In this document: positions 1-64,000 of the stretch, one piece after another
Layout: each line of letters starts with the position of its first letter
Numbering within the stretch: position 1 is the stretch's first letter
Assembly (NCBI GenBank): GCA_964453405.1
Contig: CAYVOF010000001.1
Coordinates: 1,531-65,530, forward strand
Direction: 5' to 3'
Length of the DNA: 64,000 bases
DNA from: an uncultured Candidatus Saccharibacteria bacterium
GTDB taxonomy: Bacteria; Patescibacteriota; Doudnabacteria; UBA920
Program-made: the position numbers and the translations under genes
The notes under the pieces: generated by a model
Told to the model about the DNA's origin: nothing
Database searches by the model: none
Seen by the model: only the letters and a program-made list of their open reading frames with translations

Positions 1-324
1 GTTAAAACAGAAAAATGTTTTTGCTGGAATTCCAGTTACAGCGTTCGTGTTGCTAAAACATAAAGTATCAGCAAAAAGTCCATCACTCATTCCAAATGTA
101 CCACTAACTTTTTGTGTTGTGGTAGCTGCAGGTGCAGGTGTGGCTTGAGGAGTTGAACTTGTTTGGTCTTCTATTGGGGTTAGTGAAGTTGGTTGAGTAG
201 AGTTAAGTGGTTGCAGTGGTAACTCATTGGACATCTTACCAGCGTTAAAGGCTACATAACCAATTCCTAAGGCAACTACTAAACCTATAAGAATACCCAA
301 AGGTAATTTATAACTTTCGTTCAT
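1..324 (-). CDS. Partial CDS (N-terminal 108 aa; the gene continues past the window start). Membrane-anchored protein with an S/T/P/Q-rich linker.
   Basis: Reverse-strand ATG at 322-324 reads open to position 1 (MNESYKLPLGILIGLVVALGIGYVAF...TPQATPAPAATTTQK...). It has an N-terminal TM helix and lies downstream of lemA on the same strand. Confidence 0.4.
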   Translation of the reverse strand, partial: MNESYKLPLGILIGLVVALGIGYVAFNAGKMSNELPLQPLNSTQPTSLTPIEDQTSSTPQATPAPAATTTQKVSGTFGMSDGLFADTLCFSNTNAVTGIPAKTFFCFN

Positions 325-344
325 ATAAATAAATTTAATTTTTT

Positions 345-893
345 TTAGAATTTTACTTCTACATTCTGACCCTCTACACCTTTTTCATCGATGTCAAAGA
401 AAGCACGCTTGGTAAATCCAAGCATGGAAGCAAATAAGTTTGTAGGGAAGACTTCAATTTTAGTGTTAAAGTCACGAACATTGCCGTTGTAAAAGCGGCG
501 AGCGGCTTGGATCTTATTTTCTGTGTCAGTAAGATCGCTTTGCAATTGCATAAAGTTTTGGTTGCTCTTTAAGTCAGGATAGTTTTCGGATACAGCAAAC
601 AAACTTTTTAAGGTTCCAGAAAGCATGTTTTCGTCTTTTGCATGCTCTTCGGGAGTTTTGGCATTCATAGCCATATTTCGGGCTTCGGTAACTTTTTGAA
701 GTACACCAGATTCCTGCGCAGCAAAACCTTTAACGGTATTTACCAAGTTAGGAATCAAATCGTAACGACGCTTTAATTGCACTTCGATGTCGCTCCAAGC
801 TTCGTCAACACGATTTTTAGAACGAATTAGGCCGTTGTAAATTACGATTATCGCAATTACCACAATGGCAATAACTACTAAGAAAATCCACAT
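345..893 (-). CDS. lemA: LemA family membrane protein
   Basis: N-terminal TM helix followed by NGLIRSKNRVDEAWSDIEVQLKRRYDLIPNLV and NYPDLKSNQNFMQLQSDL, typical of the LemA family. Confidence 0.8.
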   Translation of the reverse strand: MWIFLVVIAIVVIAIIVIYNGLIRSKNRVDEAWSDIEVQLKRRYDLIPNLVNTVKGFAAQESGVLQKVTEARNMAMNAKTPEEHAKDENMLSGTLKSLFAVSENYPDLKSNQNFMQLQSDLTDTENKIQAARRFYNGNVRDFNTKIEVFPTNLFASMLGFTKRAFFDIDEKGVEGQNVEVKF

Positions 894-951
894 AAATTTA
901 GATATTAATGATTTTCTCTATTATATCAAGTTTTAAGGGACAATTCTAATT

Positions 952-980
952 GACGCGTCCAGTAAAGTTCTTTATAATCT
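952..980 (+). promoter_or_regulatory. Sigma70-like promoter (TTGACG-17 nt-TATAAT) for the small ORF and/or gatCAB
   Basis: TTGACG at 952-957, a 17-nt spacer, and TATAAT at 975-980. Confidence 0.45.
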
Positions 981-1017
981 TTTAATACAATCAAACAATA
1001 TTAAGTGAGGATTAATT

Positions 1018-1197
1018 ATGGAGGGACAAGATTTGATGAAAAAAGAAGTCGCCAGAGAATATGATCAGGTCTGTCATGAAACGATCGAAGCGGAAGAATT
1101 TAAAAAGCAATTGGCACCACATGATGTCCGTACAGTGAACTATTTGAGGCAAATCCATCGTGGCGTTGAGCCAATCACAAGCGAGCGTCTAGAGTAA
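1018..1197 (+). CDS. Small hypothetical protein (59 aa), below the ORF-track length cutoff
   Basis: ATG preceded by GTGAGGA 7 nt upstream, open for 59 codons (MEGQDLMKKEVAREYDQVCHETIEAEEFKK...). It sits directly downstream of the consensus promoter. Confidence 0.3.
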   Translation: MEGQDLMKKEVAREYDQVCHETIEAEEFKKQLAPHDVRTVNYLRQIHRGVEPITSERLE

Positions 1198-1241
1198 ATC
1201 TAGCGCTTTTCTTTTTGGTAAATTTTCTCTATAATAAGCCT

Positions 1242-1523
1242 ATGTTAACTCCAGAGGAAGTCAAAAAAGTAGCGAATTTATCGCGTATCGAATTGCGTGA
1301 CGGCGAAGTCGAAAAGTTTCAAAAGGACTTGTCGAGCATTATTGATTATGTCGCCGAGCTGCAGGCTGTAGATACCGATGGGGTGGAAATCGTTTCGTCC
1401 GTTACTGGTTTGGAAAATGTGGAGCGCGCCGACGAAGCTGTGATGATTGATTATCAGGAACAGATTATGGCTAACGCTCCTGAACGAAAAGATAAGTACT
1501 ACAAAGTTAAGTCGATTTTATAA
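1242..1523 (+). CDS. gatC: Asp-tRNA(Asn)/Glu-tRNA(Gln) amidotransferase subunit C
   Basis: MLTPEEVKKVANLSRIELRDGEVEKFQKDLSSIIDYV matches the GatC N-terminus. The ORF-track start at 1215 adds a non-conserved extension that overlaps a TATAAT box. Confidence 0.85.
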   Translation: MLTPEEVKKVANLSRIELRDGEVEKFQKDLSSIIDYVAELQAVDTDGVEIVSSVTGLENVERADEAVMIDYQEQIMANAPERKDKYYKVKSIL

Positions 1524-3013
1524 TGAAGTTTGAAGAATTATCATTAACAGAGCTTCGCCAGAAGCTAGATAGTAAAGAAGTTTCGTCAGTTGAACTGACG
1601 AAATATTTTTTGGCGCGAATTAGCGAGCAATCGCCAGTAGGAGACTTAGAAAAGTTAAATGCTTTTATCACAATTGATGAAGAACATGCTTTGGCACAAG
1701 CGCAGGAAGCGGATGAGTATATGGCCGCTGGTACAGGCGAGAATCCTTTACTATGCGGAATTCCTTTTGCTGCTAAAGATTTGTTTTTAACAAAAGGTGT
1801 GAAAACAACTGCGGCGTCAAAAATTTTAGAAAATTATATTCCACCTTACGACTCAACCGTGATTGCTAAATTAAAAGAGCAGAAAGCTGTGATGATTGGC
1901 AAAACCAACTTAGATCAGTTTGCGCATGGTTCTAGTGGTGAAACTTCTTTTTTTGGTGCAACTCGCAATCCGTGGGATTTAACTCGTATGCCGGGTGGTT
2001 CTTCCTCTGGTTCGGCCAGCGCGGTTGCAGCACGGTTAACTCCATGGGCGCTAGCAACCGAAACAGGCGGATCTATTCGTCAGCCGGCTTCACTTACAGG
2101 AATTAGCGGCTGGAAGCCAACTTACGGTCGAGTGTCTCGGTATGGTGTAGCAGCAATGGCTTCGAGTTTGGACAGTATGGGTGCCATGGCACAGTGTGTT
2201 CAAGATTTAGCAATGATCGCCGAGAGTATTAGCGGCCATGATCCAAAAGACGGTACTACTAATCCAATCGCAGTGCCAAATTATAGTAAAGATTTAAACG
2301 CCGACATCAAGGGCTTAAAGATAGGTATTCCAAAAGAATATTTTATCGAAGGCATGGAGCCGGGTGTTCGCACTGCAGTAGAAGCGGCTATTGAAGAAAT
2401 CAAAAAACTTGGCGCAGAAGTTAAAGAAGTAAGTTTGCCAAACACAAAGTATGGTTCGTTGGTGTACGCGATTATTTGTCCGAGCGAAGTCGCCTCTAAC
2501 TTGGCGCGTTACGATGGAATTCGTTATGGCCATTCGACGCAAGAGGGCAAAGATTTGTTTGAAGTTTATGCGCATAGCCGCGCCGAAGGTTTTGGCGACG
2601 AAGCCAAGCGCCGAATCATGACCGGTAACTACGTGCTTAGCGCGGGCTATTATGATGCCTATTACAAAAAGGCGCAGCGCGTGCGTCGGTTGATCATGAA
2701 TGAATTTGAAGAGGTGTTTAAAGATGTTGATGTGTTGTTAGCGCCGAGTGTGGCGAGTGTAGCACAGCCTTTAGGAGAAGCTGCGAACAATCCACTTCAT
2801 GGTTACATTGCTGATCAATTGAATATTCCTGGGAGCTTAGCAGGGTTGCCGGCACTTTCGGTGCCTTGTGGTTTTGCCTCTAGCGATGGCAAGGAATTAC
2901 CAGTCGGCTTGCAAATTATTGGTCCGCAGTGGGGTGATCAAAAAGTTTTTAATGTTGGTTATGCTTTTCAGGAAGTGACTGATTGGCATAAAAAGAAACC
3001 AAATATTATATGA
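1523..3013 (+). CDS. gatA: Glu-tRNA(Gln) amidotransferase subunit A (amidase signature family)
   Basis: [13 protein letters not shown] amidase signature, full-length 496 aa. Its start overlaps the gatC stop. Confidence 0.9.
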
Positions 3014-3342
3014 CGAGTTGGAATGAAGTAAAGTATGATGATGATTCGAGAGCAATGGATGCTCACTACACCCCAAAACGTTACAGGGTTTTTATGGCTC
3101 CTATTTTAGCAATTTTATTTGCTTGCGTTGCTATTATGACTATCTGGTCAAATACATTCGTAGGTGTTGATTCCGTGGGAGTAAAATTTGATACACTTTC
3201 AATATTATTATCATTAGGTTTTTTTGCTGATTCTATTTATGAATTCATTTGTCCCTCAAGATACAAAATCGCTCTAGCCTTTATTATTATTTTTTCGGTA
3301 ATGCCAATTATTTTTTATCTCAAGATGTTATATTCAGTTTAA
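3010..3342 (+). CDS. Small integral membrane protein (110 aa) inserted between gatA and gatB
   Basis: ATGA overlap with the gatA stop and three predicted TM helices. It is AT-rich and not recognised as any family. Confidence 0.4.
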   Translation: MTSWNEVKYDDDSRAMDAHYTPKRYRVFMAPILAILFACVAIMTIWSNTFVGVDSVGVKFDTLSILLSLGFFADSIYEFICPSRYKIALAFIIIFSVMPIIFYLKMLYSV

Positions 3343-3352
3343 CCTTACTTTT

Positions 3353-4876
3353 ATGGACCTAAAAAACTACAAACCAGTTATCGGACTAGAAATCCACGTG
3401 CAGCTTGCTACCAAGAGCAAGATGTTTTCGAGCGCGCCCAATAATCCTGATGAAAAAGAACCTAATACTAATATAGACGAAGTTGTTACTGCTGAGCCTG
3501 GGACTTTGCCTGTGCTAAATAAAGAAGCAGTGCGTCTGGGTGTAATGGTTGGCTTAGCTTTGAACTGCGAAATTCCAGAGTTTTCAAAATTTGATCGCAA
3601 ACATTATTTTTATCCTGATTTACCAAAGGGTTATCAGATTTCGCAGTATGATGAACCAATTGCTCAGCACGGTTTTGTAGATGTGCTTGTTCCACCGAAT
3701 GCAGATCGTACAACCAACCCCGACAGCTACACCAAGCGCGTGCGGATTACGCGCGCCCATCTCGAAGAAGACGCTGGCAAAAACACTCACCCAGAAGGTT
3801 TGCCTTATTCACTTGTCGACTACAACCGCGCCGGTTCGCCGCTCTTAGAAATTGTCACTGAGCCTGACATTGAAACCGCCGAAGAAGCGCGCATCTTTTT
3901 GCAAGAATTACAAAGAATAGTTCGCTATGTTGGCGCCTCAAGCGCTGACATGGAAAAAGGCACCATGCGTTGTGAGCCAAACATCAGCGTGCGCAAACCT
4001 GGCGAAGAGAGTTTGCCAAAGTACAAAGTTGAGGTTAAGAACATCAACAGTTTTAAATTTGCCGAAGCGGCAATTAATTATGAAGTTCCTCGTCACATCG
4101 AGATGTTAGAAAATGGCGAGATGCCCAAGCAGGTGACAATGGGTTGGAATGAAAAAACATCTTCTACCGTGGAACAGCGGAGCAAAGAAGAAGCCAATGA
4201 TTATCGCTACTTCCCAGAGCCAGATTTGGCGCCAATGCATTTTACAAAAGAATTTATCGAACAGCTCCGCGGTGATTTGCCAGAGTTGCCATCAGCTAAG
4301 CGCACGCGTTTTGCAGAGGAGTTTGGTTTGAACGCAGATACAATTGAAGATCTTTTAGGTTGGAAAGAATTGAATGAATATTTTGAAAATGTTGTGAGTG
4401 AAATTGATGCGTGGATGATCGCCGATGGTAACGGCGAAAACAAAGATTTGCGCGCAAAACTAATTAAGTCTGCAGCGAACTGGTGCTTGCAGGATTTTTC
4501 TGCGTTGTTAAATGCGCAACTTGCTAATCCATTAGAGTCACGAATTTCTGCAGAGAACATGGCCGAGCTGGTTAAACTTATAGATAGCGGAAAAATTAGT
4601 AGCAGTGCAGCCAAACAAGTCTTCAAAAAAATGTACGAAACTGGTGGTGAACCAGATGGTATTGTCGAAGATTTAGGTTTAACTCAGGTCAGCGACGAAG
4701 GTGCAATTGATGCCGCTATCGACACTGTAATTGCAGCCAACGAAAAAGCCGTTAACGACTATAAAGCCGGCGAACAAAAATCCTTTGGCTTTTTGGTAGG
4801 TCAAGTCATGGCTCACATGAAAGGCAAAGCCAATCCACAGGTGGTTAACGAACTTCTTAAGAAAAAACTCAGTTAA
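3353..4876 (+). CDS. gatB: Asp-tRNA(Asn)/Glu-tRNA(Gln) amidotransferase subunit B
   Basis: MDLKNYKPVIGLEIHVQL is the GatB N-terminal signature and the C-terminal GatB/YqeY domain is present. There is a low-complexity insert near residue 30. Confidence 0.9.
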   Translation: MDLKNYKPVIGLEIHVQLATKSKMFSSAPNNPDEKEPNTNIDEVVTAEPGTLPVLNKEAVRLGVMVGLALNCEIPEFSKFDRKHYFYPDLPKGYQISQYDEPIAQHGFVDVLVPPNADRTTNPDSYTKRVRITRAHLEEDAGKNTHPEGLPYSLVDYNRAGSPLLEIVTEPDIETAEEARIFLQELQRIVRYVGASSADMEKGTMRCEPNISVRKPGEESLPKYKVEVKNINSFKFAEAAINYEVPRHIEMLENGEMPKQVTMGWNEKTSSTVEQRSKEEANDYRYFPEPDLAPMHFTKEFIEQLRGDLPELPSAKRTRFAEEFGLNADTIEDLLGWKELNEYFENVVSEIDAWMIADGNGENKDLRAKLIKSAANWCLQDFSALLNAQLANPLESRISAENMAELVKLIDSGKISSSAAKQVFKKMYETGGEPDGIVEDLGLTQVSDEGAIDAAIDTVIAANEKAVNDYKAGEQKSFGFLVGQVMAHMKGKANPQVVNELLKKKLS

Positions 4877-4883
4877 ATATAAA

Positions 4884-4901
4884 ACGGCAACTAATGTTGC
4901 C
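4884..4901 (-). terminator. Hairpin CGGCAAC-taat-GTTGCCG. It is followed by a U-run only on the minus strand, so it is the terminator of the 4910-5335 gene.
   Basis: 7-bp perfect stem. The plus-strand downstream sequence lacks a T-tract. The minus-strand reading has TTTTATATTT after it. Confidence 0.45.
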
Positions 4902-4909
4902 GCATCACT

Positions 4910-5335
4910 TTAACTGAACATAAACGCTAGTAAATAAGTGTTCCCATCAAACCTGGCTCCAACCGCAGCCATGGGTTTATCTGGCTCATTCGCGAGGTCA
5001 AGTCCGGACTCAGCAATTTTTTTAGCTGTCTGTTTGATCTTGTCCACCATATCTTTGCTTAGAGACTTTGGATATTTATCAGGTGTAAATACCTCGTTAA
5101 ATAGAGGAATGAGATCACAAATAAAACTTCCTACCTGTGGTATCCTTGTCTCCGGAGTGTTAAAGCCCACCATCCTTAATGGTGTAATGATGTGGGTCCT
5201 AACTGTATCATGCTTTTTGGTGGAAATAGATAAATCCACAAATTTCTTATCTTTAGTCTCAATAAATATTAGCGTTTCTGGGCAGGTGTCGATGCTAAAA
5301 TTTGTGAAGCCTAACGCTGCACCTTCTCCTATCAT
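4910..5335 (-). CDS. Hypothetical protein (141 aa), orphan gene
   Basis: Protein-like composition (MIGEGAALGFTNFSIDTCPETLIFIETKDKKF...). The overlapping plus-strand ORF 4938-5378 is low-complexity and junk-like. The gene has its own terminator. Confidence 0.4.
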   Translation of the reverse strand: MIGEGAALGFTNFSIDTCPETLIFIETKDKKFVDLSISTKKHDTVRTHIITPLRMVGFNTPETRIPQVGSFICDLIPLFNEVFTPDKYPKSLSKDMVDKIKQTAKKIAESGLDLANEPDKPMAAVGARFDGNTYLLAFMFS

Positions 5336-5420
5336 AATATTATCTCTCCTTAAAATTCAAATTTTCATTTTTCAATGAAGAATTAGTCTATCAGGAACGT
5401 TGGTTTTTTGCAAGAGCATA

Positions 5421-5452
5421 ATAAAATATAAAACGCGTCACAAAAGTGACGC
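5421..5452 (-). terminator. Rho-independent terminator for the 5465-5914 gene
   Basis: GCGTCAC-aaaa-GTGACGC hairpin at 5435-5452. The plus-strand A-run at 5421-5433 gives a U-tract on the minus strand. Confidence 0.55.
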
Positions 5453-5464
5453 GCCTGCTAGTAT

Positions 5465-5914
5465 TTACCCAAGCACTTTCCAGTTTACTTTGACTTCATA
5501 TTTTCTAGACTGACTGAGATAAGTATGACTACCCATTCTAGGTATAGTTCCGTCAGGGCTTTTTTTATTTGCCCATTCACGGAGTTCGCGTTCGATCTTC
5601 CTGCGCGCTTTGTTTATTTCATTCTGTAAACGATCATCCGTAAAAAAATGGAAGTCTTCTTCATTCTTTAGTAAAGGAATAATCTCTGCTCCCCATTTGA
5701 TTTTTTGGGATTCCCTTTTACCCTTTACTTCCCAACCCATAGCAATCCTACCAATACGTAGGGTATAGAAGATGAGTGATTGGTCATGTGGCACCTCTAA
5801 TTTTTTTACAGGGCTGTTCCCAGCAATTGGACCATTTCTTTCAACATAATATGTAATACACAGATCTGGTATAGTATAAGTTTTAAATGTCATTGTTCCT
5901 CCTATGACTAACAC
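5465..5914 (-). CDS. Hypothetical protein (about 142-149 aa), orphan gene downstream of miaA
   Basis: ORF with its own terminator (MTFKTYTIPDLCITYYVERNGPIAGNSPVKK...KARRKIERELREWANKK). No family recognised. Confidence 0.4.
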   Translation of the reverse strand: MLVIGGTMTFKTYTIPDLCITYYVERNGPIAGNSPVKKLEVPHDQSLIFYTLRIGRIAMGWEVKGKRESQKIKWGAEIIPLLKNEEDFHFFTDDRLQNEINKARRKIERELREWANKKSPDGTIPRMGSHTYLSQSRKYEVKVNWKVLG

Positions 5915-5920
5915 TACAGT

Positions 5921-6895
5921 TTAAATATTAGTAAGCGCTTTGTCAATCCACCGAATATCCTTATTCCGCTTCCACCATGTCATTTGGCGCTTGGCGTATT
6001 GGCGGCTAGAAGTAAGTATCCCTTGTTCCATTTCTGGTTGAGTAATTTTATTTTGAAGAAATAGCTCGCAGTATCTGTACTCTAAACCAAAAGCTTCTAG
6101 TTTTTTCCAGCTTAAGCCAAACCCATTTTGGGATATTGGTTTATGTAAGTTTGCAACTTCCTTTATCATACCTATTTTTAATCGGGATTTTAATCTTTTG
6201 GTAATATTCTGTTTTAAAATATCCATACTCGGATTTAAGCCCAGCCATAAAACTCGATAATTTTTAAAAGTTTTTTGAGTATCTAGCTTTGGAACTGGTT
6301 TACCCGTACTCATTACAATCTCTAACGCACGAATCAAGCGATGTGGATTATTTTTATCAATCTCCGCGCCGCGCGCGGGGTCAAGCTCCTGTAACTTAGC
6401 AAACATTTGCGCGGGTGTGAGTTTAGCTAACTGAGCGCGCAGTTTTTTATCTGGTTTAACTTGAGGAAAATTATTATCATATATAACTGCGTCAATCCAG
6501 TGTCCTGTACCACCGCAAATTATTGGCATCTTGCCGCGCTTAAGAATATCAGCAATCGCGGCTCGAGCGCCGCGCTGAAAACGAGCCGAAGAATATTGGA
6601 CGCTGGGACTGGCTTCGTCAATCAAATAGTGGGGGACGCCTTTGTAAACAAAAACTTCATTATTTTTTTTCGCGCCGCCGCGACTTTTCGCCGCGCCTTG
6701 TTTGGTCCAGCGTCCTTCAACCTTACCCGAACCAATATCCATGCCTCTGTAAATTTGACGACTATCAGCAGAGATAATTTCGCCGTTATATTTTTTTGCT
6801 AGTTTAACAGCTAATTCACTTTTACCAGAAGCGGTTGGGCCGACTACGCAAATTAGATCGTAACTTTTGATTAAATTATTCGTTAATGTGTTCAT
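5921..6895 (-). CDS. miaA: tRNA dimethylallyltransferase
   Basis: P-loop ICVVGPTASGKSELAV, ADSRQIYRGMDIGSGK and C-terminal YAKRQMTWWK motifs. It contains a basic insert of about 35 aa after the DIG motif. Confidence 0.85.
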   Translation of the reverse strand: MNTLTNNLIKSYDLICVVGPTASGKSELAVKLAKKYNGEIISADSRQIYRGMDIGSGKVEGRWTKQGAAKSRGGAKKNNEVFVYKGVPHYLIDEASPSVQYSSARFQRGARAAIADILKRGKMPIICGGTGHWIDAVIYDNNFPQVKPDKKLRAQLAKLTPAQMFAKLQELDPARGAEIDKNNPHRLIRALEIVMSTGKPVPKLDTQKTFKNYRVLWLGLNPSMDILKQNITKRLKSRLKIGMIKEVANLHKPISQNGFGLSWKKLEAFGLEYRYCELFLQNKITQPEMEQGILTSSRQYAKRQMTWWKRNKDIRWIDKALTNI

Positions 6896-6939
6896 AAGCA
6901 GTGTTATAATAAAAATATCATAATTAACTTAATAAATAT

Positions 6940-7482
6940 ATGAAAAATAAAGGTATAATGATAGCCATTTTGGTGGTTATTGTTGGAGTAGCTGGGTTTT
7001 TACTTTTTAATCCAAAAAAAGACACATCTCAACTTGCTTCTGAACAAAGTAGTAAAAATTCGGCGGATAGTATAACAGATGATAAAAATACTACACCCGA
7101 TACTACCAATCCTACTACATCACCAAACACCACAACTTCTACTAAAGATAATTCCGAAGAAACCCAAGGTCAATTTAGCGGCGAAGACGATATTACTTCA
7201 CCAGATGTAGCGGTGTTTGAAGTTAGTTATGACGGCACTTCTTTTAGCCCAAAAACTACTACAATTAATGCCGGCGATATTGTAGTATTTAAAAATGATA
7301 GCCAGAGTGATTTATGGCCAGCTTCTGATCCGCACCCTACTCATACTAACTATCCGGAATTTAATGCTCAAAAATCTATAGCCCCTGGCGGTAAGTTTGA
7401 ATTTAAATTTACAAAAGTTGGAACATGGGGATACCATAACCATAAAAATCATGACGCCACAGGAACAATTATTGTAAAATAG
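6940..7482 (+). CDS. Membrane-anchored secreted protein with a cupredoxin-like C-terminal domain and a T/S/P/N-rich linker
   Basis: N-terminal TM helix, low-complexity TTPDTTNPTTSPNTTTST linker, and a C-terminal beta-domain (TTINAGDIVVFKN...GTWGYHNHKNHDATGTIIV). There is no Cys, so a type-1 copper site is unlikely. Confidence 0.45.
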   Translation: MKNKGIMIAILVVIVGVAGFLLFNPKKDTSQLASEQSSKNSADSITDDKNTTPDTTNPTTSPNTTTSTKDNSEETQGQFSGEDDITSPDVAVFEVSYDGTSFSPKTTTINAGDIVVFKNDSQSDLWPASDPHPTHTNYPEFNAQKSIAPGGKFEFKFTKVGTWGYHNHKNHDATGTIIVK

Positions 7483-7554
7483 TATAAATGGTTTTAAGGA
7501 TAAAAGCGGCTAAGGCTAGACAGTCTTTCGCCGCTTTTATGGTATAATAAACAG

Positions 7555-8379
7555 GTGAAAACTCATAAAAAACAACAAGATTGGCACACAGCAGGACAAG
7601 CTGGGGCCAAAAATTTGTTATCCAATTTTTTGAATGGGGACAATATTGATGATATCCCACATGCTTTTTTATTCTTAGGCCCGAGCGGAGTTGGTAAGCA
7701 ATTGTTAGCTCAGGAATTTGCTCAAAAAATTGCTGGTCAAAATAATAGCGAAGTTTTAGAATACGACTTTGCAGAATCAAGTAGCGTAGAAGATCTTCGG
7801 GATCTCATTAGTTTGTCGAGCCTAACTGCGGCCGCAAACAGTAGAAAAATTTTCTTACTTAAGAATTTTGAATTGGCCAATATAGCTAGCAACAATGTAA
7901 TGCTTAAAACCTTAGAAGAACCCTCCTCTAGCAGTATGTTCTTATTAGTTGCCAATGCTAATCGAGTTTTGCCTACCGTGATGTCGCGTTGCATTGCTAT
8001 CCGATGTTTTCCGGTGATGGGCTTGAATGTTGAATCTAGTTTACCTAAAAATTTAGTAACGATTGTTGAGCAATTTCCTGAGTTGCTAAATCAGTTGGAG
8101 AACGATTCTGAAAAGGCCAATTTGATAAGCGAATTATTGTCTAAGCTGCAAACTCATCAGTTAGGGTTAATAAATTTAAATCAATTAGTAGAGTTAGAGG
8201 CGGATGATCTTAAATTATTCGTAAAGTTATGGATTCACGCTTTAAAACAAAATTTAGCAGAAGGTGAATTTGCTCAAACTTTACATAATATTAAAGTAGC
8301 TCAGAATACTGTCGAAGACTTACAGCGCAGTTATAATACGAAATTAGTGCTACAACAATTTTTAATTCAAACTCGTTAA
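7555..8379 (+). CDS. holB: DNA polymerase III delta-prime subunit (AAA+ clamp-loader)
   Basis: Walker A FLGPSGVGKQLLAQEFAQKIAGQ and the MLKTLEEP box, typical of clamp-loader delta-prime. Length is 274 aa. Confidence 0.7.
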   Translation: MKTHKKQQDWHTAGQAGAKNLLSNFLNGDNIDDIPHAFLFLGPSGVGKQLLAQEFAQKIAGQNNSEVLEYDFAESSSVEDLRDLISLSSLTAAANSRKIFLLKNFELANIASNNVMLKTLEEPSSSSMFLLVANANRVLPTVMSRCIAIRCFPVMGLNVESSLPKNLVTIVEQFPELLNQLENDSEKANLISELLSKLQTHQLGLINLNQLVELEADDLKLFVKLWIHALKQNLAEGEFAQTLHNIKVAQNTVEDLQRSYNTKLVLQQFLIQTR

Positions 8380-8394
8380 AATAAAAAATAGCTC

Positions 8395-9447
8395 ATGAAA
8401 AAAATACTCATCTCATTAATCGCGATAAGTTTGCTAGGTGTTTCTTGCAATCTTGGTCAAAAAACGGTCAAGGTCGGGATTATTAAAACGGCCAATGGCG
8501 GAGTTGATTGGCAGCCAGCAAATAAAATTGTTAATAATGAAAAAACATTATTAACTAAAAGTATTTCTCAACTTAAATTTAGCAACAACGGTGAGAAGAT
8601 TTTTGCTTCCAGTTTTGACGGCGGCCTGTATTCTACCGAAGACGCTGGTGAAAACTGGGCCGAAGTTTTGAGCGGTGTGATAATTTACGATTTTGCTATC
8701 GATCCAAATGATGACAAAAATATGTACGCCGCTAGTTACTTAGCCGATCGTGGTCGCTTAATTAGTACTAAAGACGGCGGTAAGTCGTGGACCGAAGTAT
8801 ATAGCGATGCGGGAAGTAAAAATCCTGTACGAGCTGTAGCTATCAATCCTAATAATTCTTCAGAAGTAATGATCGGTTTGGCTAAAGGTGCCTTAATCCA
8901 AAGTTCAGATTCTGGTACCTCATGGCGACTGATTAATAATTACAACGATCGAATCAATCGAATCCACTGGCAAAGCAATTCCGAAGTATATGTAGTGGTT
9001 AATAAGACTGGTGTATTTAGAAGTATTGATAATGGAAATAGCTTTACCCAAATTTCTAAAAGTTTAGTTGCCCCTTCGGACCGTTCAAAATCAACACTCT
9101 TTAGCACTAAAGACATTAAAGATTATCGACAACTGGCAATTGATCCTTCTAATACATCTGCTTTATGGCTAACTACTAATAAAGGGTTATTCCGTTCAAA
9201 TGATGGCGGAAATAGATGGAATTATGTTAGTATGCCTTTTAGACAGGTAGATGCTTCGCCGTTTGCAGTGGCTGTCGCGCCAACTTCCAGCTCGGTGCTG
9301 TATGTGAGCAGTAATTATATTATTTTTAAGTCAATTGATGGGGGTATTAATTGGAGCTCTAGCAACACCGAAACTAATGGACTTACTACTTCACTATTAA
9401 TAAGCAGAGATTTGCCGCAAGTTGCTTTTGCCGGCGTGTCTAAATAA
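8395..9447 (+). CDS. Secreted/lipoprotein-like BNR (Asp-box) repeat beta-propeller protein
   Basis: Signal peptide ending LLGVSC. At least five S/T-x-D-x-G-x-x-W Asp-box repeats (TEDAGENWAEV, TKDGGKSWTEV, SSDSGTSWRLI, SNDGGNRWNYV, SIDGGINWSSS). Confidence 0.6.
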   Translation: MKKILISLIAISLLGVSCNLGQKTVKVGIIKTANGGVDWQPANKIVNNEKTLLTKSISQLKFSNNGEKIFASSFDGGLYSTEDAGENWAEVLSGVIIYDFAIDPNDDKNMYAASYLADRGRLISTKDGGKSWTEVYSDAGSKNPVRAVAINPNNSSEVMIGLAKGALIQSSDSGTSWRLINNYNDRINRIHWQSNSEVYVVVNKTGVFRSIDNGNSFTQISKSLVAPSDRSKSTLFSTKDIKDYRQLAIDPSNTSALWLTTNKGLFRSNDGGNRWNYVSMPFRQVDASPFAVAVAPTSSSVLYVSSNYIIFKSIDGGINWSSSNTETNGLTTSLLISRDLPQVAFAGVSK

Positions 9448-9470
9448 TTTTTCAAATAAATTCATAAATT

Positions 9471-10028
9471 ATGATTCAAGATATTATCAATCAACACAAA
9501 GAACAGTTCGAAAAATCGATCGAGCATTTTCATCATGAATTATCCAGCGTGCGTACTGGTCGCGCCAACCCGGCATTGCTTGCCACAGTTATGGTAGAAA
9601 GTTATGGAACCAAAGTGCCACTACAACAGGTTGCAAACATTACCGTTAGCGACGCCAAGACTCTGACTATTAGCCCATGGGACAAATCGCAAATTGGGGA
9701 AATCGAAAAAGGTATTCAAGTGGCTAATTTAGGATTTAATCCATCGAGCGATGGTCAAGTTGTACGAGTAAACTTACCAATGTTAACCGAAGATCGTCGT
9801 AAAGAAATGGTTAAGTTAGTTGGTCAGATGTCTGAGAATGCTCGCATTGCAATTCGTCAAGTCCGTGAAGAAATTATCAAAGCCAACAAAAAAGCTGAAA
9901 ACGACGGCGAGATTACCAAAGATGATGTCGCTGCCGCGCAAAAGAAAGTACAAGAAGTAGTTGATAAATATAATGATCAAATTAAAGATACTGCCGCAGA
10001 TAAAGAAAAAGAATTAATGACAGTGTAG
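9471..10028 (+). CDS. frr: Ribosome recycling factor
   Basis: Full-length RRF (185 aa) with LSSVRTGRANPALL and VNLPMLTEDRRKEMVK motifs. Confidence 0.9.
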   Translation: MIQDIINQHKEQFEKSIEHFHHELSSVRTGRANPALLATVMVESYGTKVPLQQVANITVSDAKTLTISPWDKSQIGEIEKGIQVANLGFNPSSDGQVVRVNLPMLTEDRRKEMVKLVGQMSENARIAIRQVREEIIKANKKAENDGEITKDDVAAAQKKVQEVVDKYNDQIKDTAADKEKELMTV

Positions 10029-10042
10029 GAATTAAATAAACT

Positions 10043-11239
10043 ATGATAATTACTATAATAATCACTCTTGTAATATTTTTCACAATCCTTAGTCTGCTCG
10101 TCTTTGTACACGAAGCTGGCCATTTTATTATGGCTCGTCGCGCCGGTATGGGTGTGCATGAATTTGGATTTGGGTTTCCGCCGCGCGTGGTAGGGATTCA
10201 AAAGCAGAACGGAAAGTGGCGCGTGGTGTGGGGTAAAAAGAAGGTTGATCCAGGTCACACGGTTTATTCTATTAATGCTTTTCCTCTTGGCGGCTTTGTA
10301 AAGATTATGGGTGAAGATGGTGAGGAAACTGAAATGGGTGACGGAGGATGGATTAAGGGTAAAGATGGCAAAGTCGATGGTTCTCAAAAAAGTTTTACTC
10401 ATAAATCTTTTTGGGCACGGTTTAGTGTTTTGTTTGCTGGCGTGGCTATGAATGTGATTACTGCCTGGGTGATTTTATCTGTTGGATTTATGATTGGGCT
10501 ACCGATCGCTGTTAATGCTTTAGATGAAGTTCCTCAAAACGCTAAATTTTCTAACCAACAAATTTTAATTGGCCAAGTAAAAGATGAAAGTCCGGCAGCT
10601 AAAGCTGGTTTGAAAGATAGTGACATCATTACTTCGGTGGATGGTCAAAAAATTACTGATATCACTCAACTCCAAGATTATATAAAAGCCCATCAAGGTC
10701 AAAAGATGAATTTTGTAGTACAGCGCATTAACGAAACTATTACTGCCGAAGTTGATACTTCTACTGTAACAGATCCATCCAAAGGAATTGTAGGAATTGG
10801 TTTAGCCTATTATGGCAAAATAAAATTTGGACCAGTGCAAGCTATTTGGCATGGCGCTCAAACTACCGTTAATCAATTACAAGCTATTGCAAATGGGATA
10901 ATTAAAATTTTTAGCACTAAAGAAGGAGTTAAGGGAGTTGGTGGGCCAATCAAGATCGCTCAACTTACAGGGCAGGTTGCTGACTTAGGTATTTTGCCGC
11001 TGCTTCAATTTACTGCGTTTTTATCGCTTAACCTAGCCATCTTAAATACTTTACCTTTCCCAGCTTTGGATGGCGGTCGCATGTTATTCTTAATTATCGA
11101 AAAACTTCGCGGCAAACCCAATAAACAATCTATCGAACAGTATGCCAACGCCATTGGGTTTGTGTTATTGTTACTGCTAATGGCGGTCATCACAGTACGT
11201 GACGTATCGCAACTTCAGGTTATTAAGAATTTATTTTAA
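10043..11239 (+). CDS. rseP: Site-2 protease / RIP zinc metalloprotease (M50) with PDZ domain
   Basis: HEAGHF zinc motif in the first TM segment, PDZ segment (GLKDSDIITSVDGQKI), and C-terminal LSLNLAILNTLPFPALDGG motif. Confidence 0.8.
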   Translation: MIITIIITLVIFFTILSLLVFVHEAGHFIMARRAGMGVHEFGFGFPPRVVGIQKQNGKWRVVWGKKKVDPGHTVYSINAFPLGGFVKIMGEDGEETEMGDGGWIKGKDGKVDGSQKSFTHKSFWARFSVLFAGVAMNVITAWVILSVGFMIGLPIAVNALDEVPQNAKFSNQQILIGQVKDESPAAKAGLKDSDIITSVDGQKITDITQLQDYIKAHQGQKMNFVVQRINETITAEVDTSTVTDPSKGIVGIGLAYYGKIKFGPVQAIWHGAQTTVNQLQAIANGIIKIFSTKEGVKGVGGPIKIAQLTGQVADLGILPLLQFTAFLSLNLAILNTLPFPALDGGRMLFLIIEKLRGKPNKQSIEQYANAIGFVLLLLLMAVITVRDVSQLQVIKNLF

Positions 11240-11248
11240 AGGAGTTTC

Positions 11249-12511
11249 ATGAAACAGTCACAATATTTTTTAAAAACTTCCAAAACAGTTTTCAAAGATG
11301 ACGTTTCTATTAACGCACGCTTATTAGAGCAGGGTGGTTTTGTGCAAAAGGTTATGGCCGGGGTGTACTCATATTTGCCTTTGGGTGTGCGGGTTTTGCA
11401 AAAAATTGAGAATATCATCCGCGAAGAAATGAATACTATCGGCGCTAACGAAATATTAATGCCTTCACTTCAGCCATCTAAAAATTGGGTTACTACGGGT
11501 CGCTGGGATACATTAGATGTTTTGTTTAAACTAGGCTCTCGTCATCCTAATAACGGTGATCCTCTACCGGCATCATATAGTTATGCATTAGGACCAACGC
11601 ATGAAGAAATCGTCACTCCGATGGCGAAAAGTATTATTTCGTCTTACCGAGATTTGCCCTTGGCTGTTTATCAGATTCAAACTAAGTTTCGTGATGAAGC
11701 TCGGGCAAAGTCTGGTTTAATGCGCGGCCGCGAATTTAGAATGAAAGATTTATATAGCTTTCATGCTTCCGAAGAAGATTTAGCAAAATATTACAAAGTT
11801 GTAGCTGGAGCTTATAAAAAGATTTTTGAAAGATTAGGTATACCAGCTTTGTATGTTGAAGCCTCTGGTGGAACGTTTGCTAAATATTCTCATGAGTTTC
11901 AAGTTGAAACAGAAAGCGGCGAGGATACAATTTATGTCTGTAATAATTGTAGCTTAGCTGTTAATAAAGAAATTTTTGACGACAAAAAGATTTGTACAGA
12001 TTGTGGCAAACAGGATTATCGCGAAACTAAGGCTAGCGAAGTAGGAAATATTTTTGAGCTTAAAACTAAATTCTCTGATAGTTTTAATTTAAAGTTCACT
12101 GCCGAAGACGGATCTTTGCAGTCTGTAATCATGGGTTGTTATGGAATTGGTCCATCACGGTGTATGGGCGTAATAGTAGAGCAGAGTAATGACGAAAACG
12201 GAATCATTTGGCCAGAAAGTGTCGCTCCCTTTATGGTTCATTTGATTGCTATTGCTGGTAAGGATCCAGCAGTTACTACCGCGGCTGATAAACTTTACAC
12301 AGATCTACAAGCTGCTAACATCGAAGTTTTATACGATGATCGGGATATGAGCGCAGGCGCAAAATTTGCAGACAGCGATTTGATTGGTATTCCTAATCGA
12401 ATAGTAGTCTCTAGCAAGACTCTGGCGGAAAATAGCGTGGAATTAAAAAAGCGAACCGAATCAGAATCCGGATTAGTTTCAATAGGTGAGATCATTACAA
12501 GATTGAAATAA
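11249..12511 (+). CDS. proS: Proline--tRNA ligase (short form without INS editing domain)
   Basis: Class II motifs (FRDEARAKSGLMRGREF, GCYGIGPSR) and a C-terminal anticodon-binding domain. It has an unusual CNNC...CTDC Cys4 insertion. Confidence 0.8.
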   Translation: MKQSQYFLKTSKTVFKDDVSINARLLEQGGFVQKVMAGVYSYLPLGVRVLQKIENIIREEMNTIGANEILMPSLQPSKNWVTTGRWDTLDVLFKLGSRHPNNGDPLPASYSYALGPTHEEIVTPMAKSIISSYRDLPLAVYQIQTKFRDEARAKSGLMRGREFRMKDLYSFHASEEDLAKYYKVVAGAYKKIFERLGIPALYVEASGGTFAKYSHEFQVETESGEDTIYVCNNCSLAVNKEIFDDKKICTDCGKQDYRETKASEVGNIFELKTKFSDSFNLKFTAEDGSLQSVIMGCYGIGPSRCMGVIVEQSNDENGIIWPESVAPFMVHLIAIAGKDPAVTTAADKLYTDLQAANIEVLYDDRDMSAGAKFADSDLIGIPNRIVVSSKTLAENSVELKKRTESESGLVSIGEIITRLK

Positions 12512-12540
12512 AAAAAGGCCAGCAGTTTGCTGGCTTTTTT
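12512..12540. terminator. Bidirectional rho-independent terminator between proS and the minus-strand orphan gene
   Basis: GCCAGCA-gtt-TGCTGGC hairpin flanked by an A-run upstream and a T-run downstream. Confidence 0.6.
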
Positions 12541-12552
12541 AATATCATAATT

Positions 12553-12843
12553 TTATATTTCGTTGTCGATAACAGCTAACCTGACATAACTTCGTCTCTC
12601 AATCATTCGGTAGGGATACCCTTTGAATGAGCGAAAAATGTTGTTAAAAGTTTCCATCATTGCGTATCCGCTGGTGAACCTAGATTTAAGAATTGTCATT
12701 ACTTGATAATAAGACATTTTTTTCTCTTTGCTTTTCCAGATACCCATAATGACTTGACTCTCTTTTTCACCCCAAGGAAGTTTTTTAATCTTATGCCAAT
12801 CAGCCTTTGTCAGAACAAGAGAAATTATTTTTGATCTACCCAT
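12553..12843 (-). CDS. Small hypothetical protein (96 aa) with an HTH-like segment. It is an antisense-oriented orphan between proS and mreB.
   Basis: ORF with a basic N-terminus and a putative helix-turn-helix (KKMSYYQVMTILKSR). No family assignment possible. Confidence 0.3.
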   Translation of the reverse strand: MGRSKIISLVLTKADWHKIKKLPWGEKESQVIMGIWKSKEKKMSYYQVMTILKSRFTSGYAMMETFNNIFRSFKGYPYRMIERRSYVRLAVIDNEI

Positions 12844-12919
12844 ACATCCTCCCTAAAATTCTCTATAACTACTGTATTAGTCAAAGTACCACATTTATAA
12901 TGTATAGGCAAGAGTCCTG

Positions 12920-12948
12920 TTTACACCTCCCCAAAACCACGCTAATAT
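12920..12948 (+). promoter_or_regulatory. Sigma70-like promoter for mreB, placed for a leaderless transcript
   Basis: TTTACA at 12920-12925, 17-nt spacer, TAATAT at 12943-12948. The mreB ATG lies only 6 nt downstream at 12955. Confidence 0.45.
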
Positions 12949-12954
12949 ACATGT

Positions 12955-14007
12955 ATGTTTGACGCAATATTTAAACGATTTTCGCAAGATCTAGGGATAG
13001 ATCTAGGAACCGCGAATACCCTCGTCTATGTTAAAGGCAAGGGTATTGTTATCAATGAGCCTTCTGTGGTGGCGATAAACCAGAGAACTAAGCAGATTTT
13101 GGCTATTGGTACCGAAGCCCAGCGTATGGTGGGCCGTACTCCGACGCACATTGTCGCAACCCGCCCATTAGTAGATGGGGTAGTTTCGGATTTCGAAATT
13201 ACCGAAGCCATGCTTCGCTATTTTATCGACAAAGTTCACAATCAAACTTATTCGTTTTTGCGCCGTCCGCGAGTGGTCATTGGTATTCCGTCGGGTGTGA
13301 CAGAAGTTGAAAAGCGCGCGGTTCAAGACGCAGCGATAAACGCTGGCGCACGGGAAGCCTTCCTTATAGAAGAACCAATGGCGGCCAGTATCGGCGCGCG
13401 CCTTCCTGTTCAGGATGCAACTGGTTCAATGATAATTGATATCGGCGGTGGTACAACCGAAATCGCTGTGTTATCTCTTGGTGGCGTTGTTATCGCTCGC
13501 AGTCTGCGAGTTGCTGGTGATGTGATGAATGAACACATCGTGCAGTACGCGCGTGATAATTTTGGTATGCTTATCGGCTCACGCACAGCCGAAGATTTAA
13601 AAATCAAAATTGGTTCTTGCTATCCGCTTGCCGAACCTCTTACTAGCCAGATGCGTGGCCGTGATTTAGTTTCGGGTTTGCCTAAAGAAATCATGATCAG
13701 CGATAGTCATATTCGCGAAGCGTTAACTCCTTCAATTAAATCTATCGTTAACAACGTTAAAGCAGTTATCGAAGAAATTCCACCAGAAATTATTTCTGAC
13801 ATTATGCATCGAGGAATCATCCTTGCTGGTGGCGGTGCTTTATTGCGCGGTTTGGATCATCTACTTCATGACGAAACAAAAATGCCTGTCACAATAGCTG
13901 ATGATCCACTAACTTGTGTGGCTCGCGGCTGCGGTATTGTAGTTGAAGAATTGGAAGCTCTTCATGATGTATTACTTCCTACAGATTTTTCCCGTATTCC
14001 TCGTTAA
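12955..14007 (+). CDS. mreB: Rod shape-determining actin homologue MreB
   Basis: DLGIDLGTANTLVYVKGKGIVINEPSVVAI and GGGTTEIAVLSLGGVV actin-fold motifs. Length 350 aa. Confidence 0.9.
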   Translation: MFDAIFKRFSQDLGIDLGTANTLVYVKGKGIVINEPSVVAINQRTKQILAIGTEAQRMVGRTPTHIVATRPLVDGVVSDFEITEAMLRYFIDKVHNQTYSFLRRPRVVIGIPSGVTEVEKRAVQDAAINAGAREAFLIEEPMAASIGARLPVQDATGSMIIDIGGGTTEIAVLSLGGVVIARSLRVAGDVMNEHIVQYARDNFGMLIGSRTAEDLKIKIGSCYPLAEPLTSQMRGRDLVSGLPKEIMISDSHIREALTPSIKSIVNNVKAVIEEIPPEIISDIMHRGIILAGGGALLRGLDHLLHDETKMPVTIADDPLTCVARGCGIVVEELEALHDVLLPTDFSRIPR

Positions 14008-14120
14008 GGATTAATTTTTATATTTATATGATGGGAAGTGTCATGTAAGGAAACTATCTGAGCACAGCTTTCCGTTCACGAAGTGAACGAAGAAAGCGTA
14101 GCGAAGCTTGTTGACGAATG
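14003..14120 (+). ncRNA. Intergenic nested-palindrome structured element (candidate small RNA or attenuator) between mreB and mreC
   Basis: Outer inverted repeat TTAAGGAT...ATCCTTAA. Inner perfect 17-nt inverted repeat ATGATGGGAAGTGTCAT / ATGACACTTCCCATCAT enclosing about 72 nt. Central 7-bp hairpin CGTTCAC-gaa-GTGAACG. Confidence 0.4.
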
Positions 14121-14149
14121 ACACTTCCCATCATCCTTAAAAATAAAAA

Positions 14150-14947
14150 ATGAGATTTATATATACTAAAACATTCTTAATATTCGCCGGTGTTCTAGTT
14201 GCAGTGGTAATAGCACTTTTTCTTCAGGTCAACGGTTGGCTGGGCGGTATTCAGTATTTATTTGCCCAGGCACCAAAACCTGTGGCTAATATTGTGTCTA
14301 CAATTTTTAGGCCTGTGACAACTGTTATAAGCACACTAAGTTCATTACGAGGAGTGGTTCAAGAAAATAACCAATTAAAAACCGAATTAACAGATTTACG
14401 TCAAAAGCAAGTGGTTACAGAGCAGTTGAAAATTGAAAACGAATTGCTAAAAAATGAATTAGGCTTTAAATCCAAATCTCCTTATAACTTACAGCCGTGT
14501 ACAATTTTATCGCGCGACACTCAAGAGACTACTGATGCGCTAATTTTAAGTTGCGGTTTAAATGACGGAGTAGCGATTGGTCAGCCGGTGATTAGTCAAG
14601 GTTATTTAGTGGCAAAAGTTGTTTATGTGGGTAGTTTAAGCTCGACTGCCGTCTTAATTACCAATAGTCAGACTTCTGTGGATGCTAAGGCTTCTAAAAA
14701 TAATACCGAGGGGGTGCTTAAAGGTTCATTTGGTTCAGGATTAGTTTTTGACTTAGTTTCTCAAAGCGCTGATATTGCACCTGGAGATCTAGTTGTAACA
14801 GCTGGGATCGATCCACAAATTCCTAAAAATATTTTAATTGGTACAATAGGGCAGCAACTTTCTGGTCCAAACGATTTATTCAAAAAATTAACTTTAGTGT
14901 CACCGATTAAAGCTCATCAACTGGATTATGTATTTGTAGTAAAATAA
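14150..14947 (+). CDS. mreC: Rod shape-determining protein MreC
   Basis: N-terminal TM helix, coiled-coil (ENNQLKTELTDLRQKQVVTEQLKIENELLKNEL), then a beta-rich domain. It follows mreB. Confidence 0.75.
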   Translation: MRFIYTKTFLIFAGVLVAVVIALFLQVNGWLGGIQYLFAQAPKPVANIVSTIFRPVTTVISTLSSLRGVVQENNQLKTELTDLRQKQVVTEQLKIENELLKNELGFKSKSPYNLQPCTILSRDTQETTDALILSCGLNDGVAIGQPVISQGYLVAKVVYVGSLSSTAVLITNSQTSVDAKASKNNTEGVLKGSFGSGLVFDLVSQSADIAPGDLVVTAGIDPQIPKNILIGTIGQQLSGPNDLFKKLTLVSPIKAHQLDYVFVVK

Positions 14948-14951
14948 TTTT

Positions 14952-15497
14952 ATGAAGTGGATCGTCTATATAGTAATTATATTAGTAGTAGTGATCATTG
15001 ATCAGAGTTTGTTCAATGTTTTTCATTTAGGCCGCTATACACCTGATTTGCTTCTGTTATTTATCTTAGCCACTGTATGGTCCTTTAATAATTATGACTT
15101 TTTAATATTTGCGGTACTCGGTGGATTTTGGTTAGAAACCTTATCTGGCCTGCCAGTTGGCAGTTTGATTCTCGGCCTGATCATTACTGGTAGTTTGGCT
15201 TATGTATTAATTAATAGATGGCTATTTTCCGAAAAGCCATGGCAGTATTTTTTTGGAGCTATGGTGATTGGTACTATATTAGTTCATGTCTGGATGTGGC
15301 TTTACACGAGTGTGTTAGCTATGTTTGGCTGGAGCCATGTTACTATTAGTGGGCAAGGAATGCTCCGTGGATTAATCCCGGCCTTGTTAATTAATATCGT
15401 GTTTACTTATCCAATTTTAATTGTTATTGAATCTTTGGCCAAAATTACTCAGCGTTCCGGCGGTGGAGTTGGTGGTCAGTCAATTTATAAACTTTAA
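14952..15497 (+). CDS. mreD: Rod shape-determining protein MreD (polytopic membrane protein)
   Basis: 181-aa protein with five predicted TM segments, in the canonical position between mreC and PBP2. Confidence 0.55.
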   Translation: MKWIVYIVIILVVVIIDQSLFNVFHLGRYTPDLLLLFILATVWSFNNYDFLIFAVLGGFWLETLSGLPVGSLILGLIITGSLAYVLINRWLFSEKPWQYFFGAMVIGTILVHVWMWLYTSVLAMFGWSHVTISGQGMLRGLIPALLINIVFTYPILIVIESLAKITQRSGGGVGGQSIYKL

Positions 15498-15506
15498 GCT
15501 TTAAAT

Positions 15507-17486
15507 ATGCGTCAATCTCGTTTTAATCCATTTTCTACAACGCGATCATCAGATTCGGCCTCAGGCCAAGTTAAATCTGGGCTTGGTTTGGAGTGGGAAG
15601 AAGGTGTTAGTGGGCAAGCAACGCAGGTGCAGGCTTTTGATGAAGATTCTCGCGTAGAACGAAAAATAAAGTGGCCAAAGTGGTTATTATTAGCTGCTTG
15701 TATTATTTTAGGAGGTCAGCTATTTAACTTGCAGGTTATGCAAGGCAGTAATCTTCGCGCTTTAGCCGAAGGTAATCGTTTGCGTTTACAAACTATTTTA
15801 GCGCCGCGCGGCTTTATTCAGGATCGCAATGGCGAAACAATTGCTAAAAATACTGCCAGCTTTAACTTAGCTGTGACGCCGGTGGATTTACCGAAAGACA
15901 ACCGTAGTGAAACTTTTGAACTTATTTCCCAAAAATTTGGCGTACCGAGCAGCGAGATAGAAGCTAAATTAAAATCTGCTATTGGCGGCGTACTTGAGCC
16001 GATTATTATTAAGCGCAATATTACTCAGCAAGAAAGTATTCAGTTTGAAGTGTTAAAAAATAAATTGCCAGGGTTTTCTTTAGTTAACATTCCGGTTCGC
16101 GATTATGTATCGCCAGAAGTATTTTCACATTTACTTGGCTATACCGGAATAATTTCTGACGAGCAATATAAATCTCTAAAATCCGAAGATTACGGCCTCA
16201 ATGATTTTATCGGCAAGTCTGGTATTGAACAATCTTACGAAAAATATATCCGCGGTGTTAACGGTAATAAGCAGGTGGAAGTTGATAGCTCAGGTTTGCC
16301 TATCAAAGAGTTAGGTGAAGCTCAACCGCAACCGGGGAATATCGTTCAGTTAAATATTGACGCAGGTTTGCAAAAAAAGTTGTATGACGATTTTACTGCC
16401 AGCTCGGTGGGAAACAAAGGTGCGGCTGTGGCAATTAATCCAAAAACTGGTGAAGTATTGGCTTTGGTTTCGGTGCCAGGATTTAACAATAATTTATTCG
16501 CACCTGGAATTAAAACCGATGATTATAATGCGCTGGTTAATAATAAATATTTGCCGCTGTTTAATCGTGCGGTCAGCGGGACTTATCCGCCAGGTTCAAC
16601 TATTAAACCAGTTGGCGCAGCTGCGGTATTGCAAGAGAGAATTGTTACGCCTGATACAGTAGTTAATGATAATGGCGTGCTGGTGATTCCGAATCAGTTT
16701 GATCCAAGCGTGTCGTATAATTTTTATGGCTGGAAGCGCGACGGTTTGGGTGCTATGAATGTGCGTTCGGCAATTGCGCAAAGTAGCGATATTTATTTTT
16801 ATACTGTGGCTGGTGGTCACCCTAATTCGAAGATAAAAGGAATTGGTGCCGATAAGTTAGCTGAATATTACAGAAAATTTGGTATGGGTGCATTAACCGG
16901 AATTGATATTAATGGAGAAAAAACTGGCCGTGTAGCTGATCCAGCTTGGAAAGCAGCTTATTACAAAGATGATGCTTTGCTCGGTAAGTGGTATTTGGGA
17001 GACACTTATCATATCGCTATTGGGCAAGGAGATATTTTAGCAACTCCATTACAAGTGGCTGTATGGACCGCTGCAATTGCAAATAATGGCGTGTTAAATC
17101 GTCCGCATTTATTGAAACAAGTTTTGGATCAATCAGGTAAAACTATTTTTACGCCGCAAGTTCAAACGTTAATTAATACGGGGATAAGTTTAGAAAATCT
17201 TAAAGTTGTTCAAGAAGGTATGCGAGATAACGTAACTACTGCCAAGGGTAGTGGTCGCAGTTTGGCGAACTTGCCGATTACTGCAGCTGGTAAAACTGGG
17301 ACCTCTCAGTTTGACGGTTCTGATCCAAGTCGTACTCATGCTTGGTATACAGCTTATGCACCATACGAAGATCCTCAAATCGTGATCACAGTTTTGGTAG
17401 AAGCCGGTGGAGAAGGTCATGCTGCATCTGTACCGATTGTTAAAAATGCTTTGGACTGGTGGGCAAAGAACAGGATGGGAAAATGA
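15507..17486 (+). CDS. mrdA: Penicillin-binding protein 2 (elongasome class B transpeptidase)
   Basis: N-terminal TM helix, dimerisation domain, and transpeptidase motifs (GSTIKP as SxxK, and KTGT). It is encoded with mreBCD. Confidence 0.85.
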   Translation: MRQSRFNPFSTTRSSDSASGQVKSGLGLEWEEGVSGQATQVQAFDEDSRVERKIKWPKWLLLAACIILGGQLFNLQVMQGSNLRALAEGNRLRLQTILAPRGFIQDRNGETIAKNTASFNLAVTPVDLPKDNRSETFELISQKFGVPSSEIEAKLKSAIGGVLEPIIIKRNITQQESIQFEVLKNKLPGFSLVNIPVRDYVSPEVFSHLLGYTGIISDEQYKSLKSEDYGLNDFIGKSGIEQSYEKYIRGVNGNKQVEVDSSGLPIKELGEAQPQPGNIVQLNIDAGLQKKLYDDFTASSVGNKGAAVAINPKTGEVLALVSVPGFNNNLFAPGIKTDDYNALVNNKYLPLFNRAVSGTYPPGSTIKPVGAAAVLQERIVTPDTVVNDNGVLVIPNQFDPSVSYNFYGWKRDGLGAMNVRSAIAQSSDIYFYTVAGGHPNSKIKGIGADKLAEYYRKFGMGALTGIDINGEKTGRVADPAWKAAYYKDDALLGKWYLGDTYHIAIGQGDILATPLQVAVWTAAIANNGVLNRPHLLKQVLDQSGKTIFTPQVQTLINTGISLENLKVVQEGMRDNVTTAKGSGRSLANLPITAAGKTGTSQFDGSDPSRTHAWYTAYAPYEDPQIVITVLVEAGGEGHAASVPIVKNALDWWAKNRMGK

Positions 17487-18340
17487 TTATAGATGGACGC
17501 GCTTTAGCGCAAGAATTAAATTTACAGACTCAATCTCGGGTTAATCAGTTGTCGGTTCGACCGTTGCTGATTGATGTAGTAGTTGGTAATGATCCGGCGT
17601 CTTTATCGTATGTTGGAATAAAAGAACGAACTGCTAAAAAGTATGGACTGGCTTTTGAGTCAAAATATTTGCCCGAGCTTAGTACTACCGAAGATGTTGT
17701 TAAAGTTATTGAAGAATTAATTGAACGACCTGAGCTAACAGGTTTAATTGTTCAATTACCTTTGCCAAAACATTTAGATCAGCAAAAAATTGTCGAAGCG
17801 ATTCCAGAGAATGTTGATGTGGATTTGTTAAATCCTCAATCAGTGGAAAAGTTTTATAACGGTGACGTTATAGATGATTCTCAGCTCATACCCCCGACTG
17901 CGGCGGCAATTCTGCACATAATAGATTCATTGCCCGAGCCTTGGCCGCAAAAAAAGTTTTTAGTTGTCGGCCGCGGCGAGCTAGTCGGAAAACCAATCAC
18001 GCATTTGCTTCGCCAGCGCGGTTACAACGTTGATGTTGCGCATACACAAACTCCAAACACAGCTCAATTGTTATCCAATGCCGATTGTATAATTTCTGGA
18101 GTAGGGAAACCTAACTTTATTACCGGCGATCAAATCAAAGATGATGTAATTATTATTGATGCAGGTACTTCGGAAGCGCCAGACATGCCAGCTGGTGGCA
18201 CAATTGTTGGAGATGTAGACTTCGCTTCTTGCGAACCTAAAGCAAAGTACATTACGCCTGTTCCTAGGGGTGTTGGACCACTTACAGTAGCCAAGCTCTT
18301 GGAAAATGTTGTAAAGGTGGCTGAGTTAAGCCAAAAATAA
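17483..18340 (+). CDS. folD: Bifunctional methylenetetrahydrofolate dehydrogenase / methenyl-THF cyclohydrolase
   Basis: MIIDGRALAQEL...DVVVGNDPASLSYVGIKERTAKKYG. The ATG at 17483 overlaps the PBP2 TGA stop (ATGA). The ORF-track start at 17459 is an in-frame extension. Confidence 0.85.
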   Translation: MIIDGRALAQELNLQTQSRVNQLSVRPLLIDVVVGNDPASLSYVGIKERTAKKYGLAFESKYLPELSTTEDVVKVIEELIERPELTGLIVQLPLPKHLDQQKIVEAIPENVDVDLLNPQSVEKFYNGDVIDDSQLIPPTAAAILHIIDSLPEPWPQKKFLVVGRGELVGKPITHLLRQRGYNVDVAHTQTPNTAQLLSNADCIISGVGKPNFITGDQIKDDVIIIDAGTSEAPDMPAGGTIVGDVDFASCEPKAKYITPVPRGVGPLTVAKLLENVVKVAELSQK

Positions 18341-18371
18341 TTTTCTGTTTATTGGTTTCCCACAGCCTTGG

Positions 18372-18400
18372 TTGACATCCTTTCGATAAAAATGTAAACT
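18372..18400 (+). promoter_or_regulatory. Putative promoter for greA (TTGACA-17-TAAACT)
   Basis: Consensus -35 TTGACA with a degenerate -10 at the correct spacing upstream of greA. Confidence 0.3.
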
Positions 18401-18435
18401 AAGCGAAGTTAAGTCCATTATTTCCTAAAATTTAT

Positions 18436-18897
18436 ATGTCTAAAAAATATCTATTGACCCAAGAGGGTCTTGTTAAATTAAATGATGAGTTAAAAGTTTT
18501 GATTACAGAAAAGCGTAAAGATGTAATCGAACGTATTCGCGAAGCTGCTGCTCACGGTGATCTTTCTGAGAACGCTGACTACGCGCAAGCCCGCGAAGAA
18601 CAGAGCTTTATCGAAGGCCGTATTCAAGAAATTGAAGACATGATCAAGAACGCGGAAATCATCACACATTCTACTCAAACAAATAATGTAAGTATTGGTT
18701 CGACCGTAGTTGTAAAAGTTGATGGCGCCGAACGAACTTACTCAATTGTGGGAAGCAACGAAGCTAATCCTGGCGCTGGAAAAATTTCTAACGAATCCAC
18801 AGTAGGTAAAGCCTTGCTTGGTAAAAAAGTAGGCGACAAAGTTACAGTGAGCACAGCAGCCGGCGACAAAGAATACGAAGTCGCATCAATAAATTAA
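18436..18897 (+). CDS. greA: Transcription elongation factor GreA
   Basis: N-terminal coiled-coil (LTQEGLVKLNDELKVL...HGDLSENADYAQAREEQSFIEGRIQEIE) plus the C-terminal FKBP-like domain. Confidence 0.9.
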   Translation: MSKKYLLTQEGLVKLNDELKVLITEKRKDVIERIREAAAHGDLSENADYAQAREEQSFIEGRIQEIEDMIKNAEIITHSTQTNNVSIGSTVVVKVDGAERTYSIVGSNEANPGAGKISNESTVGKALLGKKVGDKVTVSTAAGDKEYEVASIN

Positions 18898-18908
18898 ATA
18901 TAAAAAAG

Positions 18909-18937
18909 AGCCGAACGTTAAAGCGTCCGGCTTTTTG
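18909..18937. terminator. Bidirectional terminator shared by greA (+) and the 18938-19429 gene (-)
   Basis: AGCCGAACG-ttaaag-CGTCCGGCT hairpin (one mismatch) with an A-run upstream and a T-run downstream. Confidence 0.6.
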
Positions 18938-19429
18938 TTAATTGCACCAATCTATATCTAGACAAGTAAATGGTGTTTTAATTGTTCTGTCGCTGTTAAA
19001 GCGATTGAACGGTGCTATGAAGACATCATGACTCATTTTGTCGTATTGTTCTACAATTTCTGTATAACGATTTGCTCCATAATAACCACTGAACTCAGGA
19101 TACGAGATCCTGGTTCCACCGCGATCATATTCGATATTTCGGCGTATGGTTTTGGCTTCTTGGGCCATCGCTTGGAATTTGCGGTACATAACTTGTTTGC
19201 CTTCTTCGGTCTGCAGGTAAACAATTTCTGACTTGTCCCCGAAATATGGTTTGATCGAGTTAATGCCTTCCATATCGCTTTTATGGGCGAAGTAACTCAC
19301 CGTCATTATCATCCCTGTTGCCAGTATTAGTATGACTACAGAGAAAGTAACAAACCAGAGTTTTGTTGGTTGTCCATTTTTTGCAAATAATTGTTTCCAA
19401 TTTTTCATACTTTCCTCCAAAATTTTCAT
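18938..19429 (-). CDS. Single-pass membrane protein (163 aa) with an extracytoplasmic domain. Last gene of a three-gene minus-strand cassette.
   Basis: TM helix LWFVTFSVVILILATGMIMTVSYFA, then a soluble domain (YFGDKSEIVYLQTEEGKQVMYRKF...). No family recognised. Confidence 0.4.
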   Translation of the reverse strand: MKILEESMKNWKQLFAKNGQPTKLWFVTFSVVILILATGMIMTVSYFAHKSDMEGINSIKPYFGDKSEIVYLQTEEGKQVMYRKFQAMAQEAKTIRRNIEYDRGGTRISYPEFSGYYGANRYTEIVEQYDKMSHDVFIAPFNRFNSDRTIKTPFTCLDIDWCN

Positions 19430-19669
19430 TTAAACTTTCAACCCGCATCCAGAGCAATGCTGGTATTCTTCACCAAATAGTTCTGCGACTTGGGACGATC
19501 CACTTTCTGGGTGGCCATCCTCACAATCTTTGTCAGCTGCTGCGAATGCCAATCCTTTCCCCTGTGTGATACTTATATACACCTTAAGGTTAAAATTATT
19601 ATTTCGCTCCCCGCAACCGATGCAGAATTTTTTTGTAACGGACATAGCATTACATAAATCACATGCCAT
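19430..19669 (-). CDS. Small cysteine-rich zinc-ribbon-like protein (79 aa)
   Basis: CDLC near the N-terminus, then CIGCGE and CSGCG knuckles. Its stop abuts the start of the downstream gene. Confidence 0.4.
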   Translation of the reverse strand: MACDLCNAMSVTKKFCIGCGERNNNFNLKVYISITQGKGLAFAAADKDCEDGHPESGSSQVAELFGEEYQHCSGCGLKV

Positions 19670-19685
19670 ATAGATATTCCTCCGG

Positions 19686-19940
19686 TTATTTTACTAGCTC
19701 AACAGTGTTTGAGTTTGTGGCTTTACGATTATCGGGCGCAGAATCGGTTAGTGCCATTATTCCGCAGAGCACAAGTGCAAATGCAGCAAAACTCATGAAA
19801 AGCCATAAAATTTTGCGGTTGAAGTCAAGATAGCGTTGTGGGTTAGAGTTTAGGACTCGAAACGGTTTTTTTGGAACCGCTTCCCATTTCCAACCCCATT
19901 CGTATTTATTGGAACCATCCTTTCGATTTCCACTTTCCAT
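19686..19940 (-). CDS. Small membrane protein (84 aa). First gene of the minus-strand cassette.
   Basis: Trp-rich N-terminus (YEWGWKWEAVPKKPF) followed by one TM helix. Confidence 0.35.
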   Translation of the reverse strand: MESGNRKDGSNKYEWGWKWEAVPKKPFRVLNSNPQRYLDFNRKILWLFMSFAAFALVLCGIMALTDSAPDNRKATNSNTVELVK

Positions 19941-20055
19941 TTATATTGCCTCCTTAGCATATTTAGACACATTATACTTAAAATAGGCCAAAATGTCAAT
20001 ATAGGTAATTTGGCTTAGTTTTGGTATAATTTAGGGACTAAATTAACATATATTC

Positions 20056-21522
20056 ATGAGCGAACGACTAGAAGACATTATCAATCATCGCAAGCAAAAA
20101 CTCGAGAATTTAAAGGCTGCGGGGCAAGATCCATATCCATCAACTACTGACCGGACTCATTCTAACCAAGAAGTTTTAGAAAATTTTGAAACTCTAGAGA
20201 GTCAGCACCAGCAAGTTACTATTGTTGGGCGTATTCGCAGTATGCGCGGTATGGGCAAATTGATTTTTGCGCATATTGATGACGGCACCAGCCGCATTCA
20301 AGTTTTACTCAAAGCAGATGATATTGGAGAAGAACGCTTTGCCTTCTTTTTAGATAACTATGATCTCGGCGATTTTATCCAAGCTACTGGAAAATTGTTT
20401 ATCACCAAGACTGAAGAGAAAACTGTTCAGGCATACGACTACAAAATGTTGGCTAAGTCGTTGCGACCGATTCCGAGCGATCACTTTGGTTTGCAAGATA
20501 CCGAAACAAAATTGCGTCAGCGCTACCTCGACATCATGCTTAATCCAGAAACTAAAGATTTGTTGGTTAAGCGCACAAAATTTTGGACAAGCATTCGTGA
20601 CTTCTTAGTTAAGAATGGTTATTTGGAATTAGAAATGCCGATTCTCGAACCAATTCCTGGTGGTGCCGAAGCCGAACCATTTGTAACTCATCATAATGCG
20701 CTTGATCGTGATTTTTATCTCCGCATTTCTTTGGAGTTACCACTCAAAAAAATGCTTGTCGCCGGCTACGAAAAAGTTTTCGAAATTGGCCGCATCTTTA
20801 GGAACGAAGGAATTTCTACAACTCATTTACAAGACTACACAGTGATGGAGTTTTATTGGGCTTATGGCGACTTTGAAAAACTACAAAAGTTTTTACAAGA
20901 AATGTACCAGTATGTACTGCAAGAAACTTTTGGCACCCTGCAAATTACTAGTGGTGGTGTAACTTGCGATTGGAGCGGTGATTGGGAAAAAGTTGATTAC
21001 ATGGCTTTATTTAAAAAACACACTGGCTTAGATTTAGAAACAGCTACCGATGATGATCTAAAAGCTTACGCCAAAGAACAGCACATAAAGTTTGAAGACT
21101 TTGCTCAGCGTGGTCGTTTGATAGATTTAATCTTTAAAAAGGTTCGAACAAATATTAAAACCGATAAACCTGTATTTTTAGTTAACCAACCAATAGAACT
21201 TGAACCTCTTGCAAAGCGTGATCCAGAAAATCCAAAGGTTGTTCAGCGTTTGCAGATCGTGGCTTATGGTACAGAGTTAGGTAAGGGTTTTGGCGAACTT
21301 AATGATCCAATCGATCAATTGTCTCGTTTCCAAGATCAGATGAAGTTGCGCGAAGCAGGCGATAGTGAAGCTCAGATATTGGACGAGGATTACATCGAGG
21401 CTATGGAGTACGGAATGCCTCCTGCCGCAGGATTTGGTCTGTCACAGCGTGTATTCTCGGTGTTGTCCGACCGATCTATTCGAGAGACAGTTATCTTCCC
21501 ACCAATGAAAGAAAAGGAGTAA
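20056..21522 (+). CDS. lysS: Lysine--tRNA ligase (class II)
   Basis: N-terminal OB-fold anticodon-binding domain and class II core (FRNEGISTTHLQDYTVMEFYWAY; C-terminal GMPPAAGFGL). Confidence 0.9.
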   Translation: MSERLEDIINHRKQKLENLKAAGQDPYPSTTDRTHSNQEVLENFETLESQHQQVTIVGRIRSMRGMGKLIFAHIDDGTSRIQVLLKADDIGEERFAFFLDNYDLGDFIQATGKLFITKTEEKTVQAYDYKMLAKSLRPIPSDHFGLQDTETKLRQRYLDIMLNPETKDLLVKRTKFWTSIRDFLVKNGYLELEMPILEPIPGGAEAEPFVTHHNALDRDFYLRISLELPLKKMLVAGYEKVFEIGRIFRNEGISTTHLQDYTVMEFYWAYGDFEKLQKFLQEMYQYVLQETFGTLQITSGGVTCDWSGDWEKVDYMALFKKHTGLDLETATDDDLKAYAKEQHIKFEDFAQRGRLIDLIFKKVRTNIKTDKPVFLVNQPIELEPLAKRDPENPKVVQRLQIVAYGTELGKGFGELNDPIDQLSRFQDQMKLREAGDSEAQILDEDYIEAMEYGMPPAAGFGLSQRVFSVLSDRSIRETVIFPPMKEKE

Positions 21523-21524
21523 AA

Positions 21525-22070
21525 ATGGCTTTGCAATTCATCACTGGAAATAAAAATAAGTTAGAAGAAGTTCAAGCCATGATTCCAGAAGTGGAACAGT
21601 TGGATGTTGATTTGCCCGAGGTACAAGACATAGACCCACAGGTTATAATTAGTTCTAAACTTCAAGAAGCATTTAAACACCACGATGGAGAATTTATTGT
21701 CGAAGACACCTCGCTTTACTTTGATGGTCTAAATGGTTTACCCGGTCCGTTAATTAAATGGTTTTTAAAAGCCTTAGGACTTGATGGTTTGGCTAATCTA
21801 GCCATTAAGCTCGGTAATACTAAAGTCACTGCAAAAACTATTATTGGTTACGCAAAAAGTAAAGATAGTATAGAATTTTTTGAAGGTGCTGTGGACGGTC
21901 AAATAGTTAGTCCGCGCGGCGAAACCAGATTTGGGTGGGATCCAATCTTCTTACCAAATGGTTATGAAAAAACTTACGCCGAAATGTCGCCAGAGGAAAA
22001 AAACAGTATGAGCCATCGTCATAAAGCAGTTAGCAAGTTAGCCGAACATTTAAAGTCTCAAAAGAATTAA
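21525..22070 (+). CDS. rdgB: Non-canonical purine NTP pyrophosphatase (Ham1/RdgB, ITPase)
   Basis: FITGNKNKLEE N-terminal motif plus FGWDPIF and SHRHKAV motifs of the Ham1 family. Confidence 0.85.
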   Translation: MALQFITGNKNKLEEVQAMIPEVEQLDVDLPEVQDIDPQVIISSKLQEAFKHHDGEFIVEDTSLYFDGLNGLPGPLIKWFLKALGLDGLANLAIKLGNTKVTAKTIIGYAKSKDSIEFFEGAVDGQIVSPRGETRFGWDPIFLPNGYEKTYAEMSPEEKNSMSHRHKAVSKLAEHLKSQKN

Positions 22071-22079
22071 AATATTGAT

Positions 22080-23426
22080 ATGTTAGACATAAAATTTATT
22101 CGAGAAAATACAGACGCTGTAAAAAAAGCTATCACCGACAAAGGTGTTGATTTAGATTTAGATCATTTAATTGATGTCGACACCAAGCGACGTGAGTTGT
22201 TGGCAGAAGTAGAAGGTCTGCAAGCAACGAAAAATAATTTTTCCAAAGAAATTCCAACTTTAGCTGATGCAGATAAACAAGCCAAGTTGTTAGAGATGAA
22301 AGAACTCGACACCCGTCAAACTGAGTTAAAAGAAAACCTGCGCGCAATTGACGAAGAGTACGCTAAGCTCATGTTGTATGTGCCAAATATTCCTTCACCA
22401 GAATCACCAGTGGGTAGTGATGAGAGTGGTAATGTAGCTTGGAGTTATTGGTCGCCAGAATTAGGTCATGTTGATCCTAAAGACACTGATAAAGTTGCGC
22501 AGGTGCCTACTAAACTACCTTTTGAAGCCAAAGACCATATTGCCTTGGCAACTAACTTAGATTTAGTAGACTTTGAACGTGGGACCGAAGTATCAGGTTT
22601 TCGCGGTTACTTTTTAAAGAACGAAGCCGTATTAATTCAATACGGACTATTTAGCTATGCGATCAATAAGCTCCGAGCTAAGGGCTTTACAATCATGCAA
22701 ACACCCACACTTGTGCGCGAATTTGCTTTGCAGGGAGCAGGAATGTTTCCGGCTGGCCGTGGCGAAGTATATCAGGTGGCAAACGCGGCTGGTTTAGAAA
22801 ACGAAGATAAAGAGAAGCAGTATTTAGCCGGAACATCTGAACCTTCGTTAATTGGCTACTACGCCGATCAAATTTTGGAAGCTCATCAATTACCGATTCA
22901 GGTTTGCGGAATTTCACCTTGTTATCGCAGCGAAGCCGGCAGCTATGGTAAAGACACTAAAGGTTTGTATCGCGTTAAAGAGTTTATGAAGGTTGAACAA
23001 GTTGTAATTTGTAAAGCTGATGAAAATGAAGGTGAAAAATGGCTCGAGGCACTTCGCGAAATAAGTGAAGAAATTTTGCAAGACTTAAAGTTGCCTTACC
23101 GCGTATTAAATATCTGTACTGGTGATATGGGAATGGGTAAGTACAAAATGTATGACATCGAAACTTGGATGGCTGGCCGCGGCAATTACGGTGAAACTCA
23201 CAGCGATTCTAACTTAACAGATTGGCAAGCCCGCCGACTCAATATACGTTATCGTGATGCCGATGGTACAATTAAGCACGCTTATACTTTAAACAACACC
23301 GCTGTAGCAAGCCCTCGCATTCTAATTCCGATTTTAGAAAATTATCAGCAAGAAGACGGTAGCATTAAAGTTCCAGAAGTCTTAGTGCCTTACGTTGGTA
23401 CTGACGTAATTAAAAAGAAGTCTTAA
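22080..23426 (+). CDS. serS: Serine--tRNA ligase
   Basis: N-terminal coiled-coil arm and class II catalytic domain (GTSEPSL, CYRSEAGSYGKDTKGLYRVKEF). Confidence 0.9.
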   Translation: MLDIKFIRENTDAVKKAITDKGVDLDLDHLIDVDTKRRELLAEVEGLQATKNNFSKEIPTLADADKQAKLLEMKELDTRQTELKENLRAIDEEYAKLMLYVPNIPSPESPVGSDESGNVAWSYWSPELGHVDPKDTDKVAQVPTKLPFEAKDHIALATNLDLVDFERGTEVSGFRGYFLKNEAVLIQYGLFSYAINKLRAKGFTIMQTPTLVREFALQGAGMFPAGRGEVYQVANAAGLENEDKEKQYLAGTSEPSLIGYYADQILEAHQLPIQVCGISPCYRSEAGSYGKDTKGLYRVKEFMKVEQVVICKADENEGEKWLEALREISEEILQDLKLPYRVLNICTGDMGMGKYKMYDIETWMAGRGNYGETHSDSNLTDWQARRLNIRYRDADGTIKHAYTLNNTAVASPRILIPILENYQQEDGSIKVPEVLVPYVGTDVIKKKS

Positions 23427-23450
23427 ATTATAGCCTTAAATAATAAATAG

Positions 23451-24716
23451 ATGAAAAATTTTGTGCAGCGTTGGTTGGCGAGTCTAGCTCGGCAAATCAT
23501 AGCTAAACACAAACCTAAAATAATTGGCATAACTGGCAGTGTCGGTAAGACCTCTACCCGTGACGCAATTTATGCTGTAGTCTCTACAGCATTTTCTGTG
23601 CGCAAAGGTAGTAAGAATTTTAATAATGAATTTGGTTTGCCTTTTGCGGTTTTAGGAGCCGATGCACCAGGTCGCAATCCGTTTAATTGGTTATGGATTT
23701 TTGTGAAAGGCTATTTTACTTTGTGGGTCGGTAGTTACCCACAAGTGTTAGTTTTAGAAATGGGTGTAGATAAAACAGGCGATATGGATTATTTATTGTC
23801 GATAGTTAAGCCAGATATTGCCGTGCTAACAAATATTGGTATCTCCCACTACGAATTTTTTAAATCGGTGGAAGCTGTAGCAGAAGAAAAAGGTAAGCTA
23901 GTTGAGGCCTTAACTCAAAATGGCACAGCGATTTTAAACGCGGATAATGACTTAGCCAAACAACAAGCTAATAAGGCAACCAACAAAGGCGCTAAAGTTA
24001 TCACCTATGGTTTTAGTGATAGTGATGTGCGATTAAAAATTGATTCCGAAAATTTTATTGCACCAGCTTCTACCAATTTTGAAATCATTACTCATTACAA
24101 TAATTTTAAAGCAACAGTCAAAGCAATTGGCTTGCCGCATTTAAGCGCAGCAGCAGCGGCTGTGGCAGTCGGATTAAATTTAAATATTTCACAGGAAGAT
24201 ATTATTAAAGGACTGGGTAAATATAAACCTATGGTTGGGCGATTAAACTTTTTAGCAGGAATTAAAAAAACTACTATCATTGATGATAGTTATAACTCTT
24301 CACCGGATTCTGTTAAAGCGGCTATTCAAGTTATGAAACGAATCCCGCAACAAAAAAAGATTGTAATTTTAGGGGGTATGCTTGAACTCGGTGATATTAG
24401 TCAAGATTTTCATGAACAAATTGGTGAAGTTGTTGCTGATTTAAATCCAGACAAATTTTACGCAGTAGGTGAATTAGCCAATGCCATGCTAGATGGCGCC
24501 GTCGCTGCAGGTTACCCAGAAATTAAAACAATATGGTTTAAAAATAGCCAAGTTGCTAAAGATGCGATTCGTGATCAGATAGAACCAGAATCAATAATTT
24601 TAATTAAAGGTTCTCAAGGTGTGCGTATGGAACGCATTACAAAAGAATTATTACTCGATCCAATGAGTGCGACCAATGTATTACCACGTCAGTATGGTGG
24701 CTGGTTAAATAGCTAA
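23451..24716 (+). CDS. murF: UDP-N-acetylmuramoyl-tripeptide--D-alanyl-D-alanine ligase
   Basis: Mur ligase P-loop IIGITGSVGKTSTRD and C-terminal Mur ligase domain. It lies upstream of ddl. Confidence 0.75.
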   Translation: MKNFVQRWLASLARQIIAKHKPKIIGITGSVGKTSTRDAIYAVVSTAFSVRKGSKNFNNEFGLPFAVLGADAPGRNPFNWLWIFVKGYFTLWVGSYPQVLVLEMGVDKTGDMDYLLSIVKPDIAVLTNIGISHYEFFKSVEAVAEEKGKLVEALTQNGTAILNADNDLAKQQANKATNKGAKVITYGFSDSDVRLKIDSENFIAPASTNFEIITHYNNFKATVKAIGLPHLSAAAAAVAVGLNLNISQEDIIKGLGKYKPMVGRLNFLAGIKKTTIIDDSYNSSPDSVKAAIQVMKRIPQQKKIVILGGMLELGDISQDFHEQIGEVVADLNPDKFYAVGELANAMLDGAVAAGYPEIKTIWFKNSQVAKDAIRDQIEPESIILIKGSQGVRMERITKELLLDPMSATNVLPRQYGGWLNS

Positions 24717-24729
24717 TTTTAAAAACTGA

Positions 24730-25842
24730 ATGGCTAAATCTAGAAACAAAAATAAAAAGAAAATTAGAGTGGGGGTTATTTTTGGTGGTAAGTCTTCGGA
24801 GCATGAAGTGTCGCTTCAATCAGCAAAAAGTATTATCATCGCGCTCGATCCGGACAAGTATGAAACTGTTTTGATCGGTATCGACAAACGTGGTCGTTGG
24901 CAGCTTCAGGATAATTCAAAATATTTATTAAACAGCGCTGATCCTAAATTAATCAAATTAAATAAATCTAACACTAACTTGTCGCTAGTGCCGGGTACAA
25001 ACGGTCAGCAAATGATTGTACCGATTAGCTCTAAGTCAGCGCCTTATATAGATGTGGCTTTTCCGGTCTTGCATGGTACATATGGCGAAGATGGAACCGT
25101 ACAAGGCTTGTTAGAGGTCTTAGATATCCCATTTGTAGGTGCCGGGGTGCTTGGATCAGCTGTGGGCATGGATAAAGATGTGATGAAGCGTTTGTTGCGT
25201 GACGTGGGCTTGCCGATTGCTAAGTTTGTAACGGTGTTGCGCGGGCAGGTTGTTAGTTTTTCAAAAATTAAAAATCAGCTCGGGATGCCTGTGTTTGTTA
25301 AACCAGCTAATAATGGTTCGTCGGTTGGTGTGAGCAAGGCTTCAACGAAAAAACAATTTGAGCTAGCGATTAAAGAAGCTTTTTTGTTTGATAATAAAAT
25401 TTTAATAGAAGAATTTGTTAAAGGCCGCGAGATAGAAATTTCAGTTTTAGGAAACGAAGCGCCGATAGCTTCGGTAGCTGGTGAGGTTATCCCAAGCCAT
25501 GATTTTTATTCGTATGACGCTAAATATATAGATGAGCAAGGCGCAGCGCTGCAGATTCCTGCCAAATTGCCAAAACCGGTCTTAAAGAAGATGCAAAACG
25601 TGGCTATCGCAGCTTATCAAACACTTTGCATCGAAGGTATGGCACGCGTGGACATGTTTCTTACAAAAAACAATCGTATTGTGATTAATGAATTAAACAC
25701 TATTCCGGGGTTTACTAAAATCAGCATGTACCCAAAATTATGGGAAGCTTCGGGAGTGAGTTATTCAAAGTTACTGGATGCGCTGATTAAATTAGCAATT
25801 GCGCGTCATAATCGACAAAAGAAATTAAAAACTAGTTTGTAA
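24730..25842 (+). CDS. ddl: D-alanine--D-alanine ligase
   Basis: VGVIFGGKSSEHEVSLQSA N-terminus and ATP-grasp motifs (VFVKPANNGSSVGVS, MARVDMFL...NELNTIPGFT). Confidence 0.9.
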   Translation: MAKSRNKNKKKIRVGVIFGGKSSEHEVSLQSAKSIIIALDPDKYETVLIGIDKRGRWQLQDNSKYLLNSADPKLIKLNKSNTNLSLVPGTNGQQMIVPISSKSAPYIDVAFPVLHGTYGEDGTVQGLLEVLDIPFVGAGVLGSAVGMDKDVMKRLLRDVGLPIAKFVTVLRGQVVSFSKIKNQLGMPVFVKPANNGSSVGVSKASTKKQFELAIKEAFLFDNKILIEEFVKGREIEISVLGNEAPIASVAGEVIPSHDFYSYDAKYIDEQGAALQIPAKLPKPVLKKMQNVAIAAYQTLCIEGMARVDMFLTKNNRIVINELNTIPGFTKISMYPKLWEASGVSYSKLLDALIKLAIARHNRQKKLKTSL

Positions 25843-26972
25843 TGTTTTTCAAAAAGAAAAAACCAAAACTTGATGCTAAGGTACGATTTCAGCACAAGCA
25901 ATTTACGACTAAGCTTGGTTCAGCGCGTTCGTATCGTCGTACTGCTGTTGCAGTACCAGAAAGCAAATTGCAACGCTGGTTGGCTAATATTGGACTCGGT
26001 TCAAAATGGTCACAAATTTTAGTTGGCTTATTTGTACTCGTGATTATTTATTTAATCTATTTACCAAACTTTTTAACTATAAAAGAAATAAAAATTTCTG
26101 GTTTGTCTGAATCACAAACCCATGATTTGGATAGTAGAATTCGTGATCAAATTACAGAAGTCGGTTTTTATAGAGCGCAAAACAATTTATTTTTATTCAA
26201 TGACGATTTAGCTAAAACTGCAGCAGCAAAATTAGCTAGCGTTAATTCAATTTTGCAAGTCAAAAAAGATTATAAAAATCAGACATTAATAATAGTGGCC
26301 GAAAGTAAATACGAGAAATATTTAGTCGCTACTCAGGAAAAAGTTTTTGATGTTTACAATGACGGCACTTTCAAAGCCGAAGCAGGTGTAGCAAGAGATA
26401 ATTGGATTAATATTGATAACCCGAATATGATAAAAGTTGAGTTGTATGAAAATGCTAACTCACAAAATGGTCAGCAGTTTTTTGACCCAACGCTTCAGCA
26501 GTTTATCAGTACTTTAAATGACCGGCTTAAAATTATGGAAAACTTTAAGATCGCTTATTATAGTTTTCATGATCCAAAAGTTGATCGTGTAGTAACGCAT
26601 GATGATATCGCAGAGCAGGTTCAATCTGCAGAAAAACCGGCAACTGCTTCGGCAGCAATTTCTACCAGTGAAGATATTGAACCAGCTTCGACAAGTGAAG
26701 CGCAAACCACTCCTACAGCTCAAGAAAATCCGGAATTAAAATTACCGTTCAACAGCTCGGAAGTTAACGTGGTGTTCTATAAAGGCGCAGACAAAAAACG
26801 ATTCTTTAAGGTTATTTTTGATGCAACTCGAGATTCTCAAAAAACCATGGAAGACCTAAAATTATTATTAGCACAAACTGCTCCGGATAGGTTCAATCAA
26901 TTAGATTATATTGATATGCGTATTGATTCTAAGGCATTTATCTGTTTACTAAATGCGCCTTGCGCTAAATAA
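25842..26972 (+). CDS. ftsQ: Cell division protein FtsQ/DivIB-like (POTRA domain) with an acidic S/T-rich C-terminal extension
   Basis: Basic cytoplasmic N-terminus, one TM helix and POTRA-like IKEIKISGLSESQTHDLDSRI, in the murF-ddl-ftsQ position. Start overlaps the ddl stop. Confidence 0.5.
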   Translation: MFFKKKKPKLDAKVRFQHKQFTTKLGSARSYRRTAVAVPESKLQRWLANIGLGSKWSQILVGLFVLVIIYLIYLPNFLTIKEIKISGLSESQTHDLDSRIRDQITEVGFYRAQNNLFLFNDDLAKTAAAKLASVNSILQVKKDYKNQTLIIVAESKYEKYLVATQEKVFDVYNDGTFKAEAGVARDNWINIDNPNMIKVELYENANSQNGQQFFDPTLQQFISTLNDRLKIMENFKIAYYSFHDPKVDRVVTHDDIAEQVQSAEKPATASAAISTSEDIEPASTSEAQTTPTAQENPELKLPFNSSEVNVVFYKGADKKRFFKVIFDATRDSQKTMEDLKLLLAQTAPDRFNQLDYIDMRIDSKAFICLLNAPCAK

Positions 26973-27016
26973 TTAAAATAAAACTCCTTATAAAATGAGG
27001 AGTTTTAAGTATCATT

Positions 27017-27472
27017 CTAATTTCCGGTAGTGTTACCACCTCCGGTGCGACATTCAATTTGTCTTACACCTGTATCTAGATTGTCTCTTATCTTGCCTGT
27101 TGGTGTTGCATTGTGACGCTCGCATGTGTCTGGTGATGTAATCCAAAATGTTGAACCTAGTAAATCACTAGATGTTGAGGTGTCTGTACCTTTTGGTACC
27201 CAGGGCGGAGTGCCGGTGTTAGCTTTTGTTGAAGTACTAGTACCTTTTTGATCACATCCAGTGGATGTCCAAGTTCCACCCCATCTCTCACAGCAAGATT
27301 GGCTAGAGTTAGCATCACAACTATTTTTCATGCTAGCATCCGAATGAGTTCCGTCTAAGCTAGCTAAAGGCCCTGCTCCATACATGCGAGCTGTAAACAT
27401 CCAGCCAATTAGTGCACCGACTAGGAATATAACAACACTTTTTACAATGTCTTGATTATTCATTTTTTTCAT
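27017..27472 (-). CDS. Secreted/membrane-anchored cysteine-rich protein (151 aa)
   Basis: N-terminal hydrophobic anchor, then about 8 Cys plus G/T/S-rich segments (SCDANSSQSCCERWGGTWTSTGCDQKG...). No family recognised. Confidence 0.4.
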   Translation of the reverse strand: MKKMNNQDIVKSVVIFLVGALIGWMFTARMYGAGPLASLDGTHSDASMKNSCDANSSQSCCERWGGTWTSTGCDQKGTSTSTKANTGTPPWVPKGTDTSTSSDLLGSTFWITSPDTCERHNATPTGKIRDNLDTGVRQIECRTGGGNTTGN

Positions 27473-27539
27473 TTGTATTAATTTACTTATCTATATTATA
27501 AAGTTTTGAAACAGCATCAACAAACTAGTTGTCCACAGC

Positions 27540-29099
27540 TTAATTAACTCGATACTCAGTAACCACAACCCAAGTTCCAACATATGGCCGTACTTCGGCA
27601 AAACCGTGCTCGTCGATTTGGGTCCAGTTTGTCGGTACGATTGGTTTACTGCCTCCAAAACCTGTTGTCCAAACCATCCACACGGTACTTCCTTTAGTAG
27701 CGTCACTAAAGTTTAGTAACAAGTCTGATTCAGTCAAAATCGCAGTACCGGCGTAGTGTGGCAAGTTTTCAACATGATTACCATTGGTGTACAACAGAGG
27801 CGCGATACCAGACTTGTTGTAATATTTGTAATTAAAGAATTCAAAACTGCTGGCCACAATAATTTTGTGATCGTTTTGAGCATTAGCATTAATAATGCTA
27901 GATAATGCAGCCATGCCAGGTTTTTTATCAACTTGTAATTCGTGCCAATAATACCAAGTGCCAAATAAATTTAAAACAACGAGCGTAATTAGGAATAAAT
28001 ACTTCAAACCACGAATCTTAATTTGCTCGAGCCACAAAGCAATCATTATTAACAAGAAAGGCGAGGCGAATAAAAAGTATCGCACTAAATAAACAGAAGA
28101 TGTTTCACCCTTCAATTTTGCTAAGATGGCGAACATGATACTACCAGCAAATGGGGCGACAAACAAACCGATTACTAACCATTTCCCAGTTTGTTGGTAA
28201 GATTTGATTATGCGAATTGTAAACCAAATGGTTGCCAGTAAAATTAATACCATAACAAATTTATACGGTGCGCCAATATGAATTATTAAGTCATATAGTG
28301 TACTTGGAATGCTCCAGACGTCCATCGGCGGAATCCAGTAACCCGCCCCAACTTGTTTGAATTGAAATAAAAAGATTTTAAGCCAAGGTAAAAATAGAAC
28401 GCCAATGCCGATTCCGGATAACAATAATAATGCGTAGCGCGAGAACTGCCATCGAAAAGTTTTCCAAAGATGAAAGATTCCGTATAACCCTAAGCCTACC
28501 ACTGAGAAAAGTAAATAGTAGTGGGTATAAGTTAAGATGCTGGCGCTAACAGTAAAAGCTGTGTAAGCCGCAACTACTTGGCTTAGCTTGGGCTTTAAAA
28601 TTATTCCAGTTGGTAAGTAGTAGTTTTTGGTAATCTCCAAAGCCTTCACTAACAAATAAGCAGTTAGGACCACAAAGAATGCACCCATGGTGTACATGCG
28701 CGCTTCGGTTACATATTGAATCTGAAATGGATTAAGTGCAACCAAGGTCGCAGCCATTAACGCAGTATTGTTATTTGCAAAAACTTTTTTTACTAATAGA
28801 TAGGTGATAATAATAGTGGCGACACCAAACAGCACCGACAATCCACGCAAGCTATATAACGAATCACCTAACACATAGTGCCAAAATCGTAAGAAGTAAT
28901 AGTACATTGGTGGATGTACATCCAAACCAATGCGGTAGGTCATTTCGCCCCATGAGTATTTAATCAATAAGGCAGAAAAAGCTTCGTCATGCCAAAGAGA
29001 AATAGCAGTGAGTTTGTATAGGCGTAAAAGTATGCCCGCACCAGTAATGCTGAGTAGGATCCAATTTCGATTTAAAAACGCGTTGAGTTTTTGTAGCAT
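27540..29099 (-). CDS. GT-C fold glycosyltransferase, PMT/ArnT-like (GT39/GT83 family)
   Basis: Polytopic membrane protein with LWHDEAFSAL in the first periplasmic loop, the signature of the dolichyl-phosphate-mannose/ArnT family. Confidence 0.65.
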   Translation of the reverse strand: MLQKLNAFLNRNWILLSITGAGILLRLYKLTAISLWHDEAFSALLIKYSWGEMTYRIGLDVHPPMYYYFLRFWHYVLGDSLYSLRGLSVLFGVATIIITYLLVKKVFANNNTALMAATLVALNPFQIQYVTEARMYTMGAFFVVLTAYLLVKALEITKNYYLPTGIILKPKLSQVVAAYTAFTVSASILTYTHYYLLFSVVGLGLYGIFHLWKTFRWQFSRYALLLLSGIGIGVLFLPWLKIFLFQFKQVGAGYWIPPMDVWSIPSTLYDLIIHIGAPYKFVMVLILLATIWFTIRIIKSYQQTGKWLVIGLFVAPFAGSIMFAILAKLKGETSSVYLVRYFLFASPFLLIMIALWLEQIKIRGLKYLFLITLVVLNLFGTWYYWHELQVDKKPGMAALSSIINANAQNDHKIIVASSFEFFNYKYYNKSGIAPLLYTNGNHVENLPHYAGTAILTESDLLLNFSDATKGSTVWMVWTTGFGGSKPIVPTNWTQIDEHGFAEVRPYVGTWVVVTEYRVN

Positions 29100-29103
29100 T
29101 TGC

Positions 29104-30792
29104 TTATTTTATCACGTATACCGCCATCACGGTTTGGCCAAACTTGTTGCGAGTTTCCTGCTCAAGTTCGGCTTCGGGGTGGTACTGTTTAAATTTTTTA
29201 ATATCAAAAATACTAGATTGAGTAAACACTAATGTATCACCAATTTGTAAATCTGCTAATTTCCACGAATCTTCTGGGTCAACTTGAATGTATGGAGTGC
29301 CGATATCAGACGTTGTGTAATCAAGAGTCTGAACTGAGAATTTATCTAAAATCAGATAAGTTTTAAATGTCGTTTTAACCTTGAGGGAATATTGTTGTTT
29401 AAAATAATCCGCAACCATAGTCAGATCACTACGGAAGGCGTAAAAGTTTTCTGGACTGTTATAGGCCTCAACAAAATAGAGAATATAAGTTTGTGAAGTT
29501 AGCGCAGCCACAAATACTACAAACATAATCATCACGGCATTGTTGATCAGTTTTTGCTTCCATTCAGAAATTTGTAACATATAAGGATGACCGATTGCGC
29601 TTGCTCGATCGTACACAGCGGCAATACCAAGTGCTGCCAAAATAAATACTACCGGAATTGTTCCAATTGAACGCAGGCCATGAGGGATTCCTTCAGCAGT
29701 AGTTATTACAGGAACAAGCATAGACCAGAACCAGCCAGCCAGGGCAAAATAAATCCAATCAGCTTTATATTTATGCGGTAAAAAGGTGTAGCGCGCAGCT
29801 CGCAAGGTCGCCATGATTAATCCGATTAAAAAGAACGGCGAGATAATAATAGACAAAAATGGTTGTCCCGAAATATTGTGTCTCCAGTTTAGGTCACCAT
29901 CAGCAAAGTAGGCGCGCAGGCTTAAGCCCGTAACTTCGCCTATAGTGCCGATTAGGTTGCCTTGATTTAGTTCTGGGTTGAACACAGACACCTGTCCGCT
30001 TCGTCCTACAAATGAGCCTGGGTGAGTATAAAAATAATGGGCAATAGGAAAGATCACGACTACAAATGCAATTCCCGCCAAGATAGTCGGTAAAAAGTAT
30101 TTTTTAATTTGAACAAACCGCGGGGTTTTAAAGATATCCACTAGCATTGGCCAGAACACTAAAATCGCAACCACTGGTGCAAAAATTCGGTAGGCGATGT
30201 AAGTGTAAAATCCGAGAGCAAAAGCGACTCCAGTACCGATGGCGTGCCAATATCTTTTGGCGCGAGTCTTTGCTTGGTAGGTAGCGACTAAGAAGTACAA
30301 AGTCAGCGTGGTAAATAGCGGAATCAAATTGGCTCGAAACGCTGTGCGGGACAATACTACGTGCCAACTTGATACGGCCATGGTAAACATCGCTAACAGT
30401 GCAATCCAATTGGCTCGAGATATTTTGTCGGCGCGTTTTGTTGGGTCAGTTTCATCATCAGCGTCTTCGCCGATTAACAACAAGCGGCGTGTTAAAAAGA
30501 AAGTCATTACTACAGCGAGCGTTCCAACAGTGGCCGAAACAATATGATGTTGCCATGGTCCTTTGCCAAACAACTCTACACTACCCCAAAGCATATAAAA
30601 GAACAACGCTTCGCGGCCGTTACCGCGTTCGTAAAAAGGCTGCAGTTGTCCGTGCTGCATCAAGTTAATATCTAAACCATTGGCTGCTTCGTCAGGAAAT
30701 AAGCCTCCCGGCATTTGTCCAATCAAGTAAAATCGGAAAAATATCGACAGGATTAGGATACTAAGAAACAAAAATTTTTGTTTTGATGTCAT
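29104..30792 (-). CDS. Second GT-C fold glycosyltransferase, PMT/ArnT-like
   Basis: FPDEAANGL loop-1 motif, more than 10 TM helices. Tandem with the preceding paralogue, with 4 nt between them. Confidence 0.65.
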   Translation of the reverse strand: MTSKQKFLFLSILILSIFFRFYLIGQMPGGLFPDEAANGLDINLMQHGQLQPFYERGNGREALFFYMLWGSVELFGKGPWQHHIVSATVGTLAVVMTFFLTRRLLLIGEDADDETDPTKRADKISRANWIALLAMFTMAVSSWHVVLSRTAFRANLIPLFTTLTLYFLVATYQAKTRAKRYWHAIGTGVAFALGFYTYIAYRIFAPVVAILVFWPMLVDIFKTPRFVQIKKYFLPTILAGIAFVVVIFPIAHYFYTHPGSFVGRSGQVSVFNPELNQGNLIGTIGEVTGLSLRAYFADGDLNWRHNISGQPFLSIIISPFFLIGLIMATLRAARYTFLPHKYKADWIYFALAGWFWSMLVPVITTAEGIPHGLRSIGTIPVVFILAALGIAAVYDRASAIGHPYMLQISEWKQKLINNAVMIMFVVFVAALTSQTYILYFVEAYNSPENFYAFRSDLTMVADYFKQQYSLKVKTTFKTYLILDKFSVQTLDYTTSDIGTPYIQVDPEDSWKLADLQIGDTLVFTQSSIFDIKKFKQYHPEAELEQETRNKFGQTVMAVYVIK

Positions 30793-30870
30793 TGGTATTT
30801 TCTGGCGCTTTGGCGATAGTTATCAAGTTTGTTATAATAACGGCACTATCTATACATTTTTTAGGCAGTT

Positions 30871-31224
30871 ATGACTGAATTAACGCACAATTCGCACCAG
30901 TTTGCTAAGCTTGCTAAAGTCCTGTGGATCTTAGCAGTGGTTGTCTTTATTTTATCACTGGTAGTGATAATTATCAAAGTGTCGGTCAGCTCACCGGTAT
31001 CGGCTTTGCGTTACAATGTGATTTTAGGTGTAAGTGAAATCGGCAGCCGTTATAAGTTATTGCAATTGCCCTTAGCTGGATTTTTAATTGGCGTGGTAAA
31101 TTATGCGCTAGTTAGATACAATCGGACCAGTCAACAAATTTTGCCACTTCTTGCTGCGATGGTTACGGTCTCACTCAATATTATTTTGTTGCTAGCCGCA
31201 CTATTGTTATTCCAAGTTAACTAA
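30871..31224 (+). CDS. Small membrane protein (117 aa)
   Basis: Three predicted TM helices, lying immediately upstream of the GT2 gene. Confidence 0.35.
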   Translation: MTELTHNSHQFAKLAKVLWILAVVVFILSLVVIIIKVSVSSPVSALRYNVILGVSEIGSRYKLLQLPLAGFLIGVVNYALVRYNRTSQQILPLLAAMVTVSLNIILLLAALLLFQVN

Positions 31225-31238
31225 CTTCCTTTTAGGTT

Positions 31239-32909
31239 ATGAGTCAGCCAATTTTTAGAACTCGCACTCGCGTTGATCGTCTTTGGGAGATTATTCCAGG
31301 CCTGTCATTTTGGACAGTCTTTTTTGGCGCCATTTTGTTGTCTTACTACCGACCGGTCTGGGCAGCAATTTTTATTGTTTGTTTTGACTTGTACTGGGTA
31401 CTCAAGGCCTGTAATGTAGCTGTGCATTTAATCGCCAGCTATCGTCGGTTCCGTGTGTATGTGACATTAGATTGGCTTGAATATGTCGAATTACTCCCAC
31501 AAAGAGATAAATTAATCGCTCTATATAAATCACGTATTCCTCAAGCAACCCGTGCATTGGAACGCAAGTTTTATCGCCAACAAATTAAGCGTTTAAATCG
31601 CCCAATTGAGAATGAGGTTATTAACAGAAGCTACCGCGATTTTTATCATGTAATTGTGATTCCTTTTGTAGATGAAAGTTTTCAAATTTTAAGTTCTACT
31701 TTAGAAGCGTTGACCGAAGTACAATATCCAAAAGATCGTATGATGTTAATCTTAGCTTCCGAAGAGCGTGCTGGGGCAGCTGCGCAAGAAGTTGCTCAAC
31801 AAATACAAACAAAATTTGGTCCTATCTTTGCCAAGATGTTTGTTACGATTCACCCTGATGGATTGCCAGGAGAAATAAAAGGAAAGAGTGCTAATGCTAG
31901 TTACGCAGTATCGACAATCGTTCCAGAGTTAGAAGCAATGGGTATCAAGCAAGATGAAGTTTTGATTTCCAACTTTGATAGCGATACAATTGTGCATCCG
32001 CAATATTTTACTCGTGTGATGTATGAATTTTTAACTAACCACAAACCGTACCGTCGTAGTTATCAGCCAGTGTCAGTTTATAATAATAATATTTGGGATA
32101 GTCCGGCGTTTATTCGCGTGGTATCTGTATCAAACTCTTTCTGGCAATTTACAGAAAGCTCTCGACCGGATCGCTTGCGTACTTTTTCTTCTCACACAAT
32201 GACGCTCAAAGCCTTGGTAGAAATCGGTTACTGGAAAAAAGATTTAATCAACGAAGATGGTTATGTATTTTGGCAGTGCTATTTACATTATAAAGGTGAC
32301 TACGAAGTTGTGCCTTTGTTCGTTCCTGTTTCTTTGGATACTTGTCTCGCCGACACTTTTTGGCAAACTTTAAAAAATCAGTACAAGCAAAAAAAGCGTT
32401 GGGCGTATAACGTGGAATATTATCCGCATTTAGTTCCAGCATTATTAAAAAGCAAAGCGCCATTTTTTGATCGCATGTATAAGTTATTTCAATATATAGA
32501 AGGAAACTTTAACTGGGCAACAGCGAGTTTGTTAATTTCGATTTTGGGATGGCTGCCATTAATTATCGGTGGTGCAGAGTTTCAGCAAACTGTTGTGGCG
32601 TATAATTTACCAACCGCGACCCGAACATTAATGACCATTGCCACTGCGTTTTTAATCTTTAGCGTCTATATTAACTTAATTTTATTGCCGCCACGACCCA
32701 AAAAATACGGTTGGGGGAAGAGCGTTATGATGTATCTGCAGTGGTTTTTGGTACCAATTACTTCGGTAATATTTGGTAGTTTGCCTGCTATTGAAGCGCA
32801 GACTCGCTTAATGTTTGGTTGGTATTTGGAATTTTGGGTTACGCCTAAAGCTCGCAAAGGTGAAGTAACTGGCAAAGATATGCCAGAGATGAAGCAGATT
32901 CACCATTAG
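31239..32909 (+). CDS. Membrane-embedded family-2 glycosyltransferase (processive synthase-like)
   Basis: N-terminal TM helices, GT-A core with VIVIPFVDES and NFDSDTIVHP (DxD), and C-terminal TM bundle. Confidence 0.6.
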   Translation: MSQPIFRTRTRVDRLWEIIPGLSFWTVFFGAILLSYYRPVWAAIFIVCFDLYWVLKACNVAVHLIASYRRFRVYVTLDWLEYVELLPQRDKLIALYKSRIPQATRALERKFYRQQIKRLNRPIENEVINRSYRDFYHVIVIPFVDESFQILSSTLEALTEVQYPKDRMMLILASEERAGAAAQEVAQQIQTKFGPIFAKMFVTIHPDGLPGEIKGKSANASYAVSTIVPELEAMGIKQDEVLISNFDSDTIVHPQYFTRVMYEFLTNHKPYRRSYQPVSVYNNNIWDSPAFIRVVSVSNSFWQFTESSRPDRLRTFSSHTMTLKALVEIGYWKKDLINEDGYVFWQCYLHYKGDYEVVPLFVPVSLDTCLADTFWQTLKNQYKQKKRWAYNVEYYPHLVPALLKSKAPFFDRMYKLFQYIEGNFNWATASLLISILGWLPLIIGGAEFQQTVVAYNLPTATRTLMTIATAFLIFSVYINLILLPPRPKKYGWGKSVMMYLQWFLVPITSVIFGSLPAIEAQTRLMFGWYLEFWVTPKARKGEVTGKDMPEMKQIHH

Positions 32910-32925
32910 TTATAATTAAATTGCT

Positions 32926-33999
32926 ATGCCTTACTCTTCATTTTTTATTTTAGCTCTAGTGTTAGCAGCTGTGATTACACCTCTGGTTCGCCGCTTTGCT
33001 ACACGCTTTGGTTATATGGACATTCCGCGCCCACCGCGCAATCTCCATAACAAACCTGTGGCAAAATTGGGAGGTGTCGCGATTTATCTAGCGGTGGTTA
33101 TAGCGATTGGAGTTTTTTGGTTAACCGGTGGAATTGATTTTAATATTGTGCCGGAGCGGTTTATTTTAGCAATCATTTTGGGAGGTGCTGTTTTAGTTGC
33201 GAGTGGGTTAATCGATGATAAGTATGATTTGTCCGCTAAGTACTTGGCTATTTTTCCCATTGTCGCCGCTCTCGTAGTTGTATTTTCTGGAATTGGTATA
33301 GGAATTAAATTTTTATCTAATCCATTTGGTGATCCAATCAGTTTAGGTTTTGGTGTGATAGGAGTTCCTGCGTCAGGGATTTTTATTTTTTTGTGGTTAC
33401 TCGGAATGATGTTTACCACCAAGTTTTTGGATGGTCTTGATGGTCTTGTGGCTGGGATTGGTCTGATAGCTGGTTTAACTTTGTTTGCACTGTCATTAAG
33501 TTCACAAGTAAATCAACCTATTACTGCCACCTTGTGTATTATTTTAGTCGGCGCTTTAGCTGGTTATTTAATTTATGCTTTTAATCCGGCGTCGATATTT
33601 TTAGGCGAAGGCGGAAGCACTATAGTCGGATTTTTCTTGGGCGTATTTTCTGTTATCTTAGGTGCAAAAATTGCCACTGCATTATTAGTAATGGGGATTC
33701 CAATTTTAGATGTGGCTTGGGTGATTGCTCAGCGCGTTTGGTATCGCAAGAGTCCGTTCATCGGTGATCGCTTGCATCTTCATTTTAAATTATTAGACTT
33801 AGGGTTCACACAAAAACAAACTGCACTAGTGTTGTATGGAATCTCAGCCGTGTTTGGATTTACTGCAGTATTTTTACAAGCACGTGGCAAACTTGTCGCA
33901 CTAATTATTTTATTTGCCTTAATGGCTGGATTAATTCTTGGCGTAATTTTTGCATACCGTCGGCGCCAAGCCCACGATGCTGCGCAAGTGGGTGGATAA
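32926..33999 (+). CDS. Polyprenyl-phosphate N-acetylhexosamine-1-phosphate transferase (WecA/TagO/MraY family, GT4 PNPT)
   Basis: PRPPRNLHNKPVAKLGG motif, the LIDDKYDL aspartate-rich loop, and 10-11 TM helices. Confidence 0.8.
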   Translation: MPYSSFFILALVLAAVITPLVRRFATRFGYMDIPRPPRNLHNKPVAKLGGVAIYLAVVIAIGVFWLTGGIDFNIVPERFILAIILGGAVLVASGLIDDKYDLSAKYLAIFPIVAALVVVFSGIGIGIKFLSNPFGDPISLGFGVIGVPASGIFIFLWLLGMMFTTKFLDGLDGLVAGIGLIAGLTLFALSLSSQVNQPITATLCIILVGALAGYLIYAFNPASIFLGEGGSTIVGFFLGVFSVILGAKIATALLVMGIPILDVAWVIAQRVWYRKSPFIGDRLHLHFKLLDLGFTQKQTALVLYGISAVFGFTAVFLQARGKLVALIILFALMAGLILGVIFAYRRRQAHDAAQVGG

Positions 34000-34005
34000 G
34001 TGTGT

Positions 34006-34034
34006 TGACTCAAGCGTTTATAATTGTTAGAATA
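34006..34034 (+). promoter_or_regulatory. Promoter with extended -10 (TTGACT-17-TGtTAGAAT)
   Basis: TTGACT at 34006-34011, 17-nt spacer, TAGAAT at 34029-34034, with TG at -15/-14. Confidence 0.45.
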
Positions 34035-34101
34035 GAATGTGTGAAAATTTTAACCCAAAATTTTCGCTACTCTAAACTCTGCACCCCTAGGAGGATTACA
34101 T

Positions 34102-34527
34102 GTGAAAGCCAAGCGAGTAGTTGAAGATGAGATAATAGATTATTATACTCGGCTGCGAAATCTTGTTAAGTCTAATCAAAACGGCAACGCTGAAAAGTTT
34201 TTTGACGATAACCATCTAATTAAGGTTTGGGAGCCCCTTTTGTATTACGCAATGACCAGAGGTAATTGCCAAGTGAGTAAGGTCATTTTAAAGCGGGTGG
34301 TTAGTTATCGACAGTTTACTTTAAGCGAATTGAGGGTTAAAACCTCATTGCTTTTGCACGACATTTCTTACGATTTTAGTAATCGAGTTAAATCTTACAT
34401 CACATCAGGTGAATTCGAAGCAGAATTCGCTAAATTCACAAATGTTGCAAGTACAGTACATGCTCAATTAAGAGGACGCACTGGAGATGGTGTGGTTAAT
34501 CTGAAAATGCACCACTTTTCTGGATAA
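34102..34527 (+). CDS. Hypothetical protein (141 aa), GTG start
   Basis: AGGAGG sits 7 nt upstream of GTG at 34102. The ORF translates to KAKRVVEDEIIDYYTRLRNLVKSNQNG.... Confidence 0.4.
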   Translation: MKAKRVVEDEIIDYYTRLRNLVKSNQNGNAEKFFDDNHLIKVWEPLLYYAMTRGNCQVSKVILKRVVSYRQFTLSELRVKTSLLLHDISYDFSNRVKSYITSGEFEAEFAKFTNVASTVHAQLRGRTGDGVVNLKMHHFSG

Positions 34528-34595
34528 CCCCTTACAATTGACAAATTACCAGATAGTCGCTATGATTATCTGGTATTTATTTTTAACTATATTAT

Positions 34596-34904
34596 ATGTC
34601 ATTAGTCGTTATTGCCACCGGCGGAAAGCAGTATTTGGTTGCCAAAGGTGAAAGAATTCAAATTGAAAAGCTTGCCGGAGAAGAAGGCGATAAAGTGATC
34701 TTTGATCAAGTTTTAGCCAACATTTCCGAAAGTGATTATGAGCTTGGTAAGCCTATCTTAGAAGGCAAAACTGTTGAAGGTAAAATCCTTAAACAAGGCC
34801 GAAGCCCTAAGATTCACGTCTTAAAGTATAAAGCTAAGAGCAAGTACCGAAAAAAGATCGGTCATCGCCAAGCTTTTACCGAAGTCGAAATCACCAAGAT
34901 TTAA
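34596..34904 (+). CDS. rplU: 50S ribosomal protein L21
   Basis: YAVIATGGKQY-type N-terminus (LVVIATGGKQYLVAKGE) and KIHVLKYKAKSKYRKKIGHRQ C-terminus. Confidence 0.9.
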   Translation: MSLVVIATGGKQYLVAKGERIQIEKLAGEEGDKVIFDQVLANISESDYELGKPILEGKTVEGKILKQGRSPKIHVLKYKAKSKYRKKIGHRQAFTEVEITKI

Positions 34905-34914
34905 ATTCAAAACA

Positions 34915-34944
34915 AACCGCTCACTATGTGTGGGCGGTTTTTTG
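34915..34944 (+). terminator. Rho-independent terminator after rplU
   Basis: AACCGCTCAC-tatgt-GTGGGCGGTT hairpin followed by TTTTTTG. Confidence 0.6.
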
Positions 34945-35016
34945 TTGCCTTGACAACATTAACTTTTTATACTATACTATGACGTTAGAAAATTTTAGAG
35001 GGGGATGTAATTATAG

Positions 35017-36063
35017 ATGAAAATCTTAGAAGCCTTTTTATTTCGGATGATATTAAATGCATCCTTAAAGAAATTAATTTTAGTTGTTGTGGGTATATTC
35101 TTTTTTGGTGCTTTGATTATGCCTTTGGCCGAACCATCAGATAGTGCTCTTCAGCACTTTGGTAATTATTCATGGTGGTTTACTGTATCGATTACTGGTA
35201 CAGGTTACGGCGATATTGTTCCCGTAACCAGACTAGGACGTTTGATGGCTGGTATTGTTATGTGGACCGGTTATTTAGGGATTACGATGTACATTATCAG
35301 CAAGTTATTTACAATAGCTCATAGCGAACAGGAGAAAAGAATGAAAGGTTTGGTACCGTTAAATTTGAAGAATCATACTGTTATTTTTGGTAACAGAGGC
35401 GATGAGACTTTAAAGCTCGTTGAGTCTTTAAAGAATGATAAAGAAGCATCTCAAGAACCCGTGGTTCTTTGCTCGATGTTGACAACTGAGAATCCGTTTC
35501 CGGATGAGGTTGACTTCGTACATGGTGAACTTACTTCTGATGATGTAATGGTTCGCGCTTGTGTGGCGGACGCTGATCGAATTATTGTTCATTCTGATAC
35601 TGATCAAAAGTCAATCATTATTGCTAATGCTGTGAGGTATCATAATCCAACAGCGACAGTGGTCATCAATTTGGATAATCCCGACAACGAGGTTCACTTA
35701 CATCGAATTGGCGTTGGCAACAAAGTTGCTTGCGTTAAGCCTATGAATGTTCCGATGATTGTTCGGGAGATTACCAACCCAGGAATTACTCGACAGATTG
35801 AAGGCCTGCTAGGTAATACAGGACAGGAATTTTATTCCTTAACTGTTCCGTCTGGAGCACGCGAGCAAACCTTTGGAGAATTGGCCGCCAACTTATTATT
35901 GGATTGCCAATCTTTGTTGTATGCAGTTGTCCCAAATCCAAAAGCTGACACTGAGGCAGTCATTAATCCAGGTACTGAATTTGTTATCAGTCCTGGAATG
36001 AAAGTCTCATATATGGCAGTTGAGCGATTGAGCCCTCAGCAGATTTCTGAGGTGTTTAGTTAG
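35017..36063 (+). CDS. Potassium channel with C-terminal RCK/TrkA-N domain
   Basis: Two TM helices flank a pore loop with selectivity filter TGTGYGD. The RCK Rossmann fold starts VIFGNRGDETLKLVESL. Confidence 0.7.
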   Translation: MKILEAFLFRMILNASLKKLILVVVGIFFFGALIMPLAEPSDSALQHFGNYSWWFTVSITGTGYGDIVPVTRLGRLMAGIVMWTGYLGITMYIISKLFTIAHSEQEKRMKGLVPLNLKNHTVIFGNRGDETLKLVESLKNDKEASQEPVVLCSMLTTENPFPDEVDFVHGELTSDDVMVRACVADADRIIVHSDTDQKSIIIANAVRYHNPTATVVINLDNPDNEVHLHRIGVGNKVACVKPMNVPMIVREITNPGITRQIEGLLGNTGQEFYSLTVPSGAREQTFGELAANLLLDCQSLLYAVVPNPKADTEAVINPGTEFVISPGMKVSYMAVERLSPQQISEVFS

Positions 36064-36082
36064 GATTTTTAGTTAGGAACAT

Positions 36083-36113
36083 ACCCTGTTATAACAATAA
36101 CGGGGTATTTTTT
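36083..36113 (+). terminator. Rho-independent terminator after the K+ channel gene
   Basis: ACCCTGTTAT-aaca-ATAACGGGGT 10-bp stem followed by TTTTTT. Confidence 0.55.
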
Positions 36114-36117
36114 AATC

Positions 36118-36146
36118 TTGACAATGATTAGTAAATATGCTACAAT
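36118..36146 (+). promoter_or_regulatory. Strong sigma70-like promoter (TTGACA-17-TGcTACAAT) with a leader hairpin downstream
   Basis: Consensus -35 and extended -10. The 5' leader contains CAGAGT-N12-ACTCTG at about 36152-36175. Confidence 0.55.
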
Positions 36147-36215
36147 CTGCAGTCAGAGTGCTAAATTGAAGACTCTGAAGATTTTGATAAAAATGTAATG
36201 GAGGCATTTGAATAT

Positions 36216-36779
36216 ATGAGATTAGTGTTATTTGCTTTGGTACCAGCTGTGGTGGTATTTGTCGTTACTTTACTTTTCGGTTTTTCCGAAACCGCAATAG
36301 TTATTTCTACCGGAGTGGGAGCTGTGCTGGGAGTAATCGTTGGGTTTGCGTCCACCCCAGACTATGATGACGATGAGTTATTTTCTCGCTCATCCAATCG
36401 AAGGAGTAACTATGGCGACGGTGTCGGGAGTGCACGAGGCTCAGGGCCTGACAGCCCTCCATCTCAGCGCACTGGGTCGCAGAAACGGCGTGATAACTCG
36501 GGTGTTGTTACAGACTCATCGTCACCATTCGATTATGGATATGGTGATTCTACTCACTCATCGTCACACACGGCTGACAGTCCTACTAGTCATGAGTCTG
36601 GCGGTCATTCTTTTGGTGGCGGCGGAGACTTTGGTGGCGGCGGAGCAGGTGGAAGTTTTGGTATCAGTCATTCTAGCAGCGCTTCCCATTCCGATACCAG
36701 TAGCCACTCTGACAGTGGTGGCAGCAGTGGAGGTGACAGTGGCGGAGGTGGTGACGGCGGGGGCGGAGGTGGTGATTAA
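36216..36779 (+). CDS. Membrane protein with a long Gly/Ser/Asp-rich disordered C-terminal tail
   Basis: GGAGG sits 11 nt upstream of ATG at 36216. Two TM helices, then low-complexity SHSSSASHSDTSSHSDSGGSSGGDSGGGGDGGGGGGD. Confidence 0.45.
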   Translation: MRLVLFALVPAVVVFVVTLLFGFSETAIVISTGVGAVLGVIVGFASTPDYDDDELFSRSSNRRSNYGDGVGSARGSGPDSPPSQRTGSQKRRDNSGVVTDSSSPFDYGYGDSTHSSSHTADSPTSHESGGHSFGGGGDFGGGGAGGSFGISHSSSASHSDTSSHSDSGGSSGGDSGGGGDGGGGGGD

Positions 36780-36798
36780 TATATCACCACATTAGTTT

Positions 36799-36830
36799 AA
36801 AGAGATGCAAATACGCATCTCTTTTTTATT
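36799..36830. terminator. Terminator between convergent genes
   Basis: AAAGAGATGC-aaatac-GCATCTCTTT hairpin followed by TTTTTATTTT. Confidence 0.55.
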
Positions 36831-36839
36831 TTGTATATT

Positions 36840-37271
36840 TTATTTTCCCGCCGGCTCAATCCCTAACTCTTTAAGCTTAGCTTGATACACCTCGTAATCT
36901 TCTAAGTAGTCGCTGCGATCGGGATTGTGTTTAGTAGAAGAGACCGCGAGCATTACTGAATTTGGTTCGTAGTCTTTAAAGCCGTGCCAGACGTAGTTGC
37001 CACAATATATGCCATCGCCCTGCTTCATGGGAATTTCTTCTTTGCCGTAACCTCGATCAATAATTGCGGTACAGCCGCCTGTGGCCATGACGAATAATTC
37101 CTTCTCTATATAATGACAGTGTTGGCCAGTATTACCGTTAAGGTCAGTTAAATAATACACACGTTTGATATCAAAATCTACATAAGTAGCAGCATCGATT
37201 TCGAAAAGTTCGTACAAATTGTCGCGACCCTTAACATGTTTAATCTCGTATTTTTTAAATTCTAGTTGCAT
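36840..37271 (-). CDS. WxcM/FdtA-like cupin (putative dTDP-6-deoxy-hex-4-ulose 3,4-ketoisomerase)
   Basis: 143-aa cupin with KRVYYLTDLNGNTGQHCHYIEKELFVMATGG, resembling the FdtA/WxcM C-terminal domain. Next to dTDP-sugar genes. Confidence 0.45.
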   Translation of the reverse strand: MQLEFKKYEIKHVKGRDNLYELFEIDAATYVDFDIKRVYYLTDLNGNTGQHCHYIEKELFVMATGGCTAIIDRGYGKEEIPMKQGDGIYCGNYVWHGFKDYEPNSVMLAVSSTKHNPDRSDYLEDYEVYQAKLKELGIEPAGK

Positions 37272-37332
37272 GTTGACATGCTACCAAAAATAATGTATTG
37301 TTACAAGTCGATCAATTTTTAGGAGGAATAAA

Positions 37333-38178
37333 ATGGTTACAATAATTAAGCTTGAACCAATAAGTTTGGGTAAAATGTTTCGTGACTTGAAACGGTTTTT
37401 GAACAGGCAGATCAAAATTGGTGCTTTGGCCGGAAAATGGGGCATTGAACAAGAAAGACTTTTAAACCAATCCGCTATCCGTATGTATGCGCTAATGACA
37501 ATGATAGCTGCAGATATACTCCCTACTAAAAGTTCACCAATTTTTTTACACGTCCGTCATGACTATGAGAAAGTAGTAAAGGCAGCCGCTAATATTTATC
37601 ATTTGGGACAAAATCTTCCTATTTATCTGGAAGGCAGTGAAGGGCAACATCGTGATGACCCATTTCCTAATGGAAAACCTGGAGTTATTAACGGAGGTTT
37701 TAATTTCTGGTACAGACAGTTGAGAAGATTACATGTTCCCTCTGATGATATTATTCCGACAGGTCCATCTTATAATACCCCTGATGAGACTTTAGAGCTT
37801 TTAAAATTAGCTCGTTATAACAATTGGGATAGTGTTATTATCATTGGCAATTCATACCAAATGCTGCGCATTGTTCTTGGTACAATTCAATGGATGAAAA
37901 AAGAAAATTTTTGGTTGAAGTGCCATTTTGTGATGCCAAGCGGTTATGAATGGACTCAAAAAATGAGAGGTCCTCAAGATTCAGAAGAAGGTGATTTATT
38001 TGACCAATTTTGGATTGAGTACAAACGCATTATCGAATACCAGATCAAGGGTGACTTATGTTCACTTCAAGAAGCAATGAATTATCTGTGTTGGGGAAGA
38101 AATCTAATTAAAAATAATGTTCTTCCTGTAAACTTATTAAGTGAAGCTAGTGTAACCGAAACTAATTGGGTTTCGTAA
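37333..38178 (+). CDS. Hypothetical protein (281 aa), possibly a YdcF/DUF218-like fold
   Basis: ORF with AGGAGG RBS. The IIIGNSYQMLR segment faintly resembles DUF218. Not confidently assigned. Confidence 0.35.
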   Translation: MVTIIKLEPISLGKMFRDLKRFLNRQIKIGALAGKWGIEQERLLNQSAIRMYALMTMIAADILPTKSSPIFLHVRHDYEKVVKAAANIYHLGQNLPIYLEGSEGQHRDDPFPNGKPGVINGGFNFWYRQLRRLHVPSDDIIPTGPSYNTPDETLELLKLARYNNWDSVIIIGNSYQMLRIVLGTIQWMKKENFWLKCHFVMPSGYEWTQKMRGPQDSEEGDLFDQFWIEYKRIIEYQIKGDLCSLQEAMNYLCWGRNLIKNNVLPVNLLSEASVTETNWVS

Positions 38179-38189
38179 TTAAAATGTAG

Positions 38190-38218
38190 CGAGTAAATTT
38201 ATTTACTCGTTTTTATTA
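38190..38218 (+). terminator. Rho-independent terminator
   Basis: GCGAGTAAAT-tt-ATTTACTCG hairpin followed by TTTTTATT. Confidence 0.5.
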
Positions 38219-38245
38219 TGCTGATTTTGTCTTACATCTCCAAAC

Positions 38246-38273
38246 ATTTCAACTTTGACAAAAGACCCTACTT
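38246..38273 (+). promoter_or_regulatory. Promoter for the rhamnose-pathway fusion gene (TTGACA-16/17-TGgTAGAAT)
   Basis: Consensus -35 and extended -10, located 50 nt upstream of the 38326 ATG. Confidence 0.5.
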
Positions 38274-38325
38274 TGGTAGAATGAATTGTAGATTTACTTA
38301 GAAATAAACTTAAAAATCGTTAGAA

Positions 38326-40437
38326 ATGAAAGTATTAGTAACCGGTGGAGCAGGATTTATCGGTAGCAACTTTGTTCGCTACTGGTTAAAAAATCACCCT
38401 CACGACACAGTCGTGAATTTTGATGCGCTTACTTATGCCGGAAACTTAGATAGCCTTCATGATTTAACAGTTAATCCCGAAACCAAAGATCGCTATAAAT
38501 TTATTCATGGCGATATTACCGATCCAATCGCAGTGCGCGAAGCAATGCGCGGTGTTGATTTAGTGGCGCACTTTGCGGCAAATTCTCACGTCGATCGCAG
38601 TATTGTTGAGCCGGGAAATTTTGTTAACACTAACGTGATGGGTACACAGGTTTTATTAGAAGAAGCTAAGAACGCAGGCGTGTGGCGTTTTCATCATGTG
38701 TCCACTGACGAAGTTTACGGAACACTGACTGTTGATGGTGATGAACTCTTTACCGAAGACACTAAGTACGCTCCCAACAATCCATACTCTGCTAGCAAGG
38801 CTGGTTCGGACATGGTCGTTCGTTCTTATTACAAGACTTACGATTTTCCTGCAACAATTACCAACACCTCCAACAACTTTGGTGCGTATCAGTTTCCAGA
38901 AAAATTTATCCCGTTGTGTATCACTCGTTTACTAGATGGCAAGAATATTCGGTTACATGGCAAAGGCGATCACATTCGTGATTGGTTGTTCGTCGAAGAT
39001 CATTGCCGTGCGATTGAACAAGTATTGCGCCGTGGCAAACTCGGCGAAGTTTATTTGGTTGCTGGTCGTGCGCAACTTTCTACTTTAGAAGTGGCACAAC
39101 GCATTTGTAAAGTCATGGGTGTAGGTGAAGATCGAATTGAATTCGTTCCTGATCGTCCAAGTAATGACAAAGCTTACAAACTCGACTGGAGCAAAATTAA
39201 TCGCGAACTTGGTTGGGAACCGTTGTTCAGTTTTGATGAATGGCTAGAACAAACTATCAATTGGTATCAAAATAACGAAGCTTGGTGGCGCCCACTAGTT
39301 AAACAGGGCTTTAGCTGGGGCAGTGTTGGTCACAAAGAAGAAGAAACAGAAGGTAAGGCTGTTAGTGTTCAGCAATCTGCTTACGGAAAAGCCAGTGAAG
39401 CTATTTCTAACTCGTCTGATTCACAACCAATTACTTTTTTAGAAAATTCCGGAATTCCAGCTAAACATCATTCAGATCAAAAACAGAAGGTATTAATTTT
39501 TGGTAATGGCCAGATGAGCATGCATTTCCGCAAGCATTACGAAGCACAAGGCGTGGAGGTGGTTATCGCCGCGTTGCCAGAAGTTAATGTTTTGAACGAG
39601 GTTCAAGTTGCAAATACTATTGATCAAGTTAAACCAACAGTGGTCTTTAACTGTACTGGCATGACCAATGTTGATTGGTGTGAAGCTAATCAAGAAGAAG
39701 CCTTAGCGGTTAATGTTCGTGGTGCCGAAAATATTGCTCGTGCTTGCATGCAAAAAAATGTTTACATGGTTCATTTTTCTACCGGCTATGTTCATGACTC
39801 TAAAGATATTACTGACGAACGCACAGAACTTGATCGCCCGAATCCAATTAATTTTTATGCACATACAAAAGCTAAAGCTGATGAGAGCTTAGCGCAGATG
39901 GCCAAGGTTGGGTTGAAGGTTTTGATTGTTCGAACTAATGCTTTGTTATCCGCCGTGCCACATCCAAAAAATGTGTTGGCCAAGATGACAATCTATCAAA
40001 AGTTTCACGATACTTATAGTTCAATGACAATCATTGAGGATCTCGTGGTTGCTACAGCTAAATTAGTTGAACAGCAAAAAACTGGTTTGTACAACGTTGT
40101 AAACCCTGGATTAACTTCACCGCTACGAATTGCCAACATGCTAAAAGAAATTATTAATCCTGACATGCAAATCGAACAACTCAGTAAGGCTGATGTCGAA
40201 AAAATGTATGCCGTGTTGCGACCAGATAGTATTTTATCGATTGCAAAATTGAACCGCGAAGGAATCCAGATGCCAGAAATTAATCAACGCTTACGCGGAA
40301 TAATTACTGTATTGCGTGATAATCTACGAAGCGAATCTGCTAAAGAGATTATGACCTTTACTGCTCAAGAAGATCAAAAGAAAAAAGACCTTAAGCAGGT
40401 TCAAGTAATCAATAACTTATTTAACAAAAACAGTTAA
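38326..40437 (+). CDS. Fusion protein: dTDP-glucose 4,6-dehydratase (RfbB/RmlB) N-terminal half plus dTDP-4-dehydrorhamnose reductase (RfbD/RmlD) C-terminal half
   Basis: Residues 1-330 carry MKVLVTGGAGFIGSN...YAGNL...SKAGSD (YxxxK) SDR motifs of RmlB. Residues about 385-650 carry KVLIFGNGQMSMHF...NCTGMTNVDWCE typical of RmlD. They are joined by a roughly 55-aa polar linker. Confidence 0.75.
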   Translation: MKVLVTGGAGFIGSNFVRYWLKNHPHDTVVNFDALTYAGNLDSLHDLTVNPETKDRYKFIHGDITDPIAVREAMRGVDLVAHFAANSHVDRSIVEPGNFVNTNVMGTQVLLEEAKNAGVWRFHHVSTDEVYGTLTVDGDELFTEDTKYAPNNPYSASKAGSDMVVRSYYKTYDFPATITNTSNNFGAYQFPEKFIPLCITRLLDGKNIRLHGKGDHIRDWLFVEDHCRAIEQVLRRGKLGEVYLVAGRAQLSTLEVAQRICKVMGVGEDRIEFVPDRPSNDKAYKLDWSKINRELGWEPLFSFDEWLEQTINWYQNNEAWWRPLVKQGFSWGSVGHKEEETEGKAVSVQQSAYGKASEAISNSSDSQPITFLENSGIPAKHHSDQKQKVLIFGNGQMSMHFRKHYEAQGVEVVIAALPEVNVLNEVQVANTIDQVKPTVVFNCTGMTNVDWCEANQEEALAVNVRGAENIARACMQKNVYMVHFSTGYVHDSKDITDERTELDRPNPINFYAHTKAKADESLAQMAKVGLKVLIVRTNALLSAVPHPKNVLAKMTIYQKFHDTYSSMTIIEDLVVATAKLVEQQKTGLYNVVNPGLTSPLRIANMLKEIINPDMQIEQLSKADVEKMYAVLRPDSILSIAKLNREGIQMPEINQRLRGIITVLRDNLRSESAKEIMTFTAQEDQKKKDLKQVQVINNLFNKNS

Positions 40438-41456
40438 TGGATAACGCGCCCAAAGTATCAATTAATATTTTAGGAACAAACGAAAAACATTTGCTAGAGC
40501 GAGCTATCTCTAGCATTTTTAAACAAGATTATCCAAATTACGAAGTACTATATATAGACAACGCTTCTTCGGATGGCTCAGAAGAATTTGTACGCCAGCG
40601 ATTTCCGCAAGTAAAAATTTTACAGACTGGTGAGAATCGCCATTATGGCCCAGCGCATAATAAAGGTTTTAAGGCAACAGATAGTGAGTTGATTTTGATT
40701 TTAAATGCCGATTTAGAATTGGCGGATAATTATTTATCCGAAGCTGTGGCAGCAATGATGCGCGATCCAAAAATTGCCGGAGTGAGTGGTAAAACTTTAC
40801 GACCAAAAAAGAATCCCAATGATCCAAACGAGCCGCAATTAATCGATAGCACAGGTTTAACTATTGATCGTATGCGTATTGTGCGCGATCGTGGTCAGTG
40901 GGAAGTGGATAAGGGTCAGTATGATACACCTGGAGAAGTGTTTGCGTTATGTGGTTCCAATCCTGTTTACCGCCGCGCCGCGCTTTTAGACGTTGCCATT
41001 GATGGCGAAATTTTAGACGAAGACATTACCGCGTTCTTTGATGACTCCGACTTAGGCTGGCGATTGCAACATCAAGGTTGGAAAGTTTGGTATCAGCCAA
41101 CTGCGATTTCTTATCACGAACGCGGGGTAGGACAGAGTCCAGGAGGTTATCGCCATTTGTTTGCTCTGGTTAAATATCGTCGTCGTTTTAGCTGGCGTAG
41201 CAAACAGCTCAGCTGGAAGAACAAAATGTACATTGTTATTAAGAATGATTTTGGTAAAACTCTGCGCCGCGATTGGCTGCGCATCGTCGCGCGCGAAATA
41301 GTCACTTTTGGTTTTATTTTAATTTTTGAAACCAAGACTTTAGCTGTTGTCCCAACTATTTTTAAACAGTTGCCAAACATCTGGCGCAAGCGCAAAATTA
41401 TTAAGCAGCGCAGTGTACTAGGCGACAACAATATCGACCGCTTCATTATCAAATAA
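40437..41456 (+). CDS. Family-2 glycosyltransferase (GT-A)
   Basis: SINILGTNEKHLL...YEVLYIDNASSDGS and DxD-like LNADLEL motifs. Start overlaps the preceding stop. Confidence 0.7.
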   Translation: MDNAPKVSINILGTNEKHLLERAISSIFKQDYPNYEVLYIDNASSDGSEEFVRQRFPQVKILQTGENRHYGPAHNKGFKATDSELILILNADLELADNYLSEAVAAMMRDPKIAGVSGKTLRPKKNPNDPNEPQLIDSTGLTIDRMRIVRDRGQWEVDKGQYDTPGEVFALCGSNPVYRRAALLDVAIDGEILDEDITAFFDDSDLGWRLQHQGWKVWYQPTAISYHERGVGQSPGGYRHLFALVKYRRRFSWRSKQLSWKNKMYIVIKNDFGKTLRRDWLRIVAREIVTFGFILIFETKTLAVVPTIFKQLPNIWRKRKIIKQRSVLGDNNIDRFIIK

Positions 41457-41472
41457 TCCGCCAACTATTTTT

Positions 41473-42387
41473 ATGGACATTTCATTTGTAATCACTCCTT
41501 GGAATTGTAAAGATTTACTGCAAGCTACCTTGAAGTCGATTTTTGCGAGCCAGACTAAATTCAGTTACGAAGTCATTGTATACGATCATGGTTCTACTGA
41601 TGGCAGTTTAGAAATGGTAGAAGCTGAGTTCCCACAAGTTGATTTAATCCGCGGTGGTGATGTTGGGTTTGCCGCAGCTAATAATGTCGGACTAAAAAAA
41701 TCCACTGGTCGTTATGCAGTTTTGCTTAACGCCGACACTGAACTCTCTACCGACACAATCGAAACCATGATTACTTTCATGGATGAAAATCCCAAAGTAG
41801 GAATCGCTACAGGGAAAGTTGTTTTAGCAGTTAGTGGTAAACTCGACAAAGCTTGTCGACGAAGTTTTCCAACACCGTGGGTATCGGCGGCTCGTATCAG
41901 TGGCCTTTCAAAAATCTTTCCTAAAAGTAAATTATTCAACCGATACAATTTTGAATACTTAAGTGAAGACGAAGCTTACGAAATTGATAGTTGTGTAGGT
42001 GCCTTCGAAATGATTCGTCGCGAGACAATGGATCAAATTGGTTTACTAGACGAGACCTTTTATATGTACGGCGAAGATATTGATTGGTGCTATCGCGCTA
42101 AGCAAGCTGGTTGGCAGGTCTGGTATTATCCAAAAACTACGATTTTGCATTACAAAGGTTATCTGTCTGGCAAGGCGAGTGGTAAGAAAAAACATAATCC
42201 ACGTCCAACTTGGGAATTTCATCGTGCCATGATCATTTTTTACTACAAGCATTTTTACAAAAAGTACCCTAAGCCTCTATCATGGTTAATTCTACTAACT
42301 ATTTGGGCAAGATATTTATTGGTTGCGCGCTTCAAAATTTACCCATCTGCTTCATTTTCTGGAGCACCAAATCCATATTTAAAATAA
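41473..42387 (+). CDS. Family-2 glycosyltransferase (rhamnosyltransferase-like)
   Basis: ISFVITPWNCKD...YEVIVYDHGSTDGS and LNADTEL motifs. Confidence 0.7.
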   Translation: MDISFVITPWNCKDLLQATLKSIFASQTKFSYEVIVYDHGSTDGSLEMVEAEFPQVDLIRGGDVGFAAANNVGLKKSTGRYAVLLNADTELSTDTIETMITFMDENPKVGIATGKVVLAVSGKLDKACRRSFPTPWVSAARISGLSKIFPKSKLFNRYNFEYLSEDEAYEIDSCVGAFEMIRRETMDQIGLLDETFYMYGEDIDWCYRAKQAGWQVWYYPKTTILHYKGYLSGKASGKKKHNPRPTWEFHRAMIIFYYKHFYKKYPKPLSWLILLTIWARYLLVARFKIYPSASFSGAPNPYLK

Positions 42388-42456
42388 ATGCGTGTTGACT
42401 AAATTAGCATTTTTAGATATAATGTGGTTTAATTGATATAGAACTAACCAATTTTT

Positions 42457-43980
42457 ATGCCACCTACAGTTAACGACGACGATAAAAAATTCCCTAATGC
42501 CACCGAAGGTATCGCTGGCTTGTTAAACATTACTGCGCACGGTAACACAGGTCCACGGCCAGTTGACCAAGAGACATCTGAAGAGACATCTGAAGAATCA
42601 GCTGAGTCAACCTCTATGTTCGCAGAAAAATCAGTTGCACCACCAAGCAATTTGCCATTTGCAGATCAATCCGAGGATGAACATATGGACGAACTTGTAG
42701 GTGAACCAGTTGCTCAACCAACAAATGAGCCTAAGGATATAGCCAGCATGTTAAGTAGTCAACCAGTAAAGACACCAGAAGGAAAAATTGAAACGGTTGC
42801 CCAGGATCCTCCAGTTGGTACTAACTTAGAATCTACAAAAATAGTTAACCGCGGTTTTAATGTCATAAAAAAAATCCTACCTTACGTAGTAATTTTTGCC
42901 ATTGCTATAGGTTTGTATTTTTTCTATTTTAATGACTTTAGCTTTACGAGCTTATTTAATTCCCAGACTCTTAAACTAGAAAGTATAACCAGTTCTAATA
43001 CTAATAAAGAATATGAACAGCTTAAAAAAGATGCTGCGGCGGATTACGCTGTTTGGCTTAATCAATTTTTTACTGATGTTAATGACGATAGTATTTCGAG
43101 CATGGACGCCGATGTATCTGGTAATGGTTTAACTAACTTTGAAAAATATTTACTCAACTTAAATCCGAAAGTTTATTCTACTCGTGGCGGAACAGGGGAT
43201 GGTCAGTCCGTACTAGATGGTGTTAATCCTTGGACAGGCAAAACTTTTACAGATAAACAAAAACAACTAGTAGAAAAATATCTAAACCCAGAACTAATTA
43301 GCAACCGAATTACTGCAGCGGCAATTACTCGAGGCGTAACTAAATATGCACAATATGTAAATCCAGACTCCCCTTACTACATTGATCCAGCAACTCTTCA
43401 ACAGGCTGGTAGTAGCACTCAAGCCGTAGTTACTCCTACTCAGATTTCTACCACAACTCCGGCGAATATTCCAACCAACCAACAACCAAGTAATACTGTT
43501 AGTAATTTGCGACCAGACGAATCTATTGATCAAAGTAAACCGGCAATGTTAGACATTCCCGCGAATAAAATTTCTGTACCGTTAACATGGACTCAGGACG
43601 TCAAAGATTTTGAAGTAGATTTAAAGAAGGGTGTAGTGCATTATCCAGGCACGGCAATGCTAGGTGAAGTTGGTACGAGTTATATTTCTGGACATTCAAG
43701 TGGTTACGCATGGGACAAGAGCCCTTATAAACAAATTTTCGCTGGCTTAGGCGGCGTTAAAGATGGAACTTCATTTTCTATCACTGCAACTCAAAAGAAC
43801 GGTAAGACTGTGAAGTATAATTATATTGTTGATCATCGAGGTGAATTTGCCGCTAATGACCAGGCTCAATTCTTAAGCACCTCTGACTCTGTAGTAGCTT
43901 TATCGACTTGCTGGCCTGTTGGGACTACGGCGCGTCGATTAGTTCTTTTTGGTAAACTAACTCAAACTGAAAGAAGCTAA
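42457..43980 (+). CDS. Sortase-like transpeptidase with a long acidic/ST-rich N-terminal region and one TM helix
   Basis: The C-terminal about 200 aa carry a His (YISGHSSGY), the TLxTC-like active-site motif VALSTCWP, and a downstream Arg (TTARRLVLF). Confidence 0.5.
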   Translation: MPPTVNDDDKKFPNATEGIAGLLNITAHGNTGPRPVDQETSEETSEESAESTSMFAEKSVAPPSNLPFADQSEDEHMDELVGEPVAQPTNEPKDIASMLSSQPVKTPEGKIETVAQDPPVGTNLESTKIVNRGFNVIKKILPYVVIFAIAIGLYFFYFNDFSFTSLFNSQTLKLESITSSNTNKEYEQLKKDAAADYAVWLNQFFTDVNDDSISSMDADVSGNGLTNFEKYLLNLNPKVYSTRGGTGDGQSVLDGVNPWTGKTFTDKQKQLVEKYLNPELISNRITAAAITRGVTKYAQYVNPDSPYYIDPATLQQAGSSTQAVVTPTQISTTTPANIPTNQQPSNTVSNLRPDESIDQSKPAMLDIPANKISVPLTWTQDVKDFEVDLKKGVVHYPGTAMLGEVGTSYISGHSSGYAWDKSPYKQIFAGLGGVKDGTSFSITATQKNGKTVKYNYIVDHRGEFAANDQAQFLSTSDSVVALSTCWPVGTTARRLVLFGKLTQTERS

Positions 43981-43985
43981 AATTT

Positions 43986-44100
43986 AAAAAAAAGACAGTA
44001 TATTATTTTCTTTCGACTTACATGTCTACGTCGCCTTCACTGCTTCCGCAGTGGGCGACTGTGACCTGATAGTCTCTAGAAAAACAATATGCTGTCTTTT
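43986..44100 (+). ncRNA. Second nested-palindrome structured element (candidate small RNA or complex terminator)
   Basis: Outer 15-nt inverted repeat AAAAGACAGTATATT / AATATGCTGTCTTTT encloses about 80 nt. The enclosed sequence contains the hairpin GTCGCC-tt-CACTGC-ttcc-GCAGTG-g-GGCGAC. Confidence 0.4.
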
Positions 44101-44159
44101 TGATATTAAACTTCTTTTATTTATGCCAATTTTTCAATAACGGCGTTTTGGCTTTAGCC

Positions 44160-44188
44160 TTGACAAAATGGCTATTTTGTGCTAATAT
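44160..44188 (+). promoter_or_regulatory. Promoter (TTGACA-17-TGcTAATAT) driving a roughly 200-nt leader upstream of the secreted cassette
   Basis: Consensus -35 and extended -10. The next start codon is at 44400. Confidence 0.5.
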
Positions 44189-44399
44189 ATAACTTCGGGT
44201 CAATAGTATTGATTTAATGATAAATAGTAGTTATTATTGAGTGTTAGATAGGTTTCTGCTCGTTTCCCCTGGTATTTTACTACAGTCAGGCAGGAAATGA
44301 GCGAAAACATGTCTGGCACCGCGTCAAACAGTTGTAATACTAACGCTGTACGCGCGTTACAATAGACATAGATCTTTAAAAAATTCCTAGGGAGGGAAT

Positions 44400-45086
44400 A
44401 TGAAAAAAATTGCTATTATTGTGTTATTTGTTGTTGCTTTTTGTTTTGTTTCGCCGAGTTCATCGTATTCCCAGGGTAAAGATCGTTTGAAGATCGAAGT
44501 CCGGGGATTTGATAACAACGTTCAAACACAGCTAATGGTTTCCAAGTTCATGGCCGACAACGCCGACTGGGCAATCGTAGTTGATGCCAATCCAAAATGG
44601 ATCATGAGAGTTACTCAACAATCTGGATATGGTCAAACTTGGACACAGGTTGACCAAAAAGCTCAAACCAGGAACAACATGGTTCGTTCGGGAAACCAAA
44701 CGATTCGCAGCGTTACGAGAAATAGTCCATTTGATAGCTGGTGGGGACGAACGATCAAACAGACTATCCGTCAAGCTGGTCAAAGTCAATTGCAACGCTT
44801 CGCTAAACCGGAGCGGTATCAATACCGAAAGGAGCAGTCGAGTGTAACGGTCGAAGTAATCGATCCGATCACTCGTGAAGTTGCTTCTAAGGCAATCGGC
44901 ATCACAACAATTACCGTCAAAACTTTGCGTATGTCCGGCTATGAACCGCAAACGTATTTAGTTGAAGGTGATCTTTCGTCGGTTGGTATCGAGGCGGGTG
45001 CAAACCTGTTCGGAACCTACCGACAGCTCTTGCAGTTGTCAGCGTTTATGAACGCACAACGGCCGGAAAACCATATCATACAATAG
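44400..45086 (+). CDS. Secreted protein of unknown function (228 aa)
   Basis: Strong GGGAGGG RBS and a signal peptide (MKKIAIIVLFVVAFCFVSPSSS). Composition is GC-richer than the surrounding sequence. Resemblance to CsgG-like lipoproteins is only very weak and unverified. Confidence 0.45.
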   Translation: MKKIAIIVLFVVAFCFVSPSSSYSQGKDRLKIEVRGFDNNVQTQLMVSKFMADNADWAIVVDANPKWIMRVTQQSGYGQTWTQVDQKAQTRNNMVRSGNQTIRSVTRNSPFDSWWGRTIKQTIRQAGQSQLQRFAKPERYQYRKEQSSVTVEVIDPITREVASKAIGITTITVKTLRMSGYEPQTYLVEGDLSSVGIEAGANLFGTYRQLLQLSAFMNAQRPENHIIQ

Positions 45087-45096
45087 GAGTACTGGA

Positions 45097-46188
45097 ATGA
45101 AAATATTTGCAAGTATGTTGGTGATTATGGCGGTGGTGTTTAGTACGCTGCTGCCTCCGTCAGTCTCTGCTGTGACTCCGTTCACACCACAGACGAGTTC
45201 TATTTTATCGGATCAGGTTTTTACACCTGAGCCGATGGGTCCATTTGTCGCTCTTGCGGCAGGCAATTCATCCTACTATAGAAATGATCAAGTTATCTTT
45301 CAGGGTAGTGTTGTACGATTGAGTTCGGTTGATCTTCACATCGGTGCAGATCCAGAAATACCAGGCGGCGATCAATCGGCGCCTGCGAGTGATGAAGTCG
45401 ATACTTATTTGACTGAGCCGATCATCGTTATTACTCGGGCTCGTAGCAGGAGGTTTATACTCGGTACAGTTAATCCGGTAATCAACGGCGTTAAAGTCGT
45501 TGTGCGGCGGATTAAGGCTACAGGTAAAATTATCGAAATCCTTAATTGTGGTAACTGGACCAGAGCACTCAACAGTGATTACACTTTTGAGTGTGATACT
45601 ACGGTAGGGCCTTGCGTTCCTGGAGCGATGGAGATCAAAACAACCGAAGAAGTTTCGCCTGACGGCAAAACCAAAACAGTTGTTACTGTGTCTAGTGATG
45701 GTTGTACGACCAAGGTTGATACTAGGGTTGTGACAACTGAAATCAAAGAGGTTTGTACTGAAAATTCTTGGCTCGATGTATTTGAGCATGGTGATGTGAA
45801 CGGTAAACTTGGAAAATCTTTTAAGGCCGACGAGGTTATCGGACAACTGCCGCAAGAAATTCAAGACAACATCCATAAATCTCTGGGAGGTAAGAATAAG
45901 ATCAATTATATCTTCGTTCAGAGAGGTGCGTGCGAGAGCCAAGCGAGCTTGATTAGAGTTCGTTGGTTCCGCAAAGATGGAGGTCTCTCAAAATGGGTTT
46001 ACTTCTTGGTTGGAATGGGTGTCGGGGTCGGCCTTGGTTACATTATAAGAGGGTCCCCTGACAATCCGGTTTTCCAAGCGGCAAAGGCCGTCACTAAGGG
46101 AAAGAGTGAACCGATTCGAAAAACTATTACAGGGTCTGGTGTCACTAAAGGTGTGGTCGGATCGCGGCCCATAAGCCCGACAAGGTAA
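45097..46188 (+). CDS. Secreted cysteine-rich protein with a C-terminal TM anchor and basic tail (363 aa), unknown function
   Basis: Signal peptide, about 8 Cys in the ectodomain, TM helix WVYFLVGMGVGVGLGYII, then a Lys/Arg-rich cytoplasmic tail. RBS AGGAG. Confidence 0.45.
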   Translation: MKIFASMLVIMAVVFSTLLPPSVSAVTPFTPQTSSILSDQVFTPEPMGPFVALAAGNSSYYRNDQVIFQGSVVRLSSVDLHIGADPEIPGGDQSAPASDEVDTYLTEPIIVITRARSRRFILGTVNPVINGVKVVVRRIKATGKIIEILNCGNWTRALNSDYTFECDTTVGPCVPGAMEIKTTEEVSPDGKTKTVVTVSSDGCTTKVDTRVVTTEIKEVCTENSWLDVFEHGDVNGKLGKSFKADEVIGQLPQEIQDNIHKSLGGKNKINYIFVQRGACESQASLIRVRWFRKDGGLSKWVYFLVGMGVGVGLGYIIRGSPDNPVFQAAKAVTKGKSEPIRKTITGSGVTKGVVGSRPISPTR

Positions 46189-46220
46189 TAGCATAATTAG
46201 CACTTTAATTAGCGTAATAC

Positions 46221-46255
46221 ACGGCTTCGAACATTTGTTTGAAGCCGTTTTTTTA
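46221..46255 (+). terminator. Rho-independent terminator after the secreted cassette
   Basis: ACGGCTTC...GAAGCCGT long hairpin followed by TTTTTTT. Confidence 0.6.
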
Positions 46256-46355
46256 TATCCAAAATTTGGTACAATTTGCCCGTTCAAAATGCTATAATGT
46301 AGGTAATAAATAAATAGGCTAAATAAGCCTAACTTTTTGAAATTAATCTATATAT

Positions 46356-47081
46356 ATGAATAAATTGTCCGTGGTGATTCCCGCTTATAATGAAGAAAAG
46401 CGTATTACCGAAACCTTGCAAAATATTGATGGCTATCTCGAAAAGCAGCCTTATGATTACGAAATTATTGTTGTAGTGAACAACACCAAAGATAAGACTT
46501 TTGAAGTCGTTCAGAATCTCGAAAAAACTACTGTGCAAAAAGCTGTGGCTATGAATTTAGTAGAGGGCGGCAAGGGTAACGCGGTGCGTCGTGGGATTTT
46601 AGAAAAAGCGACCGGCGACATTGTGATGTTTATGGATGCCGACAATGCTACACCGATTTCGGAAATAGAAAAGTTCTTGCCATTCTTTGAACAAGGGTAC
46701 GATGTGGTAGTTGGTTCTCGCTACACTAACCCTGATTTGGTTAAAGTGCACCAGCCTTTTTACAGAATCATTTTATCGCGTATGAGCAACTTGTTGATTC
46801 AATTTTTAGCCGTTCCAGGAATTAAAGACACTCAACTTGGTTTTAAAGCTTTTACTGCTTCAGCTGCAAAAGATATTTTCCCAAAAGTAAAAATTTTACG
46901 CTGGGGCTTTGACATGGAAGTTTTGACTCTTGCCTTGGCGCATGGTTTTAAAATTAAAGAAGTGGGTGTGTCTTGGACCGAACATGGTGGCGGTCACGTT
47001 CCTCTCAAGGCTTACTTAGAATCATTGATCGATTTGTTTAAGATCAAATTCCGCTCCATTGCTGGGCAGTATAAGAAGTAG
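46356..47081 (+). CDS. Polyprenyl-phosphate glycosyltransferase (DPM1/GtrB-like GT2)
   Basis: LSVVIPAYNEEKRI...YEIIVVVNNTKDKT...FMDADNATP motifs of Dpm1-like soluble GT2 enzymes. Confidence 0.75.
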   Translation: MNKLSVVIPAYNEEKRITETLQNIDGYLEKQPYDYEIIVVVNNTKDKTFEVVQNLEKTTVQKAVAMNLVEGGKGNAVRRGILEKATGDIVMFMDADNATPISEIEKFLPFFEQGYDVVVGSRYTNPDLVKVHQPFYRIILSRMSNLLIQFLAVPGIKDTQLGFKAFTASAAKDIFPKVKILRWGFDMEVLTLALAHGFKIKEVGVSWTEHGGGHVPLKAYLESLIDLFKIKFRSIAGQYKK

Positions 47082-47139
47082 TCAATTATTTGAAACTTTT
47101 CCTCAGTTTAAGCGTCTAAGTTAATGACAACTAACTCCA

Positions 47140-49026
47140 ATGTTATTAAATCTTAACCAGAGAATTTATCAATTTTTAATTCTGCCGTTATTCGCGGCAG
47201 TTTTAGTCTTGGTCCCAGCTCCATCTGCAGTTTTAGCTCAAGCTAGCTCTGTGGCTACAGTAAACTTTTCCTATACTACAAAGCTAAATTCTCCTAGTGC
47301 CCTGACTCAGCTAGGGCAGGTGGGTACTAATATTAGTCATCAATTTGAATTTTCAAAAAGCGCAGAGTTTTTAAATATATATACATTTCAATCCTCTCTT
47401 CCGATTGAACAGTTGCGCAAGCAACTCGTGGGCCCGCAGTCAAATCAAGTTAAGTATTTGGATTATGACTTAGGTGTTCAAGCCGGAGCGCTCACTGTAA
47501 CGCAATTACCAAATGATCCAAGTTTTACCACCAACGCTTCAAATATAGACAAGCAGTGGGGTTTGGTTAAGGCTGGGTTTGTAGAAGGTTGGGAAAAAAC
47601 CAAAGGTGACACTAAGGTTGTTGTAGCCGTAGTTGATACAGGTATAGATCGTACTCATGAAGATATTACTGCAACTAGATTTGTTGATGGCTATAATGTT
47701 CTAACTTCTAAAGTGATCTCGCAGTTTTCTAACTCGGATGATAATGGTCATGGGACTCTGATTTCTGGTGTTGTAGGAGCAGTTTCAAATAATGGAGTTG
47801 GTATTGCAGGAACTAACTGGAGCATAACTTTAATGCCAATCAAAGCATTAAACTCATCGGGCACTGGTTCGGCTAGCCAGATTTCGGAAGGAATAGTGTG
47901 GGCCACAGATCACGGCGCTAATATAATAAACTTATCTTTGGGTGGCGTTGGGTTTGCTCATGATACAACTTTATCTAACGCTATTACTTATGCTTTTGAA
48001 AAGAATGTAATTATTGTTGCTGCGGCAGGTAATGATGTTGCGATTACTGGCGGTAATTTGGATACTGAACCAGTCTTTCCAATTTGTAATGATAATGGAA
48101 AGAATATGGTAATTGGAGTTTCTGCTTCTGACAGCAATGATCTCAAGCCCGACTTTGCTAATTATGGGAAGGCTTGCGTCGATATAGTTGCACCTGGAAA
48201 GCGAATTTTATCTACTATAAACCATGACCCAGCAACAGGAAATAGTGCGCCAGATTCATACGCCTATGCCTCTGGGACGTCCTTGTCAGTTCCATATGTA
48301 AGTGGCCAAGCAGCTTTATTAAAGTCTTTATATCCATTTGCTTCTAATCGCCAGATTCGTGATCGAATTATTTCTACCGCAGATAATATTGATAATTTTA
48401 ACACCACCAAGTGTGGTGGCAGTACTTGTAAAGGCTTGCTCGGTAGTGGTCGAATAAACGTGGCAAACAGTTTAAGAGATATTATACCAACTCTTGTCGA
48501 TGGAGATGTGGTTCAAGTTAATAACAGTGGTGATTGGTATTTAATAAACGGTGGTAAGCGGCAAATCATCTCGCCTTTTGTACGCAGTCAACGGTTTGTA
48601 GGAGTTACCCCTAAACAAGTTTTTTACTCCGAAATAGAAAGATTCTCCGAAGGATCTTTTGCTGAGCCTAAGGATGGTACCTTAGTTAAGTCGCCGGACA
48701 ATAGCACGGTTTACTTTATGAGTAAGGGTTTGCGGTTGCCAGTGACTTATCAGATTTTTCAGTTATATCATTTTGACTTTAAAAACGTCTTCACTTTATC
48801 ACCAGCCGAAGTTAACTCTTGGGTGATGGGTGGATTTTTAACTCCTCCAGAAGGCACTTTGGTGCGCACTCCAAAAAATCAAACTGTATATTGGGTTGTG
48901 GGGCAAGTTCTTCACCCAATCAATTACAAGTTTTATATAGACAGAGGCTTAAATATTTTTTCAGTAATTTACGTACCCGACAATGATTTAACTAAATTAC
49001 CAACAGGGGAGAGCTACACCTTATAA
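47140..49026 (+). CDS. Secreted subtilisin-like serine protease (S8) with about three C-terminal ~65-aa repeat modules
   Basis: Signal peptide and a catalytic triad in VAVVDTGIDRTHED (Asp), HGTLISGVVGA (His) and GTSLSVPYVSGQAALL (Ser). The C-terminal repeats contain G-T-L-V-K/R-x-P-x-N-x-T-V-Y. Confidence 0.8.
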   Translation: MLLNLNQRIYQFLILPLFAAVLVLVPAPSAVLAQASSVATVNFSYTTKLNSPSALTQLGQVGTNISHQFEFSKSAEFLNIYTFQSSLPIEQLRKQLVGPQSNQVKYLDYDLGVQAGALTVTQLPNDPSFTTNASNIDKQWGLVKAGFVEGWEKTKGDTKVVVAVVDTGIDRTHEDITATRFVDGYNVLTSKVISQFSNSDDNGHGTLISGVVGAVSNNGVGIAGTNWSITLMPIKALNSSGTGSASQISEGIVWATDHGANIINLSLGGVGFAHDTTLSNAITYAFEKNVIIVAAAGNDVAITGGNLDTEPVFPICNDNGKNMVIGVSASDSNDLKPDFANYGKACVDIVAPGKRILSTINHDPATGNSAPDSYAYASGTSLSVPYVSGQAALLKSLYPFASNRQIRDRIISTADNIDNFNTTKCGGSTCKGLLGSGRINVANSLRDIIPTLVDGDVVQVNNSGDWYLINGGKRQIISPFVRSQRFVGVTPKQVFYSEIERFSEGSFAEPKDGTLVKSPDNSTVYFMSKGLRLPVTYQIFQLYHFDFKNVFTLSPAEVNSWVMGGFLTPPEGTLVRTPKNQTVYWVVGQVLHPINYKFYIDRGLNIFSVIYVPDNDLTKLPTGESYTL

Positions 49027-49110
49027 TTTAACTGTTTTCTTATGCCTAAAAAAATAATTTTTGGCTTACAAGGATTGAGTTAATAGAGCGAATACATTAA
49101 AATAAATCAT

Positions 49111-50967
49111 ATGACTAAAAAATCTTTACTTTTTATACTTGCAACTGTTGTAGTTTCTTCATTAGGAATTACGCCGAATTTAGCTCAAGCCCAAGAAGCT
49201 GTTTTACCAGGTTTTACACCGAATCGTTTGATAGAAGATTCTGTATTTTCCGACAAGACCACTTTTGGTGGTAGCGAAGGCATTCAGAAGTTTTTAGAAA
49301 GCAAAAATAGTATTTTAGCTAATAAGTCCTCTGACTTCGTGGCTAAATTGCGTGAACCAAATAATGCTGCACTCAAAACTACCCTAGAAGACTCTCGTCC
49401 TAGTTTGGACCATCTACGTACTGCAGCAGAATTAATTTGGGATGCCAGTCAGACCAGCGGCATAAATCCTCAGGTTGTAATTGTAACTTTGCAAAAAGAA
49501 CAAGGACTTATTACAGCTCGACAAAATGCTACACCAGAACAAGTTCAAACCGCGCTAGATTACGCTATGGGTTTTGGTTGTCCAGACTCCGGTGGTTGCG
49601 GCGCACTGTATAAAGGATTTTATTATCAGTTGTTTGGAAATGTTGATGCCGAAAATAACCGTTATCTTGGTGCGACTAAGTCTTTAATGAAATCATTTAC
49701 TACCCCAGGCGGTCGCGGCCCGTTTTATAACGGTGCAGTTTCTAAAGTAGGCGACACAATTATATTAGGCAATACTTTGGGTGGTTACAGTCCTATCGAA
49801 GCTCAGCAGAGCGTTATCATCGAAAATTCAGCCACTGCAGCACTTTATAGATTTACTCCACACGTCTTTAATGGTAACTACAATTTTTGGCGATATATGA
49901 ACCAGTGGTTCCGTTATCCAACAGGAACTATCATTAGCAGTCCTAACGGACAAAAGTACATGATCCAAAATGGTAGTCGTTTGCAAGTTAATGACTTTAT
50001 CGCTCGTACTCGTAATTTAAATTTGGCTAGCCCAATCATGTTGTCGTTTAATGAATTAGAGAGCTATCCAGACGGCGGCTTGCTCGGTTTGGCTGATAAT
50101 ACCGTGGCGATTGCAGAAGGTAAAGTCTACGTGTTCTTGAATAACAAAAAACACGCCGCTAGTCCGTTTGTAATTACTCAACGTGGTTTGTCTATGAATA
50201 CCGCTGTTAATGCAAGTGTGGCAGATTTAGCGACATACGTAGACGGTCCACAATTAACTCCTTCCGAAGGGTCTGTGTTACGAGGTATCAATGGCCCTGC
50301 GGTGTATATAGTTCAAAACAATCAATTGCGATTAATCTCGGCTTTAGTTTTTGCACAGCGTAATTTAGCTAACAAAATTCAACTTCTTCCTGATGCCGAA
50401 TTAGCGCTCTATCCTAAAGGTGGTTTTCTTCCACCATTTGATGGTACCTTAGTTAAATCTCCGAGTGTGCAAACTGTGTTCTTGGTTCGCGATCAAATTA
50501 AACGTCCAATGACTGGCTTAGTATTTAAAACTTACGGATTTAAGTTCGCGGATGTAAAAACAATAAGTGATGATGAACTGCTTGGAATGCCAACTGGTAC
50601 AATTGCCGAACCAAAAGATCCAACTTATTATCAAATCGCTGGAAGCGGCGAACTATATATTTATAAAAATGCTAGTCGCCACTTTGTGTCTAAATTTGTG
50701 GCCAAGCAAAAAGCTATTACTGCAGACGTGACCTTTAACACTGACGAAGTTGCAAATTGGCCCGAAGGGGATGCCATTTTGCCAAAAGAAGGAACGCTTG
50801 TTAAAGCAGATAATAGCGCCACTGTTTATATTGTAGAAAATGGTCAGCTACTAGCTCTAAGTGGTGCCGATTTTACGACCCGTAAGTTAAGCTTTAAAAA
50901 TGTAAATGTTTTGTCAGGTGCAGAAGTAGCCAAGTACCCAATTAAGGGAGCAAATGAGCGATCTTAA
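49111..50967 (+). CDS. Large secreted protein: unknown N-terminal domain plus five or six copies of the repeat module found in the adjacent S8 protease
   Basis: Signal peptide. Repeats GTLVKSPSVQTVFLV, GTLVKADNSATVYIVENGQLL, GSVLRGINGPAVYIVQNNQLRLI, each ending near a YP-x-GG motif. Confidence 0.5.
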   Translation: MTKKSLLFILATVVVSSLGITPNLAQAQEAVLPGFTPNRLIEDSVFSDKTTFGGSEGIQKFLESKNSILANKSSDFVAKLREPNNAALKTTLEDSRPSLDHLRTAAELIWDASQTSGINPQVVIVTLQKEQGLITARQNATPEQVQTALDYAMGFGCPDSGGCGALYKGFYYQLFGNVDAENNRYLGATKSLMKSFTTPGGRGPFYNGAVSKVGDTIILGNTLGGYSPIEAQQSVIIENSATAALYRFTPHVFNGNYNFWRYMNQWFRYPTGTIISSPNGQKYMIQNGSRLQVNDFIARTRNLNLASPIMLSFNELESYPDGGLLGLADNTVAIAEGKVYVFLNNKKHAASPFVITQRGLSMNTAVNASVADLATYVDGPQLTPSEGSVLRGINGPAVYIVQNNQLRLISALVFAQRNLANKIQLLPDAELALYPKGGFLPPFDGTLVKSPSVQTVFLVRDQIKRPMTGLVFKTYGFKFADVKTISDDELLGMPTGTIAEPKDPTYYQIAGSGELYIYKNASRHFVSKFVAKQKAITADVTFNTDEVANWPEGDAILPKEGTLVKADNSATVYIVENGQLLALSGADFTTRKLSFKNVNVLSGAEVAKYPIKGANERS

Positions 50968-50999
50968 TTAAATCCTCCATATTTTAGCAAATAAAAATC

Positions 51000-51026
51000 C
51001 CGAGAAGTTTGCCTTCTCGGGTTTTG
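51000..51026. terminator. Bidirectional terminator
   Basis: CCCGAGAAG-tttgc-CTTCTCGGG 9-bp stem with an A-run before and a T-run after. Confidence 0.6.
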
Positions 51027-51054
51027 CCTTTTGGCAATTTGCCTGTAGTCGATG

Positions 51055-51393
51055 TTAATGACCTAAAATATTATTCATAATTTTGGCCGTATCCGCATTG
51101 ATCAAGAGCATACATGCTTTGCAGTCTTTGATGGCTCTCGCTTGATCGCTAGTCATTTTAGACGGCATTATCGTGTTCAGGTTATGAATTACTGAGTACG
51201 GAACACACGTCTTTTTGTGATTAATTGTGCGACATTTTTCGCACCGATTGACATGGTCAATTACCTTTTCTTCAACAGCGGGATTACGAAGACTTCCTAC
51301 TGCATTCACGATTGTAGTTGTCGGGCATCCAATTTCACTCATTGTGTTTATTGTATATTCTCCTTTTAAATTTCTAACATCAAATTTTATCAT
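51055..51393 (-). CDS. Small cysteine-containing protein (95-112 aa), unknown function
   Basis: Contains CEKCRTINHKKTC and CKAC. The true start may be the internal Met at 51342, because an extended -10 box abuts the first ATG. Confidence 0.35.
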   Translation of the reverse strand: MIKFDVRNLKGEYTINTMSEIGCPTTTIVNAVGSLRNPAVEEKVIDHVNRCEKCRTINHKKTCVPYSVIHNLNTIMPSKMTSDQARAIKDCKACMLLINADTAKIMNNILGH

Positions 51394-51449
51394 ATTATAG
51401 CACTTTTGTCAATCGTTCGCGATAGTCTCGGTCTGCTACAATATATGTA

Positions 51450-52895
51450 ATGTCATCACCATCTAAAAATATTCTGTGGCTATCGGTTTCCAGGGTTGTC
51501 TCTGTGGGCCTTTTATTTTTAGCTTATACACAGTTACTTCGTTATTTGGGCCCAGAGCATATGGGACGTTTTCAGTTCGTATTGTCATTTGTCACGCTAT
51601 TTGGTGTGGTAATAGATTTTGGAATCCAACAGTACGTTATCAAAAAAATTAGCGAAGATCGCACAAAGGCCAAAATGTACTTCCATAACTTTTTAGCTGT
51701 TGAAGTTGTTATGGCATGTATTGTTTATGCAGCAATGGTTGGCACAGCTCTTTTTAATGGATACGAACCATTAGTAGTCCACGCGATTATGTTGGCCGGG
51801 GTAGGGGTGGTTGTGACTGGTTTGACATATCCTTTTCTGGCAGTTATCAGTGCATTTTATGACCTTAAAAAAGCAGCTTTTATAAACTTTATTGCTTCGG
51901 CGGTTAATGTGATTGTGATTTTTGTGACAATTTGGTTTGGGGGAAACATTGTGATGTTGACTAGTCAGCAAATTATTTATGCTGTAATTGCCATAACTTT
52001 GTACTATCATTTTGTACAAAAATATATTGGCCCACCTGAGATACTAAAAGGTTTAAGAAAACTGGACTTTAAATTAATTAAAAAAATCTTCGTTGCTGCA
52101 CTGCCGTTTGCTATGTTGGTTGGATTTAGTACTGTGTACAATCGCATTGATATTGTTTTGATTAACAAGTTTTTAGGGTATACCCAAACTGGATTGTACG
52201 CTGCAGCTTATAAGTTTTTTGATCTGCTAGCCTTTTTTCCGGCAGTGGTGTCGCACTCACTGTATCCTTTGTTTGCTAGTTTAATGGCTGAAGGTAAATT
52301 AGAAGAAGTCCGTACAATATTGGAGCGCTACCTTCGCTTTATGGCCGCTGTCGCGCTACCTATGGCAACAGGGGTAATGTTACTAGCAGGACCAATAATT
52401 AAACTTTTAGCAGGTGATGAATATGCTGCAGCTGCTAATATTTTGGCAGTAGTAGTTTGGGCTCCAGCAATTTTATTTTTATATATCGTAGTAAACTCTT
52501 TAGTAATTTCGCAACTAACTAAGTTTGCTGTTGCGATTACGGGAGCGAACGTAGTCATTAATATTATTGGGAACTTAATTTTACTGCCGCGTATTGGTAT
52601 TATGGGTGCTGCAATTATGACATTGGTATCCGAAAGCATCCAAGGATTGTTTTATTTTTATTTCGTTCGGAAAAAAATTACTAAATTCAAATTTTTGGTT
52701 AACTTATGGCAACCCTTTATTGCAAGTAGTGTAATGGGTGTAGTGGTGTATATGTTGCGTGATCAATTTTTATTGATTCCAGTTATCGCGGGTGCGGTAA
52801 CGTATGCAGTGGCTTTATTGGTACTAGGCTTTTTTAGTAAGGATGATTTAAAATTCTTTATGAATCTAATGCGTAAGAGTTATGACGAGTCTTAG
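51450..52895 (+). CDS. wzx: Polysaccharide flippase (Wzx/RfbX, MOP superfamily)
   Basis: 481 aa with about 12-14 TM helices. N-terminus LWLSVSRVVSVGLLFLAYTQLLRYLGPEHMGRFQ is typical of polysaccharide biosynthesis protein (Wzx) families. Confidence 0.65.
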   Translation: MSSPSKNILWLSVSRVVSVGLLFLAYTQLLRYLGPEHMGRFQFVLSFVTLFGVVIDFGIQQYVIKKISEDRTKAKMYFHNFLAVEVVMACIVYAAMVGTALFNGYEPLVVHAIMLAGVGVVVTGLTYPFLAVISAFYDLKKAAFINFIASAVNVIVIFVTIWFGGNIVMLTSQQIIYAVIAITLYYHFVQKYIGPPEILKGLRKLDFKLIKKIFVAALPFAMLVGFSTVYNRIDIVLINKFLGYTQTGLYAAAYKFFDLLAFFPAVVSHSLYPLFASLMAEGKLEEVRTILERYLRFMAAVALPMATGVMLLAGPIIKLLAGDEYAAAANILAVVVWAPAILFLYIVVNSLVISQLTKFAVAITGANVVINIIGNLILLPRIGIMGAAIMTLVSESIQGLFYFYFVRKKITKFKFLVNLWQPFIASSVMGVVVYMLRDQFLLIPVIAGAVTYAVALLVLGFFSKDDLKFFMNLMRKSYDES

Positions 52896-52959
52896 TAAGC
52901 TTGGTTATATTGGCGTTAAAAAAAAATTGACGCCGGTTGCGGTTGTACCAGAACGCATT

Positions 52960-53358
52960 ATGATTTTTGGTACGTTTGATATTATCCATAAAGGTCACAG
53001 AAATTTTTTTAAGCAGGCTAGGGAATTGGCCAAAAATCCTTTTTTGATTGTATCCATAGCCCGCGCCACAAACGTAAAACGAATCAAAGGCCGTGCTCCG
53101 CGCCACACCGACCAACAACGGCTCGCTGCAATTGCGGCTTTACCAGAAGTCGATAAGGTTGTCCTCGGGGGTGCGCGCCAATATATCCCACATATTGTGC
53201 GCGAAAGGCCAGATATCATTGCTTTAGGCTATGACCAGATAGAGTACGTGAAGGGATTGCGCACCGCTTTAATAGTAAAAGGACTCAAACCCAAAATTGT
53301 GCGTTTAAAACCCTATAAAGAGCACATATATAAGACTTCTATTATCGATAGAACTTGA
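52960..53358 (+). CDS. Cytidylyltransferase-like nucleotidyltransferase (TagD/RibL-like)
   Basis: MIFGTFDIIHKGHRNFF carries the (T/H)xGH nucleotidyltransferase motif. The ORF-track start at 52882 would overlap wzx, so the Met at 52960 is preferred. Confidence 0.55.
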   Translation: MIFGTFDIIHKGHRNFFKQARELAKNPFLIVSIARATNVKRIKGRAPRHTDQQRLAAIAALPEVDKVVLGGARQYIPHIVRERPDIIALGYDQIEYVKGLRTALIVKGLKPKIVRLKPYKEHIYKTSIIDRT

Positions 53359-53383
53359 CAAAACCTCCAATAAATGATACAAT
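53355..53383 (+). promoter_or_regulatory. Promoter (TTGACA-17-TGaTACAAT) followed by a 4-codon uORF
   Basis: Consensus -35 overlaps the stop of the upstream gene. It has an extended -10. Downstream, GGAGG, then ATGGAGGTAAAATGA encodes MEVK and overlaps the main ATG. Confidence 0.5.
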
Positions 53384-53408
53384 TGGAGGTTAATTTTATG
53401 GAGGTAAA

Positions 53409-54233
53409 ATGAAAAAAATAATTGATGAATTTGATTTTGAATCTATCCGTGGAATTTGGCGGGTAGGTAATTCTTTATACGTAGTGGATCAGCCAGCTCT
53501 TCTAGAGCTACTAAAGCAAAAGCTCGATGTATTGGGTTATAGGTTAACAGATCTCGTTCAAGAAGCAAATAAAAATTGCGTTAACGATAGAAATTTTGGT
53601 CATGTCGGCCAGACAAATACTGCATTAACCAATCGTGGTTCATTTCAAAAACAACGCCAGGCGTTGTGGCGAGCGACGCTCAAGACCAAATCTTTTTTCC
53701 GTTGCAACTCATGTAACGAAAAAATGACTTTCAAGCCGGTTAAGAGCGGGCAGAAATGTAAGAATTGCGAAAAAGTCCTATGGAATCGAGTTACCAAGGG
53801 TTCAAAGATTCGCGGTCGGTTTAAACCCCACAAACCTAAACAGACTACAAAAGTCGACTTCACTGCTTATGTTCATTCCTACAACCCCGAAACCTTAGAG
53901 CTCTTGCTTGAGGACAGAATTTACGGCGGAAAGTTTACGAACAACGAACAAGCTAAAAAGTATTTTCATGAACATTCCCATAAGTGGAAAAGGGTCACAA
54001 TTGGCAAAAAGACCTATATCAAGGTCATCATGCCGATTACGAAGGTACAACTTTTTGTTCCTCATATCCACGCTTTTCAAATCACGGGTGAATATATCAA
54101 TTACCACGAAGTAAAGGTCTGGAATGGCCAAGAGTACCGACTTTTACCCATCACCGAAAAATTCAGAATTTATGAAGCTTGGGAATGGTCACTTGATGAA
54201 ATCAATAAGATCTTATCCAAGCGGAAGAAATAA
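53409..54233 (+). CDS. Lys-rich hypothetical protein with an internal C4 zinc ribbon (274 aa)
   Basis: CNSCNEKMTFKPVKSGQKCKNCEK motif. No family recognised. Confidence 0.4.
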   Translation: MKKIIDEFDFESIRGIWRVGNSLYVVDQPALLELLKQKLDVLGYRLTDLVQEANKNCVNDRNFGHVGQTNTALTNRGSFQKQRQALWRATLKTKSFFRCNSCNEKMTFKPVKSGQKCKNCEKVLWNRVTKGSKIRGRFKPHKPKQTTKVDFTAYVHSYNPETLELLLEDRIYGGKFTNNEQAKKYFHEHSHKWKRVTIGKKTYIKVIMPITKVQLFVPHIHAFQITGEYINYHEVKVWNGQEYRLLPITEKFRIYEAWEWSLDEINKILSKRKK

Positions 54234-54359
54234 TAGGCTGATCAAAATCAAACAAGCGCGCAACTACAGAGTTGCCGCTTTTTTATTTTGTTACCTATTC
54301 TCAAATTAAGCGTAATAGTACTTGAAAATAGCAAAAATACCTCAAATAATATAGAATAA

Positions 54360-55022
54360 ATGCAGAAAGAAGCAACTCTAACAATGGACTTTGCATATCA
54401 AACTCCGGATACAGCCACAGACGAGGTCGTATCCACAGAGGCTACTAGCAGAGCAGAAATAGATAAAGCATTAGTAGTCAAAATTCAAGCGGGCGAAACC
54501 GAAAATTTCGTGTTGCTTTATGACGCTTATTTGGATAAGATTTACCGCTTTTTGTATTTCCGCACTTCGCATCAAGAAACTGCCGAAGACCTAGCTAGTC
54601 AAGCATTCCTCAAAGCTTTTGATAAGATCCAGAGCTTTGATGCGAGCAAGGGCACGTTTCAGAGTTGGCTGTATCGAATCGCTCATAACTTATTAATTGA
54701 TCACTATCGAGTGCCAAAGCGTGATGTGGATATATCTGCTGCCGAGAATATTGCATCAAATAGTTCTCCAGAGCAAGACACAGAGCGAGAACTAACCATT
54801 GCACAAATTCAAAAATTATTAACAACATTACCAGAGGCGTCTCAAGAATTAATTGTTTTGCGAATATGGGAAGAACTTCCATATTCAGAAATTGCCAAGA
54901 TTATGGACAAAAGTGAAGCTAGCCTAAAGATGCAGTTTTCGCGCATTATCGCAGGATTGCGTAATCATCCAATGCTTATGCTTTCAATCATAATCGTAGC
55001 AACATGGGGGACAAACTTATGA
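54360..55022 (+). CDS. ECF-type RNA polymerase sigma factor (sigma-70 family, regions 2 and 4)
   Basis: Region 2 (LLYDAYLDKIYRFLYFRTSHQETAEDLASQAFLKAF...SWLYRIAHNLLIDHYR) and region 4 HTH (LPYSEIAKIMDKSEASLKMQFSR). Confidence 0.75.
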   Translation: MQKEATLTMDFAYQTPDTATDEVVSTEATSRAEIDKALVVKIQAGETENFVLLYDAYLDKIYRFLYFRTSHQETAEDLASQAFLKAFDKIQSFDASKGTFQSWLYRIAHNLLIDHYRVPKRDVDISAAENIASNSSPEQDTERELTIAQIQKLLTTLPEASQELIVLRIWEELPYSEIAKIMDKSEASLKMQFSRIIAGLRNHPMLMLSIIIVATWGTNL

Positions 55023-56641
55023 ATTTAAATAATCAACAATTTAATGCCAAAAAACTTGATAGCGAGTTAGATGAAATCGATCAAGAAACTTTAGCAAAGT
55101 TATCTAAGCTAAAGTCTACAGCCAATCAGGTTCAGCCTGATAAGCAGTTTGCTAATCTATTTCGTGAAGAGTTATCTCAGCATGTGCAGGAGCGCGTTGT
55201 TATTTCATCAAATCAAACTTATAACAAATCATTAACATTCTTTGGCTTTATGAATAAAATTATTATTCCTCTGGTTGCTGTTGCAATTGTTGCATCTGGA
55301 ACCGGTTACTGGTACGCCAGTAAAAATGATCCAGCATTATTAGGAGTTGGTGATAACCAACTGCTTTCTGGAAAATATGCAGTTACCGAAGTAGATGAAA
55401 ATTCGTTTGGTGATCTTAACAAAATTAATATCATTGCCGCAGATCAAGTGGGTGGTAATGGTGTAGGTGCAAACTCTTCGATGGCTCAGGCTGAACGTGG
55501 TGCTGCACCAAATGTCCCAAGCACTTCCACTGCTAGCCCTGCCGTTGGTACTGACAAAATGATCGCCCCATCTGAACCTTATCCTTGCGGTCCAGATTGT
55601 CCTATTTCGTACAAATTTAAATATGCAGGCAAAGATTTAAGCGGTTTGTCAGACGAAGAATCTGTGCTCAAGCGTTCTAAGCCAGAACAACCAGCAACTT
55701 TAGTTTCTCGCTTGCTTCGCATGTTCAGCTTTGGACTAATCGACTTATCTAAGTTCCAGAATGCTCGCATGCAATCAGTTTCGTTTTTGGAAGATCGTGA
55801 ATATGGTTTGGTGGCAAATATTGATCTCAACATAGGTACTATCAATATGTATCAGAATTGGGAAAAGTGGCCTCAGTATCCATATGGATGTTTTGGCTAC
55901 ACTTGTGGTAATACACCAGTACTAACTCCAAAAGATATCCCATCTGATACCGAACTAATTGATATTGCTAAGCAGTTTATGAATGATTATCAGATTTCTG
56001 CCGAAGGCTATGGTGATCCGTTTGTGAACGACTCTTCTAACTGGCGTGTTCTTTATGACCAAACCAATGATAAGAGCAATGTTTATTTACCAGAACAAAT
56101 TAATGTTGTATATCCGTTAGTCCTAGAAGGTCAAACAGTTTACGATGAAAGTGGAAATAAATCCGGATTAAATATCACAATTGACGTTCGTAGCCGCAAA
56201 GTAGCAGGATTGTATGACCTAAATACTAAGCAATATCAAAAGTCTGCCTACAAAGGCGAAACCAATGTTAAGCGTATCCTTGAAGTCGCTGAACGCGGTG
56301 GTTACCGTAGCTACAACTATGAATATCCAGGAAAAGTTGTAACTTTAGAGCTTGGTACTCCAACTATTCAAATGGTACGTATGTGGTACACGCAAGACAT
56401 GAACAAGCAGGGTGAAGAATTATATTTACCTGCTTATGTCTTCCCGATTAATAATGCCGAACAAACTAACTACTGGCGCAAGAACGTAATCGTGCCGTTG
56501 GTTCGAGATATTTTAGATAATGAAAATCAAGGATATCCAACCCCAATGCCTATGTCAGATGCTGGTAATAGTGGTAGTGCCGGAGGTGCCCCGGCTGTGC
56601 TTCCAGAAACTACTGACGTACCTAGTACTGACAGTAATTAA
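55019..56641 (+). CDS. Putative membrane-spanning anti-sigma factor with a large extracytoplasmic domain
   Basis: ATGA start/stop overlap with the sigma factor gene. Short cytoplasmic N-terminus, a single TM helix (IIIPLVAVAIVASGTGYW) and an unknown domain of about 440 aa. Confidence 0.45.
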   Translation: MNLNNQQFNAKKLDSELDEIDQETLAKLSKLKSTANQVQPDKQFANLFREELSQHVQERVVISSNQTYNKSLTFFGFMNKIIIPLVAVAIVASGTGYWYASKNDPALLGVGDNQLLSGKYAVTEVDENSFGDLNKINIIAADQVGGNGVGANSSMAQAERGAAPNVPSTSTASPAVGTDKMIAPSEPYPCGPDCPISYKFKYAGKDLSGLSDEESVLKRSKPEQPATLVSRLLRMFSFGLIDLSKFQNARMQSVSFLEDREYGLVANIDLNIGTINMYQNWEKWPQYPYGCFGYTCGNTPVLTPKDIPSDTELIDIAKQFMNDYQISAEGYGDPFVNDSSNWRVLYDQTNDKSNVYLPEQINVVYPLVLEGQTVYDESGNKSGLNITIDVRSRKVAGLYDLNTKQYQKSAYKGETNVKRILEVAERGGYRSYNYEYPGKVVTLELGTPTIQMVRMWYTQDMNKQGEELYLPAYVFPINNAEQTNYWRKNVIVPLVRDILDNENQGYPTPMPMSDAGNSGSAGGAPAVLPETTDVPSTDSN

Positions 56642-56655
56642 CACTTAAATTAAAA

Positions 56656-56680
56656 AGACCTTTCTAGAGAAGGTCTTTTT
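56656..56680 (+). terminator. Rho-independent terminator
   Basis: AGACCTTT-ctagag-AAGGTCT hairpin followed by TTTTT. Confidence 0.5.
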
Positions 56681-56700
56681 ATATGTTAAAATAAATTTAT

Positions 56701-57243
56701 ATGACAGATAATTTTCAAACTGCAGTATTTGGCGGAGGATGTTTTTGGTGCACCGAAGCAATTTTCCAAAAATTGCGCGGCGTCAAATCGGTTCTGCCGG
56801 GGTATGCTGGTGGGGAGACTGAGAACCCAACTTATGAACAAGTCGCTGGGCGCAGCACAGGCCATGCCGAGGTTATTCAATTTGAATATGATCCAAGTTT
56901 AATTTCCTATCGAGATTTATTGGAAGTCTTTTTTGCCACACATGATCCAACGACTTTAAATCAGCAAGGTTACGATAAAGGCCCAGAATATCGTTCTACT
57001 ATTTTATATAATAGTGATGAGCAAAAGTTAGAGGCGGAGAAGATTATTGCCGAGCTTAATGAAGCGCATGCTAACGATAAGCCAATCGTCACAGAGATAA
57101 AGCAATTGAATAAGTTCTATCCAGCCGAGCCGGAGCATATTAATTTTTATCAGAACAATCCTAATTCACCGTATTGTCAGATAATAATTAATCCAAAGAT
57201 AAAAAAGTTCAAAGAAAAATTTGCGTCTTTAATTGAAGAATAA
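56701..57243 (+). CDS. msrA: Peptide methionine-S-sulfoxide reductase
   Basis: AVFGGGCFWCTEAIFQ active-site motif. Confidence 0.9.
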   Translation: MTDNFQTAVFGGGCFWCTEAIFQKLRGVKSVLPGYAGGETENPTYEQVAGRSTGHAEVIQFEYDPSLISYRDLLEVFFATHDPTTLNQQGYDKGPEYRSTILYNSDEQKLEAEKIIAELNEAHANDKPIVTEIKQLNKFYPAEPEHINFYQNNPNSPYCQIIINPKIKKFKEKFASLIEE

Positions 57244-57246
57244 TAT

Positions 57247-57669
57247 ATGGACAAAATTATAAAAACCGAAGAAGATTGGAAAAAAGATCTTACCCCTGAG
57301 CAGTATAAAATTTTACGGGAAAGCGGAACCGAAGCTCCATTTACTGGTCAGTATTTGGATAACCATGAAGATGGAGTATACAAGTGTGCGGCTTGTGGGC
57401 AACAATTGTTTGGCTCGGATGCAAAGTTTGATTCTGGAACCGGTTGGCCAAGTTTTACAGACCCTATGAATTTGGAGCATGTGGAGCTACGAGATGATTA
57501 CAGTTACATGAATATCCATCAGACCGAAGTGGTGTGTAAGCGTTGTGGTTCGCATTTAGGTCATGTTTATGATGATGGGCCGCGTGATAAAGGCGGTAAG
57601 CGTTATTGTATTAATTCTTGCGCCTTAAATTTTGAACAATTTAACAACAAGGGCGCTAAAGATGAGTAG
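57247..57669 (+). CDS. msrB: Peptide methionine-R-sulfoxide reductase
   Basis: Two CxxC zinc knuckles (CAACGQ, CKRCGSHLGHVYDDGP) and the RYCINS catalytic Cys. Confidence 0.9.
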   Translation: MDKIIKTEEDWKKDLTPEQYKILRESGTEAPFTGQYLDNHEDGVYKCAACGQQLFGSDAKFDSGTGWPSFTDPMNLEHVELRDDYSYMNIHQTEVVCKRCGSHLGHVYDDGPRDKGGKRYCINSCALNFEQFNNKGAKDE

Positions 57670-58387
57670 TTTAGTGGAAATCAAAAAAATTATTAAAGCT
57701 AGTGGAACCAAGCAACGAGCAGAGGCTTCGATGTGGTATTTTAAAACTGGCAAAGGTCAATATGGATATGGCGATAAATTTATTGGTATTACTGTTCCCG
57801 AACAAAGAAAAATTGCCAAACAGTTTTTTAAAAGTATAACTTTGACTGAGGTCAGTAAACTTTTAAGTTCAAAAATTCACGAAGACAGATTTATAGCTTT
57901 AGAGATTTTAGTGATGAAGTACGAAGTTGGTACTTTGGCACAGCAAAAACAAATTGTTAACTTATATTTACGACAAACAAAGTACGTGAATAATTGGGAT
58001 TTGGTAGATACTTCTGCTTCGTATATTTTAGGCAGCTTTCTTTTTAATCATACTTCTACTACCAAGGCACGGTCTACACTTGTCCAATTAGCAAAGTCTA
58101 AGAATCTATGGGAAAAACGAATTAGTATAATTGCTACTATGTACTTTATTAATCAAAAACAGTATGACCTTACTATTGTTGTTGCGAAAATTTTATTGAC
58201 CGACTCGCATGACTTAATCCATAAGGCTGTGGGTTGGATGTTGCGAGAAGTTGGTAATAAGGATAGAACAGTTGAAATAAAATTTTTAGACCGATTTGCT
58301 GTAAAAATGCCTCGAACCATGTTACGATACGCTATCGAAAAATTTCCAGAAAAAACACGTCAATACTATCTAAAATTGGGAAAATAA
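57662..58387 (+). CDS. DNA alkylation repair protein (AlkC/AlkD-like HEAT-repeat glycosylase family)
   Basis: Motifs NNWDLVD and GWMLRE plus an all-helical repeat composition. The start at 57662 overlaps the msrB stop. The ORF-track start at 57632 is an in-frame extension. Confidence 0.5.
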   Translation: MSSLVEIKKIIKASGTKQRAEASMWYFKTGKGQYGYGDKFIGITVPEQRKIAKQFFKSITLTEVSKLLSSKIHEDRFIALEILVMKYEVGTLAQQKQIVNLYLRQTKYVNNWDLVDTSASYILGSFLFNHTSTTKARSTLVQLAKSKNLWEKRISIIATMYFINQKQYDLTIVVAKILLTDSHDLIHKAVGWMLREVGNKDRTVEIKFLDRFAVKMPRTMLRYAIEKFPEKTRQYYLKLGK

Positions 58388-58411
58388 AAGAGCCTCGGAT
58401 TTATTCGAGGC
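58381..58411 (-). terminator. Terminator for the 58401-58724 minus-strand gene
   Basis: GCCTCG-gatttatt-CGAGGC hairpin. A U-tract follows only on the minus strand. Confidence 0.4.
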
Positions 58412-58724
58412 TGCAAGGTTTGTCTGGTGCTAAGACACTAATTTCTTCGAGATGTTCAGCAAATTTTCTACATTGACATAAAAATTCTCGTTTACAGATT
58501 AAAAACTTCCCCTTGCTATATATAGTTCGTTCATTCTCTGGCAGCAGATTTTCTGAAGCAATGACCAAGTCATCCCAGCAACAATGATTATCTTTGGCGT
58601 GAAATGTTTGCATTGCTGTGCGTGCATCTGCTCTGTGTTCCATTAATTTTTGACGCAGACTTTTTGAGTCTAATTCCAATATATCTTTATCTATGGGTAG
58701 TTTTTGTCTTTTTTGATCGTTCAT
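58401..58724 (-). CDS. Hypothetical Cys-rich protein (107 aa)
   Basis: ORF containing CCWDD and CKREFLCQC. Confidence 0.35.
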   Translation of the reverse strand: MNDQKRQKLPIDKDILELDSKSLRQKLMEHRADARTAMQTFHAKDNHCCWDDLVIASENLLPENERTIYSKGKFLICKREFLCQCRKFAEHLEEISVLAPDKPCSLE

Positions 58725-58800
58725 ATACCCTCCTTATTAACGTATCGTACTCCAGTCCTATGATATAATCAATAGGTTATTATTAAATTATTTTTCTCAT

Positions 58801-59151
58801 ATGAATGACCTACAAACTGTGTTTGCTCGAATCAAAGAAACCAAGCGCAAGCAAAAAGAGATCCGCAGAATATATAAAGATGCTTTGGAGCAAAATCGGG
58901 GATACCAAGAAGTACTTGAAAAGCTTGATGCATTAAAAGCAGCTAAAAAATCTATTGAAGATGACATTAAGTCCGAACTAGAAAGCGATTTTCAAAAACT
59001 TGATGCATACAAAATGCACATCGTTAACGATACAGAATTAATGGCAGATTTAGCTATTAATCAATTGATGTCTGGCGAAACTGTAGAAATTGTTGATGAG
59101 AACGATCAAAAATATGAACCAATCTTTACCGTCCGATTCAAAAAAGTCTAA
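58801..59151 (+). CDS. Hypothetical coiled-coil protein (116 aa)
   Basis: Charged heptad-like sequence IKETKRKQKEIRRIYKDALEQNRGYQEVLEKLDALKAAKKSIEDD. Confidence 0.35.
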   Translation: MNDLQTVFARIKETKRKQKEIRRIYKDALEQNRGYQEVLEKLDALKAAKKSIEDDIKSELESDFQKLDAYKMHIVNDTELMADLAINQLMSGETVEIVDENDQKYEPIFTVRFKKV

Positions 59152-59185
59152 ATTTATTCCGCTAAATATTTTTCGGTTGCAAGTG

Positions 59186-59494
59186 ATGCAAATGGTGCAT
59201 GACTTTTGTACAGAGATTAGTTCCAGCGCGGCGCATCCTGTTGTGTGCAGTAAGCTCAAGTTTCGGTCTATGACCAGTCGATGGGGGACTTGTTCTACCA
59301 AAGGCGTGATCACCATCAATATTAAATTAAAAAATTTACCTCAAGAGGTAATTGAGTTTGTGGTGTTTCATGAATGCTTACATTTACTCCATCATAACCA
59401 CGGCATAAATTTTAGAAAACGGTTACATAAAAAATTTCCCAACAAAAAAGAGCTTGAGCATCAGCTCAAACTCTGTGGTTTGTCGGAGTTGTGA
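59186..59494 (+). CDS. YgjP/DUF45 (WLM-like) zinc metallohydrolase C-terminal core, possibly truncated
   Basis: SRWGTCS...VIEFVVFHECLHLLHHNHGINF matches the DUF45 signature (RWGSC...HELCHL.H.NHS). The N-terminal half of typical family members is missing. Confidence 0.5.
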   Translation: MQMVHDFCTEISSSAAHPVVCSKLKFRSMTSRWGTCSTKGVITINIKLKNLPQEVIEFVVFHECLHLLHHNHGINFRKRLHKKFPNKKELEHQLKLCGLSEL

Positions 59495-60043
59495 TTATTT
59501 GGCGGTGAAGTTGGAATAAGTTTTGGGTCCCGCTACAACAGGGCCTTCAACAAAAAGATCCTTATTAATATCAAACTTTTTGTCGCCATCATCTAAATAG
59601 ATATGGGCAGTATATTCAGTAGTGGAATTAAGCTTTGTGGTAATCGGAATTTCTAAATCCTGCTTTGCACCAGCAGAAAGAATTTTACTTGAACCGAGAA
59701 TAATATCATTACTGGTATCAGGGCCTGGTTGTAAAATTTTAATAACGATAAATCCAGGTTTGCTTAAGTTAACATTATCAACTGTTACGGTTTTACTTCC
59801 AGCAATCTGAGTGCTTACGACTACTACATTATCCCCTGATGGGGCATTAGTTGCTGGGCCTTTTGTATCATTGGGTGTGGTTCCGTTTGGGTTGGCCTGA
59901 TTCTCAATACCTGCCGAAAAATTATCTGTTGGGCTAGGGGCTGTTGCTTTGTGACCACTTACCAAGAACCAGATTATGGCTCCTAAGACTACCACAGCTA
60001 TTAAAGCTGGGATAATGTGTTTGTTGGAATATATTTGTTTCAT
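59495..60043 (-). CDS. Membrane-anchored secreted protein (182 aa) with a beta-rich domain, unknown function
   Basis: N-terminal TM helix, P/T/N-rich linker and a beta-strand-rich domain. Its stop abuts the DUF45 gene stop. Confidence 0.4.
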   Translation of the reverse strand: MKQIYSNKHIIPALIAVVVLGAIIWFLVSGHKATAPSPTDNFSAGIENQANPNGTTPNDTKGPATNAPSGDNVVVVSTQIAGSKTVTVDNVNLSKPGFIVIKILQPGPDTSNDIILGSSKILSAGAKQDLEIPITTKLNSTTEYTAHIYLDDGDKKFDINKDLFVEGPVVAGPKTYSNFTAK

Positions 60044-60101
60044 CTCTTTAAGTTAATAAACTTTCAACTAGATTATAGCACTTTTGACACTGATTTTGAA
60101 T

Positions 60102-60134
60102 AAAAAAACTCCTAAATCATTTTCGATTTAGGAG
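60102..60134 (-). terminator. Terminator for the 60117-60443 gene. The hairpin overlaps the last codons of that gene.
   Basis: CTCCTAAATC-attttc-GATTTAGGAG 10-bp stem. The plus-strand A-run at 60102-60108 gives a U-tract on the minus strand. Confidence 0.45.
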
Positions 60135-60443
60135 GCTCTCTAAGAGCTCAAAGCCTCGCGCTGGAGGCAAAATTCTTGGGTCGTCGCGTCGGATAGCATT
60201 GACCTGAGTATTGGGATTACTTTTACGTTCAGATCTAACCGGCGTGGGTTCAATCTTTACGTAAGCGCTTTCCTGACGATTGTTGTCGTTGTTATAACGA
60301 CTTTTAAACGCTACGTTCGCTTGGCCGCGATTGACTGCGCTGGTTTCCATGTATCCACCGCCAACAATGGCAGCAAATTTTTGTAGCACAGTATCTTCTT
60401 TAAAGCAGTACTTACGACCATCTTTACCAGTCGTTTTAGGCAT
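60117..60443 (-). CDS. Hypothetical basic protein (108 aa)
   Basis: ORF with RBS GGGGGTGG upstream. No family recognised. Confidence 0.35.
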   Translation of the reverse strand: MPKTTGKDGRKYCFKEDTVLQKFAAIVGGGYMETSAVNRGQANVAFKSRYNNDNNRQESAYVKIEPTPVRSERKSNPNTQVNAIRRDDPRILPPARGFELLESLLNRK

Positions 60444-60536
60444 AATTTAGCCACCCCCTATTGAATTTTCTAACCATTATATTATAGCATATATTCAATA
60501 TTTTGTAAAGTCTAAGTATGCTATAATGAATGGACT

Positions 60537-61628
60537 ATGATTATCGGAATCGAAGCCGAAAGAGCCAATAATAGGATCAAAACAGGTGTAGAACACTATG
60601 CAAAACAGCTAATTTTACATTTAGCTCAAATTGACTCAAAAAATCATTATATTTTATACCTCCGAACCAAGCCAGAAAACTGGTTTCTTAGTTTGCCTAA
60701 AAATTTTACAGTGAAGGTAATGCCGTTTCCAATTTTTTGGACGCAGCTGCGTATTAGTTGGGAAATGATTTGGCATCCGCCGGACGTGTTGTTTGTGCCT
60801 GCATCAACTTTGCCGCTTGTTCATCCAAATAGTGTTTACACTGAACATGATGTCGCGTGGATTCACTACCCAGAAATTTTTACTTTTTATATGCGCTGGT
60901 TTCATCGGATTTTTTCCTGGCTGGCTCGAACTTCCAGTACTAAGATAATTTCCATTTCCGAAAACACAAAAGATGATTTGATTAAGCATTATAATGTTGC
61001 ACCGGAAAAAATTGCGGTAGTGCCTCATGGATATCAGGAAACAGGTCAGGATTTTTCAAAGTTGTCTTTAAAAGTTTCCAATAAACTACCAGAGAAATAC
61101 ATCCTGTTTTTATCTACAATACAACCACGTAAAAATTTAATTGGTTTAATTGAAGCTTTTAGAGAGTTAAAAAATGAACACCCTGAACTTCCTCATAAAT
61201 TAGTTGTAGTTGGTAAGGCTGGTTGGAAGTATGAAGAAACCTTAGCTTGTATTGAAGCAAATCAGGACATTGTGACTTACTTAGGTCGTGTTGATGACGA
61301 GGATCGCTGGCCAATTTATAATGGCGCCGACCTATTTATTCACCCAAGTTTCTACGAAGGTTTTGGAATGTGGATTTTAGAAGCGTTTGAATGTGGTGTG
61401 CCTGTGGCAGTTTCTAATAACTCTAGTTTGCCAGAAGTTGGCGGTGATGCAGCTCTTTATTTTGATCCAGCAAACAAAGAACAAATTAAACAAACAATAT
61501 TAAAGGTGTTGCAAAATCCAGAACTCACAAAAGAAATGACTGCGCGCGGTCACAAGCAATTACAGAACTTTAGTTGGGAAAAATGTGCTCGTCAAACTTT
61601 GGCTATATTAGAAGAAGCTGGAAAATAA
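60537..61628 (+). CDS. GT-B glycosyltransferase (Glycos_transf_1 / CAZy GT4)
   Basis: C-terminal EGFGMWILEAFECGVPVAVSNNSSLPEV E-x7-E motif. Confidence 0.75.
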   Translation: MIIGIEAERANNRIKTGVEHYAKQLILHLAQIDSKNHYILYLRTKPENWFLSLPKNFTVKVMPFPIFWTQLRISWEMIWHPPDVLFVPASTLPLVHPNSVYTEHDVAWIHYPEIFTFYMRWFHRIFSWLARTSSTKIISISENTKDDLIKHYNVAPEKIAVVPHGYQETGQDFSKLSLKVSNKLPEKYILFLSTIQPRKNLIGLIEAFRELKNEHPELPHKLVVVGKAGWKYEETLACIEANQDIVTYLGRVDDEDRWPIYNGADLFIHPSFYEGFGMWILEAFECGVPVAVSNNSSLPEVGGDAALYFDPANKEQIKQTILKVLQNPELTKEMTARGHKQLQNFSWEKCARQTLAILEEAGK

Positions 61629-61632
61629 TTTT

Positions 61633-63249
61633 ATGTTCAAAATATTTACAGATAAAAATAAAATAATTATTGGTGCGGCAGTACTTTGGCAAATAATCTC
61701 CATCGGGCTAGTTGCTACTGGGGTATGGCCCCAACAAATTAGTTTATTCAATTTAGGTTTACTAGTCGTACTTTTTGTAATTTTGCCAGCAATTGATGCC
61801 TTAGGATTATTCTTGTTATCCTTGCCATTTATGGTGGTGCTCCCAAATTTTGCTGCTTTAACAGGCTTACCGATGTGGCGAATATTAGTAGCGTGGTTGT
61901 TTGTAGTGATTGCAACAAAATACTTGTTTGCCAGATATCAGCAGTCACGCTCAGGCTTTAAACTTTCTAATTTTATTAGTAAAGAAATTAAATATTTCTG
62001 GCAAGAAAAACTACAGAGTTGGGATAAGTGGCTGTTAGGTTTGCTTTTACTCGGTGGGCTGTCTTTATTTGCGGCGCGATTTCCTGTTCATGGGATTAAA
62101 CAGTTAATTTTTTTGATTAATGTATATTTGCTGTACTTAGCGTGTATATTGGTGGTTGACTCTCAGGCCATTTATAAAGCTTTACTTTATTACATAAAAC
62201 TATCACTGCTAATTACTGTGTTGTTAGGTTTTGTTCAATATATTTTAAGTTTATTTTTTTCACCGTTTTATTTTTGGCAATACTGGGCGTCATTGATTTC
62301 TAGTAGCTACTATGGACAAGCTCTAGGTGATGTTTTGGCGTACTCTAACTCGTGGTTTAGTGCCAACGGTGGTGGGCAAAGCTTGCGAATGTTTGGAATT
62401 TTACAGGACACTCATGCCTTTTCTGTAGTTGTCATATTTGCGTTAGCTTTTTGGTTGGTTCGCAAGCGTTCGTGGCAATTTTGGTTAGGACTGACTGGTT
62501 TGTGTTTTGCATTAATTGCCAGCGGAACCAGGGGAGCTTGGCTTGCCATGTTGGCGCCTGCTGTAATCACAGTATTCATCTGGTTACGATACAAGGCCAA
62601 GGCTTTGGCAATGTGGCCACTAGTCGCTCATGCTCTCGTTATAGTCTTGTTTATGTTGTCGCCGTTTATTTCTATTGGTTTAAATTGGGTGCGCACCATT
62701 AATTCGGACGACAATTTTTTGGACAGAGCCACAAGCATTTACGACTTGAATGAAAGTTCTAATGTTGGACGATTGGAAATTTGGAAGTCTAGTGTAGTCT
62801 ATGCTATACATCATCCGCTTGGCACTGGTTATGGTAATTTTATTTCTTCGATTAGTTCTTCTGCTAACTCTTCTGGGTCTGGCGACGCTGTTACATATGA
62901 ACAACTTTCACAGCAAAAGAACCTTCGTTTTAATTTGCCTCAAAAGTTTATTACTGCTCATAGTCTGTATTTGCATGTTTTAGTAGAGTTGGGTTTAATC
63001 GGACTGCTATTATTTGGCTTAATGTGGCTGAGTTTTTTTGCAAAAATTTGGCACTACCTAAAATCCGAACATTGGCAGGTCAATCAAAAATCTTTACTGC
63101 TATTTAATATTGGATTGGCATCGGTATGGTTATTGGCTTATGGCCTGTTTGATGTTACTATTTTAAATGAACGTGTCTTACTGTACTTGATGGCAATTAT
63201 TGCCATAGTGAACTTGGTTCTTAGAAACAAAGAATTAAACTCAAATTAA
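61633..63249 (+). CDS. O-antigen ligase / polymerase-like polytopic membrane protein (Wzy_C domain)
   Basis: More than 10 TM helices with a large external loop containing GTRGAWLAMLA. It follows the GT1 gene. Confidence 0.5.
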   Translation: MFKIFTDKNKIIIGAAVLWQIISIGLVATGVWPQQISLFNLGLLVVLFVILPAIDALGLFLLSLPFMVVLPNFAALTGLPMWRILVAWLFVVIATKYLFARYQQSRSGFKLSNFISKEIKYFWQEKLQSWDKWLLGLLLLGGLSLFAARFPVHGIKQLIFLINVYLLYLACILVVDSQAIYKALLYYIKLSLLITVLLGFVQYILSLFFSPFYFWQYWASLISSSYYGQALGDVLAYSNSWFSANGGGQSLRMFGILQDTHAFSVVVIFALAFWLVRKRSWQFWLGLTGLCFALIASGTRGAWLAMLAPAVITVFIWLRYKAKALAMWPLVAHALVIVLFMLSPFISIGLNWVRTINSDDNFLDRATSIYDLNESSNVGRLEIWKSSVVYAIHHPLGTGYGNFISSISSSANSSGSGDAVTYEQLSQQKNLRFNLPQKFITAHSLYLHVLVELGLIGLLLFGLMWLSFFAKIWHYLKSEHWQVNQKSLLLFNIGLASVWLLAYGLFDVTILNERVLLYLMAIIAIVNLVLRNKELNSN

Positions 63250-63250
63250 T

Positions 63251-64000
63251 ATGAATGAAGAAATTCAAACGCAACCTAATCAGAGGAAGCGGATTATAGT
63301 AGTCGTAATTATGTTGCTGGTTTTAGTCGGTGTTTTTCGAATCGGCTACAATGCCGGCCAATCTGGTTACACTTTTTCGGTAAATGAATTCAAAATTATC
63401 AATAAGTCTGATCCTCAAGCCGAGGTTGATTATGGTTTATTATGGGAGGCTTTGGATGTAGTGGGTAAGAAGTATATTGAAAAAGATCAGATCGATCAAA
63501 AGAAAGTTCTGTATGGAGCAATTAGTGGCGCAGTTGCAGCAGCTGGCGACGAATACACGCAATTTTTTGACCCAGAAGCTTTAGCTCAGTTTAAGACTGA
63601 ATTACAAGGTAAATTTAGCGGTATCGGTGCAGAAGTTGGCAAGCGCGATGGAAACATTGTAGTTATCTCACCTCTGGATGATAGTCCTGCACAACGCGCT
63701 GGGCTACTTCCTAATGACATAATTGTAAAAGTTGATGATAAATCAACTCAGGACGTAAGTGTGGATGAAGTAGTAAATCAAATCCGCGGTCCAGAAAACA
63801 CTCAGGTTAAATTAACTTTGTATCGCGAAGGGAAGACTGCAACTTTTGATGTTACTATCACACGTCAACAAATTGAGATTAAGAGTGTAAAAGTTACTTA
63901 TAAAGAATCGAATGGCAAGCAAATTGCGGTTTTAAAAATTTCTCGTTTTGGTGATGATACCCAAAGATTGTTTGATGCCGCCGTAAAGGATATAAGTAAT
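63251..64000 (+). CDS. Partial CDS (N-terminal about 250 aa). Carboxy-terminal processing protease (S41, CtpA/Prc) with PDZ domain.
   Basis: ATG at 63251 reads open to the window end. PDZ segment GIGAEVGKRDGNIVVISPLDDSPAQRAGLLPNDIIVKVDD. Confidence 0.7.
   Translation, partial: MNEEIQTQPNQRKRIIVVVIMLLVLVGVFRIGYNAGQSGYTFSVNEFKIINKSDPQAEVDYGLLWEALDVVGKKYIEKDQIDQKKVLYGAISGAVAAAGDEYTQFFDPEALAQFKTELQGKFSGIGAEVGKRDGNIVVISPLDDSPAQRAGLLPNDIIVKVDDKSTQDVSVDEVVNQIRGPENTQVKLTLYREGKTATFDVTITRQQIEIKSVKVTYKESNGKQIAVLKISRFGDDTQRLFDAAVKDISN

Follow-up and report, generated by a model that had tools for sequence, protein, structure and literature searches.

CPR genomes are about 1 Mb in size and have minimal intergenic DNA, and against this background a structured insert of 137 nt in an essential cell-wall operon stands out. 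Such an insert is present between mreB and mreC in the 64-kb stretch of DNA analyzed here (the window, to which all positions refer), and it raises the question of whether it is a regulator of the cell-shape genes, a small RNA, a mobile element, or a member of some other class of intergenic hairpin. The first three of these had been put forward in a first-pass annotation, and we consider them here together with the structure of the insert, its relatives within and outside of the window, and its resemblance to known bacterial repeats.

Structure and surroundings of the insert

The insert, designated E1, lies in the mreB-mreC spacer and extends over positions 14004–14140 (137 bp); the first-pass annotation gave its extent as 14003–14120, which cuts off the right arm. 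Three parts had been described, a 17-nt perfect inverted repeat, an inner 7-bp hairpin and an outer repeat, and all three are present in the sequence (Pfam and fold details below; all features of E1 are given for the + strand). The arms of the 17-bp repeat (ATGATGGGAAGTGTCAT, 14028–14044, and ATGACACTTCCCATCAT, 14118–14134, by repeat scan) are 100% complementary and enclose a core (14045–14117) that is 73 nt long rather than the ~72 nt first counted. The outer repeat is 8 bp, and its left arm (TTAAGGAT, 14004–14011) pairs in the MFE fold with its right arm (ATCCTTAA, 14133–14140), which overlaps the 17-nt right arm by 2 nt. An AT-rich bulge (TAATTTTTATATTTAT, 14012–14027) separates the two repeats on the left side only and is unpaired in the fold; its one-sidedness had been correctly described, and its length is 16 nt, not 18. 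Once the bulge is removed the arms extend to 23 bp.

The core, whose sense is that of the + strand, was delimited from the sequence, the fold, alignment and a model (see below). It contains an ACTATC motif (14053–14058), a tandem G.A internal loop in the fold (CU-GA-GC at 14058–14063 opposite GC-GA-AG at 14101–14106), a CACAG motif (14063–14067), a helix in which GCTTTC (14067–14072) is paired with GAAAGC (14092–14097), the 7-bp apical hairpin CGTTCAC-GAA-GTGAACG (14073–14089, evident in both sequence and fold), an AA bulge (14090–14091), and a CGTAG motif (14097–14101). No other perfect inverted repeat in the 64-kb window is as long as the 17-bp repeat, and 100 simulations with a first-order Markov model gave longest arms of 8.9 nt on average and 16 at most. 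Folded as RNA, the + strand reaches −55.5 kcal/mol (z = −8.0), which none of 200 dinucleotide shuffles equalled, and the − strand −49.7 kcal/mol (z = −8.4). The only ORFs that overlap E1 are short and unannotated (23–27 aa), and a reading of E1 as small ORFs (MMGSVM*, or the 26–27-aa ORFs on the minus strand) was set aside because these are so short.

The location within an mreBCD-PBP2 array is as first described. Upstream is mreB (12955–14007, + strand; Pfam MreB_Mbl, E = 7.3e-141), whose TAA stop codon (14005–14007) is inside the outer left arm of E1, and 9 nt beyond the end of E1 is the ATG of mreC (14150–14947, + strand; Pfam MreC, E = 2.6e-27). An ORF in the mreD position (14952–15497) has no Pfam match, and is followed by a gene for a PBP2-type transpeptidase (15507–17486; Pfam). 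Homologues of MreC place the organism in CPR/Patescibacteria, adjoining Candidatus Doudnabacteria, and an exact look-up of the MreC of the window returned no record. We also looked for a tmRNA in the gap between proS and mreB, where ARAGORN found none; for the tmRNA tRNA-like domain there is only a sub-threshold match in one related locus (L004, 20.5 bits) and none in the window.

A consensus scan found no sigma-70-like promoter at E1, including its AT-rich bulge, and a scan of positions 13800–14300 found no terminator-like site. The 3′ flank (CCTTAAAAATAAAAAATG) is A-rich and has no U-tract, which together with the absence of a terminator call is what would be expected of a hairpin that must permit read-through into mreC. 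A hairpin directly after mreB does have a parallel in Legionella pneumophila, where the annotation of mreBCD includes a terminator after mreB (PMC4630621). E1 differs from an intrinsic terminator in having no U-tract and in being several times larger than a terminator stem-loop, and the first-pass remark that there is more structure here than a terminator needs is borne out.

A family with a conserved core and variable arms

Allowing up to three mismatches, neither the 17-mer arms of E1 nor its inner hairpin occurs elsewhere in the window. A search with the arms had been proposed as the means of recognizing a MITE, and it failed because the arms are single copy; the family to which E1 belongs was found only through the core. 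An inverted-repeat scan and alignment identified a second copy, E2, at positions 43989–44101, with the core sense on the − strand. Its 21-nt arms are 90% complementary, opening with an A-run and closing with T5, and its 71-nt core contains ACTATC..CACAG..AA..CGTAG. E1 and the minus strand of E2 align through ACTATC, CACAG, the AA bulge and CGTAG, and the sequence of each helix differs between them. The E1 core also aligns with elements in the relatives L002 and L003.

E1 thus belongs to a family of palindromic hairpin modules of ~110 nt, designated F1, that is low in copy number and restricted to one clade, in Candidatus Doudnabacteria-like CPR. The defining feature of F1 is an asymmetric core, ACUAUC..CACA-(helix)-(apical hairpin)-AA-(helix)-GUAG, which is closed by a long outer stem with a different sequence in each copy. 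GUAG is invariant and is directly 3′ of the inner helix, and the unpaired nucleotides of the core are conserved even as all of the helices have changed. Covariation had been raised at first pass as a point to be checked, and with E2 as a second copy in the window the F1 helices do covary among four members, with paired cells amounting to 91% and both-sided changes in 23 of 32 pairs. In 500 shuffles there were 9.9 ± 2.1 such pairs, and never as many as 23; in slid controls there were 3–7. We note that hairpin-templated correction in DNA quasi-palindromes can make arms perfect and produce changes that look compensatory, with no selection on RNA involved, and that recombination of one arm of a palindrome with the other would invert its core.

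A first model of the family (R1) was built with E1 included, and for this reason a second (R2) was built from E2, L002 and L003 only. With filters off, this leave-one-out model recovers E1 in register with 36.5 bits (E = 2.8e-6), second in the window, where the best noise match has 14.8 bits; with default filters it misses E1. There are exactly two F1 copies in the 64-kb window with the search filters off, divergent from each other, and five F1 loci in ~776 kb of Doudnabacteria DNA. A weaker relative is located between frr and rseP in L029 (38.5 bits). With descriptors for CAG-helix-GTAG and the tandem-GA motif, a scan of related loci totalling ~680 kb returned only the known members and noise in coding sequences.

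We found no likeness to E1 in Rfam or in phage or plasmid collections. At the gathering threshold Rfam 15 has no matches in the whole window or in seven related loci, so that the Rfam scan suggested in the first-pass annotation came back empty, and a permissive local scan at E1 gave only noise (E ≥ 2.5, ≤19 bits). In a viral collection the core pattern has 19 chance matches in GC-rich contigs, none of which fits the model, and a pattern specific to E1 has no matches. Four GC-rich matches to the core pattern in a metagenome collection all are without outer stems, blastn against phage and plasmid collections left E1 unmatched, and a literature search with strings from the E1 sequence returned primers only. 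A literature search on palindromic repeats in Patescibacteria returned the TIGR-Tas arrays; these are tandem arrays and are unrelated to a solitary hairpin.

The sense strand folds more stably than the antisense in four of the five F1 members (in kcal/mol, −51.9 vs −47.3 in E1, −44.9 vs −40.3 in L002, −44.0 vs −35.4 in L003, and −36.2 vs −22.1 in L029), with E2 as the exception (−51.0 vs −52.4). There are RNA-like features in the core, namely the tandem G.A, present in E1 and L029, and conserved single-A bulges. The core sense is co-directional with the flanking genes in three of the five members and antisense in E2 and L002, and since GC skew is positive throughout the window, E1 and E2 are opposite to each other relative to replication as well. 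Recognition of an asymmetric core in mRNA is hard to reconcile with an orientation that varies relative to both genes and replication.

Hairpins at gene junctions in relatives

The mreB-mreC junction differs considerably among the relatives of the organism. The closest of these, L082 (MreC 90% identical), has a spacer of just 23 nt with no element. The spacers of L004 (87%) and L001/L005 (86%) are 47 nt and also have no element, and they retain the sequence GTAAGGAgtATCTG / GTAAtGA-CTATCT; in L001 and L004 the spacer matches the E1 interior at 14045–14060. F1 is present in L002/L006 (79%, spacer of 146 nt), where it is inverted and on the opposite strand, and in L003 (complete genome CP064996.1; 77%, 140 nt), where it is on the same strand. 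There is no element in L083 (77%, 36 nt) or in L032 (72%, 23 nt). In all, F1 is at this junction in three of the seven lineages with MreC identity of ≥77%, with one copy inverted.

E1 is dispensable, its distribution among close relatives is sporadic, and the F1 core can take either orientation at the same site. Any function of E1 must be non-essential, given the 23-nt spacer of L082. The first-pass suggestion of an element controlling mreC-mreD-PBP2 stoichiometry is not supported in the sense of a conserved regulator, as the closest relatives have spacers of 23–47 nt without E1 and one of the copies is inverted; rather than being a conserved regulator of the cell-shape genes, E1 is an intergenic hairpin that is optional. 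The short matches in L001 and L004 suggest that these spacers may be deletion remnants, in which case F1 would be ancestral in the clade and repeatedly lost.

Hairpins other than F1 are found at the same position. Of the mreB-mreC spacers of 34 lineages, 17 are <60 nt, and among the 17 longer ones 12 have a fold with z < −3. These strongly folding spacers represent at least four sequence families, F1 among them, that have no evident mutual similarity, showing that the junction is a recurrent site for large hairpins at which no one hairpin is conserved. One family, F2 (GUAAGCUAGCGCC..GAGAGCGC), is in the spacers of L007, L009 and L015, another, F4, is in those of L019 and L021, and there are other strong hairpins in L026, L027, L028 and L030. 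The F2 copies in L009 are an informative example, as there are three within 20 kb, in both orientations and with identical 11-nt arms, and two of these are ~90% identical by eye; they indicate that modules of this type can spread and have probably done so recently. Two further families are F3 (CACWAGUCCUCGG..CCUGCGGAU), which is at other junctions, and F5. The large hairpins of the Doudnabacteria recur at a small number of junctions, those that follow mreB, frr, pbp2 and the sortase gene.

The sortase gene provides the context for E2, which is directly after a sortase-domain gene at positions 42457–43980. The corresponding site in L077 (80% identical) and L079 has a plain intrinsic terminator (e.g. 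AAAAACTGGCAAAGTTATGCCAGTTTTTTTT), and in L078 and L081 it has a long F3-type hairpin whose basal stem keeps the A-run and T-run of a terminator. Hairpins that bear modules thus occupy the positions of ordinary transcript-end hairpins, and a module of the F1 type would appear to form the body of the terminator-like hairpin in E2. The comparison of L078 with L079 is suggestive of a mobile core that may have inserted into the loop of a pre-existing terminator.

Possible roles and origins

Several groups of bacterial repeats resemble F1 in part. The Correia/NEMIS elements, which are MITEs of Neisseria, are like E1 in being 100–155 bp long, non-coding and intergenic, with terminal inverted repeats of ~24 bp (PMC2229807), and they are co-transcribed with their neighbours into long hairpins for which, in Correia, processing by RNase III has been proposed (PMC2229807). 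However, they have shared terminal repeats, TA duplications and hundreds of near-identical copies, whereas in F1 only the internal asymmetric core is shared, the arms are unrelated and copies are few. In enterobacteria and Yersinia, the ERIC/IRU and YPAL elements are imperfect palindromes of ~127–168 bp that, like F1, are found in either orientation between co-transcribed genes, and they affect the stability of flanking mRNA segments (PMC2229807). The targets of YPAL span or adjoin regions of dyad symmetry (PMC2229807), and F1 and F3 are comparable in that their modules are found where relatives have plain terminator hairpins. ERIC and YPAL differ from F1 in being multi-copy and conserved in sequence. 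REP/BIME sequences, palindromes that lie outside of genes at their 3′ ends and can protect the upstream mRNA, share this position with F1. REP sequences of E. coli have a conserved GTAG next to the hairpin, to which the invariant GUAG directly 3′ of the inner helix in F1 can be likened. They are, however, 20–40 nt long and highly repeated, with a cognate RAYT (Y1) gene, whereas F1 is ~110 nt (137 in E1) and low in copy number, and no Y1_Tnp or other transposase/RAYT domain is present among 54 scanned ORFs of the window. Palindromic repeats that lie between bacterial genes and form hairpins in the mRNA are a known kind of element, to which F1 belongs; what is new is the conserved asymmetric core with unrelated arms, the low copy number, the restriction to CPR and the absence from Rfam.

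The most plausible functional reading, judged from sequence, is that E1 acts as a non-essential hairpin for mRNA processing or stability. More fully, E1 would be a palindromic module co-transcribed in the mreBCD-pbp2 mRNA that holds back exonucleases and/or offers a site for RNase III-type processing, uncoupling mreB from the genes downstream, a proposal to which we give roughly an even chance. Precedents for it are the links of Correia elements to RNase III and of ERIC elements to mRNA stability (PMC2229807), and the Legionella terminator mentioned above (PMC4630621). With neither its own promoter nor a U-tract, E1 is presumably transcribed with the operon, within an mreB-mreC-(mreD)-pbp2 mRNA. 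The RNA is predicted to form a hairpin (about −52 to −55 kcal/mol) that has a double-stranded base of 17–23 bp and could block 3′-to-5′ exonucleases and/or be a substrate for a double-strand-specific RNase of the RNase III type. In either event the fate of the mreB segment would be separated from that of the mreCD-pbp2 segment without terminating transcription. Transcription, processing and an effect on expression are all things that we infer here. As to how F1 arose, spread or turnover of palindromes at the DNA level is the probable route, with the complementarity of the arms kept by hairpin-templated repair and the core flipped by recombination between arms.

The main alternative, less likely in our estimation, is that E1 is a palindrome like those of MITEs or REP/BIME sequences, mobile but not autonomous, and selfish or without function. 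It would persist in permissive AT-rich spacers and be easily lost because long palindromes are prone to deletion, with any effect on mRNA being incidental. The filled and empty sites in close relatives fit this well (L082 is empty, and the 47-nt spacers of L001/L004 may be remnants), as do the variable orientation of F1 and the apparently recent spread of F2 in L009. The outer ends of E1 are TTAA...TTAA (T-TA-AGGAT...ATCCT-TA-A), which is compatible with duplication of a TA or TTAA target, although by eye there is no consistent target-site duplication at the flanks of E2 or of the copies in L002, L003 and L029. In its small size (<200 bp), its non-coding nature and its long RNA stem-loop E1 matches the properties of bacterial MITEs (PMC2229807). 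Shared terminal repeats are lacking, though, since E1 and E2 align in the core only and the arms are not common to the copies, and in place of many near-identical copies there are two divergent ones in 64 kb and five loci in the ~776 kb of Doudnabacteria DNA. None of the 54 scanned window ORFs encodes a transposase, an integrase or a RAYT. E1 has the core and a variable stem and is detected by the model built blind to it, and because the family is known by this core and not by common terminal repeats, E1 is not a classical MITE; of the first-pass idea that it might be one, membership in a palindrome family stands. Conservation of the unpaired core in spite of changes in the helices points to constraint beyond neutral decay, although selection for mobilization could also explain it.

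Two further readings are less compatible with these observations. A role in DNA, in which a hairpin or cruciform, or the core in duplex form, would be a site of binding or recombination (for a nucleoid protein, a site-specific recombinase or a single-strand-specific enzyme, as with integron attC sites and single-strand origins), would account for a core orientation that is independent of transcription and replication, and conserved unpaired bases with covarying stems do resemble sites that are recognized by structure; the stabler sense strand in four of the five members would equally fit a single-stranded DNA form. We nonetheless consider it very unlikely, as the R/L box of the attC type (GTTRRRY) is absent from the E1 sequence, there is no recombinase or integrase among the 54 ORFs scanned, the absence of E1 from close relatives argues against an essential chromosomal role, and the position of the copies at gene 3′ ends is a better fit to a role in the transcript. 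That E1 is instead an independent small RNA gene, or an attenuator or riboswitch that responds to a ligand or protein and controls mreCD-pbp2, seems hardly credible. Its strong fold (z = −8), the RNA-like motifs of the core (tandem G.A and conserved bulges) and its location upstream of mreC are what such an element might have, but there is neither a promoter nor a terminator at E1, the window has no Rfam match at the gathering threshold, and E1 stops 9 nt short of mreC without overlapping its start region and has no evident alternative fold. The pattern of presence and absence largely refutes this reading, as E1 is not conserved at the orthologous site and is inverted in L002, and the free-standing small RNA of the first-pass annotation, given the varying orientation, is likewise not supported.

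Beyond the proposed processing or stability hairpin in the mre transcript, E1 is an instance of a wider habit of the Doudnabacteria, in which large hairpins with a conserved core and variable stems, none of them in Rfam, are repeatedly placed at a few gene junctions. A broader proposal, which we regard as improbable but worth stating, is that F1 together with F2–F5 makes up an undescribed class of protein-recognized structured RNA modules on the transcript-boundary hairpins of reduced CPR genomes. The modules would be grafted onto terminators and intercistronic stems alike, the conserved G/A-rich internal loops would be sites of binding or cleavage for a lineage-specific RNA-binding protein or RNase, and the variable stems would carry no sequence-specific information, with the modules turning over and flipping by recombination between arms. 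If true, this would amount to modular post-transcriptional punctuation in organisms with almost no intergenic space. If the modules affect mRNA processing, they would offer uncultured organisms with long co-directional gene arrays a simple route to differential expression. Even if they are only selfish palindromes, they would be new repeat families of use in annotation and strain typing, and in avoiding spurious ORF calls and mis-assemblies at palindromes.

Further hairpin families in the relatives

Among the hairpin families other than F1, the ~110-nt family that includes the module between mreB and mreC (E1), two are described here from the related Doudnabacteria loci. The first, F2, is distinct from F1 and has no Rfam match; it is built around GUAAGCUAGCGCC..hairpin..GAGAGCGC as its core. 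Copies are found at L007:9863-9965, L008:6349-6474 and L015:9894-10000, and there are three within 20 kb of L009, at 6243-6344 (+), 9869-9967 (+) and 13339-13441 (-). The arms GCCACCCACTT/AAGTGGGTGGC are identical in all three L009 copies, two of which are ~90% identical as judged by eye, which indicates a recent spread.

The second family, F3, carries the motifs CACWAGUCCUCGG..hairpin..CCUGCGGAUWSGUUC and is represented at L078:11520-11603, L081:11522-11612, and L026:10802-10909 and 4652-4853. In L078 and L081 it lies downstream of the sortase gene, enclosed by a stem that resembles a terminator and has tracts of A and T. F3 has GRCU(G/A)GUGA in common with the antisense strand of F1, and the two families may therefore be distantly related.

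We also note a GTCATCCTGAGCGAGCGAAGCGAGTCGAAGGATC-type motif, with tandem and solitary copies at L011:2614-2669 (-), L013:3101-3164 (-) and L011:6243-6359 (-). The CUGAGC...GCGAAG signature of this motif is similar to the portion of the E1 core with the tandem G.A, where CUGAGC is at 14058-14063 and GCGAAG at 14101-14106.

Gene content and the proS-mreB gap

GC skew is positive over the whole window, in which no tRNA, rRNA or other known RNA genes were found (Rfam at gathering threshold; ARAGORN). A Pfam scan of 54 window ORFs gave no matches to mobile-element families; each of these ORFs either matches a housekeeping or cell-envelope family (gatCAB, miaA, frr, rseP, proS, mreBC-pbp2, folD, greA, serS, ddl, glycosyltransferases, sortase, S8 peptidase, ECF sigma, and msrAB) or is without a Pfam hit, which is also the case for the ORF at the position of mreD.

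Between proS and mreB, relatives have a tRNA-like 3' end, GGTTCGACTCCCGT..CCACCA (L004:8641-8714 (+) and L019:8555-8663), which matches tmRNA at 20.5 bits, below the gathering score of 47, and is not called by ARAGORN. The corresponding window gap (12512-12954) has no comparable tmRNA match and instead holds a 96-aa ORF on the minus strand (12553-12843) with no Pfam hit.

A candidate leader hairpin

A hairpin of ~85 nt (GUGUUAGAUAGGUUUCUGCUCGUUUCCCCUGG...CAGGCAGGAAAUGAGCGAAAACAUGUCUGGCAC; 44241-44322, plus strand) lies upstream of ORF 44400-45086, which encodes a 228-aa product without a Pfam domain. Its plus-strand fold includes several G-U pairs, it has no Rfam match, and a promoter-like site, TTGACA-17-TAATAT, is at 44160-44188. 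Comparison of the four relatives' loci orthologous to this region (L077, L078, L079 and L081) shows the hairpin to be near-identical, amid flanks and neighbouring proteins that have diverged to 67-80% identity. We regard it as a candidate cis-regulatory leader of the 228-aa protein.

Follow-up and report, generated by a model that had tools for sequence, protein, structure and literature searches.

What does a compact block of glycan genes build in a Patescibacteria (CPR) bacterium of the Doudnabacteria type? The five-gene block studied here, part of a 64,000-nucleotide stretch of DNA (the window), consists of two GT-C transferases, a small membrane protein, a hyaluronan/cellulose-synthase-like GT2 and a WecA-like initiator. 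Most likely, what it builds and decorates is a cell-envelope sugar polymer, that is, a lipid-primed, synthase-made glycan that would be extended or decorated outside the membrane by the GT-C enzymes. We give a probability of roughly 45% to the reading of this region as a conserved cell-envelope glycan locus made up of three layers of differing evolutionary age. Every component comes from a known enzyme superfamily, the combination and its product are uncharacterized, and a literature search found no paper on the five-gene locus. The relevant features are:

27540–29099, minus strand: GT-C#1, a polytopic glycosyltransferase of 519 aa, the C-terminal ~130 aa of which form an extracytoplasmic domain; its loop-1 motif is SLWHDEAFSAL
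29104–30792, minus strand: GT-C#2, a 562-aa polytopic glycosyltransferase with the loop-1 motif GGLFPDEAANG
30793–30870, no strand: divergent intergenic region of 78 bp, with overlapping promoter-like sites for both operons
30871–31224, plus strand: small three-helix membrane protein of 117 aa, the GT2 partner gene, with an AL(H/R)YN..GV loop motif
31239–32909, plus strand: membrane-embedded GT2 of 556 aa, with a predicted layout of two helices at the N terminus, a GT-A domain and further helices at the C terminus
32926–33999, plus strand: polyprenyl-phosphate HexNAc-1-phosphate transferase family protein of 357 aa, WecA/TagO-like (the initiator)
46356–47081, plus strand: Dpm1/ArnC/PgfS-like soluble GT2 of 241 aa, a putative accessory 13 kb from the block

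All of the open reading frames named in the initial annotation are present where it had placed them, and its layout of the block needs some correction. The GT-C genes, described there as back to back, are indeed adjacent, and lie head-to-tail on the minus strand, with GT-C#2 upstream of GT-C#1 and a gap of 4 bp; the two are co-transcribed. They are not followed by the GT2 and initiator genes, which diverge from them on the opposite strand and form a series with the small protein (small protein, GT2, initiator) at spacings of 14–16 bp. By consensus match only, the intergenic region contains a plus-strand promoter-like site (TTGGCG-17-TATAAT with an extended -10, 30810–30838) and a minus-strand one (TTGATA-18-GAAAAT, 30826–30797). 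The 117-aa membrane reading frame directly upstream of the GT2 was missing from the earlier description. A Cys-rich open reading frame (27017–27472) that had been set at the edge of the block does exist; it is not a conserved member of the block, and none of 83 related loci has a homolog. Genes for MurF, Ddl, an FtsQ-like protein, PBP2 and MreBC neighbor the block, and the proposed monoderm context fits the sortase in the window and the Patescibacteria names among the relatives.

The GT2 had been described simply as a membrane GT2, which is correct and too generic, as the enzyme resembles hyaluronan synthase, cellulose synthase (BcsA) and PgaC, with invariant motifs and a small partner of its own. 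Its Pfam GT2 matches are weak, its only NCBIfam match is PgaC_IcaA, and a sequence search of the PDB gave no match. The motifs PFVDES, NFDSDT, INEDGY and QKKRW, representing the D, DxD, ED and QxxRW motifs, are invariant among 31 sequences. In profile comparisons with hhalign, the region of the ED and QxxRW motifs aligned with E. coli PgaC, weakly at 70% probability, and the D and DxD motifs aligned, also weakly, with BcsA; PcManGT, a non-processive relative that likewise carries QxxRW, ranked 2 among the GT2 matches. The median identity of the GT2 across loci (68%) exceeds that of L21 (61%) and MurF (45%) from the same genomes. Judged from its sequence, the enzyme may carry out processive polymerization coupled to translocation, in which case it would most likely draw on a UDP-sugar to build a beta-linked glycan on the inner side of the membrane and pass that glycan through.

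The small protein has three predicted hydrophobic helices and matches no Pfam or NCBIfam family. In Doudnabacteria loci its homologs immediately precede the GT2, and the same placement recurs in the diverged CPR loci L086, L087, L093, L094 and L095 (hhalign 87–98%). This arrangement recalls IcaA-IcaD and PgaC-PgaD, where a GT2 synthase gene is found next to the gene for a small membrane protein; a partner of the IcaD/PgaD type, of ~100–140 aa, is needed for full synthase activity. We postulate that the small protein is an auxiliary subunit of the GT2, as IcaD/PgaD is for IcaA/PgaC. The block differs from these systems, however, in that its small protein is encoded ahead of the synthase, contains three helices and bears no detectable resemblance to PgaD, in that the PgaC match of the GT2 is weak, and in that a deacetylase and an IcaC/PgaA-type partner are absent from the block.

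A GT2, a small membrane protein and GT-C enzymes together also superficially mirror GtrB/GtrA/GtrC and CsbB/GtcA/YfhO (PMC5836110), and in the latter system GT-C enzymes decorate a wall polymer from a C55-P-sugar made by a small GT2 (PMC5836110). By analogy, the 556-aa GT2 would make a polyprenyl-phosphate monosaccharide, the small protein would flip it, and the GT-C enzymes would transfer the sugar to a target. The presence of YfhO-family genes inserted at the locus in some lineages agrees with this, and the likeness to CsbB/GtcA/YfhO and to GacI/GacJ/GacK/GacL extends to the Dpm1/ArnC-like GT2 and Wzx in the window. GT2 enzymes of the GtrB/CsbB type are ~300 aa long with two C-terminal helices, and GtrA-family flippases have four helices. 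The adjacent GT2 in the block, however, is of the synthase type rather than the CsbB/GacI type by its QxxRW motif and apparent architecture, and it aligns with PgaC, not ArnC. Likewise, the small protein has three helices instead of four, lacks a Pfam match to GtrA and is unlike ArnE and ArnF, no flippase of the GtrA/GtcA family occurs in the block, and a separate Dpm1/ArnC-like GT2 is already encoded 13 kb away. On these grounds we consider such a scheme very improbable and reject membership of the block in a three-component Gtr or CsbB-GtcA-YfhO system.

That separate GT2, at 46356, matches PF00535 at 8e-26. In NCBIfam, PgfS is its top match, and ArnC, dolichyl-phosphate hexose transferase, AglJ and PpgS are the other leading ones; none of these matches reaches the equivalog cut-off. 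The enzyme may supply the GT-C enzymes with their polyprenyl-phosphate-sugar donor. The other glycan genes reported elsewhere in the window were all confirmed along with this Dpm1-like enzyme, namely Wzx (51450), a cytidylyltransferase (52882), the O-antigen-ligase-like Wzy_C (61633) and a sortase (42457). Alongside Wzx and Wzy_C, the window has genes for an RmlB-RmlD fusion, FdtA, a GT4 and three GT2s. No ligase of the LCP type turned up in it, which counts against the preferred reading. A complete extracytoplasmic glycosylation route had been proposed from the block together with the Dpm1-like GT2, Wzx, the cytidylyltransferase, Wzy_C and the sortase. The part that stands is the presence of lipid-carrier-type glycan enzymes in the block; the recruitment of Wzx, Wzy_C and the cytidylyltransferase from 5–30 kb away is something that we can only infer. 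These three form a rhamnose-type Wzx/Wzy cluster of the ordinary kind, and the WecA-like enzyme could just as well act for that cluster.

The identification of the initiator as a WecA-family HexNAc-1-P transferase held up. The protein matches PF00953 at 7e-24, contains the motifs DDKYD, LDGLDGL and GDRLHLHF, and scores higher with the NCBIfam model of WecA (91.7 bits) than with that of MraY (40.8 bits), both below cut-offs. Profile alignment agrees, with 99.7% probability (E 6e-27, score 190) against E. coli WecA versus 98% (E 3e-13, score 98) against E. coli MraY, and the canonical MraY of the CPR locus L084, which has the HHH motif, shares only 27% identity with the initiator over 45% of the length. 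By sequence comparison, the initiator can be assigned to the WecA/TagO branch of the PNPT family and not to MraY. The WecA equivalog, which would imply UDP-GlcNAc specificity, was rejected, the score of 91.7 bits falling below the TIGR02380 cut-off of 326. The site that aligns with the Asp of the MraY/WecA motif MGDxGS is Glu in the initiator and Thr in L086 and L087, a point against the preferred reading.

The most likely product of the initiator would be polyprenyl-PP-HexNAc, serving either to prime the synthase, as with WecA and WbbF in the O:54 antigen, or to anchor a linked polymer. In Salmonella O:54 (WecA, WbbE and WbbF), a WecA-primed, synthase-dependent pathway (mentioned in PMC2841628), a WecA-family initiator is likewise combined with a hyaluronan-synthase-type GT2 that would elongate and export the chain. 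The block differs in having no identified WbbE-type adaptor transferase or WaaL step, in its CPR host without an outer membrane, in the presence, next to its synthase, of a small membrane protein of its own and a pair of GT-C enzymes, and in the very low sequence similarity of its GT2 to known synthases, none of which was matched in the PDB.

Some of the evidence is consistent with the alternative that the region is a mosaic of independent modules, which would be neighbors only through conserved gene order. The small protein and GT2 would then need no lipid primer and would produce a free exopolysaccharide like PNAG, chitin or hyaluronan, the WecA-like enzyme would serve the Wzx/Wzy rhamnose-containing glycan encoded at 36.8–63.2 kb, and the GT-C enzymes would modify either product or something else. 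To our knowledge, hyaluronan, cellulose and PNAG synthases, whose fold the GT2 probably shares, need no lipid primer, and this counts against a lipid-primed polymer. Pfam scans of nearly all open reading frames of at least 140 aa in the window turned up no second initiating transferase (PF00953 or PF02397), yet the window encodes RmlB-RmlD, FdtA, glycosyltransferases, Wzx and Wzy_C; moreover, rml genes directly follow L21 in two related loci (L001 and L002). We regard this alternative as possible and rather doubtful, in view of the gene order in diverged relatives and the other features of the locus that are described below.

The two GT-C enzymes had been described as a paralogous pair with the loop-1 D-E motif, and this description was borne out. 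GT-C#1 carries LWHDEA at residues 35–40 and GT-C#2 carries FPDEAANG at residues 32–39; the Asp and Glu of each (D38 and E39, D34 and E35) are invariant in 30-sequence alignments, and they directly follow helix 1 in the model of GT-C#2 and in the hydropathy profile. The AlphaFold model of GT-C#2 (pLDDT 80, pTM 0.83), searched against the PDB with Foldseek, matched ArnT (5f15, E 1e-7) first, followed by AglB, STT3, AftA, Pmt, ALG9 and AftB, with matches spanning E 1e-7 to 4e-3. A GT-C fold is thus predicted for GT-C#2, and GT-C#1 can be placed in the same superfamily by its Pfam PMT_2 match (42.8 bits, cut-off 26.1, E 8.5e-11) and by its homology to GT-C#2. In hhalign, the two profiles aligned over ~214 N-terminal columns (94% probability, E 1e-7) with their DE motifs in register; the enzymes are distant paralogs rather than unrelated membrane proteins devoid of the loop motif. 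Their median identities across loci are 49% (GT-C#1) and 55% (GT-C#2).

Classification of the pair as GT39, GT83 or novel had also been suggested as a check, and neither enzyme could be assigned to GT39 or GT83. Like ArnT (GT83) and the protein O-mannosyltransferases (GT39), they have a GT-C fold whose first extracytoplasmic loop bears an acidic motif. ArnT, however, the top structural match of GT-C#2, gave no credible profile alignment (12% with GT-C#1 and 3% with GT-C#2 for the E. coli protein), and GT83 membership was rejected at the sequence level, the likeness being one of fold only. As for GT39, GT-C#1 matches Pfam PMT (PF02366) as well as PMT_2, but it lacks Pfam matches to the MIR and PMT_4TMC domains. 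GT-C#2 has a sub-threshold PMT_2 match (19.6 bits) as its sole Pfam match, with none to PMT.

These partial likenesses also bear on whether the pair, possibly as a heterodimer, could O-glycosylate proteins in the manner of bacterial Pmt or streptococcal Pgf. The sugar would come from a polyprenyl-phosphate carrier supplied by the Dpm1/PgfS-like GT2 at 46356 and be transferred to Ser/Thr-rich secreted or sortase-anchored proteins, with the GT2 synthase and the WecA-like enzyme as unrelated neighbors. The PMT match of GT-C#1 is in keeping with this idea, as is its size of ~520 aa without a MIR domain, in which we take it to resemble actinobacterial Pmt. Further points in its favor are PgfS as the best NCBIfam match of the GT2 at 46356, the several Ser/Thr/Pro-rich extracellular proteins, sortase and subtilase encoded in the window, and the action of eukaryotic PMTs as paralog dimers, of which Pmt1-Pmt2 (6p25) is among the Foldseek matches of GT-C#2. 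Nevertheless, the PMT score is marginal (24.6 bits, cut-off 22.7, E 2.2e-5) and the PMT_4TMC domain is lacking, neither GT-C profile retrieved a PMT chain from the PDB at E<=10, and the nearest folds to GT-C#2 are ArnT and then oligosaccharyltransferases. The Cys-rich, Ser/Thr-rich neighbor is not conserved, and the YfhO-type insertions at the locus point instead to polymer glycosylation (Rismondo et al. 2018, PMC5836110), so that we judge protein O-glycosylation to be unlikely.

Under the preferred reading, the GT-C enzymes would act on the outer face, using polyprenyl-phosphate-linked sugars that the GT2 at 46356 plausibly supplies to extend or decorate the polymer, as in arabinogalactan and lipoglycan assembly or in teichoic-acid and rhamnan glycosylation. 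In mycobacteria, arabinogalactan and lipoarabinomannan are made by WecA, GlfT2 and then the GT-C enzymes AftA/B, Emb and Mpt, which use decaprenyl-phosphate sugars. The block would share with this route an order of steps in which a polyprenyl carrier bearing a HexNAc-1-P primer is followed by a GT2 polymerase and then by several paralogous GT-C enzymes that extend the glycan with polyprenyl-phosphate sugars outside the membrane; two enzymes of the route, AftA and AftB, also figure in the Foldseek results for GT-C#2. The block differs in that its GT2 is membrane-embedded and synthase-like, whereas the GlfT2 type is soluble, and in that its GT-C proteins are much smaller, lack carbohydrate-binding modules and have no relationship that we found at the sequence level.

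Comparison of species-representative loci from related genomes revealed that the locus is kept as a unit, with the canonical order of the two GT-C genes preserved in 54 of 56 loci and the initiator present in 60 of 61, directly adjoining the GT2 in 53. In Doudnabacteria, the whole neighborhood is collinear, including SerRS, LysRS, GreA, FolD and PBP2, so adjacency there is weak evidence of coupling, and these collinear housekeeping flanks are in line with a mosaic. Beyond them, the order small protein, GT2, initiator, L21 is kept in L086 and L087 at 40% GT2 identity despite different outer flanks, and the pair of small protein and GT2 persists at still greater divergence in L093–L095. The pair adjoins ftsQ and rplU in diverged lineages of the CPR and is an older, CPR-wide core module. 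In the deepest relatives (L093 and L095) it has no adjacent initiator or GT-C gene, indicating that the synthase has no strict need of them in cis, which again favors independent modules.

We propose that this two-gene module, a three-helix protein paired with a GT2 that is embedded in the membrane and akin to hyaluronan, cellulose and PNAG synthases, would be the oldest layer, that the WecA-like phosphotransferase was probably added downstream as the middle layer, and that the two co-transcribed GT-C enzymes may have been added divergently as the youngest. Besides the order retained in L086 and L087, the tight gene spacing and shared divergent promoter region argue against mere neighborhood, as does the repeated insertion of extra GT-C genes exactly between the GT2 and the initiator (PMT_2 in L027 and L081, YfhO in L048, L050 and L082, and several in L039); these genes are independent gains in some lineages. 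Consistent with a functional association, a GT-C#2 relative (hhalign 96.8%) lies beside, and divergent from, a very distant, 30%-identical GT2 homolog in L085. A link to the carrier lipid is seen in L094, where a homolog is located beside BacA/UppP and a DedA-family gene.

The main interest of this region lies in the very strong conservation, across the CPR (Patescibacteria), of a putative synthase pair encoded beside ftsQ, consisting of a membrane glycosyltransferase of the GT2 type and a small membrane protein. The ORFs of the initial annotation were present at the positions it listed, while the small protein was absent from its description, and the gene block is as follows.

27540-29099, minus strand: GT-C#1, glycosyltransferase of 519 aa, downstream of GT-C#2
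29104-30792, minus strand: GT-C#2, glycosyltransferase of 562 aa, ending 4 bp before GT-C#1
30871-31224, plus strand: small three-helix membrane protein, 117 aa
31239-32909, plus strand: membrane GT2, 556 aa
32926-33999, plus strand: PF00953 protein (the initiator), 357 aa

Spacings of 14 and 16 bp separate the three plus-strand genes, and a 78-bp intergenic region, containing overlapping divergent promoter-like sites that are consensus matches only, lies between them and the minus-strand GT-C pair. We propose, at a probability of roughly 0.45, that the block combines an envelope synthase pair with a WecA-like lipid supplier and extracytoplasmic decoration by GT-C enzymes. The window has a GC content of about 39% and also encodes MreB, MreC, PBP2, MurF, Ddl, an FtsQ-like protein, several tRNA synthetases, a sortase, and a rhamnose-type Wzx/Wzy glycan cluster at 36.8-63.2 kb. 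ARAGORN detected no tRNA or tmRNA genes in the 64 kb, nor did any Rfam family attain its gathering score there. Named homologues of the three proteins searched (GT-C#1, GT-C#2 and GT2) were all from Patescibacteria, labeled mainly as 'Candidatus Doudnabacteria' or carrying generic 'uncultured Candidatus Saccharibacteria' titles on MAG records.

Several lines of evidence, from sequence and from structure modeling, point to a synthase-type enzyme, a refinement of the earlier and correct identification of the protein as a membrane GT2. The Pfam matches, to Glyco_trans_2_3, were all sub-threshold, and NCBIfam gave a single weak match, to PgaC_IcaA. In an alignment of 31 homologues, PFVDES, NFDSDT, INEDGY and QYKQKKRW were invariant, and these four motifs represent the signature (D, DxD, (T)ED, QxxRW) that characterizes beta-glycan synthases embedded in the membrane. 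The region with the ED and QxxRW motifs aligned with E. coli PgaC (hhalign, 70% probability, E 4e-5), that with the first D and DxD aligned weakly with BcsA, and hhalign found nothing against ArnC. The best Foldseek matches of the AlphaFold model were hyaluronan synthases of a Chlorella virus and Xenopus, and BcsA, the quality of the model being limited because the available homologues are all at least 68% identical. An interpretation of the block as a three-component system of the Gtr/CsbB-GtcA-YfhO type is highly improbable, given that the GT2 appears to be of the synthase type and that the small protein is unlike GtrA. We also considered the small protein as a homologue of PgaD or ArnE/F and rejected this at the sequence level, since hhalign detected no similarity.

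A scan of GTDB species representatives identified 387 genomes with a GT2 relative, and the best 80 loci were fetched. Identities, presence and gene order were obtained by tblastn of the window proteins against the fetched loci.

Median identity of homologues in the fetched loci to the window protein
GT2: 68%
L21: 61%
WecA-like initiator: 58%
GT-C#2: 55%
GT-C#1: 49%
MurF: 45%
Small membrane protein: 35%
FtsQ-like protein: 31%

Compared with ribosomal protein L21 and MurF in the same genomes, the GT2 shows higher conservation; it is always paired with the unannotated small membrane protein and adjoins ftsQ, and these features single it out as a strong candidate for a core function in the envelope. 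Conservation of the locus as a unit was also borne out, with both GT-C genes in canonical order and strand in 54 of the 56 loci having sufficient upstream flank, and the initiator found in 60 of 61 with sufficient downstream flank, immediately beside the GT2 in 53. However, within this lineage collinearity extends over the entire neighborhood, from PBP2, FolD, GreA, LysRS, SerRS and MurF through L21, and adjacency inside Doudnabacteria is therefore weak evidence for functional coupling. The FtsQ-position protein itself (25842-26972, plus strand, 376 aa, following Ddl) is bitopic, with one helix at residues 59-77 and an insert rich in Ser, Thr, Ala, Glu and Pro. It had no match to Pfam POTRA; its positional counterpart in the distant locus L093 matches POTRA_1.

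Further evidence goes beyond collinearity. An exhaustive profile search placed 411 clusters (50% identity level) in the GT2 family at E<=1e-30 and 1409 at E<=1e-10, and the few named members are Patescibacteria ('Patescibacteria group', 'Howlettbacteria'). In L086 and L087, where the GT2 is approximately 40% identical, the order of small protein, GT2, WecA-like gene and L21 is retained with changed outer flanks and no adjacent GT-C gene. In L093 and L095, PBP2, FolD, GreA and LysRS are followed further on by FtsQ, the small protein, GT2 and L21, with neither an initiator nor a GT-C gene at the locus. A distant CPR relative, L094, encodes the small protein and GT2 (3296-4733) a few genes downstream of BacA/UppP and a DedA/VTT-domain gene; BacA/UppP (undecaprenyl-diphosphatase) and DedA are both linked to recycling of the polyprenyl-phosphate carrier. 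The small proteins of these five loci are homologous to that of the window (hhalign, 87-98%), and all share an AL(H/R)YN loop motif with it.

Several Doudnabacteria lineages have further GT-C genes inserted between GT2 and initiator, including PMT_2 proteins in L027 and L081, a YfhO protein in L048 with homologues in L050 and L082, and, in L039, a PMT/PMT_2 protein together with a GT2 fusion. The distant locus L085 has a 416-aa relative of GT-C#2 (hhalign 96.8%, E 3e-10) divergent from a 30%-identical GT2 homologue. Such repeated, independent recruitment argues for a functional link of the GT-C genes to the operon, and indicates that the GT-C enzymes act on something made by it. The L039 fusion (10992-13202, minus strand, 736 aa) lies beside the GT2 and combines a Dpm1-type GT2 domain with a large polytopic membrane domain. 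Among its neighbors (9746-16516) are three additional large membrane proteins, including a PMT/PMT_2 protein; the set looks like a self-contained cassette of donor synthase and GT-C.

The two GT-C proteins are genuine, distantly paralogous GT-C enzymes, as demonstrated by their Pfam matches, the fold of GT-C#2, a profile alignment and an invariant Asp-Glu pair, and this upholds the family and loop motif assigned to them earlier. GT-C#1 passes the Pfam cut-off for PMT_2 (42.8 bits against 26.1) and narrowly that for PMT (24.6 against 22.7), and GT-C#2 has a sub-threshold PMT_2 match and nothing else. The AlphaFold model of GT-C#2 (pLDDT 80.4, pTM 0.83) matched ArnT best (5f15, E 1.3e-7), followed by the catalytic subunits of archaeal and eukaryotic oligosaccharyltransferases, and then by AftA, Pmt1/2/4, ALG9 and AftB. 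Profile-profile comparison of the two proteins, with 30 sequences in each alignment, gave 94% probability (E 1e-7) over the N-terminal 214 columns and paired SLWHDEAFSAL of GT-C#1 with GLFPDEAANGL of GT-C#2. The Asp-Glu pair in these motifs is invariant in both alignments and follows directly after helix 1, where the catalytic acidic residue of GT-C enzymes is located. The pair could not be assigned to a CAZy family, neither GT39 nor GT83 being supported: both profiles recovered no PMT or ArnT chain among PDB sequences, hhalign probabilities against E. coli ArnT were 12% (GT-C#1) and 3% (GT-C#2), and Pfam gave no MIR or PMT_4TMC domain in either protein. That the pair carries out protein O-glycosylation of the Pmt or Pgf kind seems to us rather improbable.

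The 357-aa initiator is, judged by its sequence, WecA/TagO-like, in agreement with the family first proposed for it. It matches PF00953 at 7e-24, and its NCBIfam scores, both under the cut-offs, are 91.7 bits for WecA and 40.8 bits for MraY. A 19-sequence profile matched E. coli WecA at 99.7% probability (E 6e-27, score 190) and E. coli MraY at 98% (E 3e-13, score 98), and DDKYD, LDGLDGL and GDRLHLHF correspond to the WecA motifs DDxxD, DGIDGL and DRQHIHH. Among the proteins searched against the PDB, the initiator is the sole one whose profile had meaningful matches (MraY, 72 bits; GPT, 38 bits), with no bacterial WecA chain at E <= 1, and single-sequence and profile searches with GT-C#1, GT-C#2 and GT2 gave no meaningful PDB match. 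We rejected the identification of the initiator as MraY on the basis of the higher WecA score, a DRxHxH rather than an HHH motif, and the distinctness of the canonical CPR MraY of L084, which has PFHHH and is 27% identical over 45% of the initiator's length. In Pfam scans of nearly all window ORFs of at least 140 aa, no other initiating transferase (PF00953 or PF02397) turned up, which favors the alternative that the block is a mosaic of independent modules whose WecA-like enzyme serves the Wzx/Wzy rhamnose cluster; we regard this as unlikely. The PNPT motif NxxNxxDGxDGL reads TTKFLDGLDGL in Doudnabacteria initiators, so that both Asn are replaced, and the outgroup loci L086 and L087 retain NAFNFLDGIDGL and NAMNFLDGTDGL there. 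The Asp position of 'MGDxGS' is Glu in Doudnabacteria initiators and Thr in these outgroups.

Taking the folds, motifs and synteny of the block proteins as observed, we infer their substrates, processivity and coupling, and the acceptor of the block product, along the lines of the proposed synthase, lipid supplier and GT-C decoration. The small protein and GT2 would constitute an ancient CPR envelope synthase that most likely polymerizes a beta-linked glycan and moves it across the membrane; the small protein would be its auxiliary subunit, the analogy being with IcaD and PgaD. The WecA-like enzyme may provide polyprenyl-PP-HexNAc, which would prime the synthase or else anchor a linked polymer; WecA and WbbF of the synthase-dependent O:54 antigen are the precedent. 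Outside the membrane, the two GT-C enzymes and the additional ones of other lineages would lengthen or decorate this product with sugars taken from polyprenyl-phosphate carriers. These donors are plausibly made by the Dpm1/ArnC/PgfS-like GT2 at 46356-47081.

CPR bacteria represent a substantial part of bacterial diversity; they live on the surface of host cells, to which they attach, and their genomes are highly reduced. To our knowledge almost nothing is known of their envelope polymers. Literature on glycosyltransferases, GT-C enzymes and teichoic acid in Patescibacteria/CPR and Doudnabacteria contained nothing on this locus, and we found no description of a WecA-like initiator combined with multiple GT-Cs and a hyaluronan-synthase-like enzyme that has a small subunit. 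All of the components fall into known superfamilies, and there are precedents for the individual steps of the scheme, but three of the families (GT-C#2, the GT2 subfamily and the small partner of the GT2) have neither an above-threshold curated model nor a sequence-detectable solved relative. It is conceivable, if doubtful, that the small protein and GT2 represent a CPR-wide, possibly essential synthase beside ftsQ, elaborated in Doudnabacteria into an undescribed hybrid pathway. If so, their product would be a so far undescribed envelope glycopolymer, and in Doudnabacteria a WecA-type lipid primer would be elongated and exported by a hyaluronan-synthase-like enzyme before a variable GT-C set extends the chain outside. 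Ultra-small bacteria would then have a minimal equivalent of arabinogalactan or teichoic acid. If primer, synthase and GT-C enzymes are really coupled, this would identify the principal secondary wall polymer of an entire CPR lineage and offer concrete targets for heterologous expression and surface labeling. If the coupling is not real, the locus would still be useful as an annotation correction, as several block proteins are now unnamed or misleadingly named ('GT39 family', 'hypothetical').

At the edge of the block, the Cys-rich ORF described earlier is real (27017-27472, minus strand, 151 aa, six Cys, also Ser/Thr-rich, with one N-terminal hydrophobic helix). Homologues occurred in 0 of 83 related loci, which eliminates it as a conserved acceptor, and by sequence comparison it is lineage-specific; most loci have a 227-aa plus-strand gene in its place, identified in L003 as an amino-acid-kinase (PyrH-like) gene. 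The ORF at 34102-34527 (plus strand), located between the gene of the WecA-like enzyme and rplU, starts with GTG and encodes a basic, soluble protein of 141 aa. Genes of similar size (138-176 aa) occupy this position in L001-L003, and sequence similarity was detectable solely in the closest relative (L004, 34%); the ORF may be fast-evolving or no real gene. The 193-aa protein at 36198-36779 (plus strand), which had no family match, has a membrane helix at the N-terminus and a low-complexity tail extremely rich in Gly, Ser and Asp, and its gene is overlapped by a 151-aa ORF in another frame. The sortase protein (42457-43980, plus strand, 507 aa) falls under the cut-offs of all NCBIfam sortase classes; its domain is confined to the final ~140 residues, and the sequence before it comprises an acidic N-terminal region, a single membrane helix and a long linker rich in Ser, Thr, Pro and Gln. 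A single 703-aa ORF (38326-40437, plus strand) fuses RmlB (dTDP-glucose 4,6-dehydratase), above its NCBIfam cut-off, to an RmlD-like part (dTDP-4-dehydrorhamnose reductase) slightly under its own, and rmlB and rmlD are separate genes in relatives such as L002.

Follow-up and report, generated by a model that had tools for sequence, protein, structure and literature searches.

A two-domain nucleotide-6-deoxyhexose synthase with plant RHM architecture and an FdtA-like cupin neighbour in Candidatus Saccharibacteria

What does a bacterial protein make that joins a nucleotide-sugar 4,6-dehydratase to a reductase-family domain in one chain, and which partners would it need? A sequence-only reading of the 64-kb stretch of Candidatus Saccharibacteria DNA analyzed here (hereafter, the window) had described such a protein as RmlB and RmlD fused through a polar linker and had suggested an unusual pathway. 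We find that its gene specifies a nucleotide-6-deoxyhexose synthase of two domains, arranged as in plant RHM, the Arabidopsis UDP-L-rhamnose synthase (RHM1/2/3), in which an N-terminal dehydratase and a C-terminal NRS/ER-type domain likewise form one polypeptide. The features of the locus, in window coordinates, are as follows.

38326..40437, + strand: whole fusion gene (703 aa plus stop), a single uninterrupted open reading frame with an ATG start
38326..39309, + strand: N-half (aa 1-328), RmlB-type NDP-glucose 4,6-dehydratase, from TIGR01181 and Foldseek
39310..39483, + strand: polar, disordered linker (aa 329-386), from pLDDT, length variation and dN/dS
39484..40320, + strand: C-half (aa 387-665), SDR domain of the NRS/ER (UGER) lineage, from PF04321, PDB matches, motifs and a neighbor-joining tree
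39787..39789, + strand: codon of Tyr488, aligned with L780 Cys108 and NRS/ER Cys115 (alignment to 7jid and 4qqr)
40321..40434, + strand: C-terminal tail (aa 666-703), one long predicted helix, from the AF2 model and clade conservation
36840..37271, - strand: FdtA/QdtA-family cupin (143 aa, PF05523), divergent from the fusion, proposed partner enzyme
40437..41456, + strand: GT2 glycosyltransferase (PF00535), its start overlapping the fusion stop
41473..42387, + strand: second GT2 glycosyltransferase (PF00535) of the same conserved block

That the two domains belong to one polypeptide was borne out by Pfam, which places GDP_Man_Dehyd/Epimerase at aa 3-309 and RmlD_sub_bind (PF04321) at aa 388-661, and by TIGR01181. 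The linker between them is 58 aa long, rich in S, E, G, K and A, and polar as described, with AlphaFold pLDDT values of 31-53 against more than 90 in both domains; its length differs among homologues. The tail forms a helix (670-701) in the AF2 model, with confidence falling along it, and is kept in relatives of the same clade (P0002, P0005, P0009 and P0014). Given the low complexity and weak conservation of the linker, the two halves might have been adjacent genes merged there by a frameshift or a join in the assembly. However, the same in-frame fusion was found in about 20 protein clusters (70-82% identity, 679-724 aa) from four data sources (NCBI, JGI, ENA and Logan assemblies), with variable linker lengths and in at least nine independently assembled loci; it is present in loci L001-L009 and L033 and in no fewer than 20 independent assemblies of Saccharibacteria. 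A 117-kb NCBI contig encodes an identical protein (P0001, 100%). The linker itself contains short conserved motifs ([GS][AS]YG at aa 351-354, P[IV]TFLE at aa 368-373), and some relatives that retain the epimerization cysteine discussed below (Cys-type relatives) are likewise fused, at 40-61% identity. With dN/dS at 0.02-0.04 in the N-half, about 0.12-0.13 in the C-half and 0.3-0.47 in the linker, both halves are under purifying selection. Recurrence and selection together rule out a join, to which we would give hardly any weight.

The N-half is an RmlB-type 4,6-dehydratase with the extended-SDR dehydratase fold, as the sequence-only reading had it. Taken alone, it scores 431.6 bits against TIGR01181 (dTDP-glucose 4,6-dehydratase), for which the NCBI equivalog cut-off is 365.1, and so ranks with the RmlB of the rml pathway. 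Its key residues (GGAGFIGS at 7-14, T127-D128-E129 and Y154-xxx-K158) vary little or not at all in alignment A3. Foldseek aligned it with DesIV, PH0414 and RmlB at 42-50% identity, with a TM score (target) of 0.92-0.96 and an rmsd of 1.2-1.6 Å for DesIV and PH0414, and a TM score of 0.85-0.89 and an rmsd of 2.0-2.9 Å for RmlB. By analogy with related loci, dTDP-glucose is a more likely substrate than UDP-glucose; the hint is that the nucleotidyltransferase encoded beside Cys-type relatives fits RmlA better than GalU (272 against 91 bits).

The identification of the C-half as RmlD did not hold. TIGR01214 (RmlD) is its top NCBIfam match, yet the score is 129.1 bits for the C-half alone and 187.6 bits in the full-length protein, both below the cut-off of 224.05. 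By sequence, its closest solved relative is Arabidopsis NRS/ER (4qqr, 104 bits), with RmlDs reaching at most 76 bits. When the NRS/ER family motifs NVDWCE, YxxTK, PKNxxxK and NSMT were compared, the C-half was seen to carry NVDWCE (448-453), YAHTK (511-515), KNVLAKM and SSMT (565-568), whereas of the RmlD motifs STDYVF, YGxxK and GxPT it shares only the tyrosine of STDY. In a neighbor-joining tree with simple distances and 200 bootstrap replicates, NRS/ER-type and RmlD-type sequences were separated in 200/200 replicates, with the C-half on the NRS/ER side. The window protein belongs there to a clade with tyrosine at position 488 (the Tyr clade, 197/200; 200/200 with the cysteine-bearing P0019) that is nested among Cys-type sequences, and its C-half clusters with sequences from Patescibacteria, outside the clade of eukaryotes and L780. 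Fold comparison gave a TM of 0.84-0.85 to L780 (7jid) and did not separate RmlD from NRS/ER, both matching with a TM near 0.8 and E values between about 1e-17 and 1e-19. The C-half therefore descends from the lineage of NRS/ER, UGER and Mimivirus L780, not from RmlD, and plant RHM rather than an RmlB-RmlD fusion is the right comparison, because of the sub-threshold TIGR01214 score, the best match to 4qqr, the NRS/ER motifs and the 200/200 split.

Relative to NRS/ER (UER1, 4qqr) and L780 (7jid), with which it shares NVDWCE, YxxTK, the NSMT motif, the Lys175 equivalent and the fold, the C-half differs in being fused instead of free-standing, in its Rossmann motif (G393-x-G395-xx-S398, of the GxGxx[GAS] type, where theirs is GxxGxxG), and in having Tyr488 for Cys108/115 and Asn538 for an arginine invariant in the family. 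The concern that it might lack catalytic residues proved unfounded, Thr486, Tyr511 and Lys515 all being kept. MAT2B is among its PDB matches, and a catalytically dead, MAT2B-like regulatory role was considered and rejected, given the intact triad and nucleotide motif and a dN/dS of about 0.12.

An ordinary fusion of RmlB and RmlD, part of a canonical pathway of four enzymes whose rmlA and rmlC genes lie elsewhere in the genome, would account for the RmlD_sub_bind and TIGR01214 matches and for two residues, Tyr488 and Leu540, that agree with the RmlD consensus; true RmlB-RmlD fusions with the STDYVF motif do exist elsewhere (P0067 and P0114). We nevertheless consider it quite improbable. All motifs other than those two residues place the C-half in the NRS/ER lineage, as does phylogeny, and a canonical pathway leaves the cupin unexplained. 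No PF00908-type (RmlC) gene was detected in the window or in the related loci (±10-kb flanks). Among the searches for such loci, one of genome contigs with alignment A2 was productive, and a metagenome scan yielded only one 1-kb fragment and one distant locus. In agreement with the sequence-only reading, tblastn with the RmlA and RmlC domains of fused homologues as queries gave nothing better than E = 0.66 for either in the window.

Members of the NRS/ER lineage carry out 3,5-epimerization and 4-reduction in one active site. Cys-type bacterial relatives of the fusion, like plant RHM, need no separate RmlC, since the bifunctional domain covers that step and RmlA is encoded nearby. In L780, the epimerization pair is Cys108 and Lys175, as backed by mutagenesis (PMC9614988). 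Cys108 aligns with Tyr488 of the window protein; tyrosine occupies this position in 21/21 members of the clade, and cysteine in all 89 other NRS/ER-type sequences. Only four alignment columns discriminate the two sets. At two of the four, the Cys-type set shows no variation (C to Y488, R to N538), and two now agree with the RmlD consensus (Y488 and L540). Lys553, the equivalent of L780 Lys175, is present in the window protein and in 20 of the 21 clade members (K553N in P0018), which counts against a lost epimerase. From the exchange of cysteine for Tyr488 and of the invariant arginine for Asn538, we infer that the C-half of this clade has lost its epimerization machinery; it would then probably catalyze the RmlD reaction, having acquired an RmlD-type tyrosine two residues after the catalytic threonine (Thr+2) in a domain that lies outside RmlD by score and by phylogeny.

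Alternatively, Tyr488 may replace the cysteine as acid/base, leaving a self-sufficient, RHM-like synthase, with the cupin belonging to a separate branch or having an auxiliary function. The NRS/ER ancestry of the C-half and the retention of Lys553 fit such an enzyme, the invariance of Tyr488 suggests that this residue is needed, and fused Cys-type relatives (L004, L031 and L032) do without a cupin. There is also a precedent in RubS3/RblE, the TDP-D-antiarose synthase, a bacterial reductase-family SDR that combines epimerization with C4 reduction and has Thr-x-Tyr at the equivalent of T486-G-Y488; unlike the window domain, it is free-standing, actinobacterial and part of secondary metabolism, and makes 6-deoxy-D-gulose (PMC8152690). 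As RubS3, with tyrosine at Thr+2, still epimerizes C3 (PMC8152690), Tyr488 is no proof of epimerase loss. On the other hand, a functionally neutral swap is unlikely, because the cysteine is invariant in 89 of 89 other NRS/ER-type sequences and its L780 equivalent is catalytic by mutagenesis. The invariant arginine was lost together with the cysteine, the residue change coincides exactly with the gain of the cupin, and there is no aminotransferase or other partner to complete a separate cupin branch. We regard self-sufficiency as unlikely.

The neighboring cupin had been called FdtA-like, and is so: it matches PF05523 at E = 3.4e-19 (69.4 bits against a gathering threshold of 23), its best PDB match is FdtA (2pa7), and the FdtA histidines His49, His51 and His95 are all conserved, aligning with the motifs H51-C-H53 and W-H96 (WH at 95-96). 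It has the size of FdtA, QdtA and Tyl1a, and the subfamily to which it belongs has conserved motifs of its own, namely TGQHCH, YVGNYVWHGFKDF and SSTNYNPDRSDY. A cupin adjoins every Tyr-clade fusion with readable flanks, at 0.1-2.5 kb from the fusion in the window and in L001/2, L003, L007, L008, L009 and L033, with eight further pairs of fusion and cupin on contigs of equal size, and none was found at 13 Cys-type loci. These many co-occurrences are not independent, because the Tyr clade arose in one evolutionary event and its genomes are closely syntenic.

A second and independent line of evidence comes from other Patescibacteria, in which cupins 50-56% identical to this one directly follow RmlB in 6/6 loci. 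In three of the six, a reductase comes next, scoring 258, 229 and 216 bits against the rmlD cut-off of 224, and in two of these (L027 and L028) the cupin and reductase genes overlap; a cupin of this subfamily thus stands between RmlB and an RmlD-type reductase, where RmlC would stand in the rml pathway. Neither RmlC (PF00908) nor an aminotransferase was found in any of the six loci. The reductases linked to these cupins group with the reductase domains of RmlB-RmlC-RmlD fusions at a bootstrap of only about 49%, for which reason we do not rely on that grouping. Enzymes of the FdtA/QdtA type feed a PLP aminotransferase (FdtB, QdtB), in contrast to the window cupin and those of the six loci, and an aminotransferase domain was likewise absent around the cupin across the window, L001, L003, L025-L030 and L033. 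Taken together, the sequence comparisons suggest that the cupin probably took over the step that the C-half is proposed to have lost, by either a 3,4-keto shift or an epimerization. If the cupin acts like RmlC, that activity would be new to its family, because the three FdtA histidines are kept and every PF05523 enzyme known to be characterized is a 3,4-ketoisomerase and none an epimerase.

The same facts can be read in favor of another 6-deoxyhexose (D-fucose, D-quinovose, 6-deoxy-D-gulose, 6-deoxy-D-allose or similar), with the cupin a true 3,4-ketoisomerase and the C-half reducing a 3-keto or an unepimerized 4-keto sugar. The cupin is above the threshold of the FdtA family with its histidines conserved, the known characterized members, and those named in the PDB, are all ketoisomerases, and the active site of the C-half is altered at two formerly invariant positions. 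Against this, the same cupin subfamily pairs in other Patescibacteria with reductases passing the rmlD cut-off, and the known substrate of RmlD-type reductases is the 3,5-epimerized 4-keto sugar. Four diagnostic substitutions would seem too few for a switch of regiochemistry from C4 to C3. In addition, RubS3, a C4-keto-reducing SDR, rejects the FdtA product (PMC8152690), and rhamnose has been reported in the cell wall of the Saccharibacteria strain TM7x (PMC10768705). The suggestion of an unusual pathway has thus gained support, the exchange of cysteine for tyrosine and the cupin neighbor both being unique to the clade, whereas its alternative-sugar version appears doubtful.

Our preferred reading, to which we assign a probability of roughly 45%, is that of a fusion of dehydratase and terminal reductase with the cupin acting in trans and dTDP-L-rhamnose as the probable product. 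The N-half would convert dTDP-glucose to dTDP-4-keto-6-deoxy-D-glucose. Because the C-half of the Saccharibacteria clade is proposed to have lost its epimerization machinery, the FdtA-like cupin would perform the stereochemical rearrangement in trans, in the place of RmlC in a classical rml operon, and the C-half would complete the pathway by NADPH-dependent reduction of the 4-keto group. The resulting sugar nucleotide, most likely dTDP-L-rhamnose, would supply the two GT2 glycosyltransferases downstream, which appear translationally coupled and may belong with the fusion to a cell-wall polysaccharide locus. The TAA stop of the fusion overlaps the ATG of the first GT2 at 40437; this gene is kept directly downstream of the fusion in L001, L003, L004 and L033, and likely consumes the NDP-sugar. 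NCBIfam searches gave no sugar-specific assignment for the downstream GT2s or a WecA-like gene, the match of the second GT2 to the rhamnosyltransferase model TIGR01556 being weak and sub-threshold (47.8 bits against a cut-off of 200).

Whether the fusion is uncommon in bacteria, as had been claimed, depends on what is counted. At 50% clustering, a single sequence represents the whole clade, and few further two-domain representatives occur among the best 150 of 93,473 matches; the dehydratase-reductase architecture itself is, however, recurrent across Patescibacteria. Other fusions of consecutive steps of NDP-rhamnose synthesis include RmlB-NRS/ER-RmlA (about 880-940 aa), RmlB-RmlC-RmlD (829-881 aa) and the RmlB-RmlD fusions noted above, and many of them come from Patescibacteria. 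These differ in retaining either a bifunctional domain of the Cys type or a genuine RmlC domain, and only the window clade pairs a tyrosine-bearing domain of the NRS/ER lineage with an unfused cupin. Two published surveys found RHM-type fusions only in eukaryotes, and the UGER-type pathway only in eukaryotes and a giant virus, and argued that the RHM-type fusion arose in early eukaryotes (PMC3220709; bioRxiv 10.1101/854612). The window fusion is bacterial, from Candidatus Saccharibacteria, and is set apart from plant RHM by an N-half that is a bacterial RmlB equivalog, a nucleotide that is probably dTDP, a long disordered linker, tyrosine in place of the epimerization cysteine, and a cupin partner. 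Identity of the N-half is 45-57% to bacterial RmlBs and 39.6% to a plant-RHM-like protein, which points to a fusion event within Patescibacteria, separate from that in plants; neither these identities nor the grouping of the C-half indicated common descent with the eukaryotic fusion. Tentatively, and short of an even chance, we further suggest that an FdtA-family cupin displaced RmlC in Patescibacteria and that the epimerase/reductase of one Saccharibacteria lineage then reverted to a reductase only.

An RHM-like architecture built from bacterial RmlB across Patescibacteria changes the picture of an origin confined to eukaryotes, and the current annotation of the protein as "dTDP-glucose 4,6-dehydratase" overlooks half of it. 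The Tyr488/Asn538 clade with its obligate cupin would be a clean case of a two-activity active site dismantled upon the arrival of a partner, and, if our reading is true, a natural experiment in the gain and loss of an activity within one active site. The setting of C3/C5 stereochemistry would then also be a new activity in a family known only for 3,4-ketoisomerases. Operons of RmlB, cupin and RmlD suggest that, where a "complete rhamnose pathway" is called in a CPR genome, one of the enzymes counted may be non-orthologous. Enzymes of rhamnose synthesis are drug targets in Gram-positive pathogens, and in Saccharibacteria, wall polymers containing rhamnose probably have a central role in episymbiotic surface biology.

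The sequence-only reading of this gene as a single-polypeptide fusion was borne out, since Pfam domains were found in both halves of one uninterrupted frame:

38326-40437, plus strand, fusion ORF of 703 aa, single and uninterrupted

Pfam placed the dehydratase/epimerase SDR family at aa 3-309 and RmlD_sub_bind at aa 388-661. The N-half alone scored 431.6 bits (cut-off 365.1) against TIGR01181, the NCBI dTDP-glucose 4,6-dehydratase equivalog; it carries GGAGFIGS, T127-D128-E129 and Y154/K158, and its AlphaFold model superposed with a TM of 0.92-0.96 on DesIV and PH0414 and 0.85-0.89 on RmlB. The halves are joined by a polar linker (aa 329-386) with a pLDDT of 31-53, compared with >90 in both flanking domains, and a pTM of 0.51 for the fusion model indicates that the predicted orientation of the domains is not fixed. 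Two motifs are kept within this otherwise variable, disordered linker, even in the sister sequence P0019, namely [GS][AS]YG (window 39376-39393, aa 351-356) and P[IV]TFLE (window 39427-39444, aa 368-373), and they may serve in docking, of one domain to the other or of a partner. The protein ends in a long, Lys/Gln-rich helix (window 40321-40434, aa 666-703; …EDQKKKDLKQVQVINNLFNK) that is conserved across the clade but missing from free-standing NRS/ER proteins, and that might have a role in oligomerisation or membrane association.

The fusion gene is real and conserved. An identical protein is present on a 117-kb NCBI contig, and about 20 clusters from NCBI, JGI, ENA and Logan assemblies, at 70-82% identity, hold both halves in frame with a total length of 679-724 aa; close relatives in species-representative genomes are Candidatus Saccharibacteria MAGs. 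All of the related loci L001-L009 and L033 likewise have a single open frame across both halves. A frameshift or assembly join in the linker that merged two genes, which the earlier reading had named as a refuting finding, was rejected because the same in-frame fusion recurs in these clusters and loci, and this recurrence across assemblies leaves next to no weight for an artefact. By codon comparison at unsaturated dS, dN/dS was 0.02-0.04 in the N-half, about 0.12-0.13 in the C-half and 0.3-0.47 in the linker; the low values in the two halves show that selection maintains both.

The C-half had been taken for RmlD, an assignment that did not survive. It scored 129 bits alone against the rmlD equivalog TIGR01214 (cut-off 224), and its closest solved relative by sequence was Arabidopsis NRS/ER (4qqr, 104 bits), with bacterial RmlDs at ≤76 bits; fold comparison does not separate the two types. 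About 130 homologous domains sorted into two types by motif, and the window C-half has the NRS/ER form at all motifs, one residue excepted.

Motifs of the two domain types
NRS/ER type: NVDWCE, [ST][ST]GC[IV][FY], YSxTK, RNxxxK[IL], NS[MILV]T; found in 4qqr, Mimivirus L780, free-standing bacterial proteins and many fusions
RmlD type: xVDxxE, STDYVF, YGxxK, NFVxTM, GxPT; found in canonical RmlDs

In a neighbour-joining tree of C-domains (58 domains, 269 columns, 200 bootstraps), the split between the types was recovered in 200/200 replicates, and the window protein fell among the NRS/ER domains. By these sequence criteria the C-half is of the plant/giant-virus NRS/ER type, not RmlD. In NRS/ER and L780, 3,5-epimerisation and 4-reduction share one active site (PMC9614988; PMC3220709), and since the C-half belongs to this bifunctional lineage, the right analogy is plant RHM rather than RmlB plus RmlD. 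We hold this architecture and lineage, taken alone, with high confidence.

Relatives at 35-44% identity were found in Saccharibacteria, Paceibacteria, Minisyncoccota and other Patescibacteria, where RmlB and a Cys-type NRS/ER, which keeps the epimerisation Cys, are adjacent genes (L010-L022) or fused (P0019, P0021-P0040). An RmlA-like gene, scoring 272 bits as RmlA versus 91 bits as GalU, lies within a few kb in 9 of the 13 readable Cys-type loci, and no PF00908-type RmlC was found in any of these loci. With RmlA-like, RmlB and Cys-type NRS/ER genes and no RmlC, these Patescibacteria appear, from gene content, to make dTDP-rhamnose without RmlC, by three activities in two domains. P0027, P0029, P0032, P0034, P0048 and others are triple fusions (about 880-940 aa) in which RmlB is followed by a Cys-type NRS/ER domain and then by an RmlA-like nucleotidyltransferase, the whole NDP-rhamnose pathway in one polypeptide, again without RmlC. 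The window N-half shares 45-57% identity with bacterial RmlBs and 39.6% with a plant-RHM-like protein, and in the C-domain tree the clade of eukaryotes and L780 stands apart (184/200) from the Patescibacteria group that holds the window; the fusion therefore arose independently of that in plants. In two surveys, eukaryotes and Mimivirus were the only reported holders of RHM fusions and the UGER pathway (PMC3220709; bioRxiv 10.1101/854612), and our literature search found no description of a bacterial RHM-type fusion.

Other architectures were also seen among the homologues. P0041, P0043 and P0049 (829-881 aa) are triple fusions of RmlB, RmlC (PF00908) and RmlD, in which the Thr+2 motif of P0043 reads STGYVF. 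P0060, P0065, P0071, P0083 and others are intein-containing dTDP-glucose dehydratases, RmlB homologues about 660-700 aa long with PF14890 and PF14528 (intein, homing endonuclease). In P0097 and P0115 (about 1000 aa, JGI metagenomes) a single dehydratase domain precedes two NRS/ER-type domains in tandem; these proteins are probably eukaryotic, because the tree groups them with plant NRS/ER.

The epimerisation acid/base pair of L780, Cys108 and Lys175, was confirmed by mutagenesis according to a review (PMC9614988). HMMER alignment, corrected for the three additional residues at the N-terminus of the PDB chain, placed the pair at window Tyr488 and Lys553. Position 488 is Tyr in 21/21 members of the window clade and Cys in 89/89 other NRS/ER-type sequences; Tyr488 is the derived state, since the sister sequence P0019 (61% identical, 200/200 support) retains Cys. 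The clade differs from the remaining NRS/ER-type sequences in no more than four diagnostic alignment columns, and at two of them, Y488 and L540, it has the RmlD consensus residue.

Columns separating the window clade (position; window clade; Cys-type NRS/ER; RmlD-type consensus)
488; Y (100%); C (100%); Y (84%)
538; N (100%); R (100%); A (53%)
540; L (100%); P (84%); L (63%)
624; V (100%); L (83%); F (28%)

The reductase triad T486/Y511/K515 and the GxGxx[G/A/S] nucleotide motif are intact. In P0018 (L033:10001-12058, a single Logan assembly), the most divergent member of the Tyr clade, the Lys175 equivalent is Asn (KNILANM), which fits a relaxation of constraint at the second epimerisation residue. 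Continued epimerisation by the C-half, with Tyr serving as acid/base, is unlikely in our estimation, despite the precedent of RubS3, a bacterial Thr-x-Tyr SDR able to epimerise C3.

A tblastn search of the 64 kb, using the RmlA and RmlC domains of fused homologues as queries, found neither gene (best E = 0.66), in agreement with the sequence-only reading; we regard an ordinary RmlD role for the C-half, with RmlC elsewhere in the genome, as very unlikely. The neighbouring cupin was correctly recognised as FdtA-like:

36840-37271, minus strand, cupin of the FdtA family, Pfam score above threshold

The cupin lies 0.1-2.5 kb upstream, on the opposite strand, of every Tyr-clade fusion with readable flanks (window, L001/2, L003, L007, L008, L009, L033), and eight more pairs of fusion and cupin clusters have longest contigs of matching, identical size; it is absent from 13/13 Cys-type loci examined. 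It keeps FdtA His49, His51 and His95 and belongs to a Patescibacteria subfamily with conserved motifs of its own, including TGQHCH, YVGNYVWHGFKDF, SSTNYNPDRSDY and, at aa 51-53, an invariant Cys between the two catalytic histidines (HCH), where FdtA has HAH. Cupins 50-56% identical directly follow RmlB in 6/6 loci of Magasanikbacteria-like and other Patescibacteria, and in three of the six a canonical RmlD (STDYVFDG; 258, 229 and 216 bits versus the TIGR01214 cut-off of 224) comes next:

L027:6864-9270, RmlB / cupin / RmlD operon, cupin and RmlD genes overlapping
L028:6913-9267, RmlB / cupin / RmlD operon, cupin and RmlD genes overlapping
L026:6923-11688, RmlB / cupin / RmlD operon

Several GT2 genes flank these operons, and neither RmlC nor an aminotransferase was found in the six loci. 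The cupin thus sits exactly at RmlC's place in an rml operon, which suggests that in part of the CPR the role of RmlC is filled by a cupin of the FdtA family. We consider these operons the most informative result, since the Tyr clade alone is one event in syntenic genomes. A genuine 3,4-ketoisomerase activity of the cupin, leading to another 6-deoxyhexose, would agree with what is known of the family, but it is at odds with the RmlD partners and seems improbable to us.

Two GT2 genes follow the fusion, the ATG of the first overlapping the fusion stop codon. Between the L21 gene and the fusion, and in the wider region, we found:

35017-36063, TrkA-N/Ion_trans_2 potassium-channel gene
36198-36779, ORF without family match
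37333-38178, weak DUF218-like ORF
27540-33999, 42457-49026 and 51450-52895, cell-wall glycopolymer and surface-protein region

Both neighbouring genes lie immediately against the cupin in L001 and L033; the L21-to-fusion stretch varies locally by indels, and the cupin-fusion pair within it is conserved. The region encodes two PMT_2/ArnT-like transferases, a large GT2_3 membrane protein, a WecA-like GT4 (WecA-like primase), three GT2s, a sortase-domain protein, a subtilase S8 and a Wzx/MurJ-like flippase, and L001, L003 and L033 share its gene order. This setting is consistent with cell-wall polysaccharide synthesis. ARAGORN found no tRNA genes in the whole 64 kb (window 1-64000).

We therefore favour, at a probability of roughly 45%, a composite model in which the N-half would make dTDP-4-keto-6-deoxyglucose, the cupin would carry out the rearrangement lost from the C-half, and the C-half would then reduce C4, giving a product that would feed the two downstream GT2s. 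L-rhamnose is the favoured product because the cupin's partner reductases elsewhere are bona fide RmlDs, because few substitutions part the clade from its rhamnose-making relatives, and because rhamnose has been reported in a Saccharibacteria wall. Current databases annotate just half of the fusion protein. Its chemistry is not categorically new; to specialists in nucleotide-sugar evolution the gene is unexpected, and it is directly testable. The fusion adds a new bacterial form to the RHM-type rhamnose synthases, and its derived active site and linked cupin together suggest a non-orthologous replacement of RmlC.
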